This document shows positions 1-55,293 of a stretch of DNA of 55,293 nt, one piece after another. Origin of the DNA: a virus (Duplodnaviria > Caudoviricetes); IMG/VR virus record IMGVR_UViG_3300012940_000003, positions 1 to 55,293 of that record; one strand, 5' to 3'. Both the position numbers and the translations under genes were made by a program. Under the pieces are notes generated by a model. That model ran no database searches and had not been told where the DNA came from. It was given only the letters and a program-made list of their open reading frames with translations. Position 1 is the stretch's first letter; every line of letters starts with the position of its first letter.

Positions 1-123
1 TGCCGTCGAGCGCGGCCAGCGTGCGGCACTCGCTGATCGGGATCGGGTTCTCGTGACCGTCCGCGCCGCAGCCCACGCAGTTGCCGTCCGAGTCGGGGCT
101 GTGCTCCGCCCGCACGCGGGCAA
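1..123. repeat. 123-bp direct terminal repeat, copy 1 (circular assembly overlap)
   Basis: 1-123 is identical to 55171-55293. Confidence 0.97.
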
Positions 124-454
124 ACGCGGCGCGGGCCTCGTCGCGCTGCTGCATCGCGATCTCGTAGGCGGCGGTCACCTCACGGACGTGCTCCTCCGCC
201 CGGTCGGCGCGCTGGTGTTCGTTCGTGCCGTACTTGAGCTGCGCGTTCCGGTCCCGGCGCATCGCGTCCAGCTCGGCTTCGAGCTGGCGGCGCAGATCGT
301 CGCGGAGTCCTTCGAGATCACGCGTCCAGGGCTCGATGACGCGGTCCATGAGGGCGGCGGTGCTGGACTCGATGGTGGCGATGGCCACCTGATCGTCCAT
401 CCAGCCGCAGAGCACGTCGGTGATCGCGGCCCGGATCTCGTCGGCCCCCGACAT
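1..454 (-). CDS. Hypothetical coiled-coil/Cys-containing protein spanning the circular junction (continues 55170-55154)
   Basis: ATG at 454 overlaps the upstream stop (TGATG). Reads MSGADEIRAAITDVL...EHSPDSDGNCVGCG...ECRTLAALDGTGGGA* across the junction; absent from the ORF track. Confidence 0.8.
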   Translation of the reverse strand, partial: MSGADEIRAAITDVLCGWMDDQVAIATIESSTAALMDRVIEPWTRDLEGLRDDLRRQLEAELDAMRRDRNAQLKYGTNEHQRADRAEEHVREVTAAYEIAMQQRDEARAAFARVRAEHSPDSDGNCVGCGADGHENPIPISECRTLAALDG

Positions 455-897
455 CACGCACCCCCGTCCACGGCCGGGGCGAGGACCGGGTGGCAGCGCC
501 ACTCGACCGTCTCCACCGTGTGCGTCTCCGTCACCGTCGGCACCTCGGCCAACGCCTCCGGATCCGGCACCTCCACCGTCACCTCACGCCGGTCCACCAC
601 GACCCGCTCACACACCTGCTCACGGAACGCGACGAGCTTGACCTCCAGACCGCGCAGGTAACCCGCCAGCTCGAAGTACGTCTCGGCGTAGTCGCTACTC
701 GCAGGGTCGTTCTTGGCCAGCGAGATCGGCATGGCGCGTACGGCATCAGCCAGCGCGGTCCGCGGATCGTCGTCGAATAGGAAGTGGAAGTTGATCGCGC
801 TGATGCGGCCTTCAACCGGCAGCGGCAGCTCGTCGTGCGCTTCCAGCAGGTCGGCCAGCTGGCGGAGCCCGGCGATGTACTCGGCGCGGTCCGTCAT
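454..897 (-). CDS. Hypothetical phage protein
   Basis: MTDRAEYIAGLRQLADLL...; ATGA-coupled to the GDPD stop. Confidence 0.8.
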   Translation of the reverse strand: MTDRAEYIAGLRQLADLLEAHDELPLPVEGRISAINFHFLFDDDPRTALADAVRAMPISLAKNDPASSDYAETYFELAGYLRGLEVKLVAFREQVCERVVVDRREVTVEVPDPEALAEVPTVTETHTVETVEWRCHPVLAPAVDGGA

Positions 898-1766
898 GCC
901 GCACCCCCGATCGCGGCCTTGACCACCGCCGGATCGGCGCCGGTGATGATCCCATCCACGCCGGCCGCCGCCAGCCGTGGCCACGCCGTCGGGTCGTCGA
1001 CGGTCCACGCGTAGACGTCGACGCCGTGCGCGTGCTCGGTCGCGACCCCGGCCGCGGTGACCTTGCCGTACGGGACCGCGATGCCCGCGTACGCCCACGT
1101 CCAGGTCGCAGTCGTCGCGTACGACAGGAGCCGCACCGCGCGCCAGCCGGAGCGCTTCGCCGTCCACACCGCCGCCGAGTTGAACGACTGCACGGTGATC
1201 CGGCTGCGGGACAGTCCGGATGCCTTGGCCTTCGCGTTGAACCGGGCCATCTGCGTCTTCGACGGCGCGGTCTTCAGCTCGACCAGCGCCCGGCCGCCCG
1301 CCGCCCGCACAGCGGCCAGGGCCTGCGCGAGCGTGGGCGGGTGGCCACCGTCGTCCGTACGCAGCTTCGTGAACTGGCCAGTCGTCATCGAGCTGACCCG
1401 GCCGGCGCCGCGGGTCGTACGGTCGACCGTCGCGTCGTGCATCACGACCGGCCAGCCGGTGCGGGTGAACCGGACGTCCATCTCGACGGCGTCGGCGCCG
1501 CGCGCCAGGCCGGCGCGGAACGCGCACGTCGTGTTCTCCGTGCATCCCGACCCGGTGTAGCCACGGTGCTCGATGACGGCCGGCGCGGTGGCGGCGGCCG
1601 GGTGGGCGTCGAGGATCATCGGCTGGTCGGACACGATCGCGACGGTGCCGAGCGCGACGGCGACCAGCGTCTCGACCCAGAGGGTGACGGCGCGGCGCGC
1701 GACAGCGCTAGTGAAGGGGCGGGGGGTTCGAACTCTGCGCGCGTGCCGCGCGCGATGGGCCTGCAT
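894..1766 (-). CDS. Glycerophosphodiester phosphodiesterase (GDPD/GlpQ-like), probably exported or membrane-anchored
   Basis: HRG..ENT, EMDV, HD.TVDRTT, VELK, QSF, WTVDD and GVDGIIT motifs; basic then hydrophobic N-terminus; start uncertain. Confidence 0.88.
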   Translation of the reverse strand: MQAHRARHARRVRTPRPFTSAVARRAVTLWVETLVAVALGTVAIVSDQPMILDAHPAAATAPAVIEHRGYTGSGCTENTTCAFRAGLARGADAVEMDVRFTRTGWPVVMHDATVDRTTRGAGRVSSMTTGQFTKLRTDDGGHPPTLAQALAAVRAAGGRALVELKTAPSKTQMARFNAKAKASGLSRSRITVQSFNSAAVWTAKRSGWRAVRLLSYATTATWTWAYAGIAVPYGKVTAAGVATEHAHGVDVYAWTVDDPTAWPRLAAAGVDGIITGADPAVVKAAIGGAA

Positions 1767-1923
1767 CTGGGGGTCTCCTGGGGGTCTCGACCCTCTCCCG
1801 GGAGAAAACCGGGAGTGGATCTTGTGTGTGAGACGCCCTCAGAAGGCGTGAGGCTCGGTCAGACTCTGCGTCTGTACTGGTCAAACAGTCGCCGCCGCTG
1901 GTCGTGGATCTGCGGCGACTCGG

Positions 1924-1968
1924 TTTGCAAGCAGGGGGTCAGGGGTTCGAATCCCCTTGCCTCCACCA
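1924..1968 (+). mobile_element. attP core = 3' half of tRNA-Ala(TGC)
   Basis: TTTGCAA anticodon loop, AGGGG-TTCGAAT-CCCCT T-arm, GCCTCC-A-CCA acceptor end; no 5' half; lies just downstream of the integrase. Confidence 0.9.
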
Positions 1969-2102
1969 GGCCAAACGGCCAAACGAGGACGTCTCTATGT
2001 GGTTGTGGGGAGAAGGTTCGGGAGAACTTTCTTCGTCAGCGTCTACGACGCGCGGCGTGTCCGCAACGGGCTACCCGCCCGGATGGCCGGGTCCGGCCAC
2101 GC

Positions 2103-3590
2103 TCATGCTGTCCGTACGGCTCTCAGTGTGCACCGCCGCCGATGCTCGGCAAGCAGATTGTCCAGAATAGACACCGCGCTGTGCGCGCTGATCCGCGCCC
2201 GGGCGGCGAGCGCGTCCTCCCACCGCCGCTGCAACGCCTCCACCGCCTTCGCCCGCATGGCGTCGGTGATGTGGGTGTACATCATCCCCACATCCCCTCC
2301 ACCGCGCAGCGAGTGGCCCATGCGCGCGTACTGCAACTTCGGGTCGATCTCGTCCTCAGCCATCCACGTCTTATGGCTGTGCCGCAGCCCATGGACATCC
2401 AGGCCCGGCCGGACCGGCACCCAACTCGCCACCGGAACATCCTCCGGGACACGCACGATCCCGCGCCCGGACGGCGGCGTGTACGGCTGCCCGGGTTCGG
2501 CGGCCGGCCACGCCTGGATTAGCCGCCCCGGGAACGGGACCGTGGCGTCGGCGAGGACGGGGCGCGCTGGCCACGGGTCCTTCCCGCCCCGGCCGGGGTA
2601 CCAGCCCTCGACCGCCGGGTGCCAGACCCGACGGTCGAAGTTGCTGCGCCGCGGATGCGCGCCGCCTGGTGTCGTGAACAGGTAGGTGTCGCCCTCGCAC
2701 AGCGGCCGCGCGGGTGATGCGCTGCCGGGCGTGCAGCGGCAGCGGCGCGCCCGCGCCTCCTGCGCCGTGAGCAGCTCGCCGAGGAACGGCGGCACGTCCA
2801 GGGCCATCGTGATCTCGTCGCTGCGGTAGGAGTCGTCCTTCGGCGCCTCGCGCAGGAACCGGCCGTTGAGTTCGTGGATCTGCCGTTCGATCCGTAGTCG
2901 CCGGTTCCGGTGGTCGGCGGGGGTGAGGCCGAGGGACTCGCCCCAGCGCAGCGCCGACCAGGCGATCGTGATGACTTGGATGAACTCGTCATCCCGGCCG
3001 GTCAGGGCGGCGGCGCGTTCGGCGATCAGGAGCGTCTGGAGTGGGGTTGCCCAGATCTTGCGGGGCTGGCGTCCGGGGATGCGGCCGGCGACGCGGCCGC
3101 GGCGGCGCCTGCGGGCGGCGGGGTTGGCAGGGATGAGGCCGGCGTCGACGGCGTCGGAGCAGACGGTGTGCAGGGTGGCGCGGATGCCGGCGATGGTGTG
3201 CTCGGCGTATCCGTCGCGGCGCAGCGCGGTCTCGAACGCGGTGATGTCGAACGCGGTGATGCTGGCGAACTCCCGGTCCGTGCCGAAGAACGGGAGGATG
3301 TGCAGTTCGAGGGCGCCGCGGTAGTAGTCCATGGTGGCGGGGGCGAGGTCTTGGGCGGGCCACCAGCGGTCGTTGATGAACGCACCGAGCTGGGTGGGCG
3401 CGCTCGGGGCTGTGGTGTTGCGCTGTTCGGCTTCTGCGAGGTCGGCGGCCTGCTTCGCGTTGCGCTTGCGGGCGTAGCGGATGGTGCGGCCGTGGTCGTC
3501 ACACACGGTGCCGTACCGGCCCGTGGCGATCTTGTAGCGGCCGCGGTAATAGTCGCCGCCGCGTCCGTGGCGTAGCTCGGCGTATCCCAT
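2103..3590 (-). CDS. int: Tyrosine integrase
   Basis: LRWGE (Arg), HGLRH, MGH and MYTH catalytic motifs; N-terminal arm-binding and core-binding regions; adjacent to tRNA-derived att. Confidence 0.95.
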   Translation of the reverse strand: MGYAELRHGRGGDYYRGRYKIATGRYGTVCDDHGRTIRYARKRNAKQAADLAEAEQRNTTAPSAPTQLGAFINDRWWPAQDLAPATMDYYRGALELHILPFFGTDREFASITAFDITAFETALRRDGYAEHTIAGIRATLHTVCSDAVDAGLIPANPAARRRRRGRVAGRIPGRQPRKIWATPLQTLLIAERAAALTGRDDEFIQVITIAWSALRWGESLGLTPADHRNRRLRIERQIHELNGRFLREAPKDDSYRSDEITMALDVPPFLGELLTAQEARARRCRCTPGSASPARPLCEGDTYLFTTPGGAHPRRSNFDRRVWHPAVEGWYPGRGGKDPWPARPVLADATVPFPGRLIQAWPAAEPGQPYTPPSGRGIVRVPEDVPVASWVPVRPGLDVHGLRHSHKTWMAEDEIDPKLQYARMGHSLRGGGDVGMMYTHITDAMRAKAVEALQRRWEDALAARARISAHSAVSILDNLLAEHRRRCTLRAVRTA

Positions 3591-3665
3591 GGCTGTCTCC
3601 CCGTTCGTGGTCAAAAGAATGAGGGCGGCCGCCGGGGTCCAGAGCGGGCCGTCCTCGGTCTCTTG

Positions 3666-4205
3666 CTAGATGCACACCTTGATGCCGAGCACGCTGATGC
3701 ACGGCGGCCCTGGTCCGGTCTGGTCGCTCGCGGGGGGCGGCTCGTCCGGCTGTTGCGTGGTCGGCCGGTCCGTCGGTGGTGCTACGCCGGGGGCCGGGGT
3801 GTCCGACGCGGGCGGTGCCGCGCCGGTCGGTGTGCTGTCCGACGGCGGAGCGTCCGGCGTCCCGGTCGGGACCGTGGGCTCCGCCGTCGGTGTTGTTGGT
3901 TCCAGTGTCGGTGATGCGCTGGGTGTCGGCGTCGGCCTGGCGGCGGACGTGTCCGTCGGCCTGGGGGTTGCCGACGGGCGTCCGCGAGGGGGCGGCCTGG
4001 TCGGGCTCCGGGCTGACGGGTCGGTTGGCTGGCCGGTGCCGGTGCTCGGTACGGGTACGGGCACCGTCTCCGGCGGGCCGAGCCGCTGCTCTAGCGTGCC
4101 GCCGATGATCACTCCGGCGCCGACTGCTGCCCCGACCACCATGCTCGCCACCGTCCCGGCGGCCAGAGGTTGTGCCGTCATCCATCGGCCGAGCGTGGCG
4201 ATCAC
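3666..4205 (-). CDS. Membrane protein with Pro/Thr-rich tail (true start probably further upstream)
   Basis: Hydrophobic segment followed by a PT-rich region; frame is open up to 4436. Confidence 0.7.
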   Translation of the reverse strand: MIATLGRWMTAQPLAAGTVASMVVGAAVGAGVIIGGTLEQRLGPPETVPVPVPSTGTGQPTDPSARSPTRPPPRGRPSATPRPTDTSAARPTPTPSASPTLEPTTPTAEPTVPTGTPDAPPSDSTPTGAAPPASDTPAPGVAPPTDRPTTQQPDEPPPASDQTGPGPPCISVLGIKVCI

Positions 4206-4899
4206 GCTGGTGATGACGCCGATGGCGCCGCCCTTGATGAGGGTGAGCGCGGCGCGGCGCCGTCGCGCCTCAGCGTCGGTGACGTACCCGAGGCCCCGTT
4301 CGAGCTGGTCTGCTTCCGCGTTGGCTTCTCCCGCGACCCTGCTGGCCTCCCCTGCGACTTGGCGTAGCCGCTGGATGGCGGCTCTGGCTTGTTCCCGTGG
4401 GTCTTGCTCGGTCGTTGATCTCGACCCCCCTCCTCGTCATCCCCACCCTCCTGACTCGCTGGTTTACCGACGGAATGTCAGCCATTTACTTGCACGATGC
4501 AGGAGTTTGCTCCGATGGGCAGCGTGATCACCAGGGTTACGGCACGACCGGATTCGGCCGTGATCCCCCGTAAACCCTGCTCGTCGCCTTGCGGCGGCGC
4601 GCGCACGGGCCGCGCCCAGCGCGGCGCGACCCGTCCATATCCCTTACGCCGTAGGCGGTTCACCGGTCTCCTGCTGATCGAGTGGTGATGTGAGAGGCGC
4701 CGCGCCCCGTGGCGGCGGGTGCGCGGCGCTGTATCGCGCGGGGCCGGTGCGGCCGGACGCGGGGGGTTGGTCCGGCCGCGCGGCGGGTGGGGATCCCGCA
4801 TGCCGGCCCCGAGCGAGGCACGGCGGCTCCGCGCTGTGTTCACCCCGCGGTTCGTTCGTGACGCGAAACCCGGAGATTGCGCGGGCCGCCGCGCCGGTC

Positions 4900-5082
4900 C
4901 TACTTCTTCTTCTTGCGCTTCCCGCCGACGAAGAACGTCGTGGACTTGCTCGACCCTGCCGGCTCGGTCCGCCGCACCACGTGCGAACACTCGGGATTCG
5001 TGCATTCCTCGGTGATCAGGTACGACCCGTTGCCTTGCCGGACACGGGAGCGCGCCCCGTAATGGTGCTGCTTGCAGGTCAT
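4900..5082 (-). CDS. Small basic Cys/His protein
   Basis: 60 aa, C..HH and CTNPEC motifs, KRKKKK tail; just downstream of DUF397. Confidence 0.55.
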   Translation of the reverse strand: MTCKQHHYGARSRVRQGNGSYLITEECTNPECSHVVRRTEPAGSSKSTTFFVGGKRKKKK

Positions 5083-5089
5083 CCCAGTG

Positions 5090-5365
5090 TCAGACTTCCG
5101 CCGCGTCGCTGCCGTGCGGCAGGAGATCGTCGAAGTCCCCAGCCTTCACTCCGAGGATGAACGCCTCGATCTCGGCAGGCGTGAAACGCAACTGCGCGCC
5201 GTCGGGGAAGCGGCTGTTCCGGACGCACACCCCATCGCCGGCGCGGGCCAGCTCGACAGAGTTGCGGTTGTTGCCCTCGACGTCGGAGCGCCGCCAGCGC
5301 AGCTCGACACAGTTCCCGTCCCCCGCGCTGAACGATGACTTCTTCCACCCGTCGGTCATCCCCAT
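5090..5365 (-). CDS. DUF397 family protein (duplicated N-terminal motif)
   Basis: WKKSSFS..GNCVEL, RWRRS..NSVELA, VRNS and LRFTPAEIEAFILGVKAGDFD. Confidence 0.9.
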   Translation of the reverse strand: MGMTDGWKKSSFSAGDGNCVELRWRRSDVEGNNRNSVELARAGDGVCVRNSRFPDGAQLRFTPAEIEAFILGVKAGDFDDLLPHGSDAAEV

Positions 5366-5637
5366 CTCCTCACCTCGTGGAATTCGCGGGCGCGTATCGT
5401 CGCGCCGAGCTCGTTACTGCGACACTTCGCGGCGAGAACCCGCCACGGCTGCTCTTCGTCCATGTCAACGGTCACGTCGTCGACGCCGTCCGGCTCCCTG
5501 CTGCTGCGGGGATTCGTGCGGTGCCGCGCCTGGATCGATCCGCCGAGGGTCTGCCGTATCCACCACTTCGGCAGGTCGAGTTCGGCGGGTGGCTCCCACC
5601 ACGGGCCGTCCGCGTCCTGGTGCGCGGGCTCATCCAT
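5356..5637 (-). CDS. Hypothetical protein
   Basis: ORF overlapping both neighbours in the leftward operon. Confidence 0.45.
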   Translation of the reverse strand: MDEPAHQDADGPWWEPPAELDLPKWWIRQTLGGSIQARHRTNPRSSREPDGVDDVTVDMDEEQPWRVLAAKCRSNELGATIRAREFHEVRRWG

Positions 5638-5962
5638 GACGGACCACCGCAAGGCCGACCGACGCAGGGACAGAGTCACCCGGTACGTAGACCTGGCCGT
5701 CGAACGGCACCTCGCCAGCGTCGCGCATCTCCTGGCGTAGCCGGTCCTGCTCGGCGATGGCGCGGCCGAGCAGCAGGAGGTCCGCCTGGTAGACGACGGT
5801 CCGCAGGCCGCGCTGCAGCTGCTCGTACGTGAACGTCGGCGGCTTGAACGCCTCGGCCGCAGGCCGCGCCGACCAGTACCTGCCGGTCGTCGCGTTCCCG
5901 TCGGGGGTGATCTGCCACCCGCTGCACCGGGCCTGCATCTCGTCGATCGTGGCGTCCGCCAT
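5630..5962 (-). CDS. Hypothetical protein
   Basis: MADATIDEMQARCSGWQI...YWSA; GC-rich third positions. Confidence 0.6.
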   Translation of the reverse strand: MADATIDEMQARCSGWQITPDGNATTGRYWSARPAAEAFKPPTFTYEQLQRGLRTVVYQADLLLLGRAIAEQDRLRQEMRDAGEVPFDGQVYVPGDSVPASVGLAVVRHG

Positions 5963-6098
5963 CGCGCTCACCTGCCGCCCCTGCATTGGCCGCTGTGGTC
6001 GCGATGACGCTATGACGTGCAAAGATCGCAGCTCAATGGCGTTTCTCGCCTGTTCGAGAAACTTTGCGAAACGAACGTTCCACGAGAAATTCGGAGAA

Positions 6099-6944
6099 TC
6101 ACTCCGGCGACTCGTCGAGCTTGACCAGCGCCTCGGTGAGGATCCGACGCGCCGGCGCCCCGTACACCGCCGACCCTGCGTACGCCTCGAATGCCCGGAC
6201 GTACGTGGCGATCTCGTCAGGCTGAGTCAGCGTCACGTCTGCGGCGATCGTCTCGACGACCACCGTGGTGTCGTCGTAGATCCAGAACGCGTGCGCCGGC
6301 GACAGCCGCCAGGTCGCGCTGAACGGCACGATCCCGAGCCGCACCTGCCGGGCGGCGGTGAGCATGCCGAGCCGGTCGATCTGCGCGGCCATCACGTCCA
6401 CCGTCGCGACACGGTGCCACAGCACGGCCTCGCTGACCACGACGTGGAACCGGCGGTGGCTGTCGTAGAGGATCGACTGCCGTGCCATGCGCTGCGCGAC
6501 GGCGGCGTCGAGATCGTCGGCGCCGTCGTTGAAGTCGATGGCCTCGGAGAGCAGGGAGCGCGCATAGTCAGGGGTCTGGAGCAGCCCGGGGACGACGGCC
6601 GTCTCGACGACGCGGAACGTCTCGGTGCCCGCTTCGAGGTCGCCGAGGACGATCTGCACGCTGCGGGCGCCGAGACGGTACCGGTCCCGGTATTCGCTGT
6701 ACAGGGACTTCAGGTCGGCCAGCCGGTCGACCAGGTCGGCCACGGTGTGGCCTTCGTCGAGGGCTTTGCACCAGGCTTCGATGTCGTCGCGGGTCGGGGT
6801 CTGCTGGCCATTCTCCAGCTTGGACACCTTGGATGGCGGCCACTTCAGCTTGGCGGCGAGCGCTCGGTTGGTGAGGCGGGCGTCCTTGCGGAGCTGGCGG
6901 AGGCGGTGGCCGAGCGCTTCGCGCTGTCGCTGGACGCTGGACAC
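6099..6944 (-). CDS. XRE-family HTH regulator with DUF5753 domain (WhiJ/Scr1-like)
   Basis: ALGHRLRQLR...SKVSKLENG HTH; VPGLLQTPDYAR, RMARQ.IL and SEAVL motifs. Confidence 0.92.
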   Translation of the reverse strand: MSSVQRQREALGHRLRQLRKDARLTNRALAAKLKWPPSKVSKLENGQQTPTRDDIEAWCKALDEGHTVADLVDRLADLKSLYSEYRDRYRLGARSVQIVLGDLEAGTETFRVVETAVVPGLLQTPDYARSLLSEAIDFNDGADDLDAAVAQRMARQSILYDSHRRFHVVVSEAVLWHRVATVDVMAAQIDRLGMLTAARQVRLGIVPFSATWRLSPAHAFWIYDDTTVVVETIAADVTLTQPDEIATYVRAFEAYAGSAVYGAPARRILTEALVKLDESPE

Positions 6945-6952
6945 GGGTTGCC

Positions 6953-7480
6953 TTACTTGAAGTGGTGGGAGAACGCGTCGTACGGGGTGGCGCGCTGCCA
7001 CGCGAGGTCGGCCCACGCCTGGTGCCGAGCGACCTCGGCGGGGTTGTCGGTGAGGTCGTGGGCGGTCGGCATCCCGGTGTCGTCGAAGTGCATGATCAGG
7101 ACGCGGTCGTCGTCCAGCAGCCAGAAGTCGTGCTCGGGCAGGCCGGCTGCATCGGCGCGGGACATGTAGTGGATCTCCTCGCCGGCCGCGTGGCTGGCCG
7201 GTACGGCGGCGGCCTCGAACCTGACGTAGTCGGTGGGCGGGAGGGTGACGACACGGGCGCGCCGTACGGCGCGCCCGCTGCTCGTCAGCTCGCGCATCAG
7301 GTCGAGCCAGTCGTCGAGTCCCTCCGTGGGGTCGGCTTCGCCGCGCAGCCATCGTTCGAACACCTCGACGTCGTCGTCAACGTCGACGAGGTAGCTGTCG
7401 AGCTGCTCGAACTTGAACGCCAGGCTTCGCGCGGTGGCGACGAGCTGGAGAACGTCGTCAGGGGCGACGGTGCGCCTCAC
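6953..7480 (-). CDS. DUF6879 family protein
   Basis: AFKFEQLDSY, RRARVV..P.TDYVRFE, AGEEIHY and DFWLLDD motifs. Confidence 0.85.
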   Translation of the reverse strand: MRRTVAPDDVLQLVATARSLAFKFEQLDSYLVDVDDDVEVFERWLRGEADPTEGLDDWLDLMRELTSSGRAVRRARVVTLPPTDYVRFEAAAVPASHAAGEEIHYMSRADAAGLPEHDFWLLDDDRVLIMHFDDTGMPTAHDLTDNPAEVARHQAWADLAWQRATPYDAFSHHFK

Positions 7481-7734
7481 TGGCCGCCCCGGAGCCAGCG
7501 GGTCAGGCGGCGCAGCGGGGACCGGTGGCGGCGGTACATTTCGAGGATCTCCTCTGGGACCTCGACGACCGTCTCGTTCGGGGCGCAGCGGCGGATGTCG
7601 GCTTGCGCGTCGGGGTCTGTGATCAGCCAGCCCTGGACGCCCCAGGTACTTCTGTCGGCGCGGTCGGTCTTGTATAGGGCGGGGCTGTTCCCGGAACGGG
7701 AGTTGGGGTCGCTGCCGATCCACGTGAGTCGCAT
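7477..7734 (-). CDS. Small protein of the type that precedes DUF6879 genes
   Basis: MRLTWIG...SPALY.TD...VQGW...ETVVEVP; GTGA-coupled to DUF6879. Confidence 0.8.
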   Translation of the reverse strand: MRLTWIGSDPNSRSGNSPALYKTDRADRSTWGVQGWLITDPDAQADIRRCAPNETVVEVPEEILEMYRRHRSPLRRLTRWLRGGQ

Positions 7735-7805
7735 GTTTCGCGTACCTCCGGGGGTTTCGCGGTGTTTCTCGCGATCGTGTTCCCGGTCGTGGTTGGTGTC
7801 AAGGG

Positions 7806-8189
7806 TCAGGCGGTCTCGCCGCGGTCGCCACGTAGCTGGCGGAGTTCCTCGCGGAGTCGTTCGAGCTCGTCGGCGGCGCGGTTGGCGATGGCCTCGGCGT
7901 GGGCGAGCCGTTCGTCGCGGTCCGCTGGCACGTCCGTCTGATCGTCGTCCGGTACCCACAGGCCGAGGTTGCGGCGGACCTCAATGAGGTCCATGCCGAA
8001 GAGGCGGGAGATGTCCTGGGCGCGGTCGTCGTCGAGGCCGGACTTGCCGGACTCCCAGTTGTAGACGGTCTGTGGAAGGACGTCGAGGCGCGCGGCGATC
8101 TCGCGTGCGGTGAGGTTGCGTCGCTCGCGCTGGGCTTTGAGCCATCGGCCAGCCGCGGCGAGGACTTCCCTGCGGTCCTTCTCCTCCAC
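7806..8189 (-). CDS. Immunity repressor candidate (XRE HTH, cI-like)
   Basis: GRWLKAQRERRNLTAREIA..LDVLPQTVYNWESG; divergent from a cro-like gene. Confidence 0.85.
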   Translation of the reverse strand: MEEKDRREVLAAAGRWLKAQRERRNLTAREIAARLDVLPQTVYNWESGKSGLDDDRAQDISRLFGMDLIEVRRNLGLWVPDDDQTDVPADRDERLAHAEAIANRAADELERLREELRQLRGDRGETA

Positions 8190-8297
8190 GGAGTCATCGT
8201 CTGATCGCAAAGTGTCGCTTGTCAAGCGACACAAGTCTTACGGGCAAAGAGTCGCATACCTATTGACACTAGTCGCGCGTCGACAGACACTGATCGC
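8190..8297. promoter_or_regulatory. Divergent promoters and operator of the lysis/lysogeny switch
   Basis: TTGACA on both strands (8263-8268 +; 8225-8220 -); 21-bp palindrome GTGTCGCTTG-T-CAAGCGACAC at 8212-8232. Confidence 0.8.
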
Positions 8298-8555
8298 GTG
8301 AACGACGACATCCGAGTCCGGTGGGGGGAGCGGATGCGCTGCCTTCGTAAGGAACGCCGCATGTCGCTGCGGGCCATCACCTCCGCAGCCGAGATCAGCA
8401 AGGCGTTCTACTGCCGGATCGAGGCGGGGGAGGTGGGCGCCAGCGACGACGTACGGATCCGCATCGCGCGAGCCTTCGGGGTCCGAGTCGAGGACATCTG
8501 GGCCTACCCCGACACCAGCGAGCCGGAGACGGCCACGGCCAGGGAGGCGTCCTGA
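8298..8555 (+). CDS. Cro-like XRE HTH protein
   Basis: LRKERRMSLRAI..AAEISKAFYCRIEAG; first gene of the rightward early operon. Confidence 0.85.
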   Translation: MNDDIRVRWGERMRCLRKERRMSLRAITSAAEISKAFYCRIEAGEVGASDDVRIRIARAFGVRVEDIWAYPDTSEPETATAREAS

Positions 8556-8680
8556 TGCCGCCCTGCGGAGAGTGCGGCGGCTCCGGCCGGGTCAGCGCCA
8601 ACGGCCACCCGGTGCCCTGCCCCTGCTGCCAGGGCACCGGAACGGTCGGCACGACCGGCCGCCCGGGTGGTGACCGGTGA
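8555..8680 (+). CDS. 41-aa zinc-finger miniprotein with two CxxCxGxG motifs
   Basis: MPPCGECGGSG...CPCCQGTG; coupled to both neighbours. Confidence 0.6.
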   Translation: MPPCGECGGSGRVSANGHPVPCPCCQGTGTVGTTGRPGGDR

Positions 8681-8985
8681 CCGCGCCGCAGCTGTACACG
8701 CCGGAGCAGGCCGCCGAGCGGCTCGCCTGCAAGGCGTCGTGGATCAAACGCAAGGCCAGCGACGGCGAGATCCCGCACGTCCTGGTCGCCGGCCAGATCC
8801 GCCTCCGCGAATCCGACATGGCCGCGATCGTCGCGGCCGGCGAACGGCTCCCCGAGCAGGCGCCCGGGACGATCCCGGCCCGCCGCTCCCCCACCACCTC
8901 CGAGGCCGCGCCGCCGGGCGTGGCCCGTATCGAGCCGCGTGGTCACGCGCGGCGGATCAAGCCCCGTACGACCAGCTCTGCCTGA
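8677..8985 (+). CDS. Excisionase-like HTH protein
   Basis: LYTPEQAAERL...WIKRKA..GEIPH..VAGQIRL. Confidence 0.8.
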   Translation: MTAPQLYTPEQAAERLACKASWIKRKASDGEIPHVLVAGQIRLRESDMAAIVAAGERLPEQAPGTIPARRSPTTSEAAPPGVARIEPRGHARRIKPRTTSSA

Positions 8986-9047
8986 CACATGAGTCGGCCC
9001 CCACGCGGATGCAGCCGCGAGGGGGCCAGAAAAGGAGATGCACTCCG

Positions 9048-9281
9048 ATGGCAACTGTACCGAACCGAGGTCGGACGACAGCGTCGATCGACGAGCTGCT
9101 GACCCCGGCCGAGGTCGCCGCGATGTTTCGCGTCGACCCGAAGACCGTCACTCGCTGGGCCAAGGCCGGCAAGCTCACCTCGATCCGTACGCTCGGCGGG
9201 CACCGCCGTTACCGCAAGGCCGAGGTCCACGCGCTGCTCGCCGGGAGCGACACGGCCGGGCCCACCGGCGGTGCGGCGTGA
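9048..9281 (+). CDS. bldC: BldC-family MerR-like HTH regulator
   Basis: LLTPAEVAAMFRVDPKTVTRWAKAGKLTSIRTLGGHRRYR closely matches Streptomyces BldC as I recall it; AAGGAG RBS upstream. Confidence 0.9.
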   Translation: MATVPNRGRTTASIDELLTPAEVAAMFRVDPKTVTRWAKAGKLTSIRTLGGHRRYRKAEVHALLAGSDTAGPTGGAA

Positions 9282-9559
9282 GCGCCGTGCCGGGGGTCCC
9301 GGCCGACGGGCTGGGCGTCGACGTCTCCGTCTGGGCCGTCCGCGTCGGCGACCGGATTATCCGCGACGAGACCCTGGTCACGGTCGTTGACCGCTACGGC
9401 CGGTTCGGCGACCTGTACCTGAAATGGGAGGGCACCGAGCGGGACAGCGACGGGATCCCCGTCATGTCCGGCATCACGCACGTCCGTCCTGGTGAGCAGG
9501 ACACGGTGCGGTTGGTGGAGCGCCCGACGGTGGTCGAGGTACCGGGGAGCACGTCGTGA
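9278..9559 (+). CDS. Hypothetical protein
   Basis: GTGA-coupled in the early operon. Confidence 0.65.
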   Translation: MSAVPGVPADGLGVDVSVWAVRVGDRIIRDETLVTVVDRYGRFGDLYLKWEGTERDSDGIPVMSGITHVRPGEQDTVRLVERPTVVEVPGSTS

Positions 9560-9963
9560 TCCCCGCGGCGGAGCTGGCCGGGAAGATCGGCGTCCCGACC
9601 TACATGGAGGAGATCGAGGTCGGGACCGAGGTCGCCATCCCCGGCCTGGACTACCTCGTCACCATCAGGGACACCGACACCGCCGCGCGGCGTACGGACG
9701 ACAGCTCCGTGGTGCACGTCGTGGTGCTCACGTACGAGCGCATCGACGGCGCGCCGTGTGCGTACGAGGCGCCGAAGCTGGCGCGCCTCCGCCGGTACGT
9801 CCCGCTCGACGAGACGAAGCTGAGCGCCTCGTACGGCACGCTGACCAAGGACGAGACGGCCGAGCTGGTGCCCGCGCTGGTCGACGAGGTCGAGTCGCTG
9901 CGCACCAAGCTGGAAGAGTCCCGGCGGATCCGCGCATCCCTCACCCCGGGCGGTGTCCGGTGA
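9556..9963 (+). CDS. Hypothetical protein
   Basis: GTGA-coupled. Confidence 0.7.
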   Translation: MIPAAELAGKIGVPTYMEEIEVGTEVAIPGLDYLVTIRDTDTAARRTDDSSVVHVVVLTYERIDGAPCAYEAPKLARLRRYVPLDETKLSASYGTLTKDETAELVPALVDEVESLRTKLEESRRIRASLTPGGVR

Positions 9964-10133
9964 GGGGCGAGAGGCGGCGCAAGCCGACCGGCCAGGAGCA
10001 CCAGGCGCAGCAGACCCAGACCTGCGGCCAGTGCGGCCAGCCGATCACGGCCCGGAGCAAGTCCGATCTCGCGTCCGCCATGGCCAACCACACGGCGCGG
10101 CACAACGCGAAGCGGCGGGGTGGTGCACGGTGA
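9960..10133 (+). CDS. Small C2H2-like zinc-finger protein
   Basis: CGQC...HTARH; coupled on both sides. Confidence 0.55.
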   Translation: MRGERRRKPTGQEHQAQQTQTCGQCGQPITARSKSDLASAMANHTARHNAKRRGGAR

Positions 10134-10390
10134 CCGCCCGCAAGACTGCGATCCGGGAGCCGCGGCACGCCGTGGCGTACGGGGTCCCCGAGCGGATCCG
10201 CCCGTGCGAGTCCCGGGACCACGCGCTGGCGTGCCTGGCCGGCTGGCCGGAGGAGAAGGGGCCGGCGTACTACGTCGAGCGGACGGCCGCCGGTTGGCGG
10301 CCGCCGTTGGGCAAGCCCGGCCGACGCTACGCGATCGTGTACGCGCCGGACCCGTACGGCAAGGACGTCGCCGAGGGCGGTGCGCGGTGA
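10130..10390 (+). CDS. Hypothetical protein
   Basis: GTGA-coupled. Confidence 0.6.
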   Translation: MTARKTAIREPRHAVAYGVPERIRPCESRDHALACLAGWPEEKGPAYYVERTAAGWRPPLGKPGRRYAIVYAPDPYGKDVAEGGAR

Positions 10391-10578
10391 CCGGCCCGGC
10401 GTGGACGTGCGGCCACGGTGTGCCGCTCGGCCAGTACTGCGCCCGCTGCGCCGGGGGCGGCGTCCGCCGCCGCCTCGCGGCCGGCGCGCTGACGCTCACC
10501 CTCCGGGCGCTGCTCGCCGTGCTGCCGGAGCGGCACACCGAGTGCCCCGACCGCGGATGCGGTGGGGGTGCCCGGTGA
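10387..10578 (+). CDS. Small Cys/His-rich protein
   Basis: CGHG...CARC...HTEC..C; coupled. Confidence 0.55.
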   Translation: MTGPAWTCGHGVPLGQYCARCAGGGVRRRLAAGALTLTLRALLAVLPERHTECPDRGCGGGAR

Positions 10579-11435
10579 CCGATCCGAAGCTGGCACGCGC
10601 CACCGACAACGGCCGCTACTACGACGACCCTGCCGACGGCGCATCGGTCATGTCCGTGACCAACGCCCTGTCCGAATGGGCCAAGCCCGCCCTCGCCCCG
10701 GCCGCGGCCAAGGCCACCGCCGAGTACATCGTCGACCACCTTCCCGCCGCCGTCCGCGCCTCCCGTACTGAGGAGGCGCGGCAGGAGTTCCTGCGCGAGG
10801 CCAAGGCCCACCACCGCACGGTGTGGGACAACCGCCGCGACCTCGGCTCCCTCGTCCACCACCACGCCGAGGCCCTCGTGCTCGGTCAGCCGATACCGGA
10901 GGACGAGCGCGTCGCTCCGTTCATCGACTCCTACCAGGAGTGGATGAACGATTTCGGCGTCGACATCGAGCAGGACGTCGAGTCCGCCGAGGTGACGGTG
11001 TTCTCGCGGTCGCGGCCGACGCTGCGGTACGGCGGGACGGCGGACCTCTGGGTGAACCTGCGGCACCTGCCGAAGCCGTACGACCGGGGCCTGTGGCTGG
11101 TCGACATCAAGACGTCGCTCACGAAGCCGGCCAGCACGGTGTACCGCGACCACGTCCTCCAGCTCGCCGCGCTCCGCTACGCGGACGTCGCGGTCCTGCC
11201 GGACGACAGCGAGGTCGAGGTCCCGGAGTTCGCGGGTGCGGCGATCCTCAACCTGCGCCAGAAGACCACTCGCCGGCAGCAGGGCTACGGGTTCGTGCCG
11301 CTGCCCGCCGACGAGCTGGCGCACCTCACGTTCCTGTCTCTGCTCGGCGTCGCCTACTACGCGCACGCCCTCGATCTGAAGACCCACAAGCCGATCAAGG
11401 CGCCGGTGCTGCGCGCCGTGAAGGGGGTGGCCTGA
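10575..11435 (+). CDS. PD-(D/E)XK exonuclease (RecE/RecB-like)
   Basis: SVTNAL, GSLVH, E-x-TV, YGGTADL, VDIKTS and LQLAALR motifs. Confidence 0.85.
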   Translation: MTDPKLARATDNGRYYDDPADGASVMSVTNALSEWAKPALAPAAAKATAEYIVDHLPAAVRASRTEEARQEFLREAKAHHRTVWDNRRDLGSLVHHHAEALVLGQPIPEDERVAPFIDSYQEWMNDFGVDIEQDVESAEVTVFSRSRPTLRYGGTADLWVNLRHLPKPYDRGLWLVDIKTSLTKPASTVYRDHVLQLAALRYADVAVLPDDSEVEVPEFAGAAILNLRQKTTRRQQGYGFVPLPADELAHLTFLSLLGVAYYAHALDLKTHKPIKAPVLRAVKGVA

Positions 11436-11436
11436 C

Positions 11437-12558
11437 ATGGCCGGACGGATCCTGACCCTCCAGCGCCAGGCCCGCGAACTCGGCCGGCTCCGTACGGGCT
11501 ACACCGACGTGTCCGGTAAGAAGCCGCGGCCAGTGAAGTCGGAGACGTGGGTGGTCACCTCGCACGCCGAGCACTACGTGCGCGCGGCCGCCGAGGTGTG
11601 GGGCGGCACGCCGGAGAAATGGCAGCCGCTCGGGAACGGCGCCGCGCAGTGGCGCGTGATCACCGATGCGCCCACCCTGGACGCGGTCCTTCCGCCGGGG
11701 GATCCACTGTCGCAGTCGTACGAGCTGTGGTCGCGGGGCGGCGCGCAGCGCCGGTGCGACGGCATGACCGAGTCGCTATCGGACGAGCCGTGCGTGTGCC
11801 GGGCGCAGTGGGGCGACGCGTTCCACGAGGTCGCGCCGCGCGACGAGGCGTGCAAGGTCACGACACGGCTGAACGTCATCTTGCCGTCGATGCCGGACAT
11901 CGGGGCATGGCGGGTCGAGACGCACTCGTACTACTCGGCGAACGAGATGGCCGCCGCGGTGGACGTGATGAAGGGCTCCATCGGCGACGCCGCGATGATC
12001 CCCGTACGGCTGCGGATCGAGCAGCGCACACGGGTCGCGGCCGGCCAGACGAAGCACTTCCCGGTCGTGGCCGTCGAGTTGCGCGGCGCGACGGCCGGGC
12101 AACTGCTCGCCGGGAACACGTCGGCGGTGGCGATCGGCGGCGCGGAGCGGCAGGCCATCGAGGCCGGCACCGCGGCCGCGCCGGGTGGCCGGGACTTCGT
12201 GGCGGAGATCCAAGCTGCGGAGTCGCGGGAGAAGGTCGTCGAGGTGTGGGGCGCGGCGAAGGCCGCCGCCAACCACGGTGTGCCGGTCGACGCCACCGCG
12301 GTCGAGTCCGCCGCCCGGACACGCGTCGCCGAGCTGGAGCCGCCGGTCGACACCCCGCCGCCGCCCGACGCGCCTCCGGCTGGGCAGAGCGTGGACGGGC
12401 TGTGGATGCAGATCATCGCGGCCTGGCCCGGCGACTCCACCGCGGAGATCGAGGTCGCATTCGCGAAGCGGTACGAGGGGCTGCTTCCCGACTCCGCCGA
12501 CGTGGCGCAGCTGGCTGAGTTCCTGGCCGCGGTGCAGGCCGGGCAGGTGAGGGCATGA
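11437..12558 (+). CDS. Recombination directionality factor-like (Gp3-like) protein
   Basis: ELGRLRTG...ELWSRGG..RRCDG...CK..TRLNV.L...G.WR.ETHS pattern. Confidence 0.75.
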   Translation: MAGRILTLQRQARELGRLRTGYTDVSGKKPRPVKSETWVVTSHAEHYVRAAAEVWGGTPEKWQPLGNGAAQWRVITDAPTLDAVLPPGDPLSQSYELWSRGGAQRRCDGMTESLSDEPCVCRAQWGDAFHEVAPRDEACKVTTRLNVILPSMPDIGAWRVETHSYYSANEMAAAVDVMKGSIGDAAMIPVRLRIEQRTRVAAGQTKHFPVVAVELRGATAGQLLAGNTSAVAIGGAERQAIEAGTAAAPGGRDFVAEIQAAESREKVVEVWGAAKAAANHGVPVDATAVESAARTRVAELEPPVDTPPPPDAPPAGQSVDGLWMQIIAAWPGDSTAEIEVAFAKRYEGLLPDSADVAQLAEFLAAVQAGQVRA

Positions 12559-13307
12559 GCCGCCGCGGCTGGCACTACGGCCGGATGATCGCGTTCGACA
12601 CCGAGACCACCGGCGTCGACGTCGAGACCGCGCGGATCGTCACGGCCGCCGTCGTTGACGTCGACGGCGCCACCGGCCGTACGGACGTCGCCGCCTGGCT
12701 CGCCGATCCGGGCGTCGAGATCCCCGACGAGGCCGCCAAGATCCATGGCGTCACCACCGAGCACGCCCGGGCGCATGGGCGTCCGGCGCGTGAGGTGATC
12801 GCGGAGATCGCCTGGCTGATCGGCCGGACCGTCGGCGCCACCACGCCGCTGGTCGTGTACAACGCGCCGTACGACATCACCTTGCTGGACCGGGAGTTGC
12901 GGCGCCACGGCGTTGCGGTGCAGCTCCCGGACCGGCTGCACGTCATCGACCCGCTGGTGATCGACAAGGGCATCGACCGCTACAGGAAGGGCTCCCGCAA
13001 GCTGACCGACACCGCGGCCCACTACGGCGTGCCCATGCAGGACGGTACGGCCCACGGGTGTGAGGCCGACGCGCTGGCCGCCGCGCGAGTCGCCTGGCGC
13101 ATCGCCGCGACGAATCCGCAGATCGCCGGCCTGTCGCTGGCCGAGCTGCACGCCCGGCAAGTGGCTTGGCACGCCGAGCAGGCCAGCTCGTTCGCCGACT
13201 ACCTGCGGAAGAAGGGGAAGGCGGCCGAGGCCGACGGTGTATCGCGGGTGTGGCCGATGCGCCCGTACACCCTGGAGTCCGCCGCGGCCGGGGCGGTGGC
13301 GCCATGA
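12555..13307 (+). CDS. DEDDh 3'-5' exonuclease (DnaQ-like)
   Basis: FDTETTG, YNAPYD and AHGCEADA motifs. Confidence 0.92.
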   Translation: MSRRGWHYGRMIAFDTETTGVDVETARIVTAAVVDVDGATGRTDVAAWLADPGVEIPDEAAKIHGVTTEHARAHGRPAREVIAEIAWLIGRTVGATTPLVVYNAPYDITLLDRELRRHGVAVQLPDRLHVIDPLVIDKGIDRYRKGSRKLTDTAAHYGVPMQDGTAHGCEADALAAARVAWRIAATNPQIAGLSLAELHARQVAWHAEQASSFADYLRKKGKAAEADGVSRVWPMRPYTLESAAAGAVAP

Positions 13308-13753
13308 GCTGGATCGTCCGCCTGACCGGGCAGGGCTGCGACTACGGGCCCTTCACCGACCGGGCGACCGCCGACAGCTTCGCCGCGTTCCTGGCCGCCG
13401 AGGTCGACCCGGCCGAGGTCATCCCCGCCGGCCCGAACCCCACCAACCTCATGGACCCCGTCCGCGAGCTGCTGGCCTGGCGGGACATGCATCTCGACCC
13501 CACCCACCAGGCGCCGCCGTGTAAGGACCGCACCGCGCTGGCCGCGGCCGCGCACGTGAGCCGCGATGTCGTCATGGTCGCGTCGGCCCTCGCCGCGTGG
13601 CTGCGCGACCCGGGCGCGAACGGCCAGGTCCCGGGCAACGCGGACCGGATGCTCGCGCACATCGCCGAGACCGCGAACGCGGCCCGGGCGCTGCTCGCCC
13701 GTGAGGCCGCCGACCTGGACAAGATCCGCACGATCGGAGACACCCCCGAATGA
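13304..13753 (+). CDS. Hypothetical protein
   Basis: ATGA-coupled. Confidence 0.65.
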   Translation: MSWIVRLTGQGCDYGPFTDRATADSFAAFLAAEVDPAEVIPAGPNPTNLMDPVRELLAWRDMHLDPTHQAPPCKDRTALAAAAHVSRDVVMVASALAAWLRDPGANGQVPGNADRMLAHIAETANAARALLAREAADLDKIRTIGDTPE

Positions 13754-13995
13754 CCGGACCCGAGCACTACCGCAAAGCCGAGCGGCTCGCCGACCAGGCG
13801 AACCACTTCACCTACGGCGACGGCGCCGACCCCGTCACCGGTGCAGCGCTGGCCGCAGAGGCGCAGGTGCACGCGACGCTCGCGCTGGCCGCCGCCACCG
13901 CGATGTCCGCCGATTGGGACATGCCCAAGGCCGACGCCACCGCCTGGTTCGACGCGGCCGGCACCCCCGAGCCGGAGGGCGGTGCGAGCGAATGA
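13750..13995 (+). CDS. Hypothetical protein
   Basis: MTGPEHYRKAERL...AQVHATLALAAAT; coupled. Confidence 0.75.
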   Translation: MTGPEHYRKAERLADQANHFTYGDGADPVTGAALAAEAQVHATLALAAATAMSADWDMPKADATAWFDAAGTPEPEGGASE

Positions 13996-14471
13996 CCCCC
14001 GACCACGACGTCCTCGTCCTCGCCGAGATGCGCGATCGCTTCCCGATCGCCGCCTGGACGCTGCCGCCCCACCGGCGCGGCATCGTCGAGGGCCTCATCT
14101 CCCCGGCCACCGTGCCCCACTGCCAGCAGGCGGAGAAGGTCGTGCGCGACCTTGGCAACTCCGGCCCCGGCTGGACGTTCCGCCAGCGGGAGGGCTACGC
14201 CCCCGGCTTCTGGTCGGCCGAAGCGACCGGCCGCTGGAAGGGCGTGGAGGTCATCCTCCGGGCCACGCTGCCGATCCCTCAGCAGGCCCTGCCCCCCGCC
14301 CCGGCGCCCGCGCCGCTGCTCGACCAGCCCGCCGAGCAGGCGGTCGAGCCGCACGACACCGGCTCGAAGCGGTGGCGCCGTGGCAAACGCGGCCAGCACC
14401 CGGGCCCCGTCGCCACGGCCACCCCCGGCGAGGACGGCCCGCCCACCCAGACCATGGGGGCGATCGCCTGA
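13992..14471 (+). CDS. Hypothetical protein
   Basis: ATGA-coupled. Confidence 0.6.
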   Translation: MTPDHDVLVLAEMRDRFPIAAWTLPPHRRGIVEGLISPATVPHCQQAEKVVRDLGNSGPGWTFRQREGYAPGFWSAEATGRWKGVEVILRATLPIPQQALPPAPAPAPLLDQPAEQAVEPHDTGSKRWRRGKRGQHPGPVATATPGEDGPPTQTMGAIA

Positions 14472-14815
14472 TGGACGCGTTCGTCACCATCGGCGGTGCC
14501 GTCGCCATCGGCACCGCCTGGGTGCTCGGCCGTACCGAGCGCCCCGCCTACCGGGCCTCGGTCCGCGCGCAGGAGTACGCCGTCGCCCGCGCCGACGTAC
14601 TGCGGCTGCGGACCGAGGCGGACGAGGCCCGCCAGGACGCGGCCAACGCACGCGCCGACGCCCGGGCGCGCGCCGGCGAGCTGGCCGACGCCAACGCCGC
14701 GCTCGGCCGGGTGCAGGCGTACGCCGACCGGCTGCGCACCGCGGATCCGGCCGGGGCCGCCGCGCTCGACGCCGAGATCAACGGCAGTCGCGACCGCGCG
14801 GAGGTGCCGACGTGA
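14471..14815 (+). CDS. Membrane-anchored coiled-coil protein
   Basis: Hydrophobic N-terminus followed by an Ala/Arg helical region. Confidence 0.6.
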   Translation: MDAFVTIGGAVAIGTAWVLGRTERPAYRASVRAQEYAVARADVLRLRTEADEARQDAANARADARARAGELADANAALGRVQAYADRLRTADPAGAAALDAEINGSRDRAEVPT

Positions 14816-15234
14816 TCACCTGGCCTGGCGTCGCCGCCATCGCGATCTTCCCCACGGCCCTCGCGGTGATCATGTGGGTCGCCACCGCCCACAACCGGGC
14901 CCGCTGGCGCCGCGGCGTCCGCGCCGTCGAGCGTGCCGCCGCCCGGGATGCGATCGGCCGCGAGTACGAAGCGGAGCTGGCCGACCTCCGGGCCCGCAAC
15001 GGCGCGCTGCACCGCGAGATCCACGAGAACCGCGCCGAGCTGGCCGACACCCTCCGCGAACGCGACGCGGCACGGGCCACCGTGACGCGCGTCGAGGCGC
15101 TGCTGCTCGACCTCACCCGCCGCGGTCAGTACGTATCCGCGCGCCGCGTCGCCGCCGCTCTGCAGGGCGCACCGTCCCTGGCTGACGCCGTGCTGCCCGA
15201 GCTGGACGACACCACACCGGAGGTGTCGCGGTGA
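14812..15234 (+). CDS. Membrane-anchored coiled-coil protein
   Basis: N-terminal TM followed by a heptad-like region. Confidence 0.65.
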   Translation: MITWPGVAAIAIFPTALAVIMWVATAHNRARWRRGVRAVERAAARDAIGREYEAELADLRARNGALHREIHENRAELADTLRERDAARATVTRVEALLLDLTRRGQYVSARRVAAALQGAPSLADAVLPELDDTTPEVSR

Positions 15235-16556
15235 GCACCTATGCCGAGTTCCTCGCCTCCAAGCGCCGGCGCGTCCAGCCCGCGGGTCGGCCGGTCGAGC
15301 CTGGCGCGGTGCACCCGATGCTGCACGAGTGGCAGCGCCGCATCGTGGCGTGGGCCGTCCGCACGGGCCGATGCGCCCTGTGGGCGGACACGGGCCTGGG
15401 CAAGACGCTCATGCAGTTGGAGTGGGCGCGGCTGTCCGGCGACCGGGCGCTGATCGTGGCGCCGCTGGCCGTCTGTGAGCAGACCGTGCGCGAGGCCGCG
15501 AAGATCGGCGCTGACGCACGCTACGTCCGTACGGACAGCGACGCGGATGGGCCGGGGATCTGGGTCACGAACTACGAGATGGCCACCCGGTTCGCGCCCG
15601 AGAAGCTGGACGCGGTCGTGCTCGATGAGGCGTCCATCCTCAAGGCCCACGACGGCAAGACCCGCACCGCGCTGATCCGCCACTTCGCGTCCGTGCCGCA
15701 CCGGCTCGCGGCCACGGCCACGCCGGCGCCGAACGACGTGGAGGAGTTGACCAACCAGGCGGAGTTCCTGGGCGTGATGCCCCGGGTGGAGATGCTGGCC
15801 ACGTACTTCGTGCGGGACGGGAAGTCGAACCGCTGGCGGGTGAAGGGCCACGCCCGGGAGCCGATGGCCCGATGGATGTCCGGCTGGGCGCTCGCGCTGC
15901 GCCGGCCGTCGGACATCGGCGGGGACGACGCCGGGTACGAGCTGCCCGGCCTGGACATCCTGTCGCACCTGGTGCCCGTCGACGCGTTGCGCGACGCCCC
16001 GGAGGGTGAGCTGTTCGCTGCCGGGCTCGGCGGTGTGGGCGGCCGGGCGAAGGTCCGCAAGGCCACCATGGACGCCCGCTGTGCGCGCGCTGCCGAGCTG
16101 GTCGCGGCCGAGCCGGGCGAGGCCTGGATTCTGTGGTGCGGGCTGAACACCGAGGCCGAGCGGCTCGCCGCGCTGGTACCCGGCGCGATCAACGTGCACG
16201 GCGCGCTGTCGCCGGAGGAGAAGGCCGCCGCGCTGCTGGACTTCGCCGACGGCCGCACCCGCGTGCTGATCACCAAGCCGTCCATCGCCGGGTACGGGCT
16301 GAACTTCCAGCGCTGCGCCCGCATGGCCTTCGTCGGCCTCAGTGACTCGTACGAGCAGTACTACCAGGCCATCCGCCGGTCCTACCGGCACGGCCAACAG
16401 CGCCCCGTCCACGCGCACGTCGTGCTGTCGGAGCTGGAAGCGCCCATCGCGGACAACGTCCGCGCCAAGGAGACCGAAGCCGCCCGCATGATCGGCGATC
16501 TCGTCGCCGCGATGCGCCCCGCCTGGGCGGCCGACCCGGAGGGGACCGCAGCGTGA
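15231..16556 (+). CDS. SNF2-like superfamily 2 helicase
   Basis: DTGLGKT, LDEAS, TATP, GYGLNFQ and QAIRRSYRHGQ motifs. Confidence 0.92.
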   Translation: MSTYAEFLASKRRRVQPAGRPVEPGAVHPMLHEWQRRIVAWAVRTGRCALWADTGLGKTLMQLEWARLSGDRALIVAPLAVCEQTVREAAKIGADARYVRTDSDADGPGIWVTNYEMATRFAPEKLDAVVLDEASILKAHDGKTRTALIRHFASVPHRLAATATPAPNDVEELTNQAEFLGVMPRVEMLATYFVRDGKSNRWRVKGHAREPMARWMSGWALALRRPSDIGGDDAGYELPGLDILSHLVPVDALRDAPEGELFAAGLGGVGGRAKVRKATMDARCARAAELVAAEPGEAWILWCGLNTEAERLAALVPGAINVHGALSPEEKAAALLDFADGRTRVLITKPSIAGYGLNFQRCARMAFVGLSDSYEQYYQAIRRSYRHGQQRPVHAHVVLSELEAPIADNVRAKETEAARMIGDLVAAMRPAWAADPEGTAA

Positions 16557-17503
16557 CCGAGATCGACACCGCACCCGCCGCCGTGCCGGACAACGGGATG
16601 GAGATGGCGTACGACGCGTACGTGGAGGATGTCGCCACCGGCGACGGCTGGCGCCTCCACCTGGCCGACGCCTGCGAACTCCTGCCCCGGCTGGACGACG
16701 ACTCCATCGACATGTCCGTGTTCAGCCCACCGTTCGCGAGCCTGTTCACCTACTCGGCCAGCCCCCGCGACCTCGGCAACAGCCGGGACATGGAGGAGTT
16801 CCTCAAGCACTACGCGTTCATCACGGGCGAGCTCGCCCGCGTCATGCGGCCCGGCCGGATCGTCGCCGTGCACGCCGCCGACTACCCGACGACGAAGGCG
16901 CACCACGGCGTCACCGGATTGAAGGATCTGCCCGGCGCGCTGATCGCCGCGCACGTCGCCGCCGGGTTCGTTTACCACGGCCGCGTCATGATCGATAAGA
17001 ACCCGCAGGCCCAGGCCCAGCGCACGAAGGCTCAAGCGCTGCTCTTCGTGCAGAAGAACCGCGACTCCGTGATGACGCGGCCGGCGATCGGCGACAGCCT
17101 GCTGATCTTTCGGGCGCCGGGCGAGAACCAGGTCCCGATCAAGACGGACGTCACGAACGAGGAATGGATCGCCTGGGCCCGGCCCGTGTGGCTGGACATC
17201 CGGGAGACGAACACCCTGAACGAGCGCGTCGCCCGGGAGGACGCCGACGAGCGGCACATCTGCCCGCTGCAGCTGGAGTTCATCGAACGGTGCATCCGAC
17301 TGTGGTCCAACCGCGGCGAGACCGTGCTGTCCCCGTTCGCCGGCATCGGCTCCGAGGGTTACGTCGCGGTCGGCGCCGGCCGCCGCTTCATCGGGACCGA
17401 GTTGAAGGCGTCGTACTGGCACACCGCGGTGGACAACCTCCGGCGCGCCGAAGCTGAAGCCGAGACCGCCGCCGACGCCGCCCTGTTCGAGGCGGCACCG
17501 TGA
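16553..17503 (+). CDS. DNA methyltransferase (N4-C/N6-A, beta-type order)
   Basis: FSPPF catalytic motif precedes the VLSPFAGIGS SAM-binding motif. Confidence 0.92.
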   Translation: MTEIDTAPAAVPDNGMEMAYDAYVEDVATGDGWRLHLADACELLPRLDDDSIDMSVFSPPFASLFTYSASPRDLGNSRDMEEFLKHYAFITGELARVMRPGRIVAVHAADYPTTKAHHGVTGLKDLPGALIAAHVAAGFVYHGRVMIDKNPQAQAQRTKAQALLFVQKNRDSVMTRPAIGDSLLIFRAPGENQVPIKTDVTNEEWIAWARPVWLDIRETNTLNERVAREDADERHICPLQLEFIERCIRLWSNRGETVLSPFAGIGSEGYVAVGAGRRFIGTELKASYWHTAVDNLRRAEAEAETAADAALFEAAP

Positions 17504-17880
17504 CGGCCGAGCTGTTCGACTCCGCGCCCTGGCGGGTGGCCCCGGCCCCGCCGGAGGTCGACGACCGTACGCCGGAGCAGCGGCGCCGGGACCGGCAGCT
17601 CCGCCTGCTGGAGACCGGCGTCCACCCCATCACCCACCGGCGACTGCACGTCGACGCGCCGCCGCCCGGCGACCGGAACGCGCCGGGCCCGCGCTGCGGT
17701 ACGTGCCGGTTCCGGGAGCTGTTCCAGCACCACGACCGCCGGTGGCCGAAGTGCTTCTACGGCTGGGACGGCGACTACCGGCACGACGTCCCGTACGCCA
17801 GCCACGGCGCCGCGACCGACGTCCGCGCATGGTGGCCGGCCTGCGTCGCGTACGAGACCCGAGAGGAGGCCGCGTCGTGA
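17500..17880 (+). CDS. Hypothetical Cys-containing protein
   Basis: CGTC...WPKC...DVRAWWPAC; coupled. Confidence 0.75.
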   Translation: MTAELFDSAPWRVAPAPPEVDDRTPEQRRRDRQLRLLETGVHPITHRRLHVDAPPPGDRNAPGPRCGTCRFRELFQHHDRRWPKCFYGWDGDYRHDVPYASHGAATDVRAWWPACVAYETREEAAS

Positions 17881-18257
17881 TCGCCGACCCGTGGCCCTGG
17901 CCGATGCCGAAGGTCGACGCCGACTGGATCTATGAGCACGTCATCGCCAGCTACCACTGGGCTACCTGGACCGGCGACTGGCGAACCAGCGTGGCCGCGA
18001 ACGAGCGCAACCCGGAGTGCGAGCCCGGCGGCATGGGCCAGGTGGACCCGCCTCCAGCGTTCGTCCATTACTGCGAGCGGCGCGTATGCACGCTCGTCGG
18101 TCCTGGCCGTATTCACAAGGACTGGTCGCGCGGCTTCCCGTACCTGTCGTTTGCGGTGTGGCTTCCCCATGCCGTCGACCCGTACCGCCGCGAGCCTGAG
18201 CCAGACGACGAGGTCGGCGAGCTCAGCCAGCTCGAACTGTTCGGAGCGGTCGCATGA
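17877..18257 (+). CDS. Hypothetical protein (ends QLELF, clamp-binding-like)
   Basis: Coupled ORF. Confidence 0.6.
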   Translation: MIADPWPWPMPKVDADWIYEHVIASYHWATWTGDWRTSVAANERNPECEPGGMGQVDPPPAFVHYCERRVCTLVGPGRIHKDWSRGFPYLSFAVWLPHAVDPYRREPEPDDEVGELSQLELFGAVA

Positions 18258-19015
18258 CCGCCGCAGACCGTGCTCCCTCCCTGTTTCCCCACTCCGGGGA
18301 GGGAGCGCGCACCACGCCGGGCCGCGCCGCTGAGGGGTCGGCGCGGCCCGGTACGGACCCGGTCGCGCCCGACGTCCGGGCGGGCGCGGCCGGCCAGACC
18401 CGCGGGCCCTCGGCATCCGACACCCTGACGTCGGTTCCTCCTTGCGCCGCCGAGGGCCCGCGGACCCCACCCCGCGTACTCGGCCTCGACCTCTCCATCA
18501 CCGCCACCGGCGTCGCCGATATCACCCGGCACGGACGGATCATCACTTCCACCATCCGCACCGACCCGAAGGACTTCAGTCGGGACGAGCGGGGAACACG
18601 ACTCCGCCTCACCCACATCGTCTCGATCATCGCCGAGCTGATCCCCGACGGCGACCCGCCCGCACTGGTCGCCGTCGAGGGCCCCTCGTACGGATCCAAG
18701 GGCAACGCACTGCACCAACTCGCCGGCCTGTGGTGGCTCACCTACGACCACCTCGTCCGCGCCGCCCTGCCCGTCGTCGTCATCCCACCTGGCCAGGTCA
18801 AGAAGTACGCCACAGGCAAGGGCACCGCCGACAAGACGGCCATGGCCGTCGCCCTGCAGCGCCACGCCGGGATCGAGCTCGGCGACGACAACCAGGTCGA
18901 CGCGTGGTGGCTCCGCTGCATGGGCCTCGACTACCTCGGCGAGGCGCCGGTAAAACTGCCCGCCGCGCAGCGCGCCGCCCTCGACAAGATCACATGGCCG
19001 GAGGTGCGGCCGTGA
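18254..19015 (+). CDS. RuvC-like Holliday junction resolvase
   Basis: VLGLDLS..TG, VEG, VKKYATGKG.ADK and DNQVDA motifs. Confidence 0.88.
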   Translation: MTAADRAPSLFPHSGEGARTTPGRAAEGSARPGTDPVAPDVRAGAAGQTRGPSASDTLTSVPPCAAEGPRTPPRVLGLDLSITATGVADITRHGRIITSTIRTDPKDFSRDERGTRLRLTHIVSIIAELIPDGDPPALVAVEGPSYGSKGNALHQLAGLWWLTYDHLVRAALPVVVIPPGQVKKYATGKGTADKTAMAVALQRHAGIELGDDNQVDAWWLRCMGLDYLGEAPVKLPAAQRAALDKITWPEVRP

Positions 19016-19320
19016 CCACCGCCCTCACCACCGTGCCCCGCCACCCCCTCACCTGGCAGGACCGGGCCCGCTGCAACGGCCTCGACACCAACTGCTTCTA
19101 CCCCGCCGCCGAATCCCGCCACGACGCCGCCGCCAGCAAGGCCGTCATCACCCGAGCCCGGAAGATCTGCCGGCCCTGCCCCGTCCGCATGGCCTGCCTC
19201 GCCTACGCCCTCCAGGTCCCACCCGGCGCCGACTGGGGCGTCTGGGGCGGCACATCCCGCTTCCAACGCGCCGAGATCCGCGCCGGCCGCATGACCGTGG
19301 AGGAGGCCCTGGCCGCATGA
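19012..19320 (+). CDS. WhiB-family Fe-S transcription factor
   Basis: W...A.C, C..CPV...C and GVWGG motifs. Confidence 0.93.
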   Translation: MTTALTTVPRHPLTWQDRARCNGLDTNCFYPAAESRHDAAASKAVITRARKICRPCPVRMACLAYALQVPPGADWGVWGGTSRFQRAEIRAGRMTVEEALAA

Positions 19321-19670
19321 ACCCCATCACCGCCCTGAGCGAGGACCAGCGCGACCAGCTCGCCGAGGACATGCTCCCCGCCGCCGGCCGCCTCGCCTTC
19401 GCCGTCCACGTCCGCGACACCGAAGCCGTCGCCGACACCCTGACCCCGCTCAACCGCGGCGAGCTGTACGCCCTCGCCGTGGTCCTCGCCGGGTTCGTCG
19501 ACATCGACCGGGCGCCCGACGTCCTGCTCGCCTGGCTCGACGCCGACCCCCCGCCCACGCCCCGCATCTACGTGCGGCCGGTCTCACCCGAGCAGGCCGC
19601 CGCCAACCGGGCCGCCCTTGAGGAGGCCACCTCCCTACGGATCGACCAGAACAGGAGACCCACCACGTGA
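19317..19670 (+). CDS. Hypothetical protein
   Basis: Coupled ORF following WhiB. Confidence 0.7.
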   Translation: MNPITALSEDQRDQLAEDMLPAAGRLAFAVHVRDTEAVADTLTPLNRGELYALAVVLAGFVDIDRAPDVLLAWLDADPPPTPRIYVRPVSPEQAAANRAALEEATSLRIDQNRRPTT

Positions 19671-20059
19671 CCGACACCACCGACACCGGGGCGGAGGAGT
19701 ACGCCGGCGACAACCTCCGCCGCATCCGCCCCATCGCCGACGTCCTCCGCGACCTCGGCCAAGGCGCCCTCGTCGACGACGCCGGCGTCGCACTCCAAGA
19801 CCTCGTCCGCGACGTCCGCGCCATCGGCAAGAAGGGCCGCCTCACCCTCACCGTCGACGTCGCCCCCATGAAAGGCGACTCCGGCGCCGTCATGGTCCAC
19901 GCCAAGACCGACATCCGGCCGCCCGCGACCGAGCCGATCGGCGGCGTGTTCTTCGCCGACGACGACGGCGTGCTCTCCAAGGACGACCCCCGCCAGATGA
20001 AGCTCTCCTTGCGGGACGTCTCCGGCCCCGACCACTCCAACCTCAGGGACGTGCAGTGA
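19667..20059 (+). CDS. Conserved phage protein of the type preceding DUF2303
   Basis: GKKGRLTLTVDV...FFADDDG.LSK.DPRQ. Confidence 0.8.
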   Translation: MTDTTDTGAEEYAGDNLRRIRPIADVLRDLGQGALVDDAGVALQDLVRDVRAIGKKGRLTLTVDVAPMKGDSGAVMVHAKTDIRPPATEPIGGVFFADDDGVLSKDDPRQMKLSLRDVSGPDHSNLRDVQ

Positions 20060-20907
20060 CCGACACCGACAACATGCAGGCGGTCATCGACGCCGCCCGC
20101 CTCGGCGAACTCCCGGCCCGCCTCGACCTCGGCGAGTTCTACGCCGTGCGCCGTACGGACGGTGAGGTCGAGACGATCGACCTCACCGGCGACGAGTTCC
20201 GCGACTTCCCGCGCCGGACCGAAGGCTCCGTGCACGTGGACAACGTCGCGTCCTTCGCCGCGTACTTCGCCAAGCACGCCGACCCCGGTACCGAGGTGTT
20301 CGCCGACGAGACCCGTCGCACCATCACCGCCGTGCTCGACGCGCCGTGGCCGACCGCCGCGGACGACGGCCACGCCGGCGACGACGGCGCCCGCTGGCGC
20401 GAGCACGTCCTCGTGCTCAAGCCGCCCTTCACCGACGCGTGGAAGACCTGGGCCAGCGCCGACCGGCAGGCGATGGCGCAGACCCCGTTCGCCGAGTTCA
20501 TCGAGGACAACCTCGCCGACATCGCCAACGAGCCGGTCCCGGCCGCCGACATGCTCCTGGTGGCCACCACCTTCCAGCGGCACGACAAGGTGCAGTTCTC
20601 GTCCTCGACGATCCTGGAGTCCGGGGAGCGGAAGCTCCGGTACGAGGAGACCTCGGACGCCACCGCCGGGTCGAAGGGCGAGATCAAGGTCCCGCGCGCG
20701 TTCAAGATCGGCGTCGCGATCTACGACGACGTCCAGCCGTACGCGGTGGAGTGCCGCCTCCGGCACCGCGTGAAGTCCGGCCAGCTGTCCATGTGGTACG
20801 TCATGGACCGGCCCGGCGACAAGATCCTCGACGCCTTCCGCGACGTCGTCGGCCAGATCGCCGAGGCCACCGGCGCCACCGTCATGCGCGGCAGCGGGTA
20901 CGCGTGA
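20056..20907 (+). CDS. DUF2303 (YfdQ-like) protein
   Basis: SFAAY, ITAVLD, W..H, Q..FAEFIEDN..DI and F.I.V.IY motifs. Confidence 0.85.
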   Translation: MTDTDNMQAVIDAARLGELPARLDLGEFYAVRRTDGEVETIDLTGDEFRDFPRRTEGSVHVDNVASFAAYFAKHADPGTEVFADETRRTITAVLDAPWPTAADDGHAGDDGARWREHVLVLKPPFTDAWKTWASADRQAMAQTPFAEFIEDNLADIANEPVPAADMLLVATTFQRHDKVQFSSSTILESGERKLRYEETSDATAGSKGEIKVPRAFKIGVAIYDDVQPYAVECRLRHRVKSGQLSMWYVMDRPGDKILDAFRDVVGQIAEATGATVMRGSGYA

Positions 20908-21200
20908 TGCCCGGGGACCCGCAGCACGCCACCGACGAGCTCATCGCCTACGTCGTCCGCGAACGCCCCGACTGGGAACCCTGGGCCGTACGCACGGCGA
21001 TCGGCGAAGCACTCCTCCGCTGGACCTGGGAGCGCACCGTCACCGAACTCGTCCGCCTGCTGTGGGACCCCAACGCCCTCCCCGGGAACCTCGTCCCGAC
21101 CGCGGCCCCCGCCGGCAAGGGGCAGCCGCTCCCCAGGTCCCGCGTCGCCGAGCACGCCGCCGCCGCACGCGCCGGCCTCCCGAAGCGAGGTGGTCCCTGA
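20907..21200 (+). CDS. Hypothetical protein
   Basis: TGATG-coupled. Confidence 0.6.
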   Translation: MPGDPQHATDELIAYVVRERPDWEPWAVRTAIGEALLRWTWERTVTELVRLLWDPNALPGNLVPTAAPAGKGQPLPRSRVAEHAAAARAGLPKRGGP

Positions 21201-21280
21201 TCCGGACCGGCCCGGCCGCCGCCACGGCCGGGCCCACCACGCAGCGCCACCGTCCAGCACATCACCGACTCGGGGGAACC

Positions 21281-22282
21281 GTGGGAGTCCGGATCATGGT
21301 CGAAGTCCTCGACCACGCGCCGCTCGCCGATCTGCGCCAGCTCACGGCGCTGATGGCCGTCGCCGAGCGGGCCAGCGATACCACGCGGGTCGGCTTCGCC
21401 TCCCGGGAGGAGATCGGCCGGCGCATCCGCGCGACCCCGCGCACGGCTACCACGGTGCTCGGCCAGCTGGTCGACGCCGGGCTGCTGGTCGTCGTGGCGC
21501 CGGGCGGGGGCCGGGGCAGGGCGACGACGTACCGGGTGCCGCGGATGCCGGGCGCCCCCGAAAACGTGGAAGCCCAGGCTTCCCGGTTTACAGGTGGTCG
21601 CGACCCCATAAACGTGGAAGTCCAGACTTCCACGAATAGCCCTGTGGATAACTCCGGAAACGTGGAAGCCCAGACTTCCAGGAATGCGGGCGGAAACGTG
21701 GAAGCCCAGGGTTTCCAGGAAACCGCCCCTAAACGTGGAAGCCTGGGTTTCCTGGAAACGGGCCCGGAAACGTGGAAATCCGAACCCCGAAACGTGGAAA
21801 TTCAGAGGCTAAACGTGGAAGCCCAGACTTCCACCCAACCCTCATACAACCCTAGTGACAACCCTCATCCGCGCGAGCGCGCGCAAGCCACCGCCCCGTC
21901 ACCGGTGGCTGTGGACGACGACGACCGACACACCCCCCACAACCAAGATCACCCACCCACCGGCGCCGACCCGCTGACGCGAGCCGCATGGTCCGCCCTC
22001 AGCGAGGCCTCGCCCCGCCCCGTCACCCTCGACCACGCCGCCGCCGTCGCCCACCAGATCCTCAACGGCCGCACCGTCCGCGACCCCGCCGCCTACATCC
22101 GCCGCGCCATCACCGACGACCCCGAACGCTTCACCCCGCCCGCCGCCGCACCCTCCGACCGCAGCCTCGACGAAGCCATCGCGCACGCCCGCGGCACCGG
22201 CCGCACCTTCGACCCCGGCCGCGGCGCCCGCCACGCAGCCGCCGCCCGCGCCGCACTCCAAGGCGGTACCGCCGATGCGTAG
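21281..22282 (+). CDS. Replication initiator (N-terminal wHTH, internal iterons)
   Basis: HTH-like N-terminus ending G.G.AT.Y; internal NVEAQ repeats; C-terminal RDPAAYIRRAI. Confidence 0.8.
   Translation: MGVRIMVEVLDHAPLADLRQLTALMAVAERASDTTRVGFASREEIGRRIRATPRTATTVLGQLVDAGLLVVVAPGGGRGRATTYRVPRMPGAPENVEAQASRFTGGRDPINVEVQTSTNSPVDNSGNVEAQTSRNAGGNVEAQGFQETAPKRGSLGFLETGPETWKSEPRNVEIQRLNVEAQTSTQPSYNPSDNPHPRERAQATAPSPVAVDDDDRHTPHNQDHPPTGADPLTRAAWSALSEASPRPVTLDHAAAVAHQILNGRTVRDPAAYIRRAITDDPERFTPPAAAPSDRSLDEAIAHARGTGRTFDPGRGARHAAAARAALQGGTADA
21562..21832 (+). repeat. Replication-origin iterons (8x AAACGTGGAA) with a DnaA box
   Basis: Copies at 21562, 21610, 21658, 21694, 21731, 21768, 21790 and 21811; TGTGGATAA at 21643-21651; locally AT-richer. 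Confidence 0.85.
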
Positions 22283-22478
22283 CCCCATGATCGGCCGCGC
22301 CTACCTCGACCCCGGCGACCGCCTGGCCGGCCGATACGACCCGCCCCGCCCCTGCACCGTGCTCGTCCGCTGGCGCCCCGGCGCCCGCCCCCGCAACGTC
22401 GCCGTCCGCTACCTCGACGACGGCTCGACCGCCGTCATCCCGTTCACCCGCCGACTGCGGAGGCTCCTCGATGCCTGA
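22275..22478 (+). CDS. Hypothetical protein
   Basis: Overlapping operon ORF. Confidence 0.6.
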   Translation: MRSPMIGRAYLDPGDRLAGRYDPPRPCTVLVRWRPGARPRNVAVRYLDDGSTAVIPFTRRLRRLLDA

Positions 22479-22668
22479 CCCACAGCGCACAACAGCGCCA
22501 TGCCCCGAACCCGCATGCGACGGCCAGATCCGCCTCGCCACCGACCTGCCCGCCGGCCCCTACCCGTGCCCCTGCAGAGCCCGGACCGTACGCCTGTCGT
22601 GGAGCACCAGCACGGACTTCTCCCGCCAACCCGTCCTACGCCTCGACGAGTCCGGGACAACGCCATGA
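22471..22668 (+). CDS. Small Cys-rich protein
   Basis: CPEPAC...CPC. Confidence 0.5.
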   Translation: MPDPQRTTAPCPEPACDGQIRLATDLPAGPYPCPCRARTVRLSWSTSTDFSRQPVLRLDESGTTP

Positions 22669-22928
22669 CCACCACAACAGGCAGCATCGAGCAGCACGCC
22701 CGCCGGCTCGCCGCCCGCTACCCGAACGGGTCGACCGGCCGGTGCGCGGCGCTGGTCGTGGCGGTCGCGGCGCATGAGATGCGGACGCCGGTGCAGGCGC
22801 GGCGGCTGATCGCCGAACACTTCGCCGGCCGCCCCCGCAACGCCGACGTCGGGCGGGCCGCGCTCGCCCTGCTCGAACAGCTCACGGCCTCGCCCGAGGC
22901 CACGTCTACGGAAGGAACCCCCCGATGA
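22665..22928 (+). CDS. Hypothetical protein
   Basis: ATGA-coupled. Confidence 0.55.
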   Translation: MTTTTGSIEQHARRLAARYPNGSTGRCAALVVAVAAHEMRTPVQARRLIAEHFAGRPRNADVGRAALALLEQLTASPEATSTEGTPR

Positions 22929-23254
22929 AGATCGCCATCTACGGCACGTCCGACGACACCATCGCGGTCGGCGTCAACGGCCAGATCACCGACGAGTACG
23001 ACGCGTACGGCCACACCCCGGTCACCTGGGCCGCGACGCTGTACGACCCGGCCAGCGGCGGGCAGATGCGGGTGCTCGCGTTGTGGTCGGACTGCTGGCG
23101 GTTGGCGTTCGGGCAGGTCGACGAGGACCACGCGATGCCCGGTTGGCCGGTCACGCTGAGGCAGCATCCGCAGCTGTCGTATTCGGTGATGGCGGAGGTC
23201 GAGGTGCCGGACGGTACGGAGCTGGTGGATGTGCGGGAGGGCGACGATGCCTGA
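22925..23254 (+). CDS. Hypothetical protein
   Basis: IYGTSDD motif; coupled. Confidence 0.7.
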   Translation: MKIAIYGTSDDTIAVGVNGQITDEYDAYGHTPVTWAATLYDPASGGQMRVLALWSDCWRLAFGQVDEDHAMPGWPVTLRQHPQLSYSVMAEVEVPDGTELVDVREGDDA

Positions 23255-23546
23255 CCGTCCCCGCCGGGTGAGCATCACCGAGCTGGAGCGCGGTAAGCCC
23301 GGCCACTACCGGATCGCTGTCGATGACCACAACCTGGCGCCGGGACTGACCTCGGCCACGCTCGTGCTGACCGGAGGTGAGGCGCCGCGGCTGGTGCTGG
23401 AGCTGATGCTGCCAGAGCTGGATCCGGTGGACGTGTCCGGCGCCGCGGTGATCGTTCCGGAGCGTACGGCCGCTGTGCTGGCCGCGCTGGGTTGGACGCC
23501 GCCGGCCGCCGAGGTCGAGGCCGGCGGGGAGGTGCGGGATGCCTGA
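23247..23546 (+). CDS. Hypothetical protein
   Basis: Overlapping ORF with RBS. Confidence 0.6.
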   Translation: MPDRPRRVSITELERGKPGHYRIAVDDHNLAPGLTSATLVLTGGEAPRLVLELMLPELDPVDVSGAAVIVPERTAAVLAALGWTPPAAEVEAGGEVRDA

Positions 23547-24948
23547 CCCGCTGAACGACCAGCCAACCGACCGGCCTGAGCACGGCGCGCACGGAGCGGA
23601 GCGCAACGACCACGGCCCGTCAGATGCTGGTGTGGGTGATGGGGTGGGTGGGAACCTCGCGAGGGCTCTCCGTCCATCTGAGAGCCGCGCGGTTCCGATC
23701 CCCGCCGACGTCGACCCGGATGCCGCGCGGCCGTGCGGTGACACCAAGGTGCACGCGGCGCACACCTGGTGGAACGGCTGGTGGTGCGCCGGGGCCGACG
23801 AGCACGGCCTCCGCCCGATCAGACGCCCCGCCATCGTCGACGAGCCGTTTCTGTCCCGCCTCTGCCGCGACGGCGAGTGCTGCCGGTGCCACGCCGTGGA
23901 CTGCATCCACCTGTGCCACCCGGCCCCGTTCGAGCGCGCGGTTGGCGCCGGCACGTACGACCAGCCCGCCGGCGAGGTCCCTGCCGCCGACCCGGACGCG
24001 CTAACGCCGTTCGTCCGTCGGCGCATCCCGGAGTGCCCGTGGGTCGGACCGCACCGGCCGCACCACTGGTTCGCGCACCACGAGGACGATGGGCCGTACC
24101 GATTCGCCTGCCCGGGCAAGCCGGGCGACCAGCAGGCCGACGATGTCCGGGTGGCGGTCGTCCGACAGGGCGACCTGGACGAGATCCGCCGCCGGGCGGC
24201 CGACCGGAACGCCGCGCGACGCGATGCCGACGCAGCACGGAAGGCGCTGCGCACCCTGGCGCGGGCCGCCGGGCGCGTCCTGGAGGACTGGGCCGAGTCG
24301 AGTCAGGCGCGCCGCATCGAGCTGCGGAAGCGCCTGTTCGACGCCGTGGATGCGGCGTACGGGGTGCTCAACGGTGACCCGTCCGCCACCCCGCCCGCCC
24401 GGGCCGCCGGAGCCGACGAGGTGCGGGCGCAGATCGAGGACGCGCTCGACGGCGTCTTGGCACCACCCGACGGTGAGCCGACAGCGCTCGATGCGGGTGA
24501 TCGGCGTGAGCTGGCCGCTGCCGTCATGGACCGTGTCGTCGAGCCGATCCTCCGGGAGCGGGACTTGGCGATTGCGCACGACCGGCAGCCGTACCCGACT
24601 GCCGAGGCGTACGAGCGGGCGTGCGCGGCGCTGGAGAAGCACCGGGCCCGGGCCGACACCGCCGAGTCCGACCGGGATGCAGCCCGCGCAGATGCGGCCG
24701 CTCTGCGCCGCCAGCTCGGCGAGATCCAGCGCATCGCCCCGTACCTCTGCGGCCGGCACCCCGAGTACCGGACGGACTGCGCGGGGTGCGTCGCCCGGGC
24801 CGCCGTCGTCAAGATCATCGACGGCGCCGACGGGCGTGAGGCTCTCCACGCGCAGCCCCGTACCGCGGTCGTCTTGGACGACGGCCCGCACGAGGTCCTC
24901 CCCGGCGGGTTCCTCGCCGAGGAACTGATCACCGGCGAGGGGAGGTGA
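23539..24948 (+). CDS. Mosaic hypothetical protein with several Cys/His clusters
   Basis: GGAGGT RBS; 469 aa; C..H..H..W..C repeats and AHDRQPYPTAEAYE segment. Confidence 0.65.
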   Translation: MPDPLNDQPTDRPEHGAHGAERNDHGPSDAGVGDGVGGNLARALRPSESRAVPIPADVDPDAARPCGDTKVHAAHTWWNGWWCAGADEHGLRPIRRPAIVDEPFLSRLCRDGECCRCHAVDCIHLCHPAPFERAVGAGTYDQPAGEVPAADPDALTPFVRRRIPECPWVGPHRPHHWFAHHEDDGPYRFACPGKPGDQQADDVRVAVVRQGDLDEIRRRAADRNAARRDADAARKALRTLARAAGRVLEDWAESSQARRIELRKRLFDAVDAAYGVLNGDPSATPPARAAGADEVRAQIEDALDGVLAPPDGEPTALDAGDRRELAAAVMDRVVEPILRERDLAIAHDRQPYPTAEAYERACAALEKHRARADTAESDRDAARADAAALRRQLGEIQRIAPYLCGRHPEYRTDCAGCVARAAVVKIIDGADGREALHAQPRTAVVLDDGPHEVLPGGFLAEELITGEGR

Positions 24949-25143
24949 CCTCGCGGTGGCGAAGCAGATTCAGAAGCCGAAGGGCGGGCCGTCCCGCCCG
25001 CCAGCCGAGCCGGACACGCGTACGCCGTCGGGGAAGCCGCTGGGCCGGTGAGCATCCCCGACCAAGATCGTTACTGGAGAGTAGGGGCCATGCCGACCAA
25101 GATCCATGCCAGCCGGTACGCCGTACGCGCCGCCGCGTGCCCG

Positions 25144-25470
25144 TCACGTGCCGCCCGGTCCGACGGTGCGGTCGCGTTTGCTCGTGGCCGGCGGCAGCCA
25201 CCAATCCACATCATCTTCGTGCAGCAGCACCGGCAGCATCATCGTCGGGTCGTACCTCAGCCACGGCTGCTGATCGGACTGGCCGGTGTACCGCATCCGC
25301 ACCTGCGCGATCCACTCGCTCTCACGCTTCCACCACGCCAGCACCTCACCCGGCCGCCACTGGCCGAGCCACATCACGACCACCGGCGTACGGTGCTCAA
25401 CCGCCCGGGCCTGCCGAGCAGGATTGAACGGCTTCTGCACCTGCTCGGCAGACGGTAGATCAGCAGCCAT
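25144..25470 (-). CDS. Hypothetical Trp-rich protein, possibly SOS-regulated
   Basis: Protein-like ORF MAADLPSAEQ...; SOS-box-like site upstream. Confidence 0.6.
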   Translation of the reverse strand: MAADLPSAEQVQKPFNPARQARAVEHRTPVVVMWLGQWRPGEVLAWWKRESEWIAQVRMRYTGQSDQQPWLRYDPTMMLPVLLHEDDVDWWLPPATSKRDRTVGPGGT

Positions 25471-25518
25471 ACACGCATAATCGTACAAACGTTCGCCCGA
25501 ACGTAAGAGGGGGTAACG

Positions 25519-25995
25519 ATGGCCAGCACCCGCGGCCCCGACGGCAAATTCCGCCGCACCCTGGCCGGCGCCGAACGCGACGCCGAAGCCGCCCGCCTCC
25601 GCTCCCGCGGCCTGTCCTACGAAGCCATCGGCCGCGAGCTCGGCCTCGACAAGGGCAACGCCTACCACGCCGTGCAGCGCGCCCTCGAAGCCACCGTCGC
25701 CGAGCCGGCCGCCGAGGTCCGCCAGCTGGAGCTGGCCCGGCTCGACGACATGTACATGGCTGTGATGAAGGTGCTCGAAGCGCAGCACTTCACCGTTTCG
25801 AACGGCAAGCTGATCTACCACCCGGAGACCGGCGGGCCGCTGCTGGACGACGCGCCCGTGCTCCAGGCGGTCGACCGGCTGCTGAAGATCCAGGAGCGGC
25901 GGGCCCGGCTGCTCGGCCTGGACGCGGCGACGAAGACCGAGGTGTCCGGCGGCGTACGGTACGAGATCGTCGGCGTACCCACGGACGAGCTGTGA
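25519..25995 (+). CDS. Terminase small subunit (HTH)
   Basis: RLRSRGLSYEAIGRELG HTH; ERRARLLGLD; upstream of terL. Confidence 0.8.
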   Translation: MASTRGPDGKFRRTLAGAERDAEAARLRSRGLSYEAIGRELGLDKGNAYHAVQRALEATVAEPAAEVRQLELARLDDMYMAVMKVLEAQHFTVSNGKLIYHPETGGPLLDDAPVLQAVDRLLKIQERRARLLGLDAATKTEVSGGVRYEIVGVPTDEL

Positions 25996-26246
25996 CCGGC
26001 GACGAAGCGCTGCGCATCGTCGAGCTGATCCGCGCCTACCACCAGCCCGAGCAGCCACCCGACGGCGCGAGGTGGGTGTCCGGTGGCCGGGCCCCGCACT
26101 GCGCGGGCTGCGCCACCGGGGATCCGTTCCTTGATCCCGAGTGGCCGTGCCCGACTGTCCGGATCATCGACGGATGGGACCCGACCGCGCCGCCGGTCGA
26201 ACCTGAACCGGAGCGCATCGAGGTCATCATCCCGAGGCGCCGGTGA
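25992..26246 (+). CDS. Small Zn-binding-like protein between terS and terL
   Basis: H...CAGC...WPCPT; coupled on both sides. Confidence 0.65.
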   Translation: MTGDEALRIVELIRAYHQPEQPPDGARWVSGGRAPHCAGCATGDPFLDPEWPCPTVRIIDGWDPTAPPVEPEPERIEVIIPRRR

Positions 26247-27631
26247 ACGCGGTCGTCGAGCACCGGTACGAGCCACGCGGCGCCGCCCGCCAGCTCTTCA
26301 GCACCCGCGACGCCGAGGTGCTGCTCGATGGCCCGGCCGGCACCGGCAAGTCCCTCGCCGCCCTGTACCGGCTGCACGCCGCCTGCCTCGCCCACCCCGG
26401 CATCCGCTGCCTCATCGTCCGCAAGACGGCCGTCAGCCTGGCCTCCACCACACTCGTCACGTACGAGCAGCGCGTCGCGTCCAGCGCCATGGCCAACGGC
26501 GTCGTCCACTGGTACGGCGGCTCCCAACGCGAGCCCGCCAGCTACCGGTACAAGAACGGCTCCCGCATCGTCGTCGGCGGCATGGACAAGCCCGACAAGG
26601 TCATGTCCTCGGACTACGACCTGGTCTTCGCCGACGAGGCCACCGAGCTCACCGTGGAGGACTGGGAGAAGCTCGGCACCCGGCTCCGCAACGGCCAGCT
26701 GGCGTGGCAGCAGCAGATCGCCGCGTGCAACCCGTCGTTCCCCACGCACTGGCTCAACGCGCGGGCGAACGAGGGCAAGATGCGCCGCCTCATCAGCAGG
26801 CACGCGGACAACCCCCGCTACGTCCGGGCCGACGGCACCTTCACCGCCGATGGTGCGGCGTACCTGGCCAAGCTCGACGCCCTCACCGGCGTACGGAAGC
26901 TGCGGCTGAAGGACGGGAAGTGGGCGGCCGCCGAGGGCGTCATCTACGAGGGGTTCGACGAGGCGATCCACGTGATCCCCTCGTTCAAGATCCCCGAGAC
27001 GTGGACGCGCTGGTGGTCGATCGACTTCGGCTTCACGAACCCGACGGTGATCCAGTGCTGGGCCGAGGACCCGGACGGCCGCCTGTACCTGTACCGAGAG
27101 ATCTACCGGACGCGCCGCCTGGTCGAGGATCACGCGGCGGCCATCCTCACCGCCGTCACCGCGCCGGTCGCCGGCGTCGAGCAGCGCACCGACGAGCCTG
27201 TACGGGACGCGATCGCCCGCGGCGCCCGCACCTGGACTGAGCCGCGTCCGCGCGCGATCATCTGCGACCACGACGCCGAGGACCGCGCCACCCTGCAGAA
27301 GCACCTGGGCATGTCCACCGCGGCCGCGCGCAAGGAGGTGTCGCCCGGTATCCAGGCCGTGGCCACCCGGTGGCGGCCGGCCGGCGACGGCAAGCCGCGG
27401 GCGTTCCTGTTCTCCGACGCGCTGGTCGAGCGTGACCCGGAGCTGGACGAGGCGAAGAAGCCCTGCTCAACGGCCGAGGAGCTGCCCGGCTACGTGTGGG
27501 CGATCAAGCCCGGCAACGCTGGCGGGCTGAAGGAAGAGCCGGTCAAGGCCGATGACCACGGCTGCGACGCGCTGCGGTACATGGTCGCCGCGCGGGACCT
27601 CGGCGGCCGGCCCCGCATCCGCTGGATGTGA
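26243..27631 (+). CDS. Terminase large subunit (PBSX-like)
   Basis: GPAGTGKS Walker A, FADEA Walker B, CNP, IDFG and DHGCDALRY motifs. Confidence 0.95.
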   Translation: MNAVVEHRYEPRGAARQLFSTRDAEVLLDGPAGTGKSLAALYRLHAACLAHPGIRCLIVRKTAVSLASTTLVTYEQRVASSAMANGVVHWYGGSQREPASYRYKNGSRIVVGGMDKPDKVMSSDYDLVFADEATELTVEDWEKLGTRLRNGQLAWQQQIAACNPSFPTHWLNARANEGKMRRLISRHADNPRYVRADGTFTADGAAYLAKLDALTGVRKLRLKDGKWAAAEGVIYEGFDEAIHVIPSFKIPETWTRWWSIDFGFTNPTVIQCWAEDPDGRLYLYREIYRTRRLVEDHAAAILTAVTAPVAGVEQRTDEPVRDAIARGARTWTEPRPRAIICDHDAEDRATLQKHLGMSTAAARKEVSPGIQAVATRWRPAGDGKPRAFLFSDALVERDPELDEAKKPCSTAEELPGYVWAIKPGNAGGLKEEPVKADDHGCDALRYMVAARDLGGRPRIRWM

Positions 27632-27952
27632 TCAGTCCGACGCCACGCCGGCGCCGATCACGCCGCCGTCCGCGTCCAGCATCAGCCAGCCGTACGGATG
27701 GAGGCACGCGTCCAGCGCGGCCGGGATGCCGTACAGCGTGCCGGACGTGGGCGGTGCAGGCGGCGGCGTGCCGGCCGGGCGCCACGGGCTGTCGACCGGG
27801 TCGCGCTGCTTGCACCACGCGCGCAGCGTCTCCCACGCCGCCGTGCCGAACAGGACGCGGGCCGGCGTGCGTCCGGTGTCCGTCCGGAACTTGTCGCTGA
27901 CGCCGACCTTGGGGTCGGCCGCGCGGTGGACGATCTTCCGGTGCACGCTCAT
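27632..27952 (-). CDS. Hypothetical protein
   Basis: ATGA-coupled to the RHH gene. Confidence 0.6.
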   Translation of the reverse strand: MSVHRKIVHRAADPKVGVSDKFRTDTGRTPARVLFGTAAWETLRAWCKQRDPVDSPWRPAGTPPPAPPTSGTLYGIPAALDACLHPYGWLMLDADGGVIGAGVASD

Positions 27953-28245
27953 GCGTCGCCTCCCATCGATCGGCGTGCAGCGTCGCCGGCCCGCCGCACC
28001 GCTTCGGATGCCTGCTCACCGGCCCGGCGCGCTGCTTCAGCGAACGGCTTCATCGTGGGTCGCGAAGCGGGTACCTCCGGCCCGACCTTGATCTCGCCCT
28101 TGGCGTAACGCGCAGCGAGCCGGCGCAGCGCCTCGCTGGCGCTGATGCCGTCGGCTTCGGCGCGCTCGGTGAGGGCGGCCCACTGTGCGTCGTCCATGCG
28201 GAGGCGCCGGAGTGGCGTGTTGCCGTGTCCTGTCTTTGCGGCCAT
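27949..28245 (-). CDS. Ribbon-helix-helix (CopG-like) regulator
   Basis: TPLRRLRMDDAQWAALTERAEADGISASEALRRL; GGAAGG RBS. Confidence 0.75.
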   Translation of the reverse strand: MAAKTGHGNTPLRRLRMDDAQWAALTERAEADGISASEALRRLAARYAKGEIKVGPEVPASRPTMKPFAEAARRAGEQASEAVRRAGDAARRSMGGDA

Positions 28246-28262
28246 GGCGCGTCCTTCCCTGC

Positions 28263-28350
28263 TGTGGGCTGTGGGTACAGCATAGCAGAGATTCTTTCGC
28301 GCAGCCTCTTGTGTTGTGGGTACAGCACGGGTTATGTTGTACCCACAACA
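28263..28350. promoter_or_regulatory. Divergent promoter with repeated TGTGGGTACAGCA operators
   Basis: Copies at 28270 and 28315, inverted copy at 28335-28350; TTGTGT-18-TATGTT promoter. Confidence 0.75.
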
Positions 28351-28372
28351 GCACAGAGGACAGGGGCCAGGG

Positions 28373-28615
28373 ATGCAGATCCTCCAGAGCATCAACCTCA
28401 CCAAGAGCACCGACGCCGACGAGCGCCACCCCGACGAGGTCACCTTCCACCTCGTCGAATGCGAGGGCCGCTACCGCGTCGAAGAGCGCACCTACTTCAA
28501 CCAGCGCGAGACGGTCCACCTCGAAACCGTCGACTGCGACACCGACGCCGACAAGGCCGGCACCACCTACCTCGACCTCATCGAGATCGCCCGCACCTAC
28601 ATGAACTTCCAGTAA
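28373..28615 (+). CDS. Small acidic hypothetical protein
   Basis: 80 aa, C-ending codons, hairpin downstream. Confidence 0.75.
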   Translation: MQILQSINLTKSTDADERHPDEVTFHLVECEGRYRVEERTYFNQRETVHLETVDCDTDADKAGTTYLDLIEIARTYMNFQ

Positions 28616-28667
28616 CCCCGAGCCCCCCGCCACGGCGGGGGGCAACCCCCTCCCGAAAGGGGCCACC

Positions 28668-28943
28668 ATGCAGCTCGACAAGCCCACCAACGACAGCCTC
28701 CACAAGTTCGTCACCCGCCTCGTGATCGGCGACTACGCCGACGACATCGACGGCGCCGTCCCGACTACCGACATCGAGGCCATCGACACCAAGCTCCGCA
28801 ACGACATCCCCCTCACCGGCGACGAGGTGAACCTCCTCATCGAGATCCTGGACGACGTCACCGACTCCGACACCCTCCACCCCGACACCGTGAAGCGACT
28901 GGCCACCGCCCTCGGCGACCTGGCCGTCAGCCTCGCCGCCTGA
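28668..28943 (+). CDS. Small acidic hypothetical protein
   Basis: 91 aa, GAAAGG RBS, hairpin downstream. Confidence 0.75.
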   Translation: MQLDKPTNDSLHKFVTRLVIGDYADDIDGAVPTTDIEAIDTKLRNDIPLTGDEVNLLIEILDDVTDSDTLHPDTVKRLATALGDLAVSLAA

Positions 28944-28990
28944 CCCCCGGCCCCCGCCACCCGGCGGGGCACCCGCACGAAGGGAACGAC

Positions 28991-29263
28991 ATGCTGGAGA
29001 AGATCGACCTCGACCGGCTGGCCATGCTCAACAGCAGCCGCTTCATCTGGTCCAATGCCGCGCCGGCCACCGACGTGCCGCTGCACGAGGCCCTGTACGC
29101 CAAGCTCAACGCACTGCGCGACGGCCAGGCCGCCGCCCCGTTCACCCCCGCAGAGAGGTCGTTCCTGGCCGGCCTGGCCCGTACGCACGTTGCGCACCAC
29201 CGCGCGGACGGCGAGGTGCGGCGAACGTTCGAGGCGCTGGCCGACAAGGTCGACGCCCTGTAG
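28991..29263 (+). CDS. Small hypothetical protein
   Basis: 90 aa, GAAGGGA RBS, hairpin followed by Ts downstream. Confidence 0.7.
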   Translation: MLEKIDLDRLAMLNSSRFIWSNAAPATDVPLHEALYAKLNALRDGQAAAPFTPAERSFLAGLARTHVAHHRADGEVRRTFEALADKVDAL

Positions 29264-29339
29264 ACCGAGCCCCCCCCCATCGCCAGCCGGTGGGGGCTTT
29301 CGCACGCCCAGGTGCGCGCGGCCGGACACACCATGTGAC

Positions 29340-29383
29340 GGTGCAGCTTGCACCATCGGCGGTGCAGACTGCACACTGATCGC
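29340..29383 (+). promoter_or_regulatory. Putative leaderless promoter for the head operon with two palindromes
   Basis: TTGCAC-18-CACACT-6-GTG; palindromes GGTGCA-gct-TGCACC and GTGCAG-a-CTGCAC. Confidence 0.6.
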
Positions 29384-29704
29384 GTGGCCGTCGCGCAGCG
29401 CACCTTCCGAAACACGTGGCGTAATGAGCGCACCAGCCGCGCCGCGCGCGCCGCACGCCGCGCCAACCGGCAGCCCCGCACCCCCCTCGCCGTCCACCTC
29501 GCCCGCGCCCTCGCCCGGGCCGTACCGAGCAGCACCGCCCTGCGCACGCTGCGCACCGTCCTGCTGTCCCTCGCCGGGCTCGGTCTCCTCTCCTACGCCG
29601 CCTGGCTCTGGCTGCACCCCCTCGGCTACGCCGCCGCCGGCCTGTCCCTGCTCGCCGTCGAGTACCTCGTCTCCAGCGACCGCGGCCGCGGCGGTGGCGG
29701 GTGA
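29384..29704 (+). CDS. Small 2-TM membrane protein preceding the portal
   Basis: Two hydrophobic segments; GTGA-coupled to the portal. Confidence 0.75.
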   Translation: MAVAQRTFRNTWRNERTSRAARAARRANRQPRTPLAVHLARALARAVPSSTALRTLRTVLLSLAGLGLLSYAAWLWLHPLGYAAAGLSLLAVEYLVSSDRGRGGGG

Positions 29705-32679
29705 GGTCCCCGCTCGGCGCCCTCGTCGACGCCGTCCGCGGGAAGACCTCCGCCGACGCGCAGCCCCCCGTCCCGTACGTCAGCAGGGCGTACGCCAACG
29801 GCGCCCGCTACGGCACCGCCCTGTACGGGACCGGCAGCAGCGAACAGCAGATGCGCGCCATGGGCAGCGTGGGCACGCTCTGGTCGGTCGTCCACCACCT
29901 GTCCGTCGACACGTCCCGCGCCTGCTGGCGTCTCTACCGGTCGGCGGCGTCGGGCAAGGCGGAGGACCGCGTCGAGGTCACGAGCCACGCCGCGCTCGAC
30001 CTCGTCCGCCGGCCGAACAAGTTCATGCCCTGGCAGGAGTTCATCGAGGTCGGGCAACAGCACCTCGACCTCACCGGCGAGCAGTGGTGGGTGATCGCCC
30101 GCAGCGAGCGGGCCCGCTCCCTGCCGCTCGAACTGTGGCCCGTCCGCCCGGACCGGATGCTCCCCATCCCCGACCCGCAGCGCTTCCTGGCCGGCTACCT
30201 GTACCTCGGCCCCGACGGCGAGCAGATCCCCCTCGAACTCGACCAGGTGATCATGCTCAGGATGCCCAACCCCCTCGACCCGTACCGGGGGATGGGGCCG
30301 GTGCAGGCGCTGCTCGCCGACCTCGACGCCACCCGCTACAGCGCCGAGTGGAACCGGAACTTCTTCGCCAACAGCGCCGAGCCGGGCGGAATCATCGAGG
30401 TCCCCGAGATCCTCGGCGACGAGGACTTCGACCGGCTGCGCGCGCGGTGGTCCGAGCAGCACCGCGGCGTCGCGAACGCCCACCGCGTGGCGATCTTGGA
30501 GCACGGCCGCTGGGTCGACCGGAAGCTGTCGCAGCGCGACATGCAGTTCGCCGAGCTGCGCGACGTCTCCCGGGAGATCATCCGCGAGGCGTACGGGATC
30601 CCGGAGTTCGTACTCGGCCTGATGGAGAACGCCAACCGCGCGTCCGCCCTGGCCAGCGAGGACATGTACGCGCGGCACCTCATCGAGCCCAGGTTGGAGC
30701 GGATCAAGGCCGCGCTCAACACCGAACTGCTCCCCATGTACGGCGCGAGCGGCCTGGAGTTCGACTACGACCCCGTGTCGCCCGACGACCAGGAGCTGAA
30801 CGCCGAGGCCCTGACCGCCAAGGCACAGGCCGCGGCCGCATTGGTCGCCGCCGGCTACGACCCGGCCGACGTCCTCGGCACGGTCGACCTGCCGGAGATG
30901 GCCTACGTCGGCGGCCCGGCCGCGCTCACCCCGCCCCCACCCGCCGCCCCTGCTGGGCCGGCCGAGCCTGCCCCGGCCGCTCCACCCGTCGACGAGTTCA
31001 CCCGCATCGTCGCCCGCCTGCTCAACGCCGACGGCCAGCCGCAGGAGCAGGAGCCCCCGCCGCCCGGCCAGCTGCCCGACATCACCGCGATGCAGGCCGC
31101 CTACATCGCCGCGCTCACCGCCCTGCTCACCGCCATCGCCGAAGCCATCGCCGCCTGGATCAGCGCGCTGATCGACGCCATCCGCTCCGCTCTGCGCGGC
31201 GGCGGGGGACTGGCCGGCGTGCAGGTCCCCGACGTCGCCGTCGGCGAGGTCACCCGCCACATCCACGAGGCGATGACCCGGGTGGCGCACGAGGCCGCCG
31301 ACCAGGTCGTGCAGGAAGCGGCCGACCAGGACGTGACCATCGAGCCGGGCCACGTCGACGACGAGCAGCTCGGCAGGCTGGCCAACGACGCCGCCCGGGC
31401 CGTGGCCGACAACATGGCCGCCCGGGCGCGCCGCTCTGCGTCCCGCCGCCGTCCGGCCGGGCCGCTGTCCGACGACGACGTCGACCGGATCGCCGAGGGC
31501 GTACGCGGCGAGCTCGAGCGCGACGCCGAGTCCATGCAGCGCGCCGACCTCGGCCCGGCCGTGCACCAGGGCCAGCACGAGGGGCGGCTCGCCACCCTGC
31601 GCGACAGCGAGCCCCTGCTGACCCCGACGCCGGCGTACTACGGCAGCGAGCAGAACGACGGCAACACCTGCGCCCTGTGCCGCGAGGTGGACGGCCGGTG
31701 GCTCGGCAACACCCTGGCCAAGGCCCTGGAGGAGTACCCGACCGGCGGCTACATCCGATGCCTCGGCGGCGAGCGGTGCCGCGGCACGATCGTCGCGACG
31801 TACCGGCCGGAGACGACGACCAACCCGCACCCCGACGAGCCGGGGTACGAGAAGCGGCCGGTGCCGCCGCCCGGGCAGGAGCCGCCGCCCGCCGAGCAGC
31901 CGCCGGACGAGCCGGAGCCAGGCCCGCAGCCCGAACCGCAGCCCGAACCTGCATCGGAGCCGGAGCCGGACGAGTCGTGGCACCGCGACACCAGCGACCT
32001 GCAGGACACCGTCCGCGACGTCCGCGAGCACGACATCGAGGGCGAGCCGCTGACCGGCGGCCAGTCCGCGCGCGTCGACCTGTTCACCGACTCCCGCGGC
32101 CGGAAGATCGTCCGTAAGACCGAAGACACCACGCAGGGCGACCCCGAGTACGCGCGCTACCAGCTCGACGCCGAACGCCTCGCAGCGCAGGTCGCCGACG
32201 CCGTCGGCGCCAACGTCCCCCGCGTCTACAGCGACGACCCCGACTCCGTGTGGTTCGAGTACATCGACGGCCGCCCGTTCGAGTCCCAGTACGGCGACGA
32301 CCGGAACCTCATCACCGGCCCGGACGGGATCCGCCTCGGCCTGCTGGACGCCCTCACCGGCAACCAGGACCGGATGGGCAACATGCTCATCACCCCCGAC
32401 GGCCGGCTGACCGGCATAGACCAGGGGGACGCCTGGTCACAGCTCGCCCTCGGCAACCCCTCGCCGTACCTGCGTGAGCCGAACTCGCCCATGAGCAACT
32501 GGCTCAACCCGGACGGCACGCCGAAGGCCTCGCCCCCATTCACCCGCGCGCAGGCCGAACAGCTCCGCCGCCGTCTGGAGTCGCTCCGGCCGGCGTTCGA
32601 CGCGGCGGGCCGCGGCGCCTGGCTGGACTGGACGCTGCGGCAGCTGGCCGCCATCGAGCAGATCATCGAGGAGGACTGA
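29701..32679 (+). CDS. Portal protein fused to a MuF-like domain and a C-terminal kinase-like domain
   Basis: HK97-type portal motifs (LTGEQWW, ELWPVRPDRM, GMGPV, FFANSAEPGGII, DMQFAE, AYGIP); CALC...C...CRG; K, E, NQDRMGN and IDQG kinase-like motifs. Confidence 0.9.
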   Translation: MRSPLGALVDAVRGKTSADAQPPVPYVSRAYANGARYGTALYGTGSSEQQMRAMGSVGTLWSVVHHLSVDTSRACWRLYRSAASGKAEDRVEVTSHAALDLVRRPNKFMPWQEFIEVGQQHLDLTGEQWWVIARSERARSLPLELWPVRPDRMLPIPDPQRFLAGYLYLGPDGEQIPLELDQVIMLRMPNPLDPYRGMGPVQALLADLDATRYSAEWNRNFFANSAEPGGIIEVPEILGDEDFDRLRARWSEQHRGVANAHRVAILEHGRWVDRKLSQRDMQFAELRDVSREIIREAYGIPEFVLGLMENANRASALASEDMYARHLIEPRLERIKAALNTELLPMYGASGLEFDYDPVSPDDQELNAEALTAKAQAAAALVAAGYDPADVLGTVDLPEMAYVGGPAALTPPPPAAPAGPAEPAPAAPPVDEFTRIVARLLNADGQPQEQEPPPPGQLPDITAMQAAYIAALTALLTAIAEAIAAWISALIDAIRSALRGGGGLAGVQVPDVAVGEVTRHIHEAMTRVAHEAADQVVQEAADQDVTIEPGHVDDEQLGRLANDAARAVADNMAARARRSASRRRPAGPLSDDDVDRIAEGVRGELERDAESMQRADLGPAVHQGQHEGRLATLRDSEPLLTPTPAYYGSEQNDGNTCALCREVDGRWLGNTLAKALEEYPTGGYIRCLGGERCRGTIVATYRPETTTNPHPDEPGYEKRPVPPPGQEPPPAEQPPDEPEPGPQPEPQPEPASEPEPDESWHRDTSDLQDTVRDVREHDIEGEPLTGGQSARVDLFTDSRGRKIVRKTEDTTQGDPEYARYQLDAERLAAQVADAVGANVPRVYSDDPDSVWFEYIDGRPFESQYGDDRNLITGPDGIRLGLLDALTGNQDRMGNMLITPDGRLTGIDQGDAWSQLALGNPSPYLREPNSPMSNWLNPDGTPKASPPFTRAQAEQLRRRLESLRPAFDAAGRGAWLDWTLRQLAAIEQIIEED

Positions 32680-33887
32680 TGCCGCGCATGCTTGACCGTG
32701 CGGTCATGTCGCAGGTCTGGCGCGTGCTCAACGCCCGCGACGCCAAGCCCCGCCCGGACCGTACGGACCGGCCCGGTATCCAGGCCAACGCGGCCACCGC
32801 CACCGAGCCCGCCGAGCTCTACCTGTACGACGAGATCGGGTTCTGGGGCATCTGCGCGGCAGACGTCGCCGCCGCCCTGTCCAGCCTCCGCGGCAGCGAC
32901 CTGCACCTGAAGGTGAACAGCCCCGGCGGCGACGTGTTCGACGGCGTCGCGATCTACAACACCCTGCTCGCCTACCCCGGCAAGGTGACGGTCACCGTCG
33001 ACGGGCTGGCCGCCTCGTCTGCGTCGCTGATCGCGATGGCCGGCGACCAGGTGGTCATGTCCCGCGCCAGCCAGATGATGATCCACGACGCGTCCGGGCT
33101 GGTCATCGGTAACGCCGCCGACATGTACCAGTACGCGGAAGTCCTCGACAAGGTCAGCGACATGATCGCCGGAACGTACGCGGACCGAGCCGGCGGCGAG
33201 GTCACGGCCTGGCGGGACATCATGCGCGCGGAGACCTGGTACGCGCCGGACGAGGCGGTCGCTGCCGGGCTGGCCGACGCGGTGCTGCCCCGCCGAGGCG
33301 ACGGCCAGGACGACGAGGAACCGGAGGAGGAACCGGAGACCGCGCCGCGCAAGCCGGCCATGGCCACCTGGGACCTGTCCGGCTTCCGACACCTCGGCCG
33401 CGACGCCGCACCCACCCCGCCCACCGACCTCCGCGCGGAGGCCCGGCCGACCGACGCGGCGGCGCCGAAGCACGACACCGCGGTCGAGGACGGCACGTGG
33501 GACGCGGGCGCGAACGAGCGGCGGTTGCCGTCCCCGATGCCGGTCTCGACGGCGAGGCGGGTGTACGGGGCGTGGGACGACGACGCCGTCGAAGACGGCC
33601 AGGTCACCAAGGCGGCCTGCCACCTCCCGCACCACTTCGTCTCGCCGGACGGCACGCCCGGCGCGGCCAGCGTCGCGGGCGTACGGAACGCGCTCGCCCG
33701 GCTGAGCCAGACGGAGGGGCTCAGCGACGCCGAGCGCGCCCAGGTCGAGGCGCACCTGCGCGCGCACCTCGACAAGTTCAACGGCGACGACGGCGGCGCG
33801 GACGACGCGTGGGCCGAGCAGATCGCCCACCTCACCCAACCCGACAGGGCGGACGACGAGTTCGCACGACTGATGGAGGCACTGTGA
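32679..33887 (+). CDS. ClpP-family head maturation protease with a C-terminal extension
   Basis: VNSPGGDVFDG, GLAASSAS (Ser), MMIHDA (His) and ETWY..DEAVAAGLAD motifs. Confidence 0.93.
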   Translation: MPRMLDRAVMSQVWRVLNARDAKPRPDRTDRPGIQANAATATEPAELYLYDEIGFWGICAADVAAALSSLRGSDLHLKVNSPGGDVFDGVAIYNTLLAYPGKVTVTVDGLAASSASLIAMAGDQVVMSRASQMMIHDASGLVIGNAADMYQYAEVLDKVSDMIAGTYADRAGGEVTAWRDIMRAETWYAPDEAVAAGLADAVLPRRGDGQDDEEPEEEPETAPRKPAMATWDLSGFRHLGRDAAPTPPTDLRAEARPTDAAAPKHDTAVEDGTWDAGANERRLPSPMPVSTARRVYGAWDDDAVEDGQVTKAACHLPHHFVSPDGTPGAASVAGVRNALARLSQTEGLSDAERAQVEAHLRAHLDKFNGDDGGADDAWAEQIAHLTQPDRADDEFARLMEAL

Positions 33888-35275
33888 CGACCAGCGGCGT
33901 CCTGCCCAAGGACACCCCGATCCCGAAGAACGGCAACGAACTCGCCGAGTTCATCGCCGACGGCGGCCGCTTCAAGGCCGTCGCCGCGAGCAAGGAAGCA
34001 CTCGTCGCGTTCATTCAGGCGTACGCGAACGAGCAGCAGGCCGACGGCACCGAGCTGCAGCGCATCGTGAACGAGCAGGTCCAGAAGGGCCTCGCCGACT
34101 TCCTGCGCGAGAACGGCGTCGACGAGCTGACCCGCCCCGACCTGCGCACCAAGGCCGCCACCGACCCGTACGCCAACGTCTCCGCCGTCGCGAAGGCACA
34201 GGGCCTGTACAACAAGTCCGCGATCGGCGCCGGCGTGGACGACCTGTTCGAGAACTCCGGCGAGTACTTCAAGGCGGTATGGCGCGGCAACGGCCGCCGC
34301 GAGACCGAGGAACTGCGCGGCAAGCTGGAGAAGCTCCGCAACTTCTCCAGCGACGTGCCCTCCGACGGCGGGTTCCTGATCCCCGAGACGCTCCGCTCGG
34401 AGCTGCTGCGCGTTTCGCTGGAGACTGCGCTCGTCCGGCCGCGCGCCCGCGTCGTGCCGATGGAGACGCTGCGGGTGCCGTTCCCCGCCATCGACTCGAC
34501 GACCAACGTCGGCTCGGTGTACGGCGGCATCACCGGCTTCTGGACGGAGGAGTCCGGGAAGCTCACTGGCACCAAGCCGCGCTTCGGCAGGGTCGTGCTC
34601 GACGCGAAGAAGCTGACCGCCTACACCGAGGTTCCCGAGGAACTTCTGTCGGACAGCCTGATCTCGCTGACGATGTTCATCGACCAGATGTTCCCCGAGG
34701 CGCTGGCGTTCTTCGAGGACCTGGCGTTCCTCACCGGCTCCGGCGTGGGCGAGCCGCTCGGCGTGCTCAACGGCGCGGCCGCGATTCCCGTACCGCGGGC
34801 CACCGCCAGCGCGATCAAGTTCACCGACGTCGTCAACATGTTCTCCCGCATGCTGCCGCAGTCGATGCCGCGGTCGGTGTGGATCGCGAGCATCGACACG
34901 TTCCCGCAGCTCGCGAGCATGGTCATCTCCGACGCCAACGGCGTCGCGTCCCCGGCCGTGTGGCTGAACAACGGCCAGGTCATCGGCGCCCCGCCCATGA
35001 CGATCCTCGGCAGGCCGGTCGTGTTCACCGAGAAGACCCCGGCGCTCGGCTCGGCTGGCGACCTCAGCCTCGTGGACTTCGGCTTCTACCTGATCGGCGA
35101 CCGGCAGGCGATGCAGGCCCGCCAGTCCGACGACTTCAAGTTCGACGTCGACGAGGTCGCGTTCAGGATCATCGAGCGCGTCGACGGCCGCCCGTGGCTG
35201 CAGTCCGCGATCACGCCGGCGAACGGCGGCCCGACGCTGTCCCCGATCGTCAAGCTCAAGGCCGAGACCTCCTGA
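33884..35275 (+). CDS. Major capsid protein (HK97 fold)
   Basis: GGFLIPE, W..E, KL..Y..V.EELL.DS, FLTG.G..EPLG and ILGRPV motifs. Confidence 0.95.
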   Translation: MTTSGVLPKDTPIPKNGNELAEFIADGGRFKAVAASKEALVAFIQAYANEQQADGTELQRIVNEQVQKGLADFLRENGVDELTRPDLRTKAATDPYANVSAVAKAQGLYNKSAIGAGVDDLFENSGEYFKAVWRGNGRRETEELRGKLEKLRNFSSDVPSDGGFLIPETLRSELLRVSLETALVRPRARVVPMETLRVPFPAIDSTTNVGSVYGGITGFWTEESGKLTGTKPRFGRVVLDAKKLTAYTEVPEELLSDSLISLTMFIDQMFPEALAFFEDLAFLTGSGVGEPLGVLNGAAAIPVPRATASAIKFTDVVNMFSRMLPQSMPRSVWIASIDTFPQLASMVISDANGVASPAVWLNNGQVIGAPPMTILGRPVVFTEKTPALGSAGDLSLVDFGFYLIGDRQAMQARQSDDFKFDVDEVAFRIIERVDGRPWLQSAITPANGGPTLSPIVKLKAETS

Positions 35276-35319
35276 CGGCGGCCTGACCAGCAGTAACAGA
35301 AGGGAATCAGGTACCGATC

Positions 35320-35832
35320 ATGGAAGCACTCGGACGGCTGATCGACGTCGTCGCGGGCGCCGCGCCGGTCGACCTCAGCTCGGCTGCGGTCACCGGCAAG
35401 CGCGTCCACCTGAAGAACGCCAGCGGCGTGACCATCGTCCTGTTCAAGGGCGCCGGCACCGCGGGCGACGACCCGACGGTCACGCTGAAGCAGCACACCG
35501 CGGCGACCGGCGGCACCACGTCGAACCTCGCGGTGATCGACCACTACTACCTGAAGGACGCGGCCACGCTGGCCGGGTCCGAGACCTGGGTCAAGAAGAC
35601 CCAGAGCGTGGCCGCGACGATCGCCGACCCGGGCGGCGCCGGCACCTCGGCGGAGCACCAGCAGATCGTGGTGATCGAAGTCAACACGGCGCAGCTCTCG
35701 GACGACTACGAGTGGATCTCGCTCGACGTGGCCGACGTGGGCACCAACGCGCAGCTCGGCGCGGTCCTGTACCTGCTGCACGACCTGAACGTGCAGCGGT
35801 CGCCCGAGCAGCTGGCCAACCCGCAGGCGTAG
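35320..35832 (+). CDS. Putative capsid decoration/cement protein
   Basis: Beta-rich, directly after the MCP. Confidence 0.65.
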   Translation: MEALGRLIDVVAGAAPVDLSSAAVTGKRVHLKNASGVTIVLFKGAGTAGDDPTVTLKQHTAATGGTTSNLAVIDHYYLKDAATLAGSETWVKKTQSVAATIADPGGAGTSAEHQQIVVIEVNTAQLSDDYEWISLDVADVGTNAQLGAVLYLLHDLNVQRSPEQLANPQA

Positions 35833-35851
35833 ACGGAGAGGGGTGCGGGCG

Positions 35852-36280
35852 GTGAGCGTACGGGTCTGCGTCGACTGCACGGCGTCGTACGCGGTGGACC
35901 TGGCGAACTGCCCGCACTGCCGCTCCGAGCGCGCCGAGATCTACGACGGCGACCCGTACAGGGGAGACAACATGCCGAAGATCACCCGCCACGGCGGGGC
36001 CACCAACGCCGCCGCCGAGCCGCCCGGCGTGCCGGTCCTCGTCGGTGAGCCCGGCCCCGAGCTGGAGATGCCGGCCGACGGCGATGAGGGAGGTGCGCCA
36101 TCTCCTGGGAGCAGCTCCGGGACATCTACAACGAAGCCTCCGGCTACGTCCGCCAGGAGCAGGAGCAACCGCCGGAGGCCTGCCCGAACGACGGAGAGCC
36201 ACTCACCGCGGGCCCCCAGGGCGGCCTCTTCTGCAAGTACGACGGCTACCGCTGGCCCGAAGACGGACGCTGACGCCTGA
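35852..36280 (+). CDS. Zn-ribbon protein with a low-complexity tail
   Basis: CVDC...CPHC; possible internal start MPKIT at 35972. Confidence 0.6.
   Translation: MSVRVCVDCTASYAVDLANCPHCRSERAEIYDGDPYRGDNMPKITRHGGATNAAAEPPGVPVLVGEPGPELEMPADGDEGGAPSPGSSSGTSTTKPPATSARSRSNRRRPARTTESHSPRAPRAASSASTTATAGPKTDADA
36100..36273 (+). CDS. 57-aa overlapping protein with a probable ATC start
   Basis: GGAGGT-gcgcc-ATC; ISWEQLRDIYNEA...ACPNDGEPL...LFCKYDGYRWP; in-frame stop at 36085. Confidence 0.65.
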   Translation: MSWEQLRDIYNEASGYVRQEQEQPPEACPNDGEPLTAGPQGGLFCKYDGYRWPEDGR

Positions 36281-36306
36281 CGACGATCACGCGAGGGAGG
36301 TGAACC

Positions 36307-37407
36307 ATGGCGATCAGCCGCGCGGCGTACTGCACCCGTGAGGACGTCCAGCGCGCCCTCGACTATCAGGAGACGGCCCGCTCCGACCGGCGCGTCGACC
36401 GAGCCATCGAGGCCGCAGCCGACGCGATCGACGGCCTGTGCCACCGGCGCTTTGACGTGGCCGACGACACCCGGTCGTGGGACTGGCCGAACGGCCAGTA
36501 CGCGGTGCCGTGGCGCCTCTGGCTGGACTCCGACGAGATCATCTCCGTCACCTCGCTGGTCGCCGGCGGGGTGACCGTCGCGCCGGGCGACTACCTGCTC
36601 CGCAGGAGCGACGGGCGGGACGCGGCGCCGTACGACCACATCGAGATCAACCTCGCCGGGCCCGCCTCGTTCGCGGCCGGCGACACCTTCCAGCAGGCCA
36701 TCGTCGTCACCGGCACCTGGGGGTACCGGGCCACCACCAGCGCGGTGGGCACCCTCGTCGCCGCGGTGTCGTCCGCCTCGGCCACCACGGTGGACGTCTC
36801 CTCCGGCGCGGACGTCGGCGTCGGCGACACGCTCCTGGTCGACGCCGAGCGGATGCTCGTCACCGGGCGCCGCCAGCTCGACACCGGCCAGACCATCACC
36901 GCCGACCTCGGCGCCACCAACGCGGCCGTCTCCGTGACCGTCTCCGACGGGTCGGCGTTCACCGAAGACGAGGTCATCCTCGTCGACTCCGAGCGGATGC
37001 TCGTCGTCGACATCGCCGGCAACACCCTCACCGTGAAGCGCGCGTGGGACGGCAGCGTGCTCGCCGCCCACACCACCAGCACCGCCGTGTGGGCGGCACG
37101 GCGGCTGAAGGTCACCCGCGGGGCGCTCGGCACCACGCCGGCCACCCACAGCCAGGCGGCGGCGGTCGCCCGGTATGCCCCGCCGGGCTTGGTCCGGGAC
37201 CTCGCCGTCGCGGAAGCCGTCGTCCAGCTGCTCGGCGAGCAGGCCGGCTACGCCAGCAAGGGCGGCGTCTCCGACAACGCCAGGAGCAACACGGTGACCA
37301 CCTCGAACATCCGGTCGTACAAGGATGAGCGCGGTGTGGGCCTCAGCTCCAAGCGGAACCAGGTGTACGAGCGGTTCGGCCGCAAGGCCAGGGTCCGGGC
37401 GGTGTAG
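36307..37407 (+). CDS. Head-to-tail adaptor with inserted beta-domains
   Basis: YCTREDV...AIEAA..AIDGLCHRRF and VTGTWGY motifs. Confidence 0.8.
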   Translation: MAISRAAYCTREDVQRALDYQETARSDRRVDRAIEAAADAIDGLCHRRFDVADDTRSWDWPNGQYAVPWRLWLDSDEIISVTSLVAGGVTVAPGDYLLRRSDGRDAAPYDHIEINLAGPASFAAGDTFQQAIVVTGTWGYRATTSAVGTLVAAVSSASATTVDVSSGADVGVGDTLLVDAERMLVTGRRQLDTGQTITADLGATNAAVSVTVSDGSAFTEDEVILVDSERMLVVDIAGNTLTVKRAWDGSVLAAHTTSTAVWAARRLKVTRGALGTTPATHSQAAAVARYAPPGLVRDLAVAEAVVQLLGEQAGYASKGGVSDNARSNTVTTSNIRSYKDERGVGLSSKRNQVYERFGRKARVRAV

Positions 37408-37409
37408 CG

Positions 37410-37793
37410 ATGACCGTGAGCGTGCGCGCGTACGGGCCCGTGTTCGACGGCCAGGCCGACCGCCTCATCCACGACGCCACCGAGAAGATGCGAGACGACG
37501 TCGCCGACGCCGCCTCCGCCGAGTGGCACCGCTACATGAACCTGTCCTTCAAGCACCCGACGCCGTACTACTGGACGCAGGTCACCACTGAACGCCAAGG
37601 CGCCAGCACCGTCGTCCACGACCGCGGCATCATCTACGGCTTCTGGCTGGAGGGCATCGGCTCCCGCAACGCCCCGGTCACCCGATTCCGCGGCTACCAC
37701 TCCCGGGACCGGGCCGTCACCTCCATCGAGCCCCGGGTCAAGGCGATCTGCGAGCGGACGCTCCGCCCCTACCTGGAGAGGATCAACGGCTGA
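37410..37793 (+). CDS. Neck protein (HK97 gp10-like)
   Basis: YGFWLEG.G...TRFRGYH; position. Confidence 0.65.
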   Translation: MTVSVRAYGPVFDGQADRLIHDATEKMRDDVADAASAEWHRYMNLSFKHPTPYYWTQVTTERQGASTVVHDRGIIYGFWLEGIGSRNAPVTRFRGYHSRDRAVTSIEPRVKAICERTLRPYLERING

Positions 37794-38245
37794 TGTTCGA
37801 CGCCGGCGCGGTCCTCATGAAGATCGCCGATCATGCGCGCCAGCTCGGCGTGTTCGAGAACGTCCACACCCACGAACCGCGCGCGGCGCCCGGCAGCGGG
37901 CTCACCCTCGCCCTGTGGACGAATGGCGTCGTCGCCATTCGCGCGTCCGGCCTGACGGCCGTGTCGGTCGCGCTTCCGTTCAACGGCCGGATCTACCTGC
38001 CCGGCAACACCGAACCGCAGGACGACCTCGATCCCAAGCTGCTCTCCGCGACCTCGGCGTTCTTCGAGTCCCTGGCGGGCGCGTTCGAGCTGGACGGCGA
38101 AGCCCGCATGATCGACGTCCTCGGCTCCCAGGGACAGCCGTTCACCGGCCAGGCCGGCTATCTGACCATGGACGCCCACGAGTACCGGGTGATGTCGCTG
38201 GCGCTCTCGGTGATCTGCAACGACGCATGGGAGGAGGCGCCGTAG
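37793..38245 (+). CDS. Tail terminator/completion protein
   Basis: Size and position before the tube genes. Confidence 0.65.
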   Translation: MFDAGAVLMKIADHARQLGVFENVHTHEPRAAPGSGLTLALWTNGVVAIRASGLTAVSVALPFNGRIYLPGNTEPQDDLDPKLLSATSAFFESLAGAFELDGEARMIDVLGSQGQPFTGQAGYLTMDAHEYRVMSLALSVICNDAWEEAP

Positions 38246-38962
38246 ATGGCGAAGACCAGCGGGCTCGGCGATAACGCCTACGTGGACGGGTTCGACCTGT
38301 CCGGCGACATCCAGGGCCTGGACAGCATTCACGGCGGCCCGGCCGCGCTCGACTTCACGACGATCGACCGGTCCGCGATGGAACGGCAGGGCGGCATCCG
38401 GGACGGCGGCATCAGCTTCACCTCGTTCTTCAACGCGGACCGGGCTCACCCGGTCCTCGACGACCTGCCGACGATCGACCGACTCGTGACGTACCTGCGT
38501 GGTACGGCGGCCGGCTCGCCAGCGGCCTGCTGCATCGGGAAGCAGATCGGCTACGACCCCACGCGGGCGGACGACGGCGCGCTGACGCTGAAGACGGAAG
38601 CGCAGGCCAACCAGTTCGGCCTGGAGTGGGGCGTCCAGATCGACGGCGGTAAGCGTACGGACACGGCGGCCACCGACGGTGATGGTCTCGACCAGGCGGC
38701 GCAGACGACCTTCGGCGCGCAGGCGTACCTGCACGTCTTCTCCTTCACCGGCACCTCGTGCACGGTCAGCATCGAGGACTCGGCGGACGACTCGACGTAC
38801 GCCGCGCTGATCGACTTCACCGCCGCCACCGGCCCCACCAGCGAGCGCAAGGCGGTGACCGGCACGGTCGACCGGTACGTCCGCGTCTCCACCAGCGGGA
38901 CGTTCACGGAGTGCACGTTCGCCGTGGTGTTCGTCCGCAACCAGGTGGCGGTGAAGTTCTGA
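38246..38962 (+). CDS. Tail tube-like protein 1 with a C-terminal beta domain
   Basis: MAKTSGLG...DLSGDI...AMER..G..DG. Confidence 0.65.
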   Translation: MAKTSGLGDNAYVDGFDLSGDIQGLDSIHGGPAALDFTTIDRSAMERQGGIRDGGISFTSFFNADRAHPVLDDLPTIDRLVTYLRGTAAGSPAACCIGKQIGYDPTRADDGALTLKTEAQANQFGLEWGVQIDGGKRTDTAATDGDGLDQAAQTTFGAQAYLHVFSFTGTSCTVSIEDSADDSTYAALIDFTAATGPTSERKAVTGTVDRYVRVSTSGTFTECTFAVVFVRNQVAVKF

Positions 38963-39402
38963 TGCAGCGGCTCACGAGGATCGAACCGGCCGGCCCGGCA
39001 TCGGCGTACCAGACGTTCGCCGTCCGCCGCCGCCCGGACACGACGGTCAAGGCCGCGTGCCGGGACGTGGGCTGCCTGGCGTGGCGGCACGGCTGGGAAT
39101 CGAAGGTCGACGAGACCACCCAGCTCGGCCAGGCGCAGGCCGCCTACATCCGGCAGCAGTCGGGGCGCACATTCACCGAGCAGCGGGACGGCGCCGGCCT
39201 GACGGTGTTCCGGTTCGAGCCGGGCCAGCGCTGTTTCGCCGACCACCAGACCATCCCCGAGACCTGGATCGTCCGGTCCGGGGACTGGCGTACGCCGTTC
39301 GGCGAGCGACGCCTGATCCGCCACCACACCAACGGCGCCGACTGGGCCGAGGACTTCGGCGAGCACACCGAACGGCTCGCCGACCAGAAACGGAAGGGAT
39401 AG
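38962..39402 (+). CDS. Hypothetical tail-region protein
   Basis: TGATG-coupled; C...GC..W..GW motif. Confidence 0.7.
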   Translation: MQRLTRIEPAGPASAYQTFAVRRRPDTTVKAACRDVGCLAWRHGWESKVDETTQLGQAQAAYIRQQSGRTFTEQRDGAGLTVFRFEPGQRCFADHQTIPETWIVRSGDWRTPFGERRLIRHHTNGADWAEDFGEHTERLADQKRKG

Positions 39403-39406
39403 GGCC

Positions 39407-39826
39407 ATGGCCAAGACGAGCGGCCTCGGGTCCGCGGTGACCCTCGACGACTCCAGCGGCACGCCGCAGACCATCAGCAACGACATCACCAACTGGGAGT
39501 GCAGCACCCCGAGGGCCGTGCAGGAGGTGACCGGCCTGGACAAGTACGCGATGGAGCGGCTCCTGCTCCTGGCCGACTTCAGCGTGACGTTGAACGGGAT
39601 CTTCAACGCCGCCGCGGGCAAGAGCCACGCAGTGCTGTCCGACGTCACCAGCACCGGGGTGCTGCGCACGCTGAAGCTGCAGCCCACCGCGAACGCGAAC
39701 CCGTTCTTGTCCGTCGAGACGTTGTTCACCGACTACCAGGTCACCCGCGCCGACTCCGGAGAGCTGACCTGGCAGAGCCCGGGCGTGCTCGCCGACGGCA
39801 CGGTGCCGGCCTGGACCAACAGCTAA
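39407..39826 (+). CDS. Major tail (tube) protein 2
   Basis: MAKTSGLG...ISNDI...AMERL...; directly upstream of the chaperone and TMP. Confidence 0.7.
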   Translation: MAKTSGLGSAVTLDDSSGTPQTISNDITNWECSTPRAVQEVTGLDKYAMERLLLLADFSVTLNGIFNAAAGKSHAVLSDVTSTGVLRTLKLQPTANANPFLSVETLFTDYQVTRADSGELTWQSPGVLADGTVPAWTNS

Positions 39827-39857
39827 CTATTTCTACGGGGACAAAGGTCATAACGTT

Positions 39858-40295
39858 ATGGGCTTTCGACGCAACAAGACGTACGCCTTGCGCTGGGCCG
39901 ACGGCACCGAGTTCGCCGGCCTGGAGGTCGAGGCGCGGCCGTTGCCGATCGGCGCCATGGACAAGTTCGGGCCGCTCATCGCGCTGAAGGACCGCGGCGA
40001 CGACTTCGGCCCCGAGGACATGGACGCCATCACCGGCATGTTCCAGGACTTCGCGGCCGACGCCCTCGTGTCCTGGAACTTCGAGGACGACGAGGGCGAC
40101 GTCCCGCCCACCCCCGAGGGCATGCGCCGGGTCGACCTGGAGATGGGCCTCGCGATCATCACCGAATGGTTCACCGCGGTGACCGGGGTGTCCGAGAACT
40201 CCGACGGAGACCTGGGAAAAGGCTCCGAGCCTGGCGCGAGCTCGCCGGCGGTGTCCATTCCGATGGAACCCCTGTCCGAAAGCCCCCCGAGCTAG
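39858..40295 (+). CDS. Tail assembly chaperone (G)
   Basis: LVSWNFED..G..VP motif; upstream of the TMP. Confidence 0.8.
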   Translation: MGFRRNKTYALRWADGTEFAGLEVEARPLPIGAMDKFGPLIALKDRGDDFGPEDMDAITGMFQDFAADALVSWNFEDDEGDVPPTPEGMRRVDLEMGLAIITEWFTAVTGVSENSDGDLGKGSEPGASSPAVSIPMEPLSESPPS

Positions 40296-40441
40296 ACGAG
40301 GCCGACCTGGTCCTTGGCCTGTGCGACCGCTTCCACAAGCTCCCCAGCGAGATCTACGCCGAGGGCGCTGACCTGCTCCGACTGATCACGATCCAGAACC
40401 TCGGGACCCCCGAGCCGGAAGGTGGTGGTGACGATGGCTAA
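40214..40441 (+). CDS. -1 frameshift extension of the tail assembly chaperone (GT)
   Basis: G-GGA-AAA slippery site at 40214-40220; -1 frame is open to 40441 (LCDRFHKLPSEI). Confidence 0.8.
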   Translation, partial: GKRLRAWRELAGGVHSDGTPVRKPPELDEADLVLGLCDRFHKLPSEIYAEGADLLRLITIQNLGTPEPEGGGDDG

Positions 40442-42923
40442 CCGCATCGAGATCATCGTCTCCGCCAAGAAGGACACCGACGTCCGGAAGATCGGCGAGG
40501 AGATCAAGAAGGAGGTCACCGCCGGAGCGAGCGGCGCCGGCGACGCGATCGAGAAGGAGATCGGCGACGGCGCCCGGGACGCCGGGAAGCGCGCCGAGAC
40601 CGAGCTCGGTAACGCGGGCAGCCGGGCCGGGGGGAAGTTCTCCCGCAACTTCTCCGCCGGGACGCAGCTGCGTGACGCGCGCGGCCGATTCGCGCGAGCC
40701 GGGGCGGACATGGGCGGGGCGGCCGCGGCCGGCGCGGGCCGTGCCCTGACAGGCGGCCTCTCGCGCGCCGGTTCGCAGGCGGGCAGCGCGGCAGCGTCGG
40801 GGGTGCGGCGTTCGTTCATTGCCCGCGTCGGCGGGGTGCTCGGCTCGGTCGGGCGTCGGATCGGCCACACGTTCGGGATCCACTTCGGCAGCGCCGCCAG
40901 CGACGCCGGGCAGACCGCGGGCCGCGCCGCCACCAAGGGCTTCGCCAACGTCTTCGAGGGCGGCATCACCTCGCCGATGATCCTCATCCCGCTGATCGCA
41001 GCAGCTGCCGCCGCTGCGCCGCTGGCCGGCGCCGCGCTGGCGACCGGCGTGGTGCTGGCGTTCGGCGCGGGCCTGGGCGGGCTGGGCCTGATCGCCGCGT
41101 CCCGGCTCAAGCCGGTGAAGAAGGAGATTAAATCCTTCCACAAATTCACAGCCACCTGGCTAAAGGACATCGGTCGCCCGATGGAGGGCGCTTTTTCGTC
41201 GATGCTGTCAAATGCGCGACGCGTCCTAAATCAGTTCCGCCCCGCATTGAAGGGCGCTTTTAAGAATATCCTCGGGCCGGGACTTGAGCGATTTTTCACA
41301 AATCTTGGAACTGCATTCGCGAATTTGAAGCCAGCGATTAAGCCGATCGCGCAGGCTTTTACCGATTTGATGGATGCCCTAGGCCCGCAGCTGCCGGGGA
41401 TCTTCGAGCAGATCTCGAATGCGATCATATCCATTTCGGAGACTATTAGTGCGAATCCGGACTTGTTTGCCGGGATCATCACTGGGCTGCTGCAACTCAT
41501 CCCCCTTGCGCTGAATATCGCGGGAGCGCTGGCAAAAGCCTACGACTCGATATCCAAGTTCACCGGCACGAAGGACATGTGGCGGAACCTTTTCGACGTG
41601 CTCTCGCCGCTCGGTGCACTCCTCGATCACCTCGGCCTCGACAAGTGGGGGCCGAAAATCAAAGGATTCTTTTCGGATCTTTTCGGGGGCAGTAAGAGCA
41701 AAGGCAAGAACAAGATGTCGATGTCCCTCGACGTGAAGGACAACGCGTCGAAGGTATTCAACAAAGTGAAGGGAATAGCGTCCGGTTTCGCAAAGAAAAC
41801 GTGGCGCGCGGTCATCGGCGCGAAGAACACTGCGGGCCGGATCATCAACGCGGCGCGCCGTACGGCCGTGAATTTCGCCAAGGGCACCTACCGGGCCGCG
41901 ATGCGCGCGGTGAACCGGGCGGGCTCCGCGATCGCCGGCGCCCGGAAGCTGGCCCGGAATTTCGCCAGCGCCACGTACCGCGCGGTCATGAGGGCGGTGA
42001 ACCGGGCCGGTGGCGCAGTCGCCAGCGCGCGGGCCGCGGCGCTGCGGTTCGCCCGCGCCACGTACCGTGCCCTGTTGACCGCCAGGAATGCGGTGTGGTC
42101 CGCCGTGAACAGCGCGCTGGCGGCCGCGAGGAACTGGGCCGGGCGGGTCTTCACCGCCACCCTGCGGGTGGTCAAGAACTTCAGCCCATTCGCTCACGGC
42201 GGTGTGGTCGGGGCGAAGGCCACGGGCGGTGTCACCGCGGCCGCGACCGGCGGCGGGCGGGGCGGCACGGTGCTGGTCGGCGAGTCCGGCCCCGAGCTGC
42301 TCAACCTGCCCGGCGGGTCCCACGTCACCTCCAACCCGGACTCCAAACGCAAGCTCGCTGCCACGGGCAGCAGCAGCGCGCCGTCCAAGGGGGCGAGCAG
42401 CGGCGTGCTTCAGCGTTGGGCCGCGACCTTCGCCTCCGGCATCTCCCGGTCGAAGCTGGCGGATCGGATCGTGGACGGGCTCGGCGCCAAGCTGGACAAG
42501 CTCGGCCGGACGATCACCGGGGGCGTGTCGTCCTCGGTCCGGAAGTCCACCTCGGGCAGCGGCTCGGGACTCACCACCCTGGGCAACCCCTCGGGAAAGG
42601 CGAAGACCGGCGGCCTGACCACGCTCGGCAAGAGCGGCTCGGGACTCACCACCCTCGGCAACCCCTCGGGGAAGGCGAAGACCGGATCGTCCGGCGGGCT
42701 CGCGATCCTCGGGAAACATTCCGGTCTGACCAGCCTCGGCAACCCGTCGGGGAAGGCGAAGACCGGATCGTTGAGGACCGCCGCCACCGGTTCGTCGCCG
42801 ACCCACGTCACGGTGCAGATCGGGTCGTCCAAGCTGGCCGAGGTCGTGATCGACCCGATCCGTAAAGCGGTCCGCAGCAAGGGCGGCAACGTCCAGGCCG
42901 TCCTCGGCAGTGGGCGGGCCTGA
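40434..42923 (+). CDS. Tape measure protein
   Basis: 829 aa, Ala/Gly-rich, RDARGRF motif, hydrophobic and amphipathic repeats, FAHGG and VGESGPEL motifs. Confidence 0.88.
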   Translation: MANRIEIIVSAKKDTDVRKIGEEIKKEVTAGASGAGDAIEKEIGDGARDAGKRAETELGNAGSRAGGKFSRNFSAGTQLRDARGRFARAGADMGGAAAAGAGRALTGGLSRAGSQAGSAAASGVRRSFIARVGGVLGSVGRRIGHTFGIHFGSAASDAGQTAGRAATKGFANVFEGGITSPMILIPLIAAAAAAAPLAGAALATGVVLAFGAGLGGLGLIAASRLKPVKKEIKSFHKFTATWLKDIGRPMEGAFSSMLSNARRVLNQFRPALKGAFKNILGPGLERFFTNLGTAFANLKPAIKPIAQAFTDLMDALGPQLPGIFEQISNAIISISETISANPDLFAGIITGLLQLIPLALNIAGALAKAYDSISKFTGTKDMWRNLFDVLSPLGALLDHLGLDKWGPKIKGFFSDLFGGSKSKGKNKMSMSLDVKDNASKVFNKVKGIASGFAKKTWRAVIGAKNTAGRIINAARRTAVNFAKGTYRAAMRAVNRAGSAIAGARKLARNFASATYRAVMRAVNRAGGAVASARAAALRFARATYRALLTARNAVWSAVNSALAAARNWAGRVFTATLRVVKNFSPFAHGGVVGAKATGGVTAAATGGGRGGTVLVGESGPELLNLPGGSHVTSNPDSKRKLAATGSSSAPSKGASSGVLQRWAATFASGISRSKLADRIVDGLGAKLDKLGRTITGGVSSSVRKSTSGSGSGLTTLGNPSGKAKTGGLTTLGKSGSGLTTLGNPSGKAKTGSSGGLAILGKHSGLTSLGNPSGKAKTGSLRTAATGSSPTHVTVQIGSSKLAEVVIDPIRKAVRSKGGNVQAVLGSGRA

Positions 42924-45900
42924 TGGCGATCCAGCTGGTCGGCATCCGGTCGTCGGCATCCTCGGCGGCCGGCGCGACGTCGCGCACCGTGCCCATGCCG
43001 GACGGCTCGGACCCGGGCGACTTCGATGGGTTCGAGAGCGGGGACGTCGCGGTCCTGTTCGCCGAGGTCACCTCGTCCACGACGGCCAGCTGGTCGGCGA
43101 CGGGCTGGGACCCACCCGCCGCGTTCGATGCGGGTGCGGCCGCGCAGATCGCGGTGTCCGCCAAGGTCCTCAACTCCGGCGACACCAGCGTGACGGTGTC
43201 GCCGGGTATCGCTTCAGCGCAGGTGAACGGCCTGTCCGCCGTCGTACGCGTGTACCGCGGTGTCGACCCCGGCGAACCCCTGGACGTCGCGGCGTTCGCC
43301 GACGGCTCCGGCACGGCCACAGCGAGTGTCGCGGCCGCGTCGCTCACCACCGCCACGGACGGCGCGGTGGTGGTGGCGGCGTACGGGCAGACCACCCCGG
43401 GCGGCACCAGCTACACGAACTGGACGGCCCCGGCGGGGATGGGCAACGCCGGGAACGTGTGCAGCACGGTGGCCGCGGTGAACAACGCCGCCATCGCATC
43501 GTTCGACATGACGAAGGCGACGGCCGGTGCGACCGGCACGCTGACCGCCACGTCGCCGCAGTCCCGCGCATGGGTGTACGCCACCCTCGCGCTGAAACCG
43601 GCGCCGCCGGTGACGCCGCCCACCTTCCCGAACGCGCCGCTCGCGACCACCGTCGAGCTGCAGGTGGCCGGGGCTTGGACCGACATCACCGAGTACGTGT
43701 ACGCGCGGGACGTCGTGGAGATCCACCGCGGCCAGTCCGACGAGGCCAGCACCGCCGACCCCTCCACGCTGAACCTGACCTTGAACAACCGGGACCTGCG
43801 CTTCTCGCCGCGCGCAGCCCTGTCCCCCTGGTACGGGAAGATCGGCCGCAACAGCCCCATCCGCGTGAGCGTGGACCGGCCGGCCGCGCCGGCGACGTGG
43901 CTGGACTACACCGGCGCCCCGGACGGCACCGGCGTCAAGGCGTACGACGTGCCGGGCCTGGACATCACCGGGGACATCGACGTGCGTGTCGACGTGGCTC
44001 CCCGGTCCGGAGTGTGGCAGCAGCGGGTCGGGCTGATCAGCAAGTACACGACGGCCAGCGATCAGCGGTCGTGGCTGCTGTACCTCGACGTCACCGGCAG
44101 GCTGGGGTTCGGCTGGTCAGTGGACGGCACCAGCGGCACGTCGCACTTCATCACCAGCACGGCGGCGATCGACACCACCGCCAGCCGCTTGGCGATCAGG
44201 GCGACGCTGGACGTGAACAACGGGGCCAGCGGCTGCACCGTCACCTTCTACACCGCGCCGACGATCGACGGCCCGTGGACGCAGCTCGGCTCGGCCGTGG
44301 TCACGGCGGGCACCACCAGCATCTACGACTCGACCGCAGCCATCACCCTCGCCCGCGCCGACGGCTCCGGGCTGCGCGAGTTCAACGGCGCCTACTACGC
44401 GGTGCAGGTGCTGAACGGGATCGGCGGCACCGCGAAGGCCGACTTGGACTTCCGTACGGTCGCCGAGGGGGCCACCGGCACCAACGCCTCGCCGCTCGTC
44501 GATGACGCCGGCCTGGGCTGGGTGATCGGCGCCGCGGCCGCGGTGGTCGCCCCGGCGGGCCTGCGCTTCTGCGGCGAGGTGTCGGAGTGGCCGGCGCGCG
44601 CGGACTCGACCGGCATCGACGTGTACACGCCGGTCACCGCGTCCGGGCTGCTGCGCCGGGCGCAGCAGGGCTCGGTGCCGGTGCAGTCGACGCTGACCCG
44701 CATCCTCTCCCGGAAAGCCACGGTGCGCGCGTACTGGCCGTGTGAGGAGGGCGAGGACGCCGAGCGGATCACGTCCGGCATCGGCGGCCCGCCCATGGTC
44801 ATCTCCCGCGCGCAGCCGGGGTTCGCCGGCTACTCGGGATTCCACTGCACCCTGCCGATCCCCACGCTGAACGACAGCATGTGGCTCGGCGCGGTCCCGC
44901 CGTACAGCGACACGGGCGAGATCCAGGTCCGCTTCCTGATGAACGTGCCCTCCGACACGCAGACGGGTGATGGGCAGTCCATCGTCGCGGTCTCGACCGG
45001 CGGGAGCGCGGCCCTGTGGCACCTGTCGTACCGCACGGCCGGGGCGGGGTCGCTGCGCCTGGAAGCATTCGCCTCCGGGTCCTCGACGCCGATCTACTCC
45101 TCCGGCGACATCAACTTCGCGGTCAAGGGCAAGGACCTCCGGGTCAGCATCCTGCTCACGCAGGTCGGCTCCAACGTGCAGGCCACGATCGCGACGTACG
45201 AGATCGGCGCCGCCACCGGCCTGTTCAACACGCAGACCGCCGCCGGCACCGATATCGGCCGCGCGACCAGCATCACCGTCAACAACGGCGGCGGCATCGA
45301 CGACATCAGCATCGGACAGATCGAGGTGGACGACCGAGTCGTCAGCATCTTCGACGACCTGGACCAGGTGAAGGCGTACGCCGGTGAGACGGCCGGGCGG
45401 CGGTTCCTGCGGCTCGCCGCAGAGAACGGCCTGTACGCCAGGGTGTACGGCGACCCAGACGACACCCCGGCGATGGGGCCGCAGGACCCCGACACCGTGA
45501 TCAACCTGCTGAACCAGTGCGTCGCCACCGACGACGGGATCCTGTTCGAGCCGCGTGACCTCGTGGCACTGGCGATCCGTACGCGCGCGTCCATGCAGAA
45601 CCGGGCCGCGACGGTCACCCTCGACTACACCACCGACCTGTTCGGCGAGCTGGAACCCGTCGACGACGACCGGTACACCGCGAACGACGTCACCGTGGCC
45701 AGGTCCGGCGGATCGAGCACGCACGTCACCGACACCACCTCGGCCCTGTCCACCGCGGCCCCTCCACGCGGGGTCGGCGCCTACGTCACCGAGCTCGAGC
45801 TGTCCCTGTACCGCGACCTCGACACCATCGGCCAAGCGAGCTGGCATCTGCACCGCGGCACCGTCGACGAACCCCGCTACCCGACGCTCGGGGTGGAAAT

Positions 45901-46399
45901 GGCCCGCGACGACATCGTCGCCGACGCCACCGTCCAGGCCGGCCTGGTCGCGGTGGACATCGGCGACCGGCTCACCGTGGCCAACCCGCCGGCGTGGCTG
46001 CCGCCCGGGTCGATCGAGCAGATCGTCGGCGGGCTCACCGAGACGCTCGCCGGCTTCACCCGCACCTTCCAGTTCGCGCTGTCCCCGTACTCGCCGCTGG
46101 TCGTCGCGACGTACGACTCCGACCGGTACGACACGGCCGGGTCGTCGCTGGCGTCCGCCGTGACCAGCTCGGCGACGTCCCTGTCCGTGGCGACCAGCGC
46201 GGGCCCGGTGTGGACCACAGCGGCCGGCGACCTGCCCCTGGACATCGTCGTGGGCGGCGAGCGGATGACCGTCACCGCGATCTCCGGGGCGTCGAGCCCG
46301 CAGACCTTCACCGTCACCCGCAGCGTCGCCGGCGTGGTGAAGAGCCATGGCGCCGGTGAGGACGTGCGCCTGTACCAGCCCGCGATCCGGGCCCTGTAG
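42923..46399 (+). CDS. Large minor tail/baseplate protein with lectin-like (LamG-like) regions
   Basis: WTDIT...I.RG.SDE, L.LNNRD.RFSP and AYWPCEEG motifs; position after the TMP. Confidence 0.85.
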   Translation: MAIQLVGIRSSASSAAGATSRTVPMPDGSDPGDFDGFESGDVAVLFAEVTSSTTASWSATGWDPPAAFDAGAAAQIAVSAKVLNSGDTSVTVSPGIASAQVNGLSAVVRVYRGVDPGEPLDVAAFADGSGTATASVAAASLTTATDGAVVVAAYGQTTPGGTSYTNWTAPAGMGNAGNVCSTVAAVNNAAIASFDMTKATAGATGTLTATSPQSRAWVYATLALKPAPPVTPPTFPNAPLATTVELQVAGAWTDITEYVYARDVVEIHRGQSDEASTADPSTLNLTLNNRDLRFSPRAALSPWYGKIGRNSPIRVSVDRPAAPATWLDYTGAPDGTGVKAYDVPGLDITGDIDVRVDVAPRSGVWQQRVGLISKYTTASDQRSWLLYLDVTGRLGFGWSVDGTSGTSHFITSTAAIDTTASRLAIRATLDVNNGASGCTVTFYTAPTIDGPWTQLGSAVVTAGTTSIYDSTAAITLARADGSGLREFNGAYYAVQVLNGIGGTAKADLDFRTVAEGATGTNASPLVDDAGLGWVIGAAAAVVAPAGLRFCGEVSEWPARADSTGIDVYTPVTASGLLRRAQQGSVPVQSTLTRILSRKATVRAYWPCEEGEDAERITSGIGGPPMVISRAQPGFAGYSGFHCTLPIPTLNDSMWLGAVPPYSDTGEIQVRFLMNVPSDTQTGDGQSIVAVSTGGSAALWHLSYRTAGAGSLRLEAFASGSSTPIYSSGDINFAVKGKDLRVSILLTQVGSNVQATIATYEIGAATGLFNTQTAAGTDIGRATSITVNNGGGIDDISIGQIEVDDRVVSIFDDLDQVKAYAGETAGRRFLRLAAENGLYARVYGDPDDTPAMGPQDPDTVINLLNQCVATDDGILFEPRDLVALAIRTRASMQNRAATVTLDYTTDLFGELEPVDDDRYTANDVTVARSGGSSTHVTDTTSALSTAAPPRGVGAYVTELELSLYRDLDTIGQASWHLHRGTVDEPRYPTLGVEMARDDIVADATVQAGLVAVDIGDRLTVANPPAWLPPGSIEQIVGGLTETLAGFTRTFQFALSPYSPLVVATYDSDRYDTAGSSLASAVTSSATSLSVATSAGPVWTTAAGDLPLDIVVGGERMTVTAISGASSPQTFTVTRSVAGVVKSHGAGEDVRLYQPAIRAL

Positions 46400-46415
46400 A
46401 GGAGAGGGGGAGCTG

Positions 46416-46865
46416 ATGTCTGACCTTGCCGCCGGCACCCGCGTGCTGGCCGCCGACTGGCCCGACGCGGCGTACGCCGCGGACTCGACGGACTTCAACA
46501 ACATCACGAACACCACCTACGTGTCCGGGCCGCCGGAGCTGGGCGTGACCTTCGTAGCGCCGACCTCCGGCCGGGTGTTGCTGGGGGTGGGAGGCCAGTT
46601 CAGAGGGCCCGACCGGATCGTGCTCACCCCGCAGGTGTGGCTCGGCACCAGCGCGTCCGGAACCCTGTTCCTCCCGGCGAACCTGAATGAGCGCGCCGTC
46701 ATGTCGCCGTCGAGCGGGGCGTCCTCTGCCTACAGCCGCTTCACGCTGTTGGAGGGGTTGACCCCGTGGGCGACGTACTACGCGCGTGTCCTGCATAAAT
46801 GCCAGGCCGGGGCGGGCACGGCCGATCTCTTCGACCGCGAGATCACGGTGGTGCCGACCCCATGA
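46416..46865 (+). CDS. Minor tail/receptor-binding paralog 1
   Basis: VTFVAPTSGRVL..GG, GLTPWATYYAR, DREITVVP. Confidence 0.75.
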   Translation: MSDLAAGTRVLAADWPDAAYAADSTDFNNITNTTYVSGPPELGVTFVAPTSGRVLLGVGGQFRGPDRIVLTPQVWLGTSASGTLFLPANLNERAVMSPSSGASSAYSRFTLLEGLTPWATYYARVLHKCQAGAGTADLFDREITVVPTP

Positions 46866-47341
46866 CGATCAAGGCAGGCGCGAGGATCCGCGCCACCGAC
46901 CGGCCGGCCGCCGTGCAGGCGGAGGACCAGTCGAGCGTCGCGAACATCACCTCGACGTCCTTCATCACCGGCACCCCGGTGGTCGAGACGACGTTCACCG
47001 CGCCTCCGTCCGGTACGGTGCTCGTCTTCGTCGGCGGCGGTACCCGGGACAACTCCGGCGCCGGGAACAAGGTGAGCCTCGACTACGAGATCTACCAGGG
47101 CACCTCGGCAGCCGGGACCCTCAAGAAGAGCGCGAACGAGCAGCTGTCCGGCTACATCGGGCAGAGCGGCCTGATCGGCGGCACCGCCGGTACAGGCCTG
47201 GACTTCCACTACTTCTCCCGCGGAACGCTCGTCACCGGCCTGACCGCGGGCGCCACCCACTACGCGCGGCTCCTCTACAAGGTCAACGCGGGGAACACGT
47301 GCGACATCTCCGACCGCCAACTGATCATCATCCCGACGTGA
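46862..47341 (+). CDS. Minor tail/receptor-binding paralog 2
   Basis: TFTAPPSGTVL..GG, GLTAGATHYAR, DRQLIIIP. Confidence 0.75.
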   Translation: MTIKAGARIRATDRPAAVQAEDQSSVANITSTSFITGTPVVETTFTAPPSGTVLVFVGGGTRDNSGAGNKVSLDYEIYQGTSAAGTLKKSANEQLSGYIGQSGLIGGTAGTGLDFHYFSRGTLVTGLTAGATHYARLLYKVNAGNTCDISDRQLIIIPT

Positions 47342-47351
47342 GGGGGCAACG

Positions 47352-47801
47352 TTGACGCTGGTCAAAGGCATCGACACCCCACGCGCGGTCTGGCAGCAGT
47401 CCGTCCAAGACGTCCTGAACTTCGGCGACACCACCAACACCCCGGGGAGCCCAGAGGTCGGCGTGACCTTCCGGGCCCCGACGTCCGGCCGGGTACTGGT
47501 GATCGTCGGCGGCGGGCTGCGCGACAACGCCGGGCAGAACCGCGTGTTCTTGGGGCCGGAGGTGTACCAGGGCCCGGACACCCGAGGCACCAAGGTGGAG
47601 TCCGGGAGCTTCCACGAGTTCGTCACCTCGCCACCCGAACCCGAGGCGATGTTCGCCTCCCGCGCGACGCTGGTCACCGGACTCACCGCCGGGGAGACGT
47701 ACTACGCGCGGACGTACTACTACACGCTGAAGACGGGCGGCACGCCGAGCGCGACCAGCGACATCTTCGTCCGCGAGATCATCGTGGTGCCGGTGCCATG
47801 A
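47352..47801 (+). CDS. Minor tail/receptor-binding paralog 3
   Basis: VTFRAPTSGRVL..GG, GLTAGETYYAR, VREIIVVP; TTG start. Confidence 0.75.
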   Translation: MTLVKGIDTPRAVWQQSVQDVLNFGDTTNTPGSPEVGVTFRAPTSGRVLVIVGGGLRDNAGQNRVFLGPEVYQGPDTRGTKVESGSFHEFVTSPPEPEAMFASRATLVTGLTAGETYYARTYYYTLKTGGTPSATSDIFVREIIVVPVP

Positions 47802-48112
47802 GCAGCGACACCGAAGACCCGCAGGCGGTCGGCATCGCCCTGTCCGAGCTCAAACGCTCCGTCGACGTGGGGCTGGCCCAGATCAACGGCCAGCTCGGCA
47901 TCATCCTGCAGCGTCTCGACGCGTCCGACCGGCGCGACGACGAGCACACCCGCCGCCTGGAGGACCACGACGTACGGCTGCGCCAGGTCGAGCGGGATGC
48001 CGTCACGGAGGCGCAGCTGTCCGCCCGGTCCAAGCAGGTGATCGCCGTCGTGTCGCTGATCGTCGCGATCGCCGGCGTCGCCCTCGGCATCTTTACAGGA
48101 GTCAAGTCATGA
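47798..48112 (+). CDS. Lysis-cassette membrane protein (coiled coil plus C-terminal TM)
   Basis: Coupled to the endolysin. Confidence 0.7.
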   Translation: MSSDTEDPQAVGIALSELKRSVDVGLAQINGQLGIILQRLDASDRRDDEHTRRLEDHDVRLRQVERDAVTEAQLSARSKQVIAVVSLIVAIAGVALGIFTGVKS

Positions 48113-48981
48113 TCCACGGGATCGACGTCAGCAACTGGCAGGGCGCGTTCAACTGGGCAAGTCAGAAGATCGCGTTCGCTCTCGCCAAGGCCACCGAGGG
48201 CACCGCATACCGCGACCCGCAGTTCGCGCGGAACTGGCGGGAGATGAAGGCCCGCGGCCTGGTGCGGGGCGCGTACCACTTCGCCCACCCGGACAACTCC
48301 GTGGCGGGCGAGGCCGACCACTTCGTCTCCGTCGTGCGTGCGCAGGGCCTGCACGACGGTGACCTCCTGGCGCTCGACCTGGAGGTCGCCGACGGCCGTA
48401 CGCCGGGCCAGATCGCCGCGTTCGCGCGCGGCTGGTGCGAGCGGGTGCAGACGGCCACCGGGATCCGGCCGATCGTCTACACGTTCATCTCGTTCGCCCG
48501 CAACGGCAGCTGCTCGGGACTCGGCGGCTACCCGCTGTGGATCGCTGCCCCCTCGTACGCGGCCGGGAAGCCGCCGATGCCGCTCGGCCCCTGGAAGACG
48601 TGGGCGATCCACCAGCACACCGACAACCCGATCGACAAGAACGTCAGCCAGTTGAGCGCCGCGCAGCTGCGCGCGCTCGGACAAGGAGGAGACGACGTGG
48701 CAGCCAAGGACGTGTGGACCGAGAACATCCCGGCCGGGCCGGACTTCAAGAAGGTGTGGCCGGCCGGTACGCACCTGCGGTACCAGACGCAGCAGGGCGA
48801 CGCGCAGCTCAAGGAGCTGGCCGCCCTGCGCGCCACCCAGAACGAGCTGGTGAAGGCGCTCGGCAACCTGGCCGGGCTCGACGCCGACGGGCTGGTCGCG
48901 CGGATCGACGCGGCCGTGCGGAAGGCGCTGGAGGAGTCCACGGTCGACGTCGTCGTGCACGACGCCGACCCGACCACCTGA
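48109..48981 (+). CDS. Endolysin, glycoside hydrolase family 25
   Basis: GIDVSNWQG, KATEG, RGAYHF, LDLE, LWIA and HQHT motifs. Confidence 0.95.
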   Translation: MIHGIDVSNWQGAFNWASQKIAFALAKATEGTAYRDPQFARNWREMKARGLVRGAYHFAHPDNSVAGEADHFVSVVRAQGLHDGDLLALDLEVADGRTPGQIAAFARGWCERVQTATGIRPIVYTFISFARNGSCSGLGGYPLWIAAPSYAAGKPPMPLGPWKTWAIHQHTDNPIDKNVSQLSAAQLRALGQGGDDVAAKDVWTENIPAGPDFKKVWPAGTHLRYQTQQGDAQLKELAALRATQNELVKALGNLAGLDADGLVARIDAAVRKALEESTVDVVVHDADPTT

Positions 48982-49049
48982 CCAGGCAGAGCGCCGGACA
49001 ACATACCAGCGCATATACCACCCGCCGTGACCTGCGGAAAGAGGAGAGC

Positions 49050-49274
49050 ATGGCCCTGACCGACCGGCATCGCGCCGTCCAGGACGTGATGCGGCACTTC
49101 ACCTACGACCACCTCCGCCCCGATCTCCAGAAGGTGTCCCGCCCGGTGTGCGAGCTGGCGCACCACATGCTCGACGTCATCCCCACCGACGACCCGGAGC
49201 TGACGCGAGGGCTGCACAAGCTCCTGGAGGCCAAGGACGCGCTCGTCCGGGCCGCGATACCCGCGAAGGAGTGA
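49050..49274 (+). CDS. 74-aa helical-hairpin protein
   Basis: F.YDHL..DLQ.VS.P..ELA...ELTRGLHKLLEAKDALVRA; GAGGAG RBS. Confidence 0.8.
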   Translation: MALTDRHRAVQDVMRHFTYDHLRPDLQKVSRPVCELAHHMLDVIPTDDPELTRGLHKLLEAKDALVRAAIPAKE

Positions 49275-49519
49275 TCGTGCTTCCGTCGTTCGTCCGCACG
49301 CTCGTACCGATCATCGTCGGCGTCATCGTCGGCCAGGCCGCCCGCATAGGCCTCGACCTCGACGAGGGCCTCGTCACGGCGATCGTGACCGCGACCGCGG
49401 GCGCCGCGTATCACGCGGCCGTCCGCTGGATCGAGACGCGCTGGCCGAAGGCCGGCGTGCTGCTCGGGTACGCGCGCGCCCCGCAGTACAAGAAGCGGGA
49501 TGTCGATCTTGCCGCCTAG
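49271..49519 (+). CDS. Holin-like 2-TM protein
   Basis: SFVRTLVP...Y.A.VRW.E..WP..G.LLG....PQY. Confidence 0.75.
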   Translation: MIVLPSFVRTLVPIIVGVIVGQAARIGLDLDEGLVTAIVTATAGAAYHAAVRWIETRWPKAGVLLGYARAPQYKKRDVDLAA

Positions 49520-49570
49520 TACTCTCGGTGGTGGAACGCTGGCGTGCTGTAGCAGCCTCGGTCCCCCATC

Positions 49571-49603
49571 GGCGCCCCGCCTTCGCCCCGTGGGCGGGGC
49601 GCC
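49571..49603. terminator. GC hairpin at the end of the late operon
   Basis: GGCGCCCCGCC / GGCGGGGCGCC. Confidence 0.6.
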
Positions 49604-49670
49604 ACTGCTTCACACCGGCCGTCCGGCGCGGTCACGGCCGGTAGCATCAGGACCTGTTCGTGGTCCTGGA

Positions 49671-49720
49671 CGCCCCACCGCCTGCTTCGGGGGTTGCAGG
49701 TGGTGGGGCGCTTTGCTGTT
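49671..49720 (+). terminator. Intrinsic terminator between convergent units
   Basis: CGCCCCACCGCCTGC / GCAGGTGGTGGGGCG followed by CTTTGCTGTT. Confidence 0.7.
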
Positions 49721-50025
49721 CAGCGCGTGATCCGGCCGTACGGATCCACCGCCACCGTCTGGCGCTGCACCCCGCCCGTCGCCGCCACGATGATCCAGCC
49801 GATCACCCAGAAGCCGCACGTGAAGATCGACAGCAGCAGGTGCAGGATGTGGTTCACCGGCTGGCCTTTCGTCAGCGTCGCCGCGTACGGCGTCGCCTGC
49901 ATCTCCACCCGCCAGCCCTGGCGGAGCCGATCCGCGATCGCATCCTGGAGGATCGACACTCGCTGCTCATGCGTCCGCATCGGCAGCATGGGTTCCTGCC
50001 CTGGCTGTAAGGGCTGCATTGTCAT
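49720..50025 (-). CDS. Small membrane protein (moron-like)
   Basis: VNHILHLLLSIFTCGFW..GWII; own RBS. Confidence 0.8.
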   Translation of the reverse strand: MTMQPLQPGQEPMLPMRTHEQRVSILQDAIADRLRQGWRVEMQATPYAATLTKGQPVNHILHLLLSIFTCGFWVIGWIIVAATGGVQRQTVAVDPYGRITR

Positions 50026-50186
50026 ACGTGGTCCCCTTCTACCCTTTCCCGTGGCCGCATCGTGCCACGAGGATCATGGTCACGGAGAGGAATCAGCCCT
50101 GGCCACGAACGGCCACCCAGGTCGGTAAACCTCCTGGCCACCCGGCTCGCCTGCGTATCCGCCCACGTCCCGGGCATGATCACCCT

Positions 50187-50513
50187 GTGCCACGGCCGGG
50201 GGGACCAGGCGGCAGACGGGGGCGGAGCGTCGCGCAGCAGCTCGCCGACGCACGCCGGCGCCTGACCACCGCCACCCGCCAGGCCGAAGCCGCGGCCGGC
50301 GAGCTCGAACTCATCGACCGCCGGTTCGACGCCGCCAGCGAGCGCGCCGCCGAGCTGCTCGACCAGCTCGTCGCCGCCCAGGCGGAGGAGGACCGGATCC
50401 GCAGCGAGCGGTACCGGGTACGCCGCCGGCGGGACGAGGCGGCCGCGCGCGCCGACCGGATCCGTACGGAGATCGAGCGTCTGGAAGACCGGAAGCGGCG
50501 CGGCCTGCCGTAG
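50187..50513 (+). CDS. Coiled-coil protein
   Basis: Heptad-rich; CATGAT-6-GTG leaderless-like start. Confidence 0.6.
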   Translation: MPRPGGPGGRRGRSVAQQLADARRRLTTATRQAEAAAGELELIDRRFDAASERAAELLDQLVAAQAEEDRIRSERYRVRRRRDEAAARADRIRTEIERLEDRKRRGLP

Positions 50514-50616
50514 CCCGGCGGGGGTCTACACGAGGGTCTACAGGTAGAGCATGATCCCCTACATGTAGACCCCCCACTACCCACCGGCCACCCCTCCTGA
50601 CCTGCGGTGTAGCGGG

Positions 50617-52920
50617 CTAGACCCGGCGGCCGCCCCGCTCCGCCAGGGCATCGGTGACCTGGCTACGCGTGATCCCCTGCCGGTTGCGCCTACCGCCGTC
50701 CGGGTGCTGCATGTTCATCTGCGCCGTCTCGATCCCGTACGGCTTCACTGCGGTGGCGAACAGGGTCTGGTCCCAGCCGTCGTAGTCCTCCGGCCGCAGC
50801 TCCGCCAGCCTGGCGCAGATCGTCTCCGACCACAGCCGCGTCTCGCCCTGCTCGAACACCGCCAGGACGTCGTCCAGCAGCGACGCCACCGGCCGCTCGG
50901 CCATCGGCTCTTCCCCAGCCGCCACGCCCTGAAGGGTGCCGGCCAAGACGCGCAGCTCCCGGCCGCGTACACAGATCTTCGTGATGACCGGCCCGTCCGC
51001 CATGTGCGTCCGTACGACCTGCGCACCCTTCTCGGCCAGCTCACCGTCGTCCGCCCCGAGCAGGTACCCGACGCCCTTGTGGCTGCGCTGCAAGCGGCTC
51101 GCGTCGATCCCAGCCTTGCTGGTGCCGGTGCCGAGGATCGCCTCGGACGCCTGCCATGTCATCGTCTTCAAGCCGAACCTGCTGCCAATGGCGTCCCGCA
51201 GCTTCGACGGGATCGCCTTACTGTCCGGCTTCTGCGTGGCCAAAACCAGCATGATTCCCGCCGCCGGGCCGACTTTCACCAGGTCGGTGAGCAGGTCAGC
51301 GATCAGCTTCCCGTGCTGGTCATGTTCGAGGTACCGGTGGACCTCGTCGATCGCCACCAGCTCCAACGGCATGTTCCGCCGCCTGTCCCGGGCCAGCGCG
51401 GGAGTGAGCTTCCCCTCGGGGCACAGATCGTCGGGCAGCTCCTGGAAGGCCTCGTACCGGCGGTTCATCTCCTCCACCAGCTCCTGCAGCGTGTCCACCA
51501 GGTGCTCGACCACCGCGGCCCGGATGCCGGTGCCGTACCGGTGCGCTACTTCCCGGAAGGCTTTCCAGTCGCGGCCGCCTTTGCCGTCCCAGACATACAA
51601 CCTGACGTGGGGATCCAACGCCGCTGCGGCGACCGGGAGCCTGGCAGCGAACGTCTTCCCCATCCTCGGGATGCTGCCCACCAGCATCGACGACCAGACG
51701 AGGGAGAACGCGATCGGCCGGCGGCGGGCGTCCAGGCCGAACGGAATCGGCTTCCAGAAATCGACCTGCGGCATGTCGGCCAGCGGCGTGACCGGCGGCT
51801 TCTGCCCGTACGGATCCCTGTTCGCGACCCACATCTCCACGCGCCGCGCGCTCCCCGCGTCGCCCCGTACGCGTTCGAGGAAGACGCGCACCTCGTCGAC
51901 GTCGAGGCCGGCCGCGATGTCCTCGACCTTCTTCAGCGCGTCGGCCGCCTTCTTCCCGAACGGGAGATCCACCACAGCCGACCAGCCGTCCCCGTCGCGG
52001 TGCACCGGCCGGCCCGGCGCGAACGTGATCGGCTCCGCCTCGGTGCACAGCTTCGCCGCGATGTACGCCCTGACCACCATGTCCGGGGTGAGCCGCCAGC
52101 CGCGCGGCCCCTCGATCACCGCGGCGTCGAACAGCGGCCGGTCCGGGCGGCGCCCGCACCACGCCGCCGTGAGGATCGCGCAGATGACGAGCAGGTCGAA
52201 TGCGGTGGGGACGACGAAGTAGACGACGGTCAGGGTGAGCCCGCCGACGATGATGAAGGCGATGGTGGTGAAGCCGCGGATCTTCACGCGCTCGTTCCGC
52301 TGCCGGGACAGAGCGAGGTATGTGCCGGCGTCCCCGCCACCGACTGCGCCCTTGCGCAGGGGCATGCCCTCGGCGTCGAACACCCACCTCCAGATGATCC
52401 GGACGCCGCGCCATGCGCCGCGCGGCGCGCACAGGGCGAGCCGCACCGCGTACTTCGGCGCGCGCACAAGGTGGAACGCCGCGGTGTACCCGGCCCTATC
52501 CAGGGCCCACCGCACGGCGGCACGCCACTGCGCCGGGTCCCGCATCCACGGCGGGATCACGGGTACGCGGGACTCCCGGCGCTGCCACGGCAGCACGTCC
52601 GGCTGGTCGACGACGACGCCCTCGACGACGCCGTCCGAGTCCGGCTCGGGTACGTCGGGTACGGCGGCCGGGTGCTGTACCTCGGGTGTACCCGGCTCGG
52701 TGTCGACGGCCAGCGCGGGGGCGCCTGGACGCAGCTCGATCACGTCCGCTTCGCGCTGTTCGCCGGCACAGCGCGGGTCGGAGCACGCCTGCCATACCTC
52801 AGTGTCGGAGTGCGGGAGGTACACCCCAGGGTGCACGGCGTCCTCGTCGTGTTCGAGCTCGGCGATGCGCCGATAGTCCGGTCGGTGCGGGGGTTCCCAC
52901 ATCTCCGGGACAGAGGTCAT
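50617..52920 (-). CDS. traB: FtsK/SpoIIIE-family translocase, TraB-like
   Basis: Two TM segments; GSIPRMGKT Walker A, WDGKG, EMNRRY, VAIDEV Walker B, LATQKP; C-terminal wHTH-like region. Confidence 0.88.
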   Translation of the reverse strand: MTSVPEMWEPPHRPDYRRIAELEHDEDAVHPGVYLPHSDTEVWQACSDPRCAGEQREADVIELRPGAPALAVDTEPGTPEVQHPAAVPDVPEPDSDGVVEGVVVDQPDVLPWQRRESRVPVIPPWMRDPAQWRAAVRWALDRAGYTAAFHLVRAPKYAVRLALCAPRGAWRGVRIIWRWVFDAEGMPLRKGAVGGGDAGTYLALSRQRNERVKIRGFTTIAFIIVGGLTLTVVYFVVPTAFDLLVICAILTAAWCGRRPDRPLFDAAVIEGPRGWRLTPDMVVRAYIAAKLCTEAEPITFAPGRPVHRDGDGWSAVVDLPFGKKAADALKKVEDIAAGLDVDEVRVFLERVRGDAGSARRVEMWVANRDPYGQKPPVTPLADMPQVDFWKPIPFGLDARRRPIAFSLVWSSMLVGSIPRMGKTFAARLPVAAAALDPHVRLYVWDGKGGRDWKAFREVAHRYGTGIRAAVVEHLVDTLQELVEEMNRRYEAFQELPDDLCPEGKLTPALARDRRRNMPLELVAIDEVHRYLEHDQHGKLIADLLTDLVKVGPAAGIMLVLATQKPDSKAIPSKLRDAIGSRFGLKTMTWQASEAILGTGTSKAGIDASRLQRSHKGVGYLLGADDGELAEKGAQVVRTHMADGPVITKICVRGRELRVLAGTLQGVAAGEEPMAERPVASLLDDVLAVFEQGETRLWSETICARLAELRPEDYDGWDQTLFATAVKPYGIETAQMNMQHPDGGRRNRQGITRSQVTDALAERGGRRV

Positions 52921-53005
52921 GATGGGCCTTCCCGTTCGCGGGAGACCCGGGCCTGCGGCACTGCTGTGGAAGGTGGACCCGCAGGCCCGGGGGCTTGATC
53001 ACTTC

Positions 53006-53116
53006 TTACTTCGTGGGGTGGTGGTCCGGCGACGCCGGGCACCCCGGGTTCGTGCACATAGATCCGGTCATCGGCGTGCCGCAGCTCACGCACGCCTGCC
53101 GGGGTGTATCCGTCAC
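53006..53116 (-). CDS. 36-aa Zn-ribbon miniprotein
   Basis: GGAGG RBS; CVSCG...CTNPGC. Confidence 0.5.
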   Translation of the reverse strand: MTDTPRQACVSCGTPMTGSMCTNPGCPASPDHHPTK

Positions 53117-53138
53117 GGTGACCTCCTCCGGGTACGGG

Positions 53139-53732
53139 TCAGGTACGTACCTGGGTCTCCAGGTACGCCTTGATCTGCTGCGCGCGCGGCTGACCGACGG
53201 AGAGCCGCTTGCGGATCGGCCGGACCCCCGGCACCTTGCCGCGTTCCAGCTCGGCGGCGAACTCCTGAACGGCCAGTACCTGGAGTTCGGCCAGCTTCGG
53301 GAGTACGTACTCGCCGTCGGGTACCCCCTCGTCCTCGGCGGCCAGCCGGCCCGTACGGACCACCCACATCAGCAGCTCGTACGAGCCCACCAGCGCGACG
53401 GCCGGCCACGCCGCGACCACCGCGCCGACCGGTCCGGAACCGGCGCCATGCATCACGTTGGCCGCCAGCGTGGCAACGATGCCGAGGCCCAGCAGGACGC
53501 GCGCGAGCCGCGGCACGGGCACCCGGGCGCGGGCTGCGGTGAGCATGACCATCGACGCGGCGTAGATCAGCCCGTCCACGGTGAGCGGCAGGAGGTAGGC
53601 GGTGGGGCCGTCCTCGCCGTGGGAGCGGATGACGCCGAGCGCGTGGCGGTAGCTCACGATGGCGGCGACGACGGCGACGCCGACCACCACCGCGGTGGTC
53701 GACCAGCGGACGGCCCGCTCGGTGCCGGTCAT
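53139..53732 (-). CDS. DUF2637 (SpdA-like) 4-TM protein with a C-terminal HTH
   Basis: VSYRH, LPLTVDGLI..AS, ATLAANV, AAWP.VAL.GSYELL and PGVRPIR..L.VGQPRAQ motifs. Confidence 0.88.
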   Translation of the reverse strand: MTGTERAVRWSTTAVVVGVAVVAAIVSYRHALGVIRSHGEDGPTAYLLPLTVDGLIYAASMVMLTAARARVPVPRLARVLLGLGIVATLAANVMHGAGSGPVGAVVAAWPAVALVGSYELLMWVVRTGRLAAEDEGVPDGEYVLPKLAELQVLAVQEFAAELERGKVPGVRPIRKRLSVGQPRAQQIKAYLETQVRT

Positions 53733-53902
53733 CGGCGCACCGGCCGGTCGATGTGCCGCACCCGCCAGACCGTCACCGCGGCCAGGGCGACGGGGGCGAG
53801 GACGCGCAGCCACAGAGGCGGGTACCAGGAGATGACGGCGAGCACGATGCGGGTGCCGCCGGAGATGAGCGCGGCGAGCAGCTCGGCGAGCAGCTGCATC
53901 AT
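53729..53902 (-). CDS. Small membrane protein
   Basis: Hydrophobic; ATGA-coupled to DUF2637. Confidence 0.6.
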   Translation of the reverse strand: MMQLLAELLAALISGGTRIVLAVISWYPPLWLRVLAPVALAAVTVWRVRHIDRPVRR

Positions 53903-54171
53903 GCTGGCGCCCCCGTCCGGCTGGCCGTCTTCGGCCACGCCTCAGATGGGGGCAGGCTGGGAGGATTCGTCACGGCCGACTCCTTGATCAGGAAGGGGAT
54001 CGGCCAGCCCCGGCGGGTGTTGGCGCACCCGCCGGGGCCGGACCTGTTCTGTTGTCGTCGGGGGTCCCGGGTCGGGCCCTGCCGCACCGCCCACATCCAC
54101 GAAGCCGGTGCGGCAGGGGGTCAGGCCCGCCGCGCCGCCGAGACCCCCAGTCAGGACGGCGCGGCGGGGGT

Positions 54172-54276
54172 CTACAGGAGCGCGGCCAGCACGAGCAGCA
54201 GCACGACCACGCCGAGCAGCGTGAGGCAGCCGCAGCAGCCCGGCGCGCACGAGCATGGACAGCAGCGACGGCTCAT
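54172..54276 (-). CDS. 34-aa Cys-rich membrane peptide
   Basis: MSRRCCPCSCAPGCCGCLTLLGVVVLLLVLAALL; ATGA-coupled. Confidence 0.6.
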   Translation of the reverse strand: MSRRCCPCSCAPGCCGCLTLLGVVVLLLVLAALL

Positions 54277-54782
54277 GGCATCGGCACCTTCTGCGTCGAC
54301 GGCGCCCTCGGCGTCGACGTGGCCGGTGGTGGCGTGCTGGTGTGCGCCCGGGTCGGCCGCGGCGACGCGGCGTGCGTACGGGACGGCGCCGGGCTCGGCT
54401 GCCGCGTGGCCGCGGTCGCGCGCGGCCGTGTCGCGGCCGGCGTCGGCGCGGCGTGGGACGGCGTCACCGAGGCCCCTGTGCTCGGTGCAGCCGTCCCCAC
54501 CGGGTCCGTGGCCACCGGCGCCACCGGCCCGCTGGTCGACGGCCCGGCGGTCGGATGACGGCCGACCACCGGCGGGCCGGCCACCGGGGCGGGCGGGTGG
54601 AACAGGCCCCCGCCGACGAACGCGAACGCGCCGAGCGCGAGGATCGCGGCGAGCAGCCGCGGCCGGCCAGTGATCTCGGCGATGATCCAGTTCCGCGGCC
54701 GCCGGTGCCGGTGCCGTACGGGCGAGTCCTCCGGCTCCCACCGCTCCCGCAGGTCGGGACGGGGCATGATCTCAGTCGGCAT
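54273..54782 (-). CDS. Single-TM protein with Pro/Thr/Ala-rich external tail
   Basis: TM segment LLAAILALGAFAFVGGGLF. Confidence 0.7.
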   Translation of the reverse strand: MPTEIMPRPDLRERWEPEDSPVRHRHRRPRNWIIAEITGRPRLLAAILALGAFAFVGGGLFHPPAPVAGPPVVGRHPTAGPSTSGPVAPVATDPVGTAAPSTGASVTPSHAAPTPAATRPRATAATRQPSPAPSRTHAASPRPTRAHTSTPPPATSTPRAPSTQKVPMP

Positions 54783-54960
54783 CGCGAGCCGCCTTACGCT
54801 CGGCCCGGTACGCCTCAAGGTCGTCCAGTGCACGCGAGACCAGCTCGGGGTCGGCGACGCGGAGCCAGCCGATCAGCTGGGTTCGGTCGTCGTCGTCCAG
54901 GTTGAGCGCGTGCTGCCGCTCACGCACCTCGTCTACGGTGACTCTGCGCTGCGCCCTCAC
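54772..54960 (-). CDS. Hypothetical protein
   Basis: Coupled ORF. Confidence 0.6.
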   Translation of the reverse strand: MRAQRRVTVDEVRERQHALNLDDDDRTQLIGWLRVADPELVSRALDDLEAYRAERKAARDAD

Positions 54961-55154
54961 CGCTCGGCCCTCGCTGGGGTGCAGTCGTGTGGCGTGATGA
55001 TGTCGTCGTACGCATCCAGCGGCTCACCGCAGCCATCGCACCGCGGCGTGCCCGGTAGCGGCCGGCCGCTGAGGATCACGGCGGTGATCTCCCGCCAGGC
55101 GGCGAGCGCGACGATGAGCGCCAGTGCGCCGAAGATGGACAGGAACACCGTCAT
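54957..55154 (-). CDS. Small TM protein with a CxxC..HxC motif
   Basis: MTVFLSIFGALALIVALAAW...CDGC...HDC. Confidence 0.65.
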   Translation of the reverse strand: MTVFLSIFGALALIVALAAWREITAVILSGRPLPGTPRCDGCGEPLDAYDDIITPHDCTPARAER

Positions 55155-55170
55155 CACGCACCTCCGCCCG

Positions 55171-55293
55171 TGCCGTCGAGCGCGGCCAGCGTGCGGCACT
55201 CGCTGATCGGGATCGGGTTCTCGTGACCGTCCGCGCCGCAGCCCACGCAGTTGCCGTCCGAGTCGGGGCTGTGCTCCGCCCGCACGCGGGCAA
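55171..55293. repeat. 123-bp direct terminal repeat, copy 2
   Basis: Identical to 1-123. Confidence 0.97.

Follow-up and report, generated by a model that had tools for sequence, protein, structure and literature searches.

The window, a stretch of 55,293 nucleotides, holds one complete temperate tailed phage from soil. The phage carries a TraB-type pump gene and a cluster of repeats, and we propose, with a probability of roughly 55%, that it uses them to push its excised double-stranded DNA circle into touching hyphae, beside the production of virions. The likely source of the pump gene and the adjacent repeats is an integrative conjugative element of actinomycetes (AICE), and the host is likely a filamentous actinomycete. 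Virions and conjugative spread in one genome are known for plasmid-phages; what would be new here is an integrating phage with a predicted TraB-clt unit.

The ends of the sequence are identical over 123 nt, which gives a circular unit of 55,170 bp. One contig of 48,754 nt (5283-54036, depth 51.8) bridges the join between the lysis genes and the ATPase gene as well as the stretch 49700-50700, and the circle outside it stands at depths of 47.4 and 48.4, all values being those of assembled contigs of one run, possibly the source sample, and not of raw reads. That reliance on contigs is what speaks for a misassembly joining a phage to an independent conjugative element, an explanation we hold to be most improbable. 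The earlier note had raised the matter of a chimeric join, but none was found, the depth stays even at 47-52 round the circle, and the same layout of integrase, att site, DUF2637 gene, Tra gene and lysis genes is also seen elsewhere, for instance in L244 and L430.

An integrase, an attP, an excisionase-like gene and a repressor pair are present, as in a temperate tailed phage. The attP core (1924..1967, plus strand) is the 3' half of tRNA-Ala(TGC), the sole such copy in the genome; a tyrosine integrase (2103..3590, minus strand; phrog_1, E 2.4e-28) is read towards it, and relatives of this integrase adjoin tRNA-Ala/Val genes. A cI/cro-like pair (7806-8555) precedes an excisionase-like HTH_17 protein (8677..8985, plus strand). 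The gene of an O-like replication initiator (21296..22282, plus strand) contains four 40-nt repeats (21558-21729), likely the replication origin. The virion and lysis genes follow on the plus strand. The packaging and head block (25519..35275) comprises a likely terS starting at 25519, terL (26243-27631), portal (29701-32679), ClpP-type protease (32679-33887) and major capsid (33884-35275). The tail block (38246..47801) contains two major tail genes starting at 38246 and 39407, the tape measure (40422-42923), a large tail protein with a phosphodiesterase domain (42923-46399) and minor tail genes. The lysis block (47798..49519), with small membrane proteins including a holin-like one (49277-49519) and a GH25 endolysin (48109-48981), converges on the Tra gene. 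The genes for TerL, portal, protease, capsid, both major tail proteins, tape measure and lysin are all uninterrupted open frames, and the earlier view of head, tail and lysis genes as intact-looking stands.

The predicted pump, whose gene is intact, is a protein of 767 aa (50617..52920, minus strand; PF01580, E 1.5e-6), by class a TraB/Tra-type conjugative translocase of the FtsK/SpoIIIE group, for which translocation of dsDNA is predicted. A hydropathy scan places two hydrophobic, membrane segments at residues 219-256, and the motor takes the FtsK fold (Foldseek E 1.8e-14), with Walker A at S416-IPRM-GKT and Walker B at D525-E526. The serine at the start of Walker A is also seen in the relatives P0002 and L007. 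The structure prediction is of low confidence for the N-terminus; for the C-terminal domain it yields three helices and a beta-wing, and the earlier description of a membrane-anchored ATPase with a C-terminal wHTH-like region is thereby borne out. The best PDB rows for this domain are mostly winged-helix proteins, at E 0.04 or weaker and none at 0.001. The domain also resembles DUF3631/RepAM (TM 0.71), which 14 of 43 family members match, and RepAM binds 8-bp repeats, according to an excerpt of PMC2440964.

The protein aligns with pSVH1 TraB at 32% identity over 414 aa (E 1e-45). The tree, built without pSAM2 TraSA and with one of three FtsK rows badly cut and on a long branch, places it sister to the pSVH1/pSG5 TraB proteins (clade SH-aLRT 97), apart from FtsK and EccC. 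The phylogeny suggested in the earlier note thus came out on the side of the AICE Tra proteins, neither with FtsK nor with Ecc. The NCBIfam model plasmid_TraB (NF041214) gives it a score of 27.5 bits, below its cut-off of 800 bits.

Directly after the stop codon of the Tra gene lies a repeat cluster (50501..50630) that contains TGTAGACCC three times and is predicted to be the docking site (clt) of the pump; the docking repeat can thereby be predicted to single-base precision. The exact 9-mer occurs four times in the genome against 0.11 expected, three times inside 51 nt, an enrichment that taken alone is circular, the motif having been chosen from the same locus; with one mismatch allowed there is no enrichment (11 against 7.0 expected). 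The fourth copy (54168-54176) lies upstream, at the edge of a gap with hairpins. The motif class CTAG/CTAC/GTAG, derived from relatives, reaches its genome-wide peak of 9 per 130 nt at the cluster, against at most 4 elsewhere, and at least five such motifs stand just downstream of Tra in 77 of 94 relatives, against 28 of 11,112 background windows. The repeat scan recovers GACCCGGA five times behind pSVH1 traB; downstream of pSG5 traB, and of several Tra genes carried by phages (L243, L246, L249), it shows no clear clustering. This clt-like site did not figure in the earlier note and is newly seen.

The pSVH1/pSG5 system resembles the phage in its sister TraB clade, two membrane segments and repeats directly behind the gene. 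It differs in repeat sequence, and the phage gives no match to SpdB2, SpdB3, Spd79, Orf108 or Spd198 and has no TraR-type GntR regulator. On pSVH1 the key gene for transfer is traB by itself (PMC4447253, in excerpt), and on pWTY27 tra and clt are enough for transfer (PMC3583192). The same equipment could serve within the host mycelium only, moving or sorting circles across cross-walls or into spores with no transfer between strains. TraB is also given a role in intramycelial spreading, and the integrating actinophages phiC31 and VWB carry putative SpdB2 homologues proposed to spread phage DNA (both in the excerpt of PMC4447253); DUF2637 proteins occur in related phages that have no Tra (G023, G024, G026, G035, G043), and virions already provide for spread between strains. 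Against this, Tra and clt form the minimal unit of transfer between mycelia, spreading requires Spd proteins, and none of the Spd proteins tested has a match in the phage genome. The excerpt on phiC31 and VWB concerns SpdB2 only, whereas the present phage has a motor as well as a clt-like site and gave no match to SpdB2. We regard a purely intramycelial pump as unlikely.

Among genomes, the closest relatives of Tra are AICEs: integrase and Rep accompany it in 57 of 80 loci, and in the flanks retrieved for these 80 loci no virion gene occurs. The nearest, at 41-61% identity, are AICEs with Prim-Pol/RepAM replicons (L017-L095) from Pseudonocardiaceae, Micromonosporaceae and Streptomyces. They share with the phage a cluster of CTAG-type repeats behind tra and a tRNA-targeting tyrosine integrase; an integrase with a tRNA att site, a mark of AICEs, is indeed present in the phage. 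Unlike them, the phage has 55 kb, a full virion set, no AICE Rep and no GntR, and its order is int-attP-...-tra where theirs is tra-rep-xis-int. Family models for RepSA, RepAM and Prim-Pol found no AICE-type Rep in the phage genome, the RepAM model having no match in the controls of this search and matching G013 elsewhere. Nor was a GntR-type Kor/TraR regulator (KorSA) found in the genome, a gene that adjoins Tra in 46 of the 80 relatives. The label of a phage-AICE hybrid, proposed earlier, is therefore too strong, with no AICE replicon or GntR regulator found. An equation of L032 (Micromonospora rosaria) with pMR2 was dropped; L032 has Prim-Pol, whereas RepSA is the replication protein reported for the pMR2 clade.

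The cassette may have arisen when phage and AICE integrated in tandem at one tRNA and the inner att-int-xis-rep block was then lost, a history that the layout fits. It could then be a mere passenger, AICE remains that are intact only through recency. Compatible with this are, beside the layout, a full AICE adjoining a prophage (L005), the integrase retained after Tra in L224 and L238, the frequency of defective AICEs without int or rep (PMC9513070, in excerpt), and a GC3 of 0.913 in Tra, below the 0.95-0.97 of the virion genes. However, no inner att relic and no rep remnant were found in the phage genome, and the capture is not recent, because the nearest AICE relatives are only 56-61% identical. 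A Tra relative at 84% identity is conserved at 90-95% in the motor and winged helix and at 60-63% in the N-terminal and membrane regions. Phage-borne pairs show purifying selection (dN/dS 0.11-0.42 in 11 virus-record Tra pairs, values biased by high G+C), which together with repeated independent capture argues the same way, and we consider a passenger improbable. The phage's own Tra gene gives 0.47-0.56, with the same bias, measurable only against AICE relatives.

The combination of virion and Tra genes, which the earlier note proposed to survey in prophages, recurs in many actinomycete phages. Of 32 phage records whose terminase is related, 10 have a Tra-like ATPase; 21 have no FtsK match at all, and the Tra gene is therefore dispensable. 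Among 30 virus records that contain a Tra relative, 19 have a major capsid match, as do 14 of the 16 near-complete ones. Phage-borne Tra copies are polyphyletic (5 label changes; a single clade of them rejected, p-AU 7.8e-5), and on this tree related phages have acquired their predicted Tra pumps several times, independently. Prophages of the same design are found in named strains, L429 corresponding to a contig of Nonomuraea indica (L491) and L430 to one of Thermoactinospora rubra (L496). One relative (L222) appears split, and another (L432) retains int-GntR-DUF2637 without Tra. Neither the ATPase nor the DUF2637 protein has a match in INPHARED phages (50,697 records), a collection that includes ZL12, too distant to match, so that this null is no proof of Tra-free isolated phages. 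A scan of virus contigs with the single ATPase sequence likewise gave nothing, and the relatives were found via alignments. We found no report of TraB in an integrating phage in the literature covered, mostly non-subscription papers without their supplements.

Upstream of the ATPase, the earlier note saw a largely coupled, co-oriented run from the GDPD gene on and read it as a TraB/Spd-like transfer operon. From 1766 to 54172, stops and starts of the first seven genes do overlap, but two gaps follow: one of about 270 nt (53903..54171, minus strand) with three strong hairpins (z -5.8), and one of 219 nt (52921-53138) between the DUF2637 and Tra genes. A 58-codon frame in the latter (52917-53093) was rejected as a gene, having no family match and not being called by the codon model. 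A search of 49400-55293 for consensus sequences of sigma-70 promoters and T-tailed terminators was negative. All genes of the run lie on the minus strand. The GDPD with an N-terminal membrane segment (894..1766) is confirmed as such (PF03009, E 1.7e-33); a GDPD scan of virus contigs gave no relative. Two coupled soluble hypothetical genes follow (454-897, and 454 across the junction to 55154), the first resembling phage proteins, and then four coupled small genes (54172..55154; 65, 62, 169 and 34 aa). These four are phage accessory genes as far as homology tells, a check that included the 80 loci of a metagenome scan. The 65-aa protein has one membrane segment, the 34-aa product is a Cys-rich membrane peptide, and the 169-aa Pro-rich protein (54273-54782) has, as noted earlier, a single membrane segment. 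Several of the proteins described as small TM proteins thus have membrane segments, but three upstream genes show no hydrophobic segment in the hydropathy scan.

Beyond the hairpin gap, a hydrophobic 57-aa protein (53729..53902), with no homologue among 513 other loci, is coupled to the DUF2637 membrane protein (53139..53732; 197 aa; E 4.5e-14; 3-4 membrane segments). The family assignment of the latter stands, but the hydropathy scan shows three of the four segments claimed. It is possibly a spread helper; identity with SpdB2 was rejected (no alignment, HHalign probability 5.6%). Close DUF2637 relatives have a Tra gene in only 16 of 89 loci, and DUF2637 stands upstream of tra in 15 of 80 AICE loci. 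In the loci compared, none of the seven upstream genes has a counterpart next to another Tra gene, and eight transfer-region proteins of pSVH1, pSG5 and pZL12 gave no match in the phage genome. The gaps with their hairpins, the missing Spd match and the lack of co-travel with Tra speak against a transfer operon from the GDPD on, a reading we reject.

The setting also invites the thought of another benefit, namely mobilisation of the host chromosome out of the integrated prophage, envelope-level exclusion of rival elements and phages in concert with the GDPD and the small membrane proteins, or help with DNA entry. The cassette does sit in an accessory slot, from attP to lysis, with the membrane-anchored GDPD and the small membrane proteins, and TraB can bind chromosomal clt-like sites and mobilise the chromosome (PMC3218068, in excerpt). 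On the other hand, a defence-system search gave no match beyond the common ATPase fold, the upstream genes do not accompany Tra elsewhere, and the clt-like site lies in cis on the phage. Such a benefit has, in our judgement, little chance of being the explanation.

The nearest known way of life is that of the plasmid-phages. The Streptomyces elements of Zhong in 2010 and Chen in 2012, pZL12 and pFP4, reportedly combine virions with conjugative spread. The available excerpt of PMC4170104 describes plasmid-phages as conjugating as episomes and also forming infective particles. Like the present phage, pZL12 (phage ZL12, GQ919031; Streptomyces) has virion genes and an FtsK/SpoIIIE-like protein, pZL12.71c, in one genome, and a GDPD gene after its lysis region. 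ZL12 is a plasmid prophage with ParA/ParB; the present phage has a virion set and a Tra-like gene too, but with a tRNA-Ala attP and an integrase, and no ParA/ParB match among 79 frames scanned, unlike a prophage with plasmid partition and an autonomous state. The ATPase does not align with pZL12.71c (E 0.14), and pZL12.72c/73c have no match in the phage genome. Transfer of theta plasmids such as pZL12 requires tra and two adjacent genes.

Under the conjugative reading, Int and Xis would excise the prophage from tRNA-Ala(TGC), and the O-type replicon of the phage would substitute for the missing AICE Rep. Membrane-anchored Tra hexamers would use their C-terminal winged helix to bind the TGTAGACCC repeats and would drive the circle across a hyphal contact, as described for pSVH1 TraB, and in the recipient the integrase would restore the prophage. 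The DUF2637 and 57-aa proteins may aid intramycelial spread, and the model works without them. More speculatively, given that there is no GntR repressor, Tra expression may be tied to excision, because only in the circular form do int, attP and the cassette share one reading direction; this read-through idea is weakened by the hairpins between int and the cassette and inside the cassette.

More widely, and at somewhat less than even odds, we suggest that a sizeable share of the integrating phages of filamentous actinomycetes self-conjugate: a minimal TraB-clt unit would have been captured repeatedly from different AICE and plasmid lineages, be driven by the phages' own excision and replication genes, and allow spread within and between mycelia without lysis, with excision switching the pump on here. 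If this is true, self-conjugating phages would be scarce among plaque isolates and common among prophages and soil phages. The present genome is one good example of its kind and not unique, and the concept is already published for plasmid-phages. If the pump works, the phage would colonise neighbouring hyphae while sparing its host, with no need of a receptor and unhindered by surface-level resistance; our view of how lysogeny spreads in soil actinomycetes would then change, and the boundary between prophage and AICE would blur.

The two ends of the window are identical over 123 nt, giving a circle of 55,170 bp. Across 79 frames, searches with Pfam and PHROGs bear out the intact-looking head, tail and lysis genes claimed in the earlier note, with a terminase, portal, ClpP-type protease, major capsid, two major-tail genes, tape measure, large tail protein and GH25 lysin. 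The lysogeny and replication set includes a tyrosine integrase, excisionase-like gene, cI/cro-like pair, recombination genes and an O-like initiator. The segment at 1924-1967, read directly in the sequence, is the 3' half of tRNA-Ala(TGC) and its sole copy within the window genome; since relatives of the integrase also adjoin tRNA-Ala or tRNA-Val genes, it is taken as the attP core. The closest terminase among isolated phages is that of Thermobifida phage P1312 (57.7%), and named relatives of the integrase and the DUF2637 protein come mostly from Actinomadura, Nonomuraea, Nocardiopsis, Streptosporangium and Trebonia. Given these taxa, the host is likely a filamentous member of the Streptosporangiales.

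The O-like initiator gene holds four 40-nt repeats (21558-21729, spaced 48, 48 and 36 nt), likely origin iterons. Beside the integrase, a block at 4900-7734 comprises a small gene, DUF6879, XRE-DUF5753 and DUF397; parts of this block are found again in L347, a tRNA-Ala island, and in loci L244, L426, L454 and L502. The attP is flanked on both sides by Pro/Thr-rich single-membrane proteins, mutually unrelated (3666-4205 and 54273-54782). The portal frame (29701-32679) encodes 992 aa, about 350 residues past the last family match, and G+C falls to 0.60 within the tape-measure gene (41001-42000) against about 0.71 elsewhere. The large tail protein (42923-46399) carries a phosphodiesterase domain at residues 897-1063 (phrog_24476), and with the separate membrane-anchored GDPD (894-1766) the window has two phosphodiesterases; they may act in teichoic-acid remodelling or receptor removal. 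Phage ZL12 likewise encodes a GDPD after its lysis genes.

The ATPase gene (tra, 50617..52920, minus strand) faces the lysis genes (47798..49519), and coverage over 49700-50700 and over the circle junction had been proposed as a check. Contigs containing the window sequence were taken from a single run, which may be the source sample. One piece spans 5283-54036 at a depth of 51.8, a second runs from 54007 across the junction to 1953 (47.4), and a third covers 1938-5309 (48.4), while the 44-nt att core reaches 87.5. These contigs tile the whole circle and would be compatible with an additional integrated copy as well. That the window is a chimera is very unlikely, since the lysis-to-ATPase join is internal to the long 5283-54036 piece.

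The ATPase has 767 aa, two membrane segments, Walker A and B and the FtsK motor fold, with 32% identity to TraB of the reference plasmid pSVH1 across 414 aa; a closer relative, P0002, is 84% identical. The suggested phylogeny places it as the earlier note expected: in a motor-domain tree of 77 rows (from 117, after 40 near-redundant ones were dropped; one FtsK row badly cut and several outgroup branches long) it nests within Tra proteins, in a clade sister to pSVH1/pSG5 (SH-aLRT 97) and separate from FtsK and EccC. Among the best 80 of 570 cellular-genome loci with a relative, an integrase is present in 64, a gene for Prim-Pol, DUF3987 or RepAM in 63 and the two together in 57, with no virion gene in the fetched flanks of any; judged by this gene content, the closest cellular-genome relatives are therefore actinomycete integrative conjugative elements (AICEs). 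The C-terminal domain (residues 670-767, 50617-50910) is predicted as a winged helix with weak PDB support and resembles DUF3631/RepAM, the C-terminal part of RepAM. Comparison suggests that this domain of Tra, with its predicted DNA recognition, and the AICE initiator RepAM share a repeat-binding module.

TraB binds short repeats at clt, according to two papers (PMC4447253, PMC3583192). Directly 3' of the ATPase stop codon, TGTAGACCC occurs three times within 51 nt, and genome-wide four times against 0.11 expected. Because TGTAGACCC was picked from this very locus, a second test used the motif class derived from relatives (CTAG/CTAC/GTAG). Their density is highest behind tra, with 9 per 130 nt against at most 4 elsewhere in the genome, and at least five lie downstream of tra in 77/94 related loci versus 28/11,112 background windows. 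The repeat scan recovered five copies of GACCCGGA behind pSVH1 traB and missed pSG5. The repeats behind tra (50501..50630) are thus a putative clt-like site, and the pair is predicted to work like a TraB-clt conjugation unit. The CTGACCTGC / GCAGGTCAG word, perhaps a host-factor site, lies at 50597-50605; it or a near variant occurs in clt-like regions of loci L009, L011, L013, L015, L097, L098, L222, L223 and L224, and in those of pSVH1 and pSG5, irrespective of the region's repeat type.

The feature is real, and its earlier description was in part overdone. The first seven genes of the supposed coupled run are indeed coupled, but the run is split by a 270-nt hairpin-rich gap and a 219-nt gap. 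An Spd-like transfer operon is not supported: none of the Spd proteins tested matches the window, and the upstream small and accessory genes are absent beside other Tra genes. Of nine such proteins searched against 513 loci, GDPD alone gave a match, a single one with a Tra gene some 9 kb away; a 147-aa protein looks phage-typical. The DUF2637 protein (53139-53732) was rejected as SpdB2, as the two do not align. Searched with our reference set, 16/89 loci with a close DUF2637 relative showed Tra. By these comparisons, tra and clt form the conserved unit, which DUF2637 frequently accompanies. The label phage-AICE hybrid goes too far: an integrase and a tRNA attP are present, yet no RepSA, Prim-Pol, RepAM or GntR was found in the window, and by membership criteria the element is not an AICE.

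Two scans yielded 28 virus loci with an ATPase relative; 26 of them, with 4 found via DUF2637, made up a capsid survey in which 19/30 records have a major-capsid match (14/16 among near-complete ones). Here tra adjoins tail or lysis genes in L003, L004, L007, L008, L009 and L011, and terminase in L012. Three loci were rejected as fused phages: in L005 a complete AICE lies next to a prophage, and L013 and L014 look like satellites. In L013, L014 and L428, DUF2637-Tra faces a tape-measure gene, and L014 additionally has a major capsid and RepAM; these are possibly capsid-forming AICE-like satellites.

A search from the terminase side, along the lines of the proposed terL-traB survey, also turned up the combination. 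From 80 records kept of 461 terminase relatives, the 32 of at least 29 kb were searched; 11 have an FtsK-family match, one of which (G027) scores like host FtsK, and 21 have none. The other 10 are Tra-like (9 checked, all with Walker A): seven lie within phages having window-like virion genes (G021, G029, G031, G033, G036, G044, G048), and three in 93-122-kb records, distant from the matching terminase. They represent several Tra lineages, in slots that vary from before terS to the early region or, as in the window, the integrase-lysis interval. On a 34-row tree, with phage and AICE labels assigned in this analysis, the ten phage-borne members of the clade that includes the window ATPase require five label changes, and their single origin is rejected (p-AU 7.8e-5). 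The dN/dS of 11 pairs from virus records is 0.11-0.42 (Nei-Gojobori, biased by high G+C). That the cassette is a passenger remnant is improbable.

Counting against this recurrence, besides the 21 records with no match, the tra frame looks split in a phage record (L222:9209-11706), and an int-GntR-DUF2637 block stands without tra, lost or never present, in L432:7245-10585; decay or loss is possible in both. Virus records L226-L234 contain a pSVH1-like transfer region with GntR, Tra and ACCCGGTC-type repeats, in several directly upstream of terminase, and L228, L230, L232 and L234 have an SpdB2 homologue. Prophages built like the window phage include the elements at L429 and L430 and the Streptomyces prophages L227, L228, L232 and L233.

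The most probable reading (roughly 0.55), by analogy with pSVH1, pWTY27 and AICE biology, is that the prophage circle would excise and replicate via the phage's own initiator. Tra, acting at the clt, would then drive the circle across into a touching hypha, where it would re-integrate at tRNA-Ala. SpdB2 homologues of phages phiC31 and VWB have been proposed (PMC4447253) to spread phage DNA. That the pump serves spread inside the mycelium only is unlikely, and some other envelope or chromosome-mobilising role for the unit is quite improbable. For transfer into a contacting hypha, the absence of GntR raises the question of control. Excision could switch the cassette on, since int, attP and cassette are co-oriented on the circle only; this stays speculative because hairpins lie on that path. 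The layout would fit a history in which phage and AICE integrated in tandem and the inner att-int-xis-rep block was then lost, and the stages can be read from L005 through L224 and L238 to L244 and the window genome.

Zhong 2010 and Chen 2012 reportedly concern plasmid-phages. Plasmid-phages that conjugate and also make particles are already published, as PMC4170104 states. In the literature searched, TraB was nowhere described for an integrating phage. In the ZL12 record, virion genes stand together with ParAB and with an FtsK-like gene whose sequence is unrelated to the window ATPase, and the window phage is integrative, unlike pZL12.
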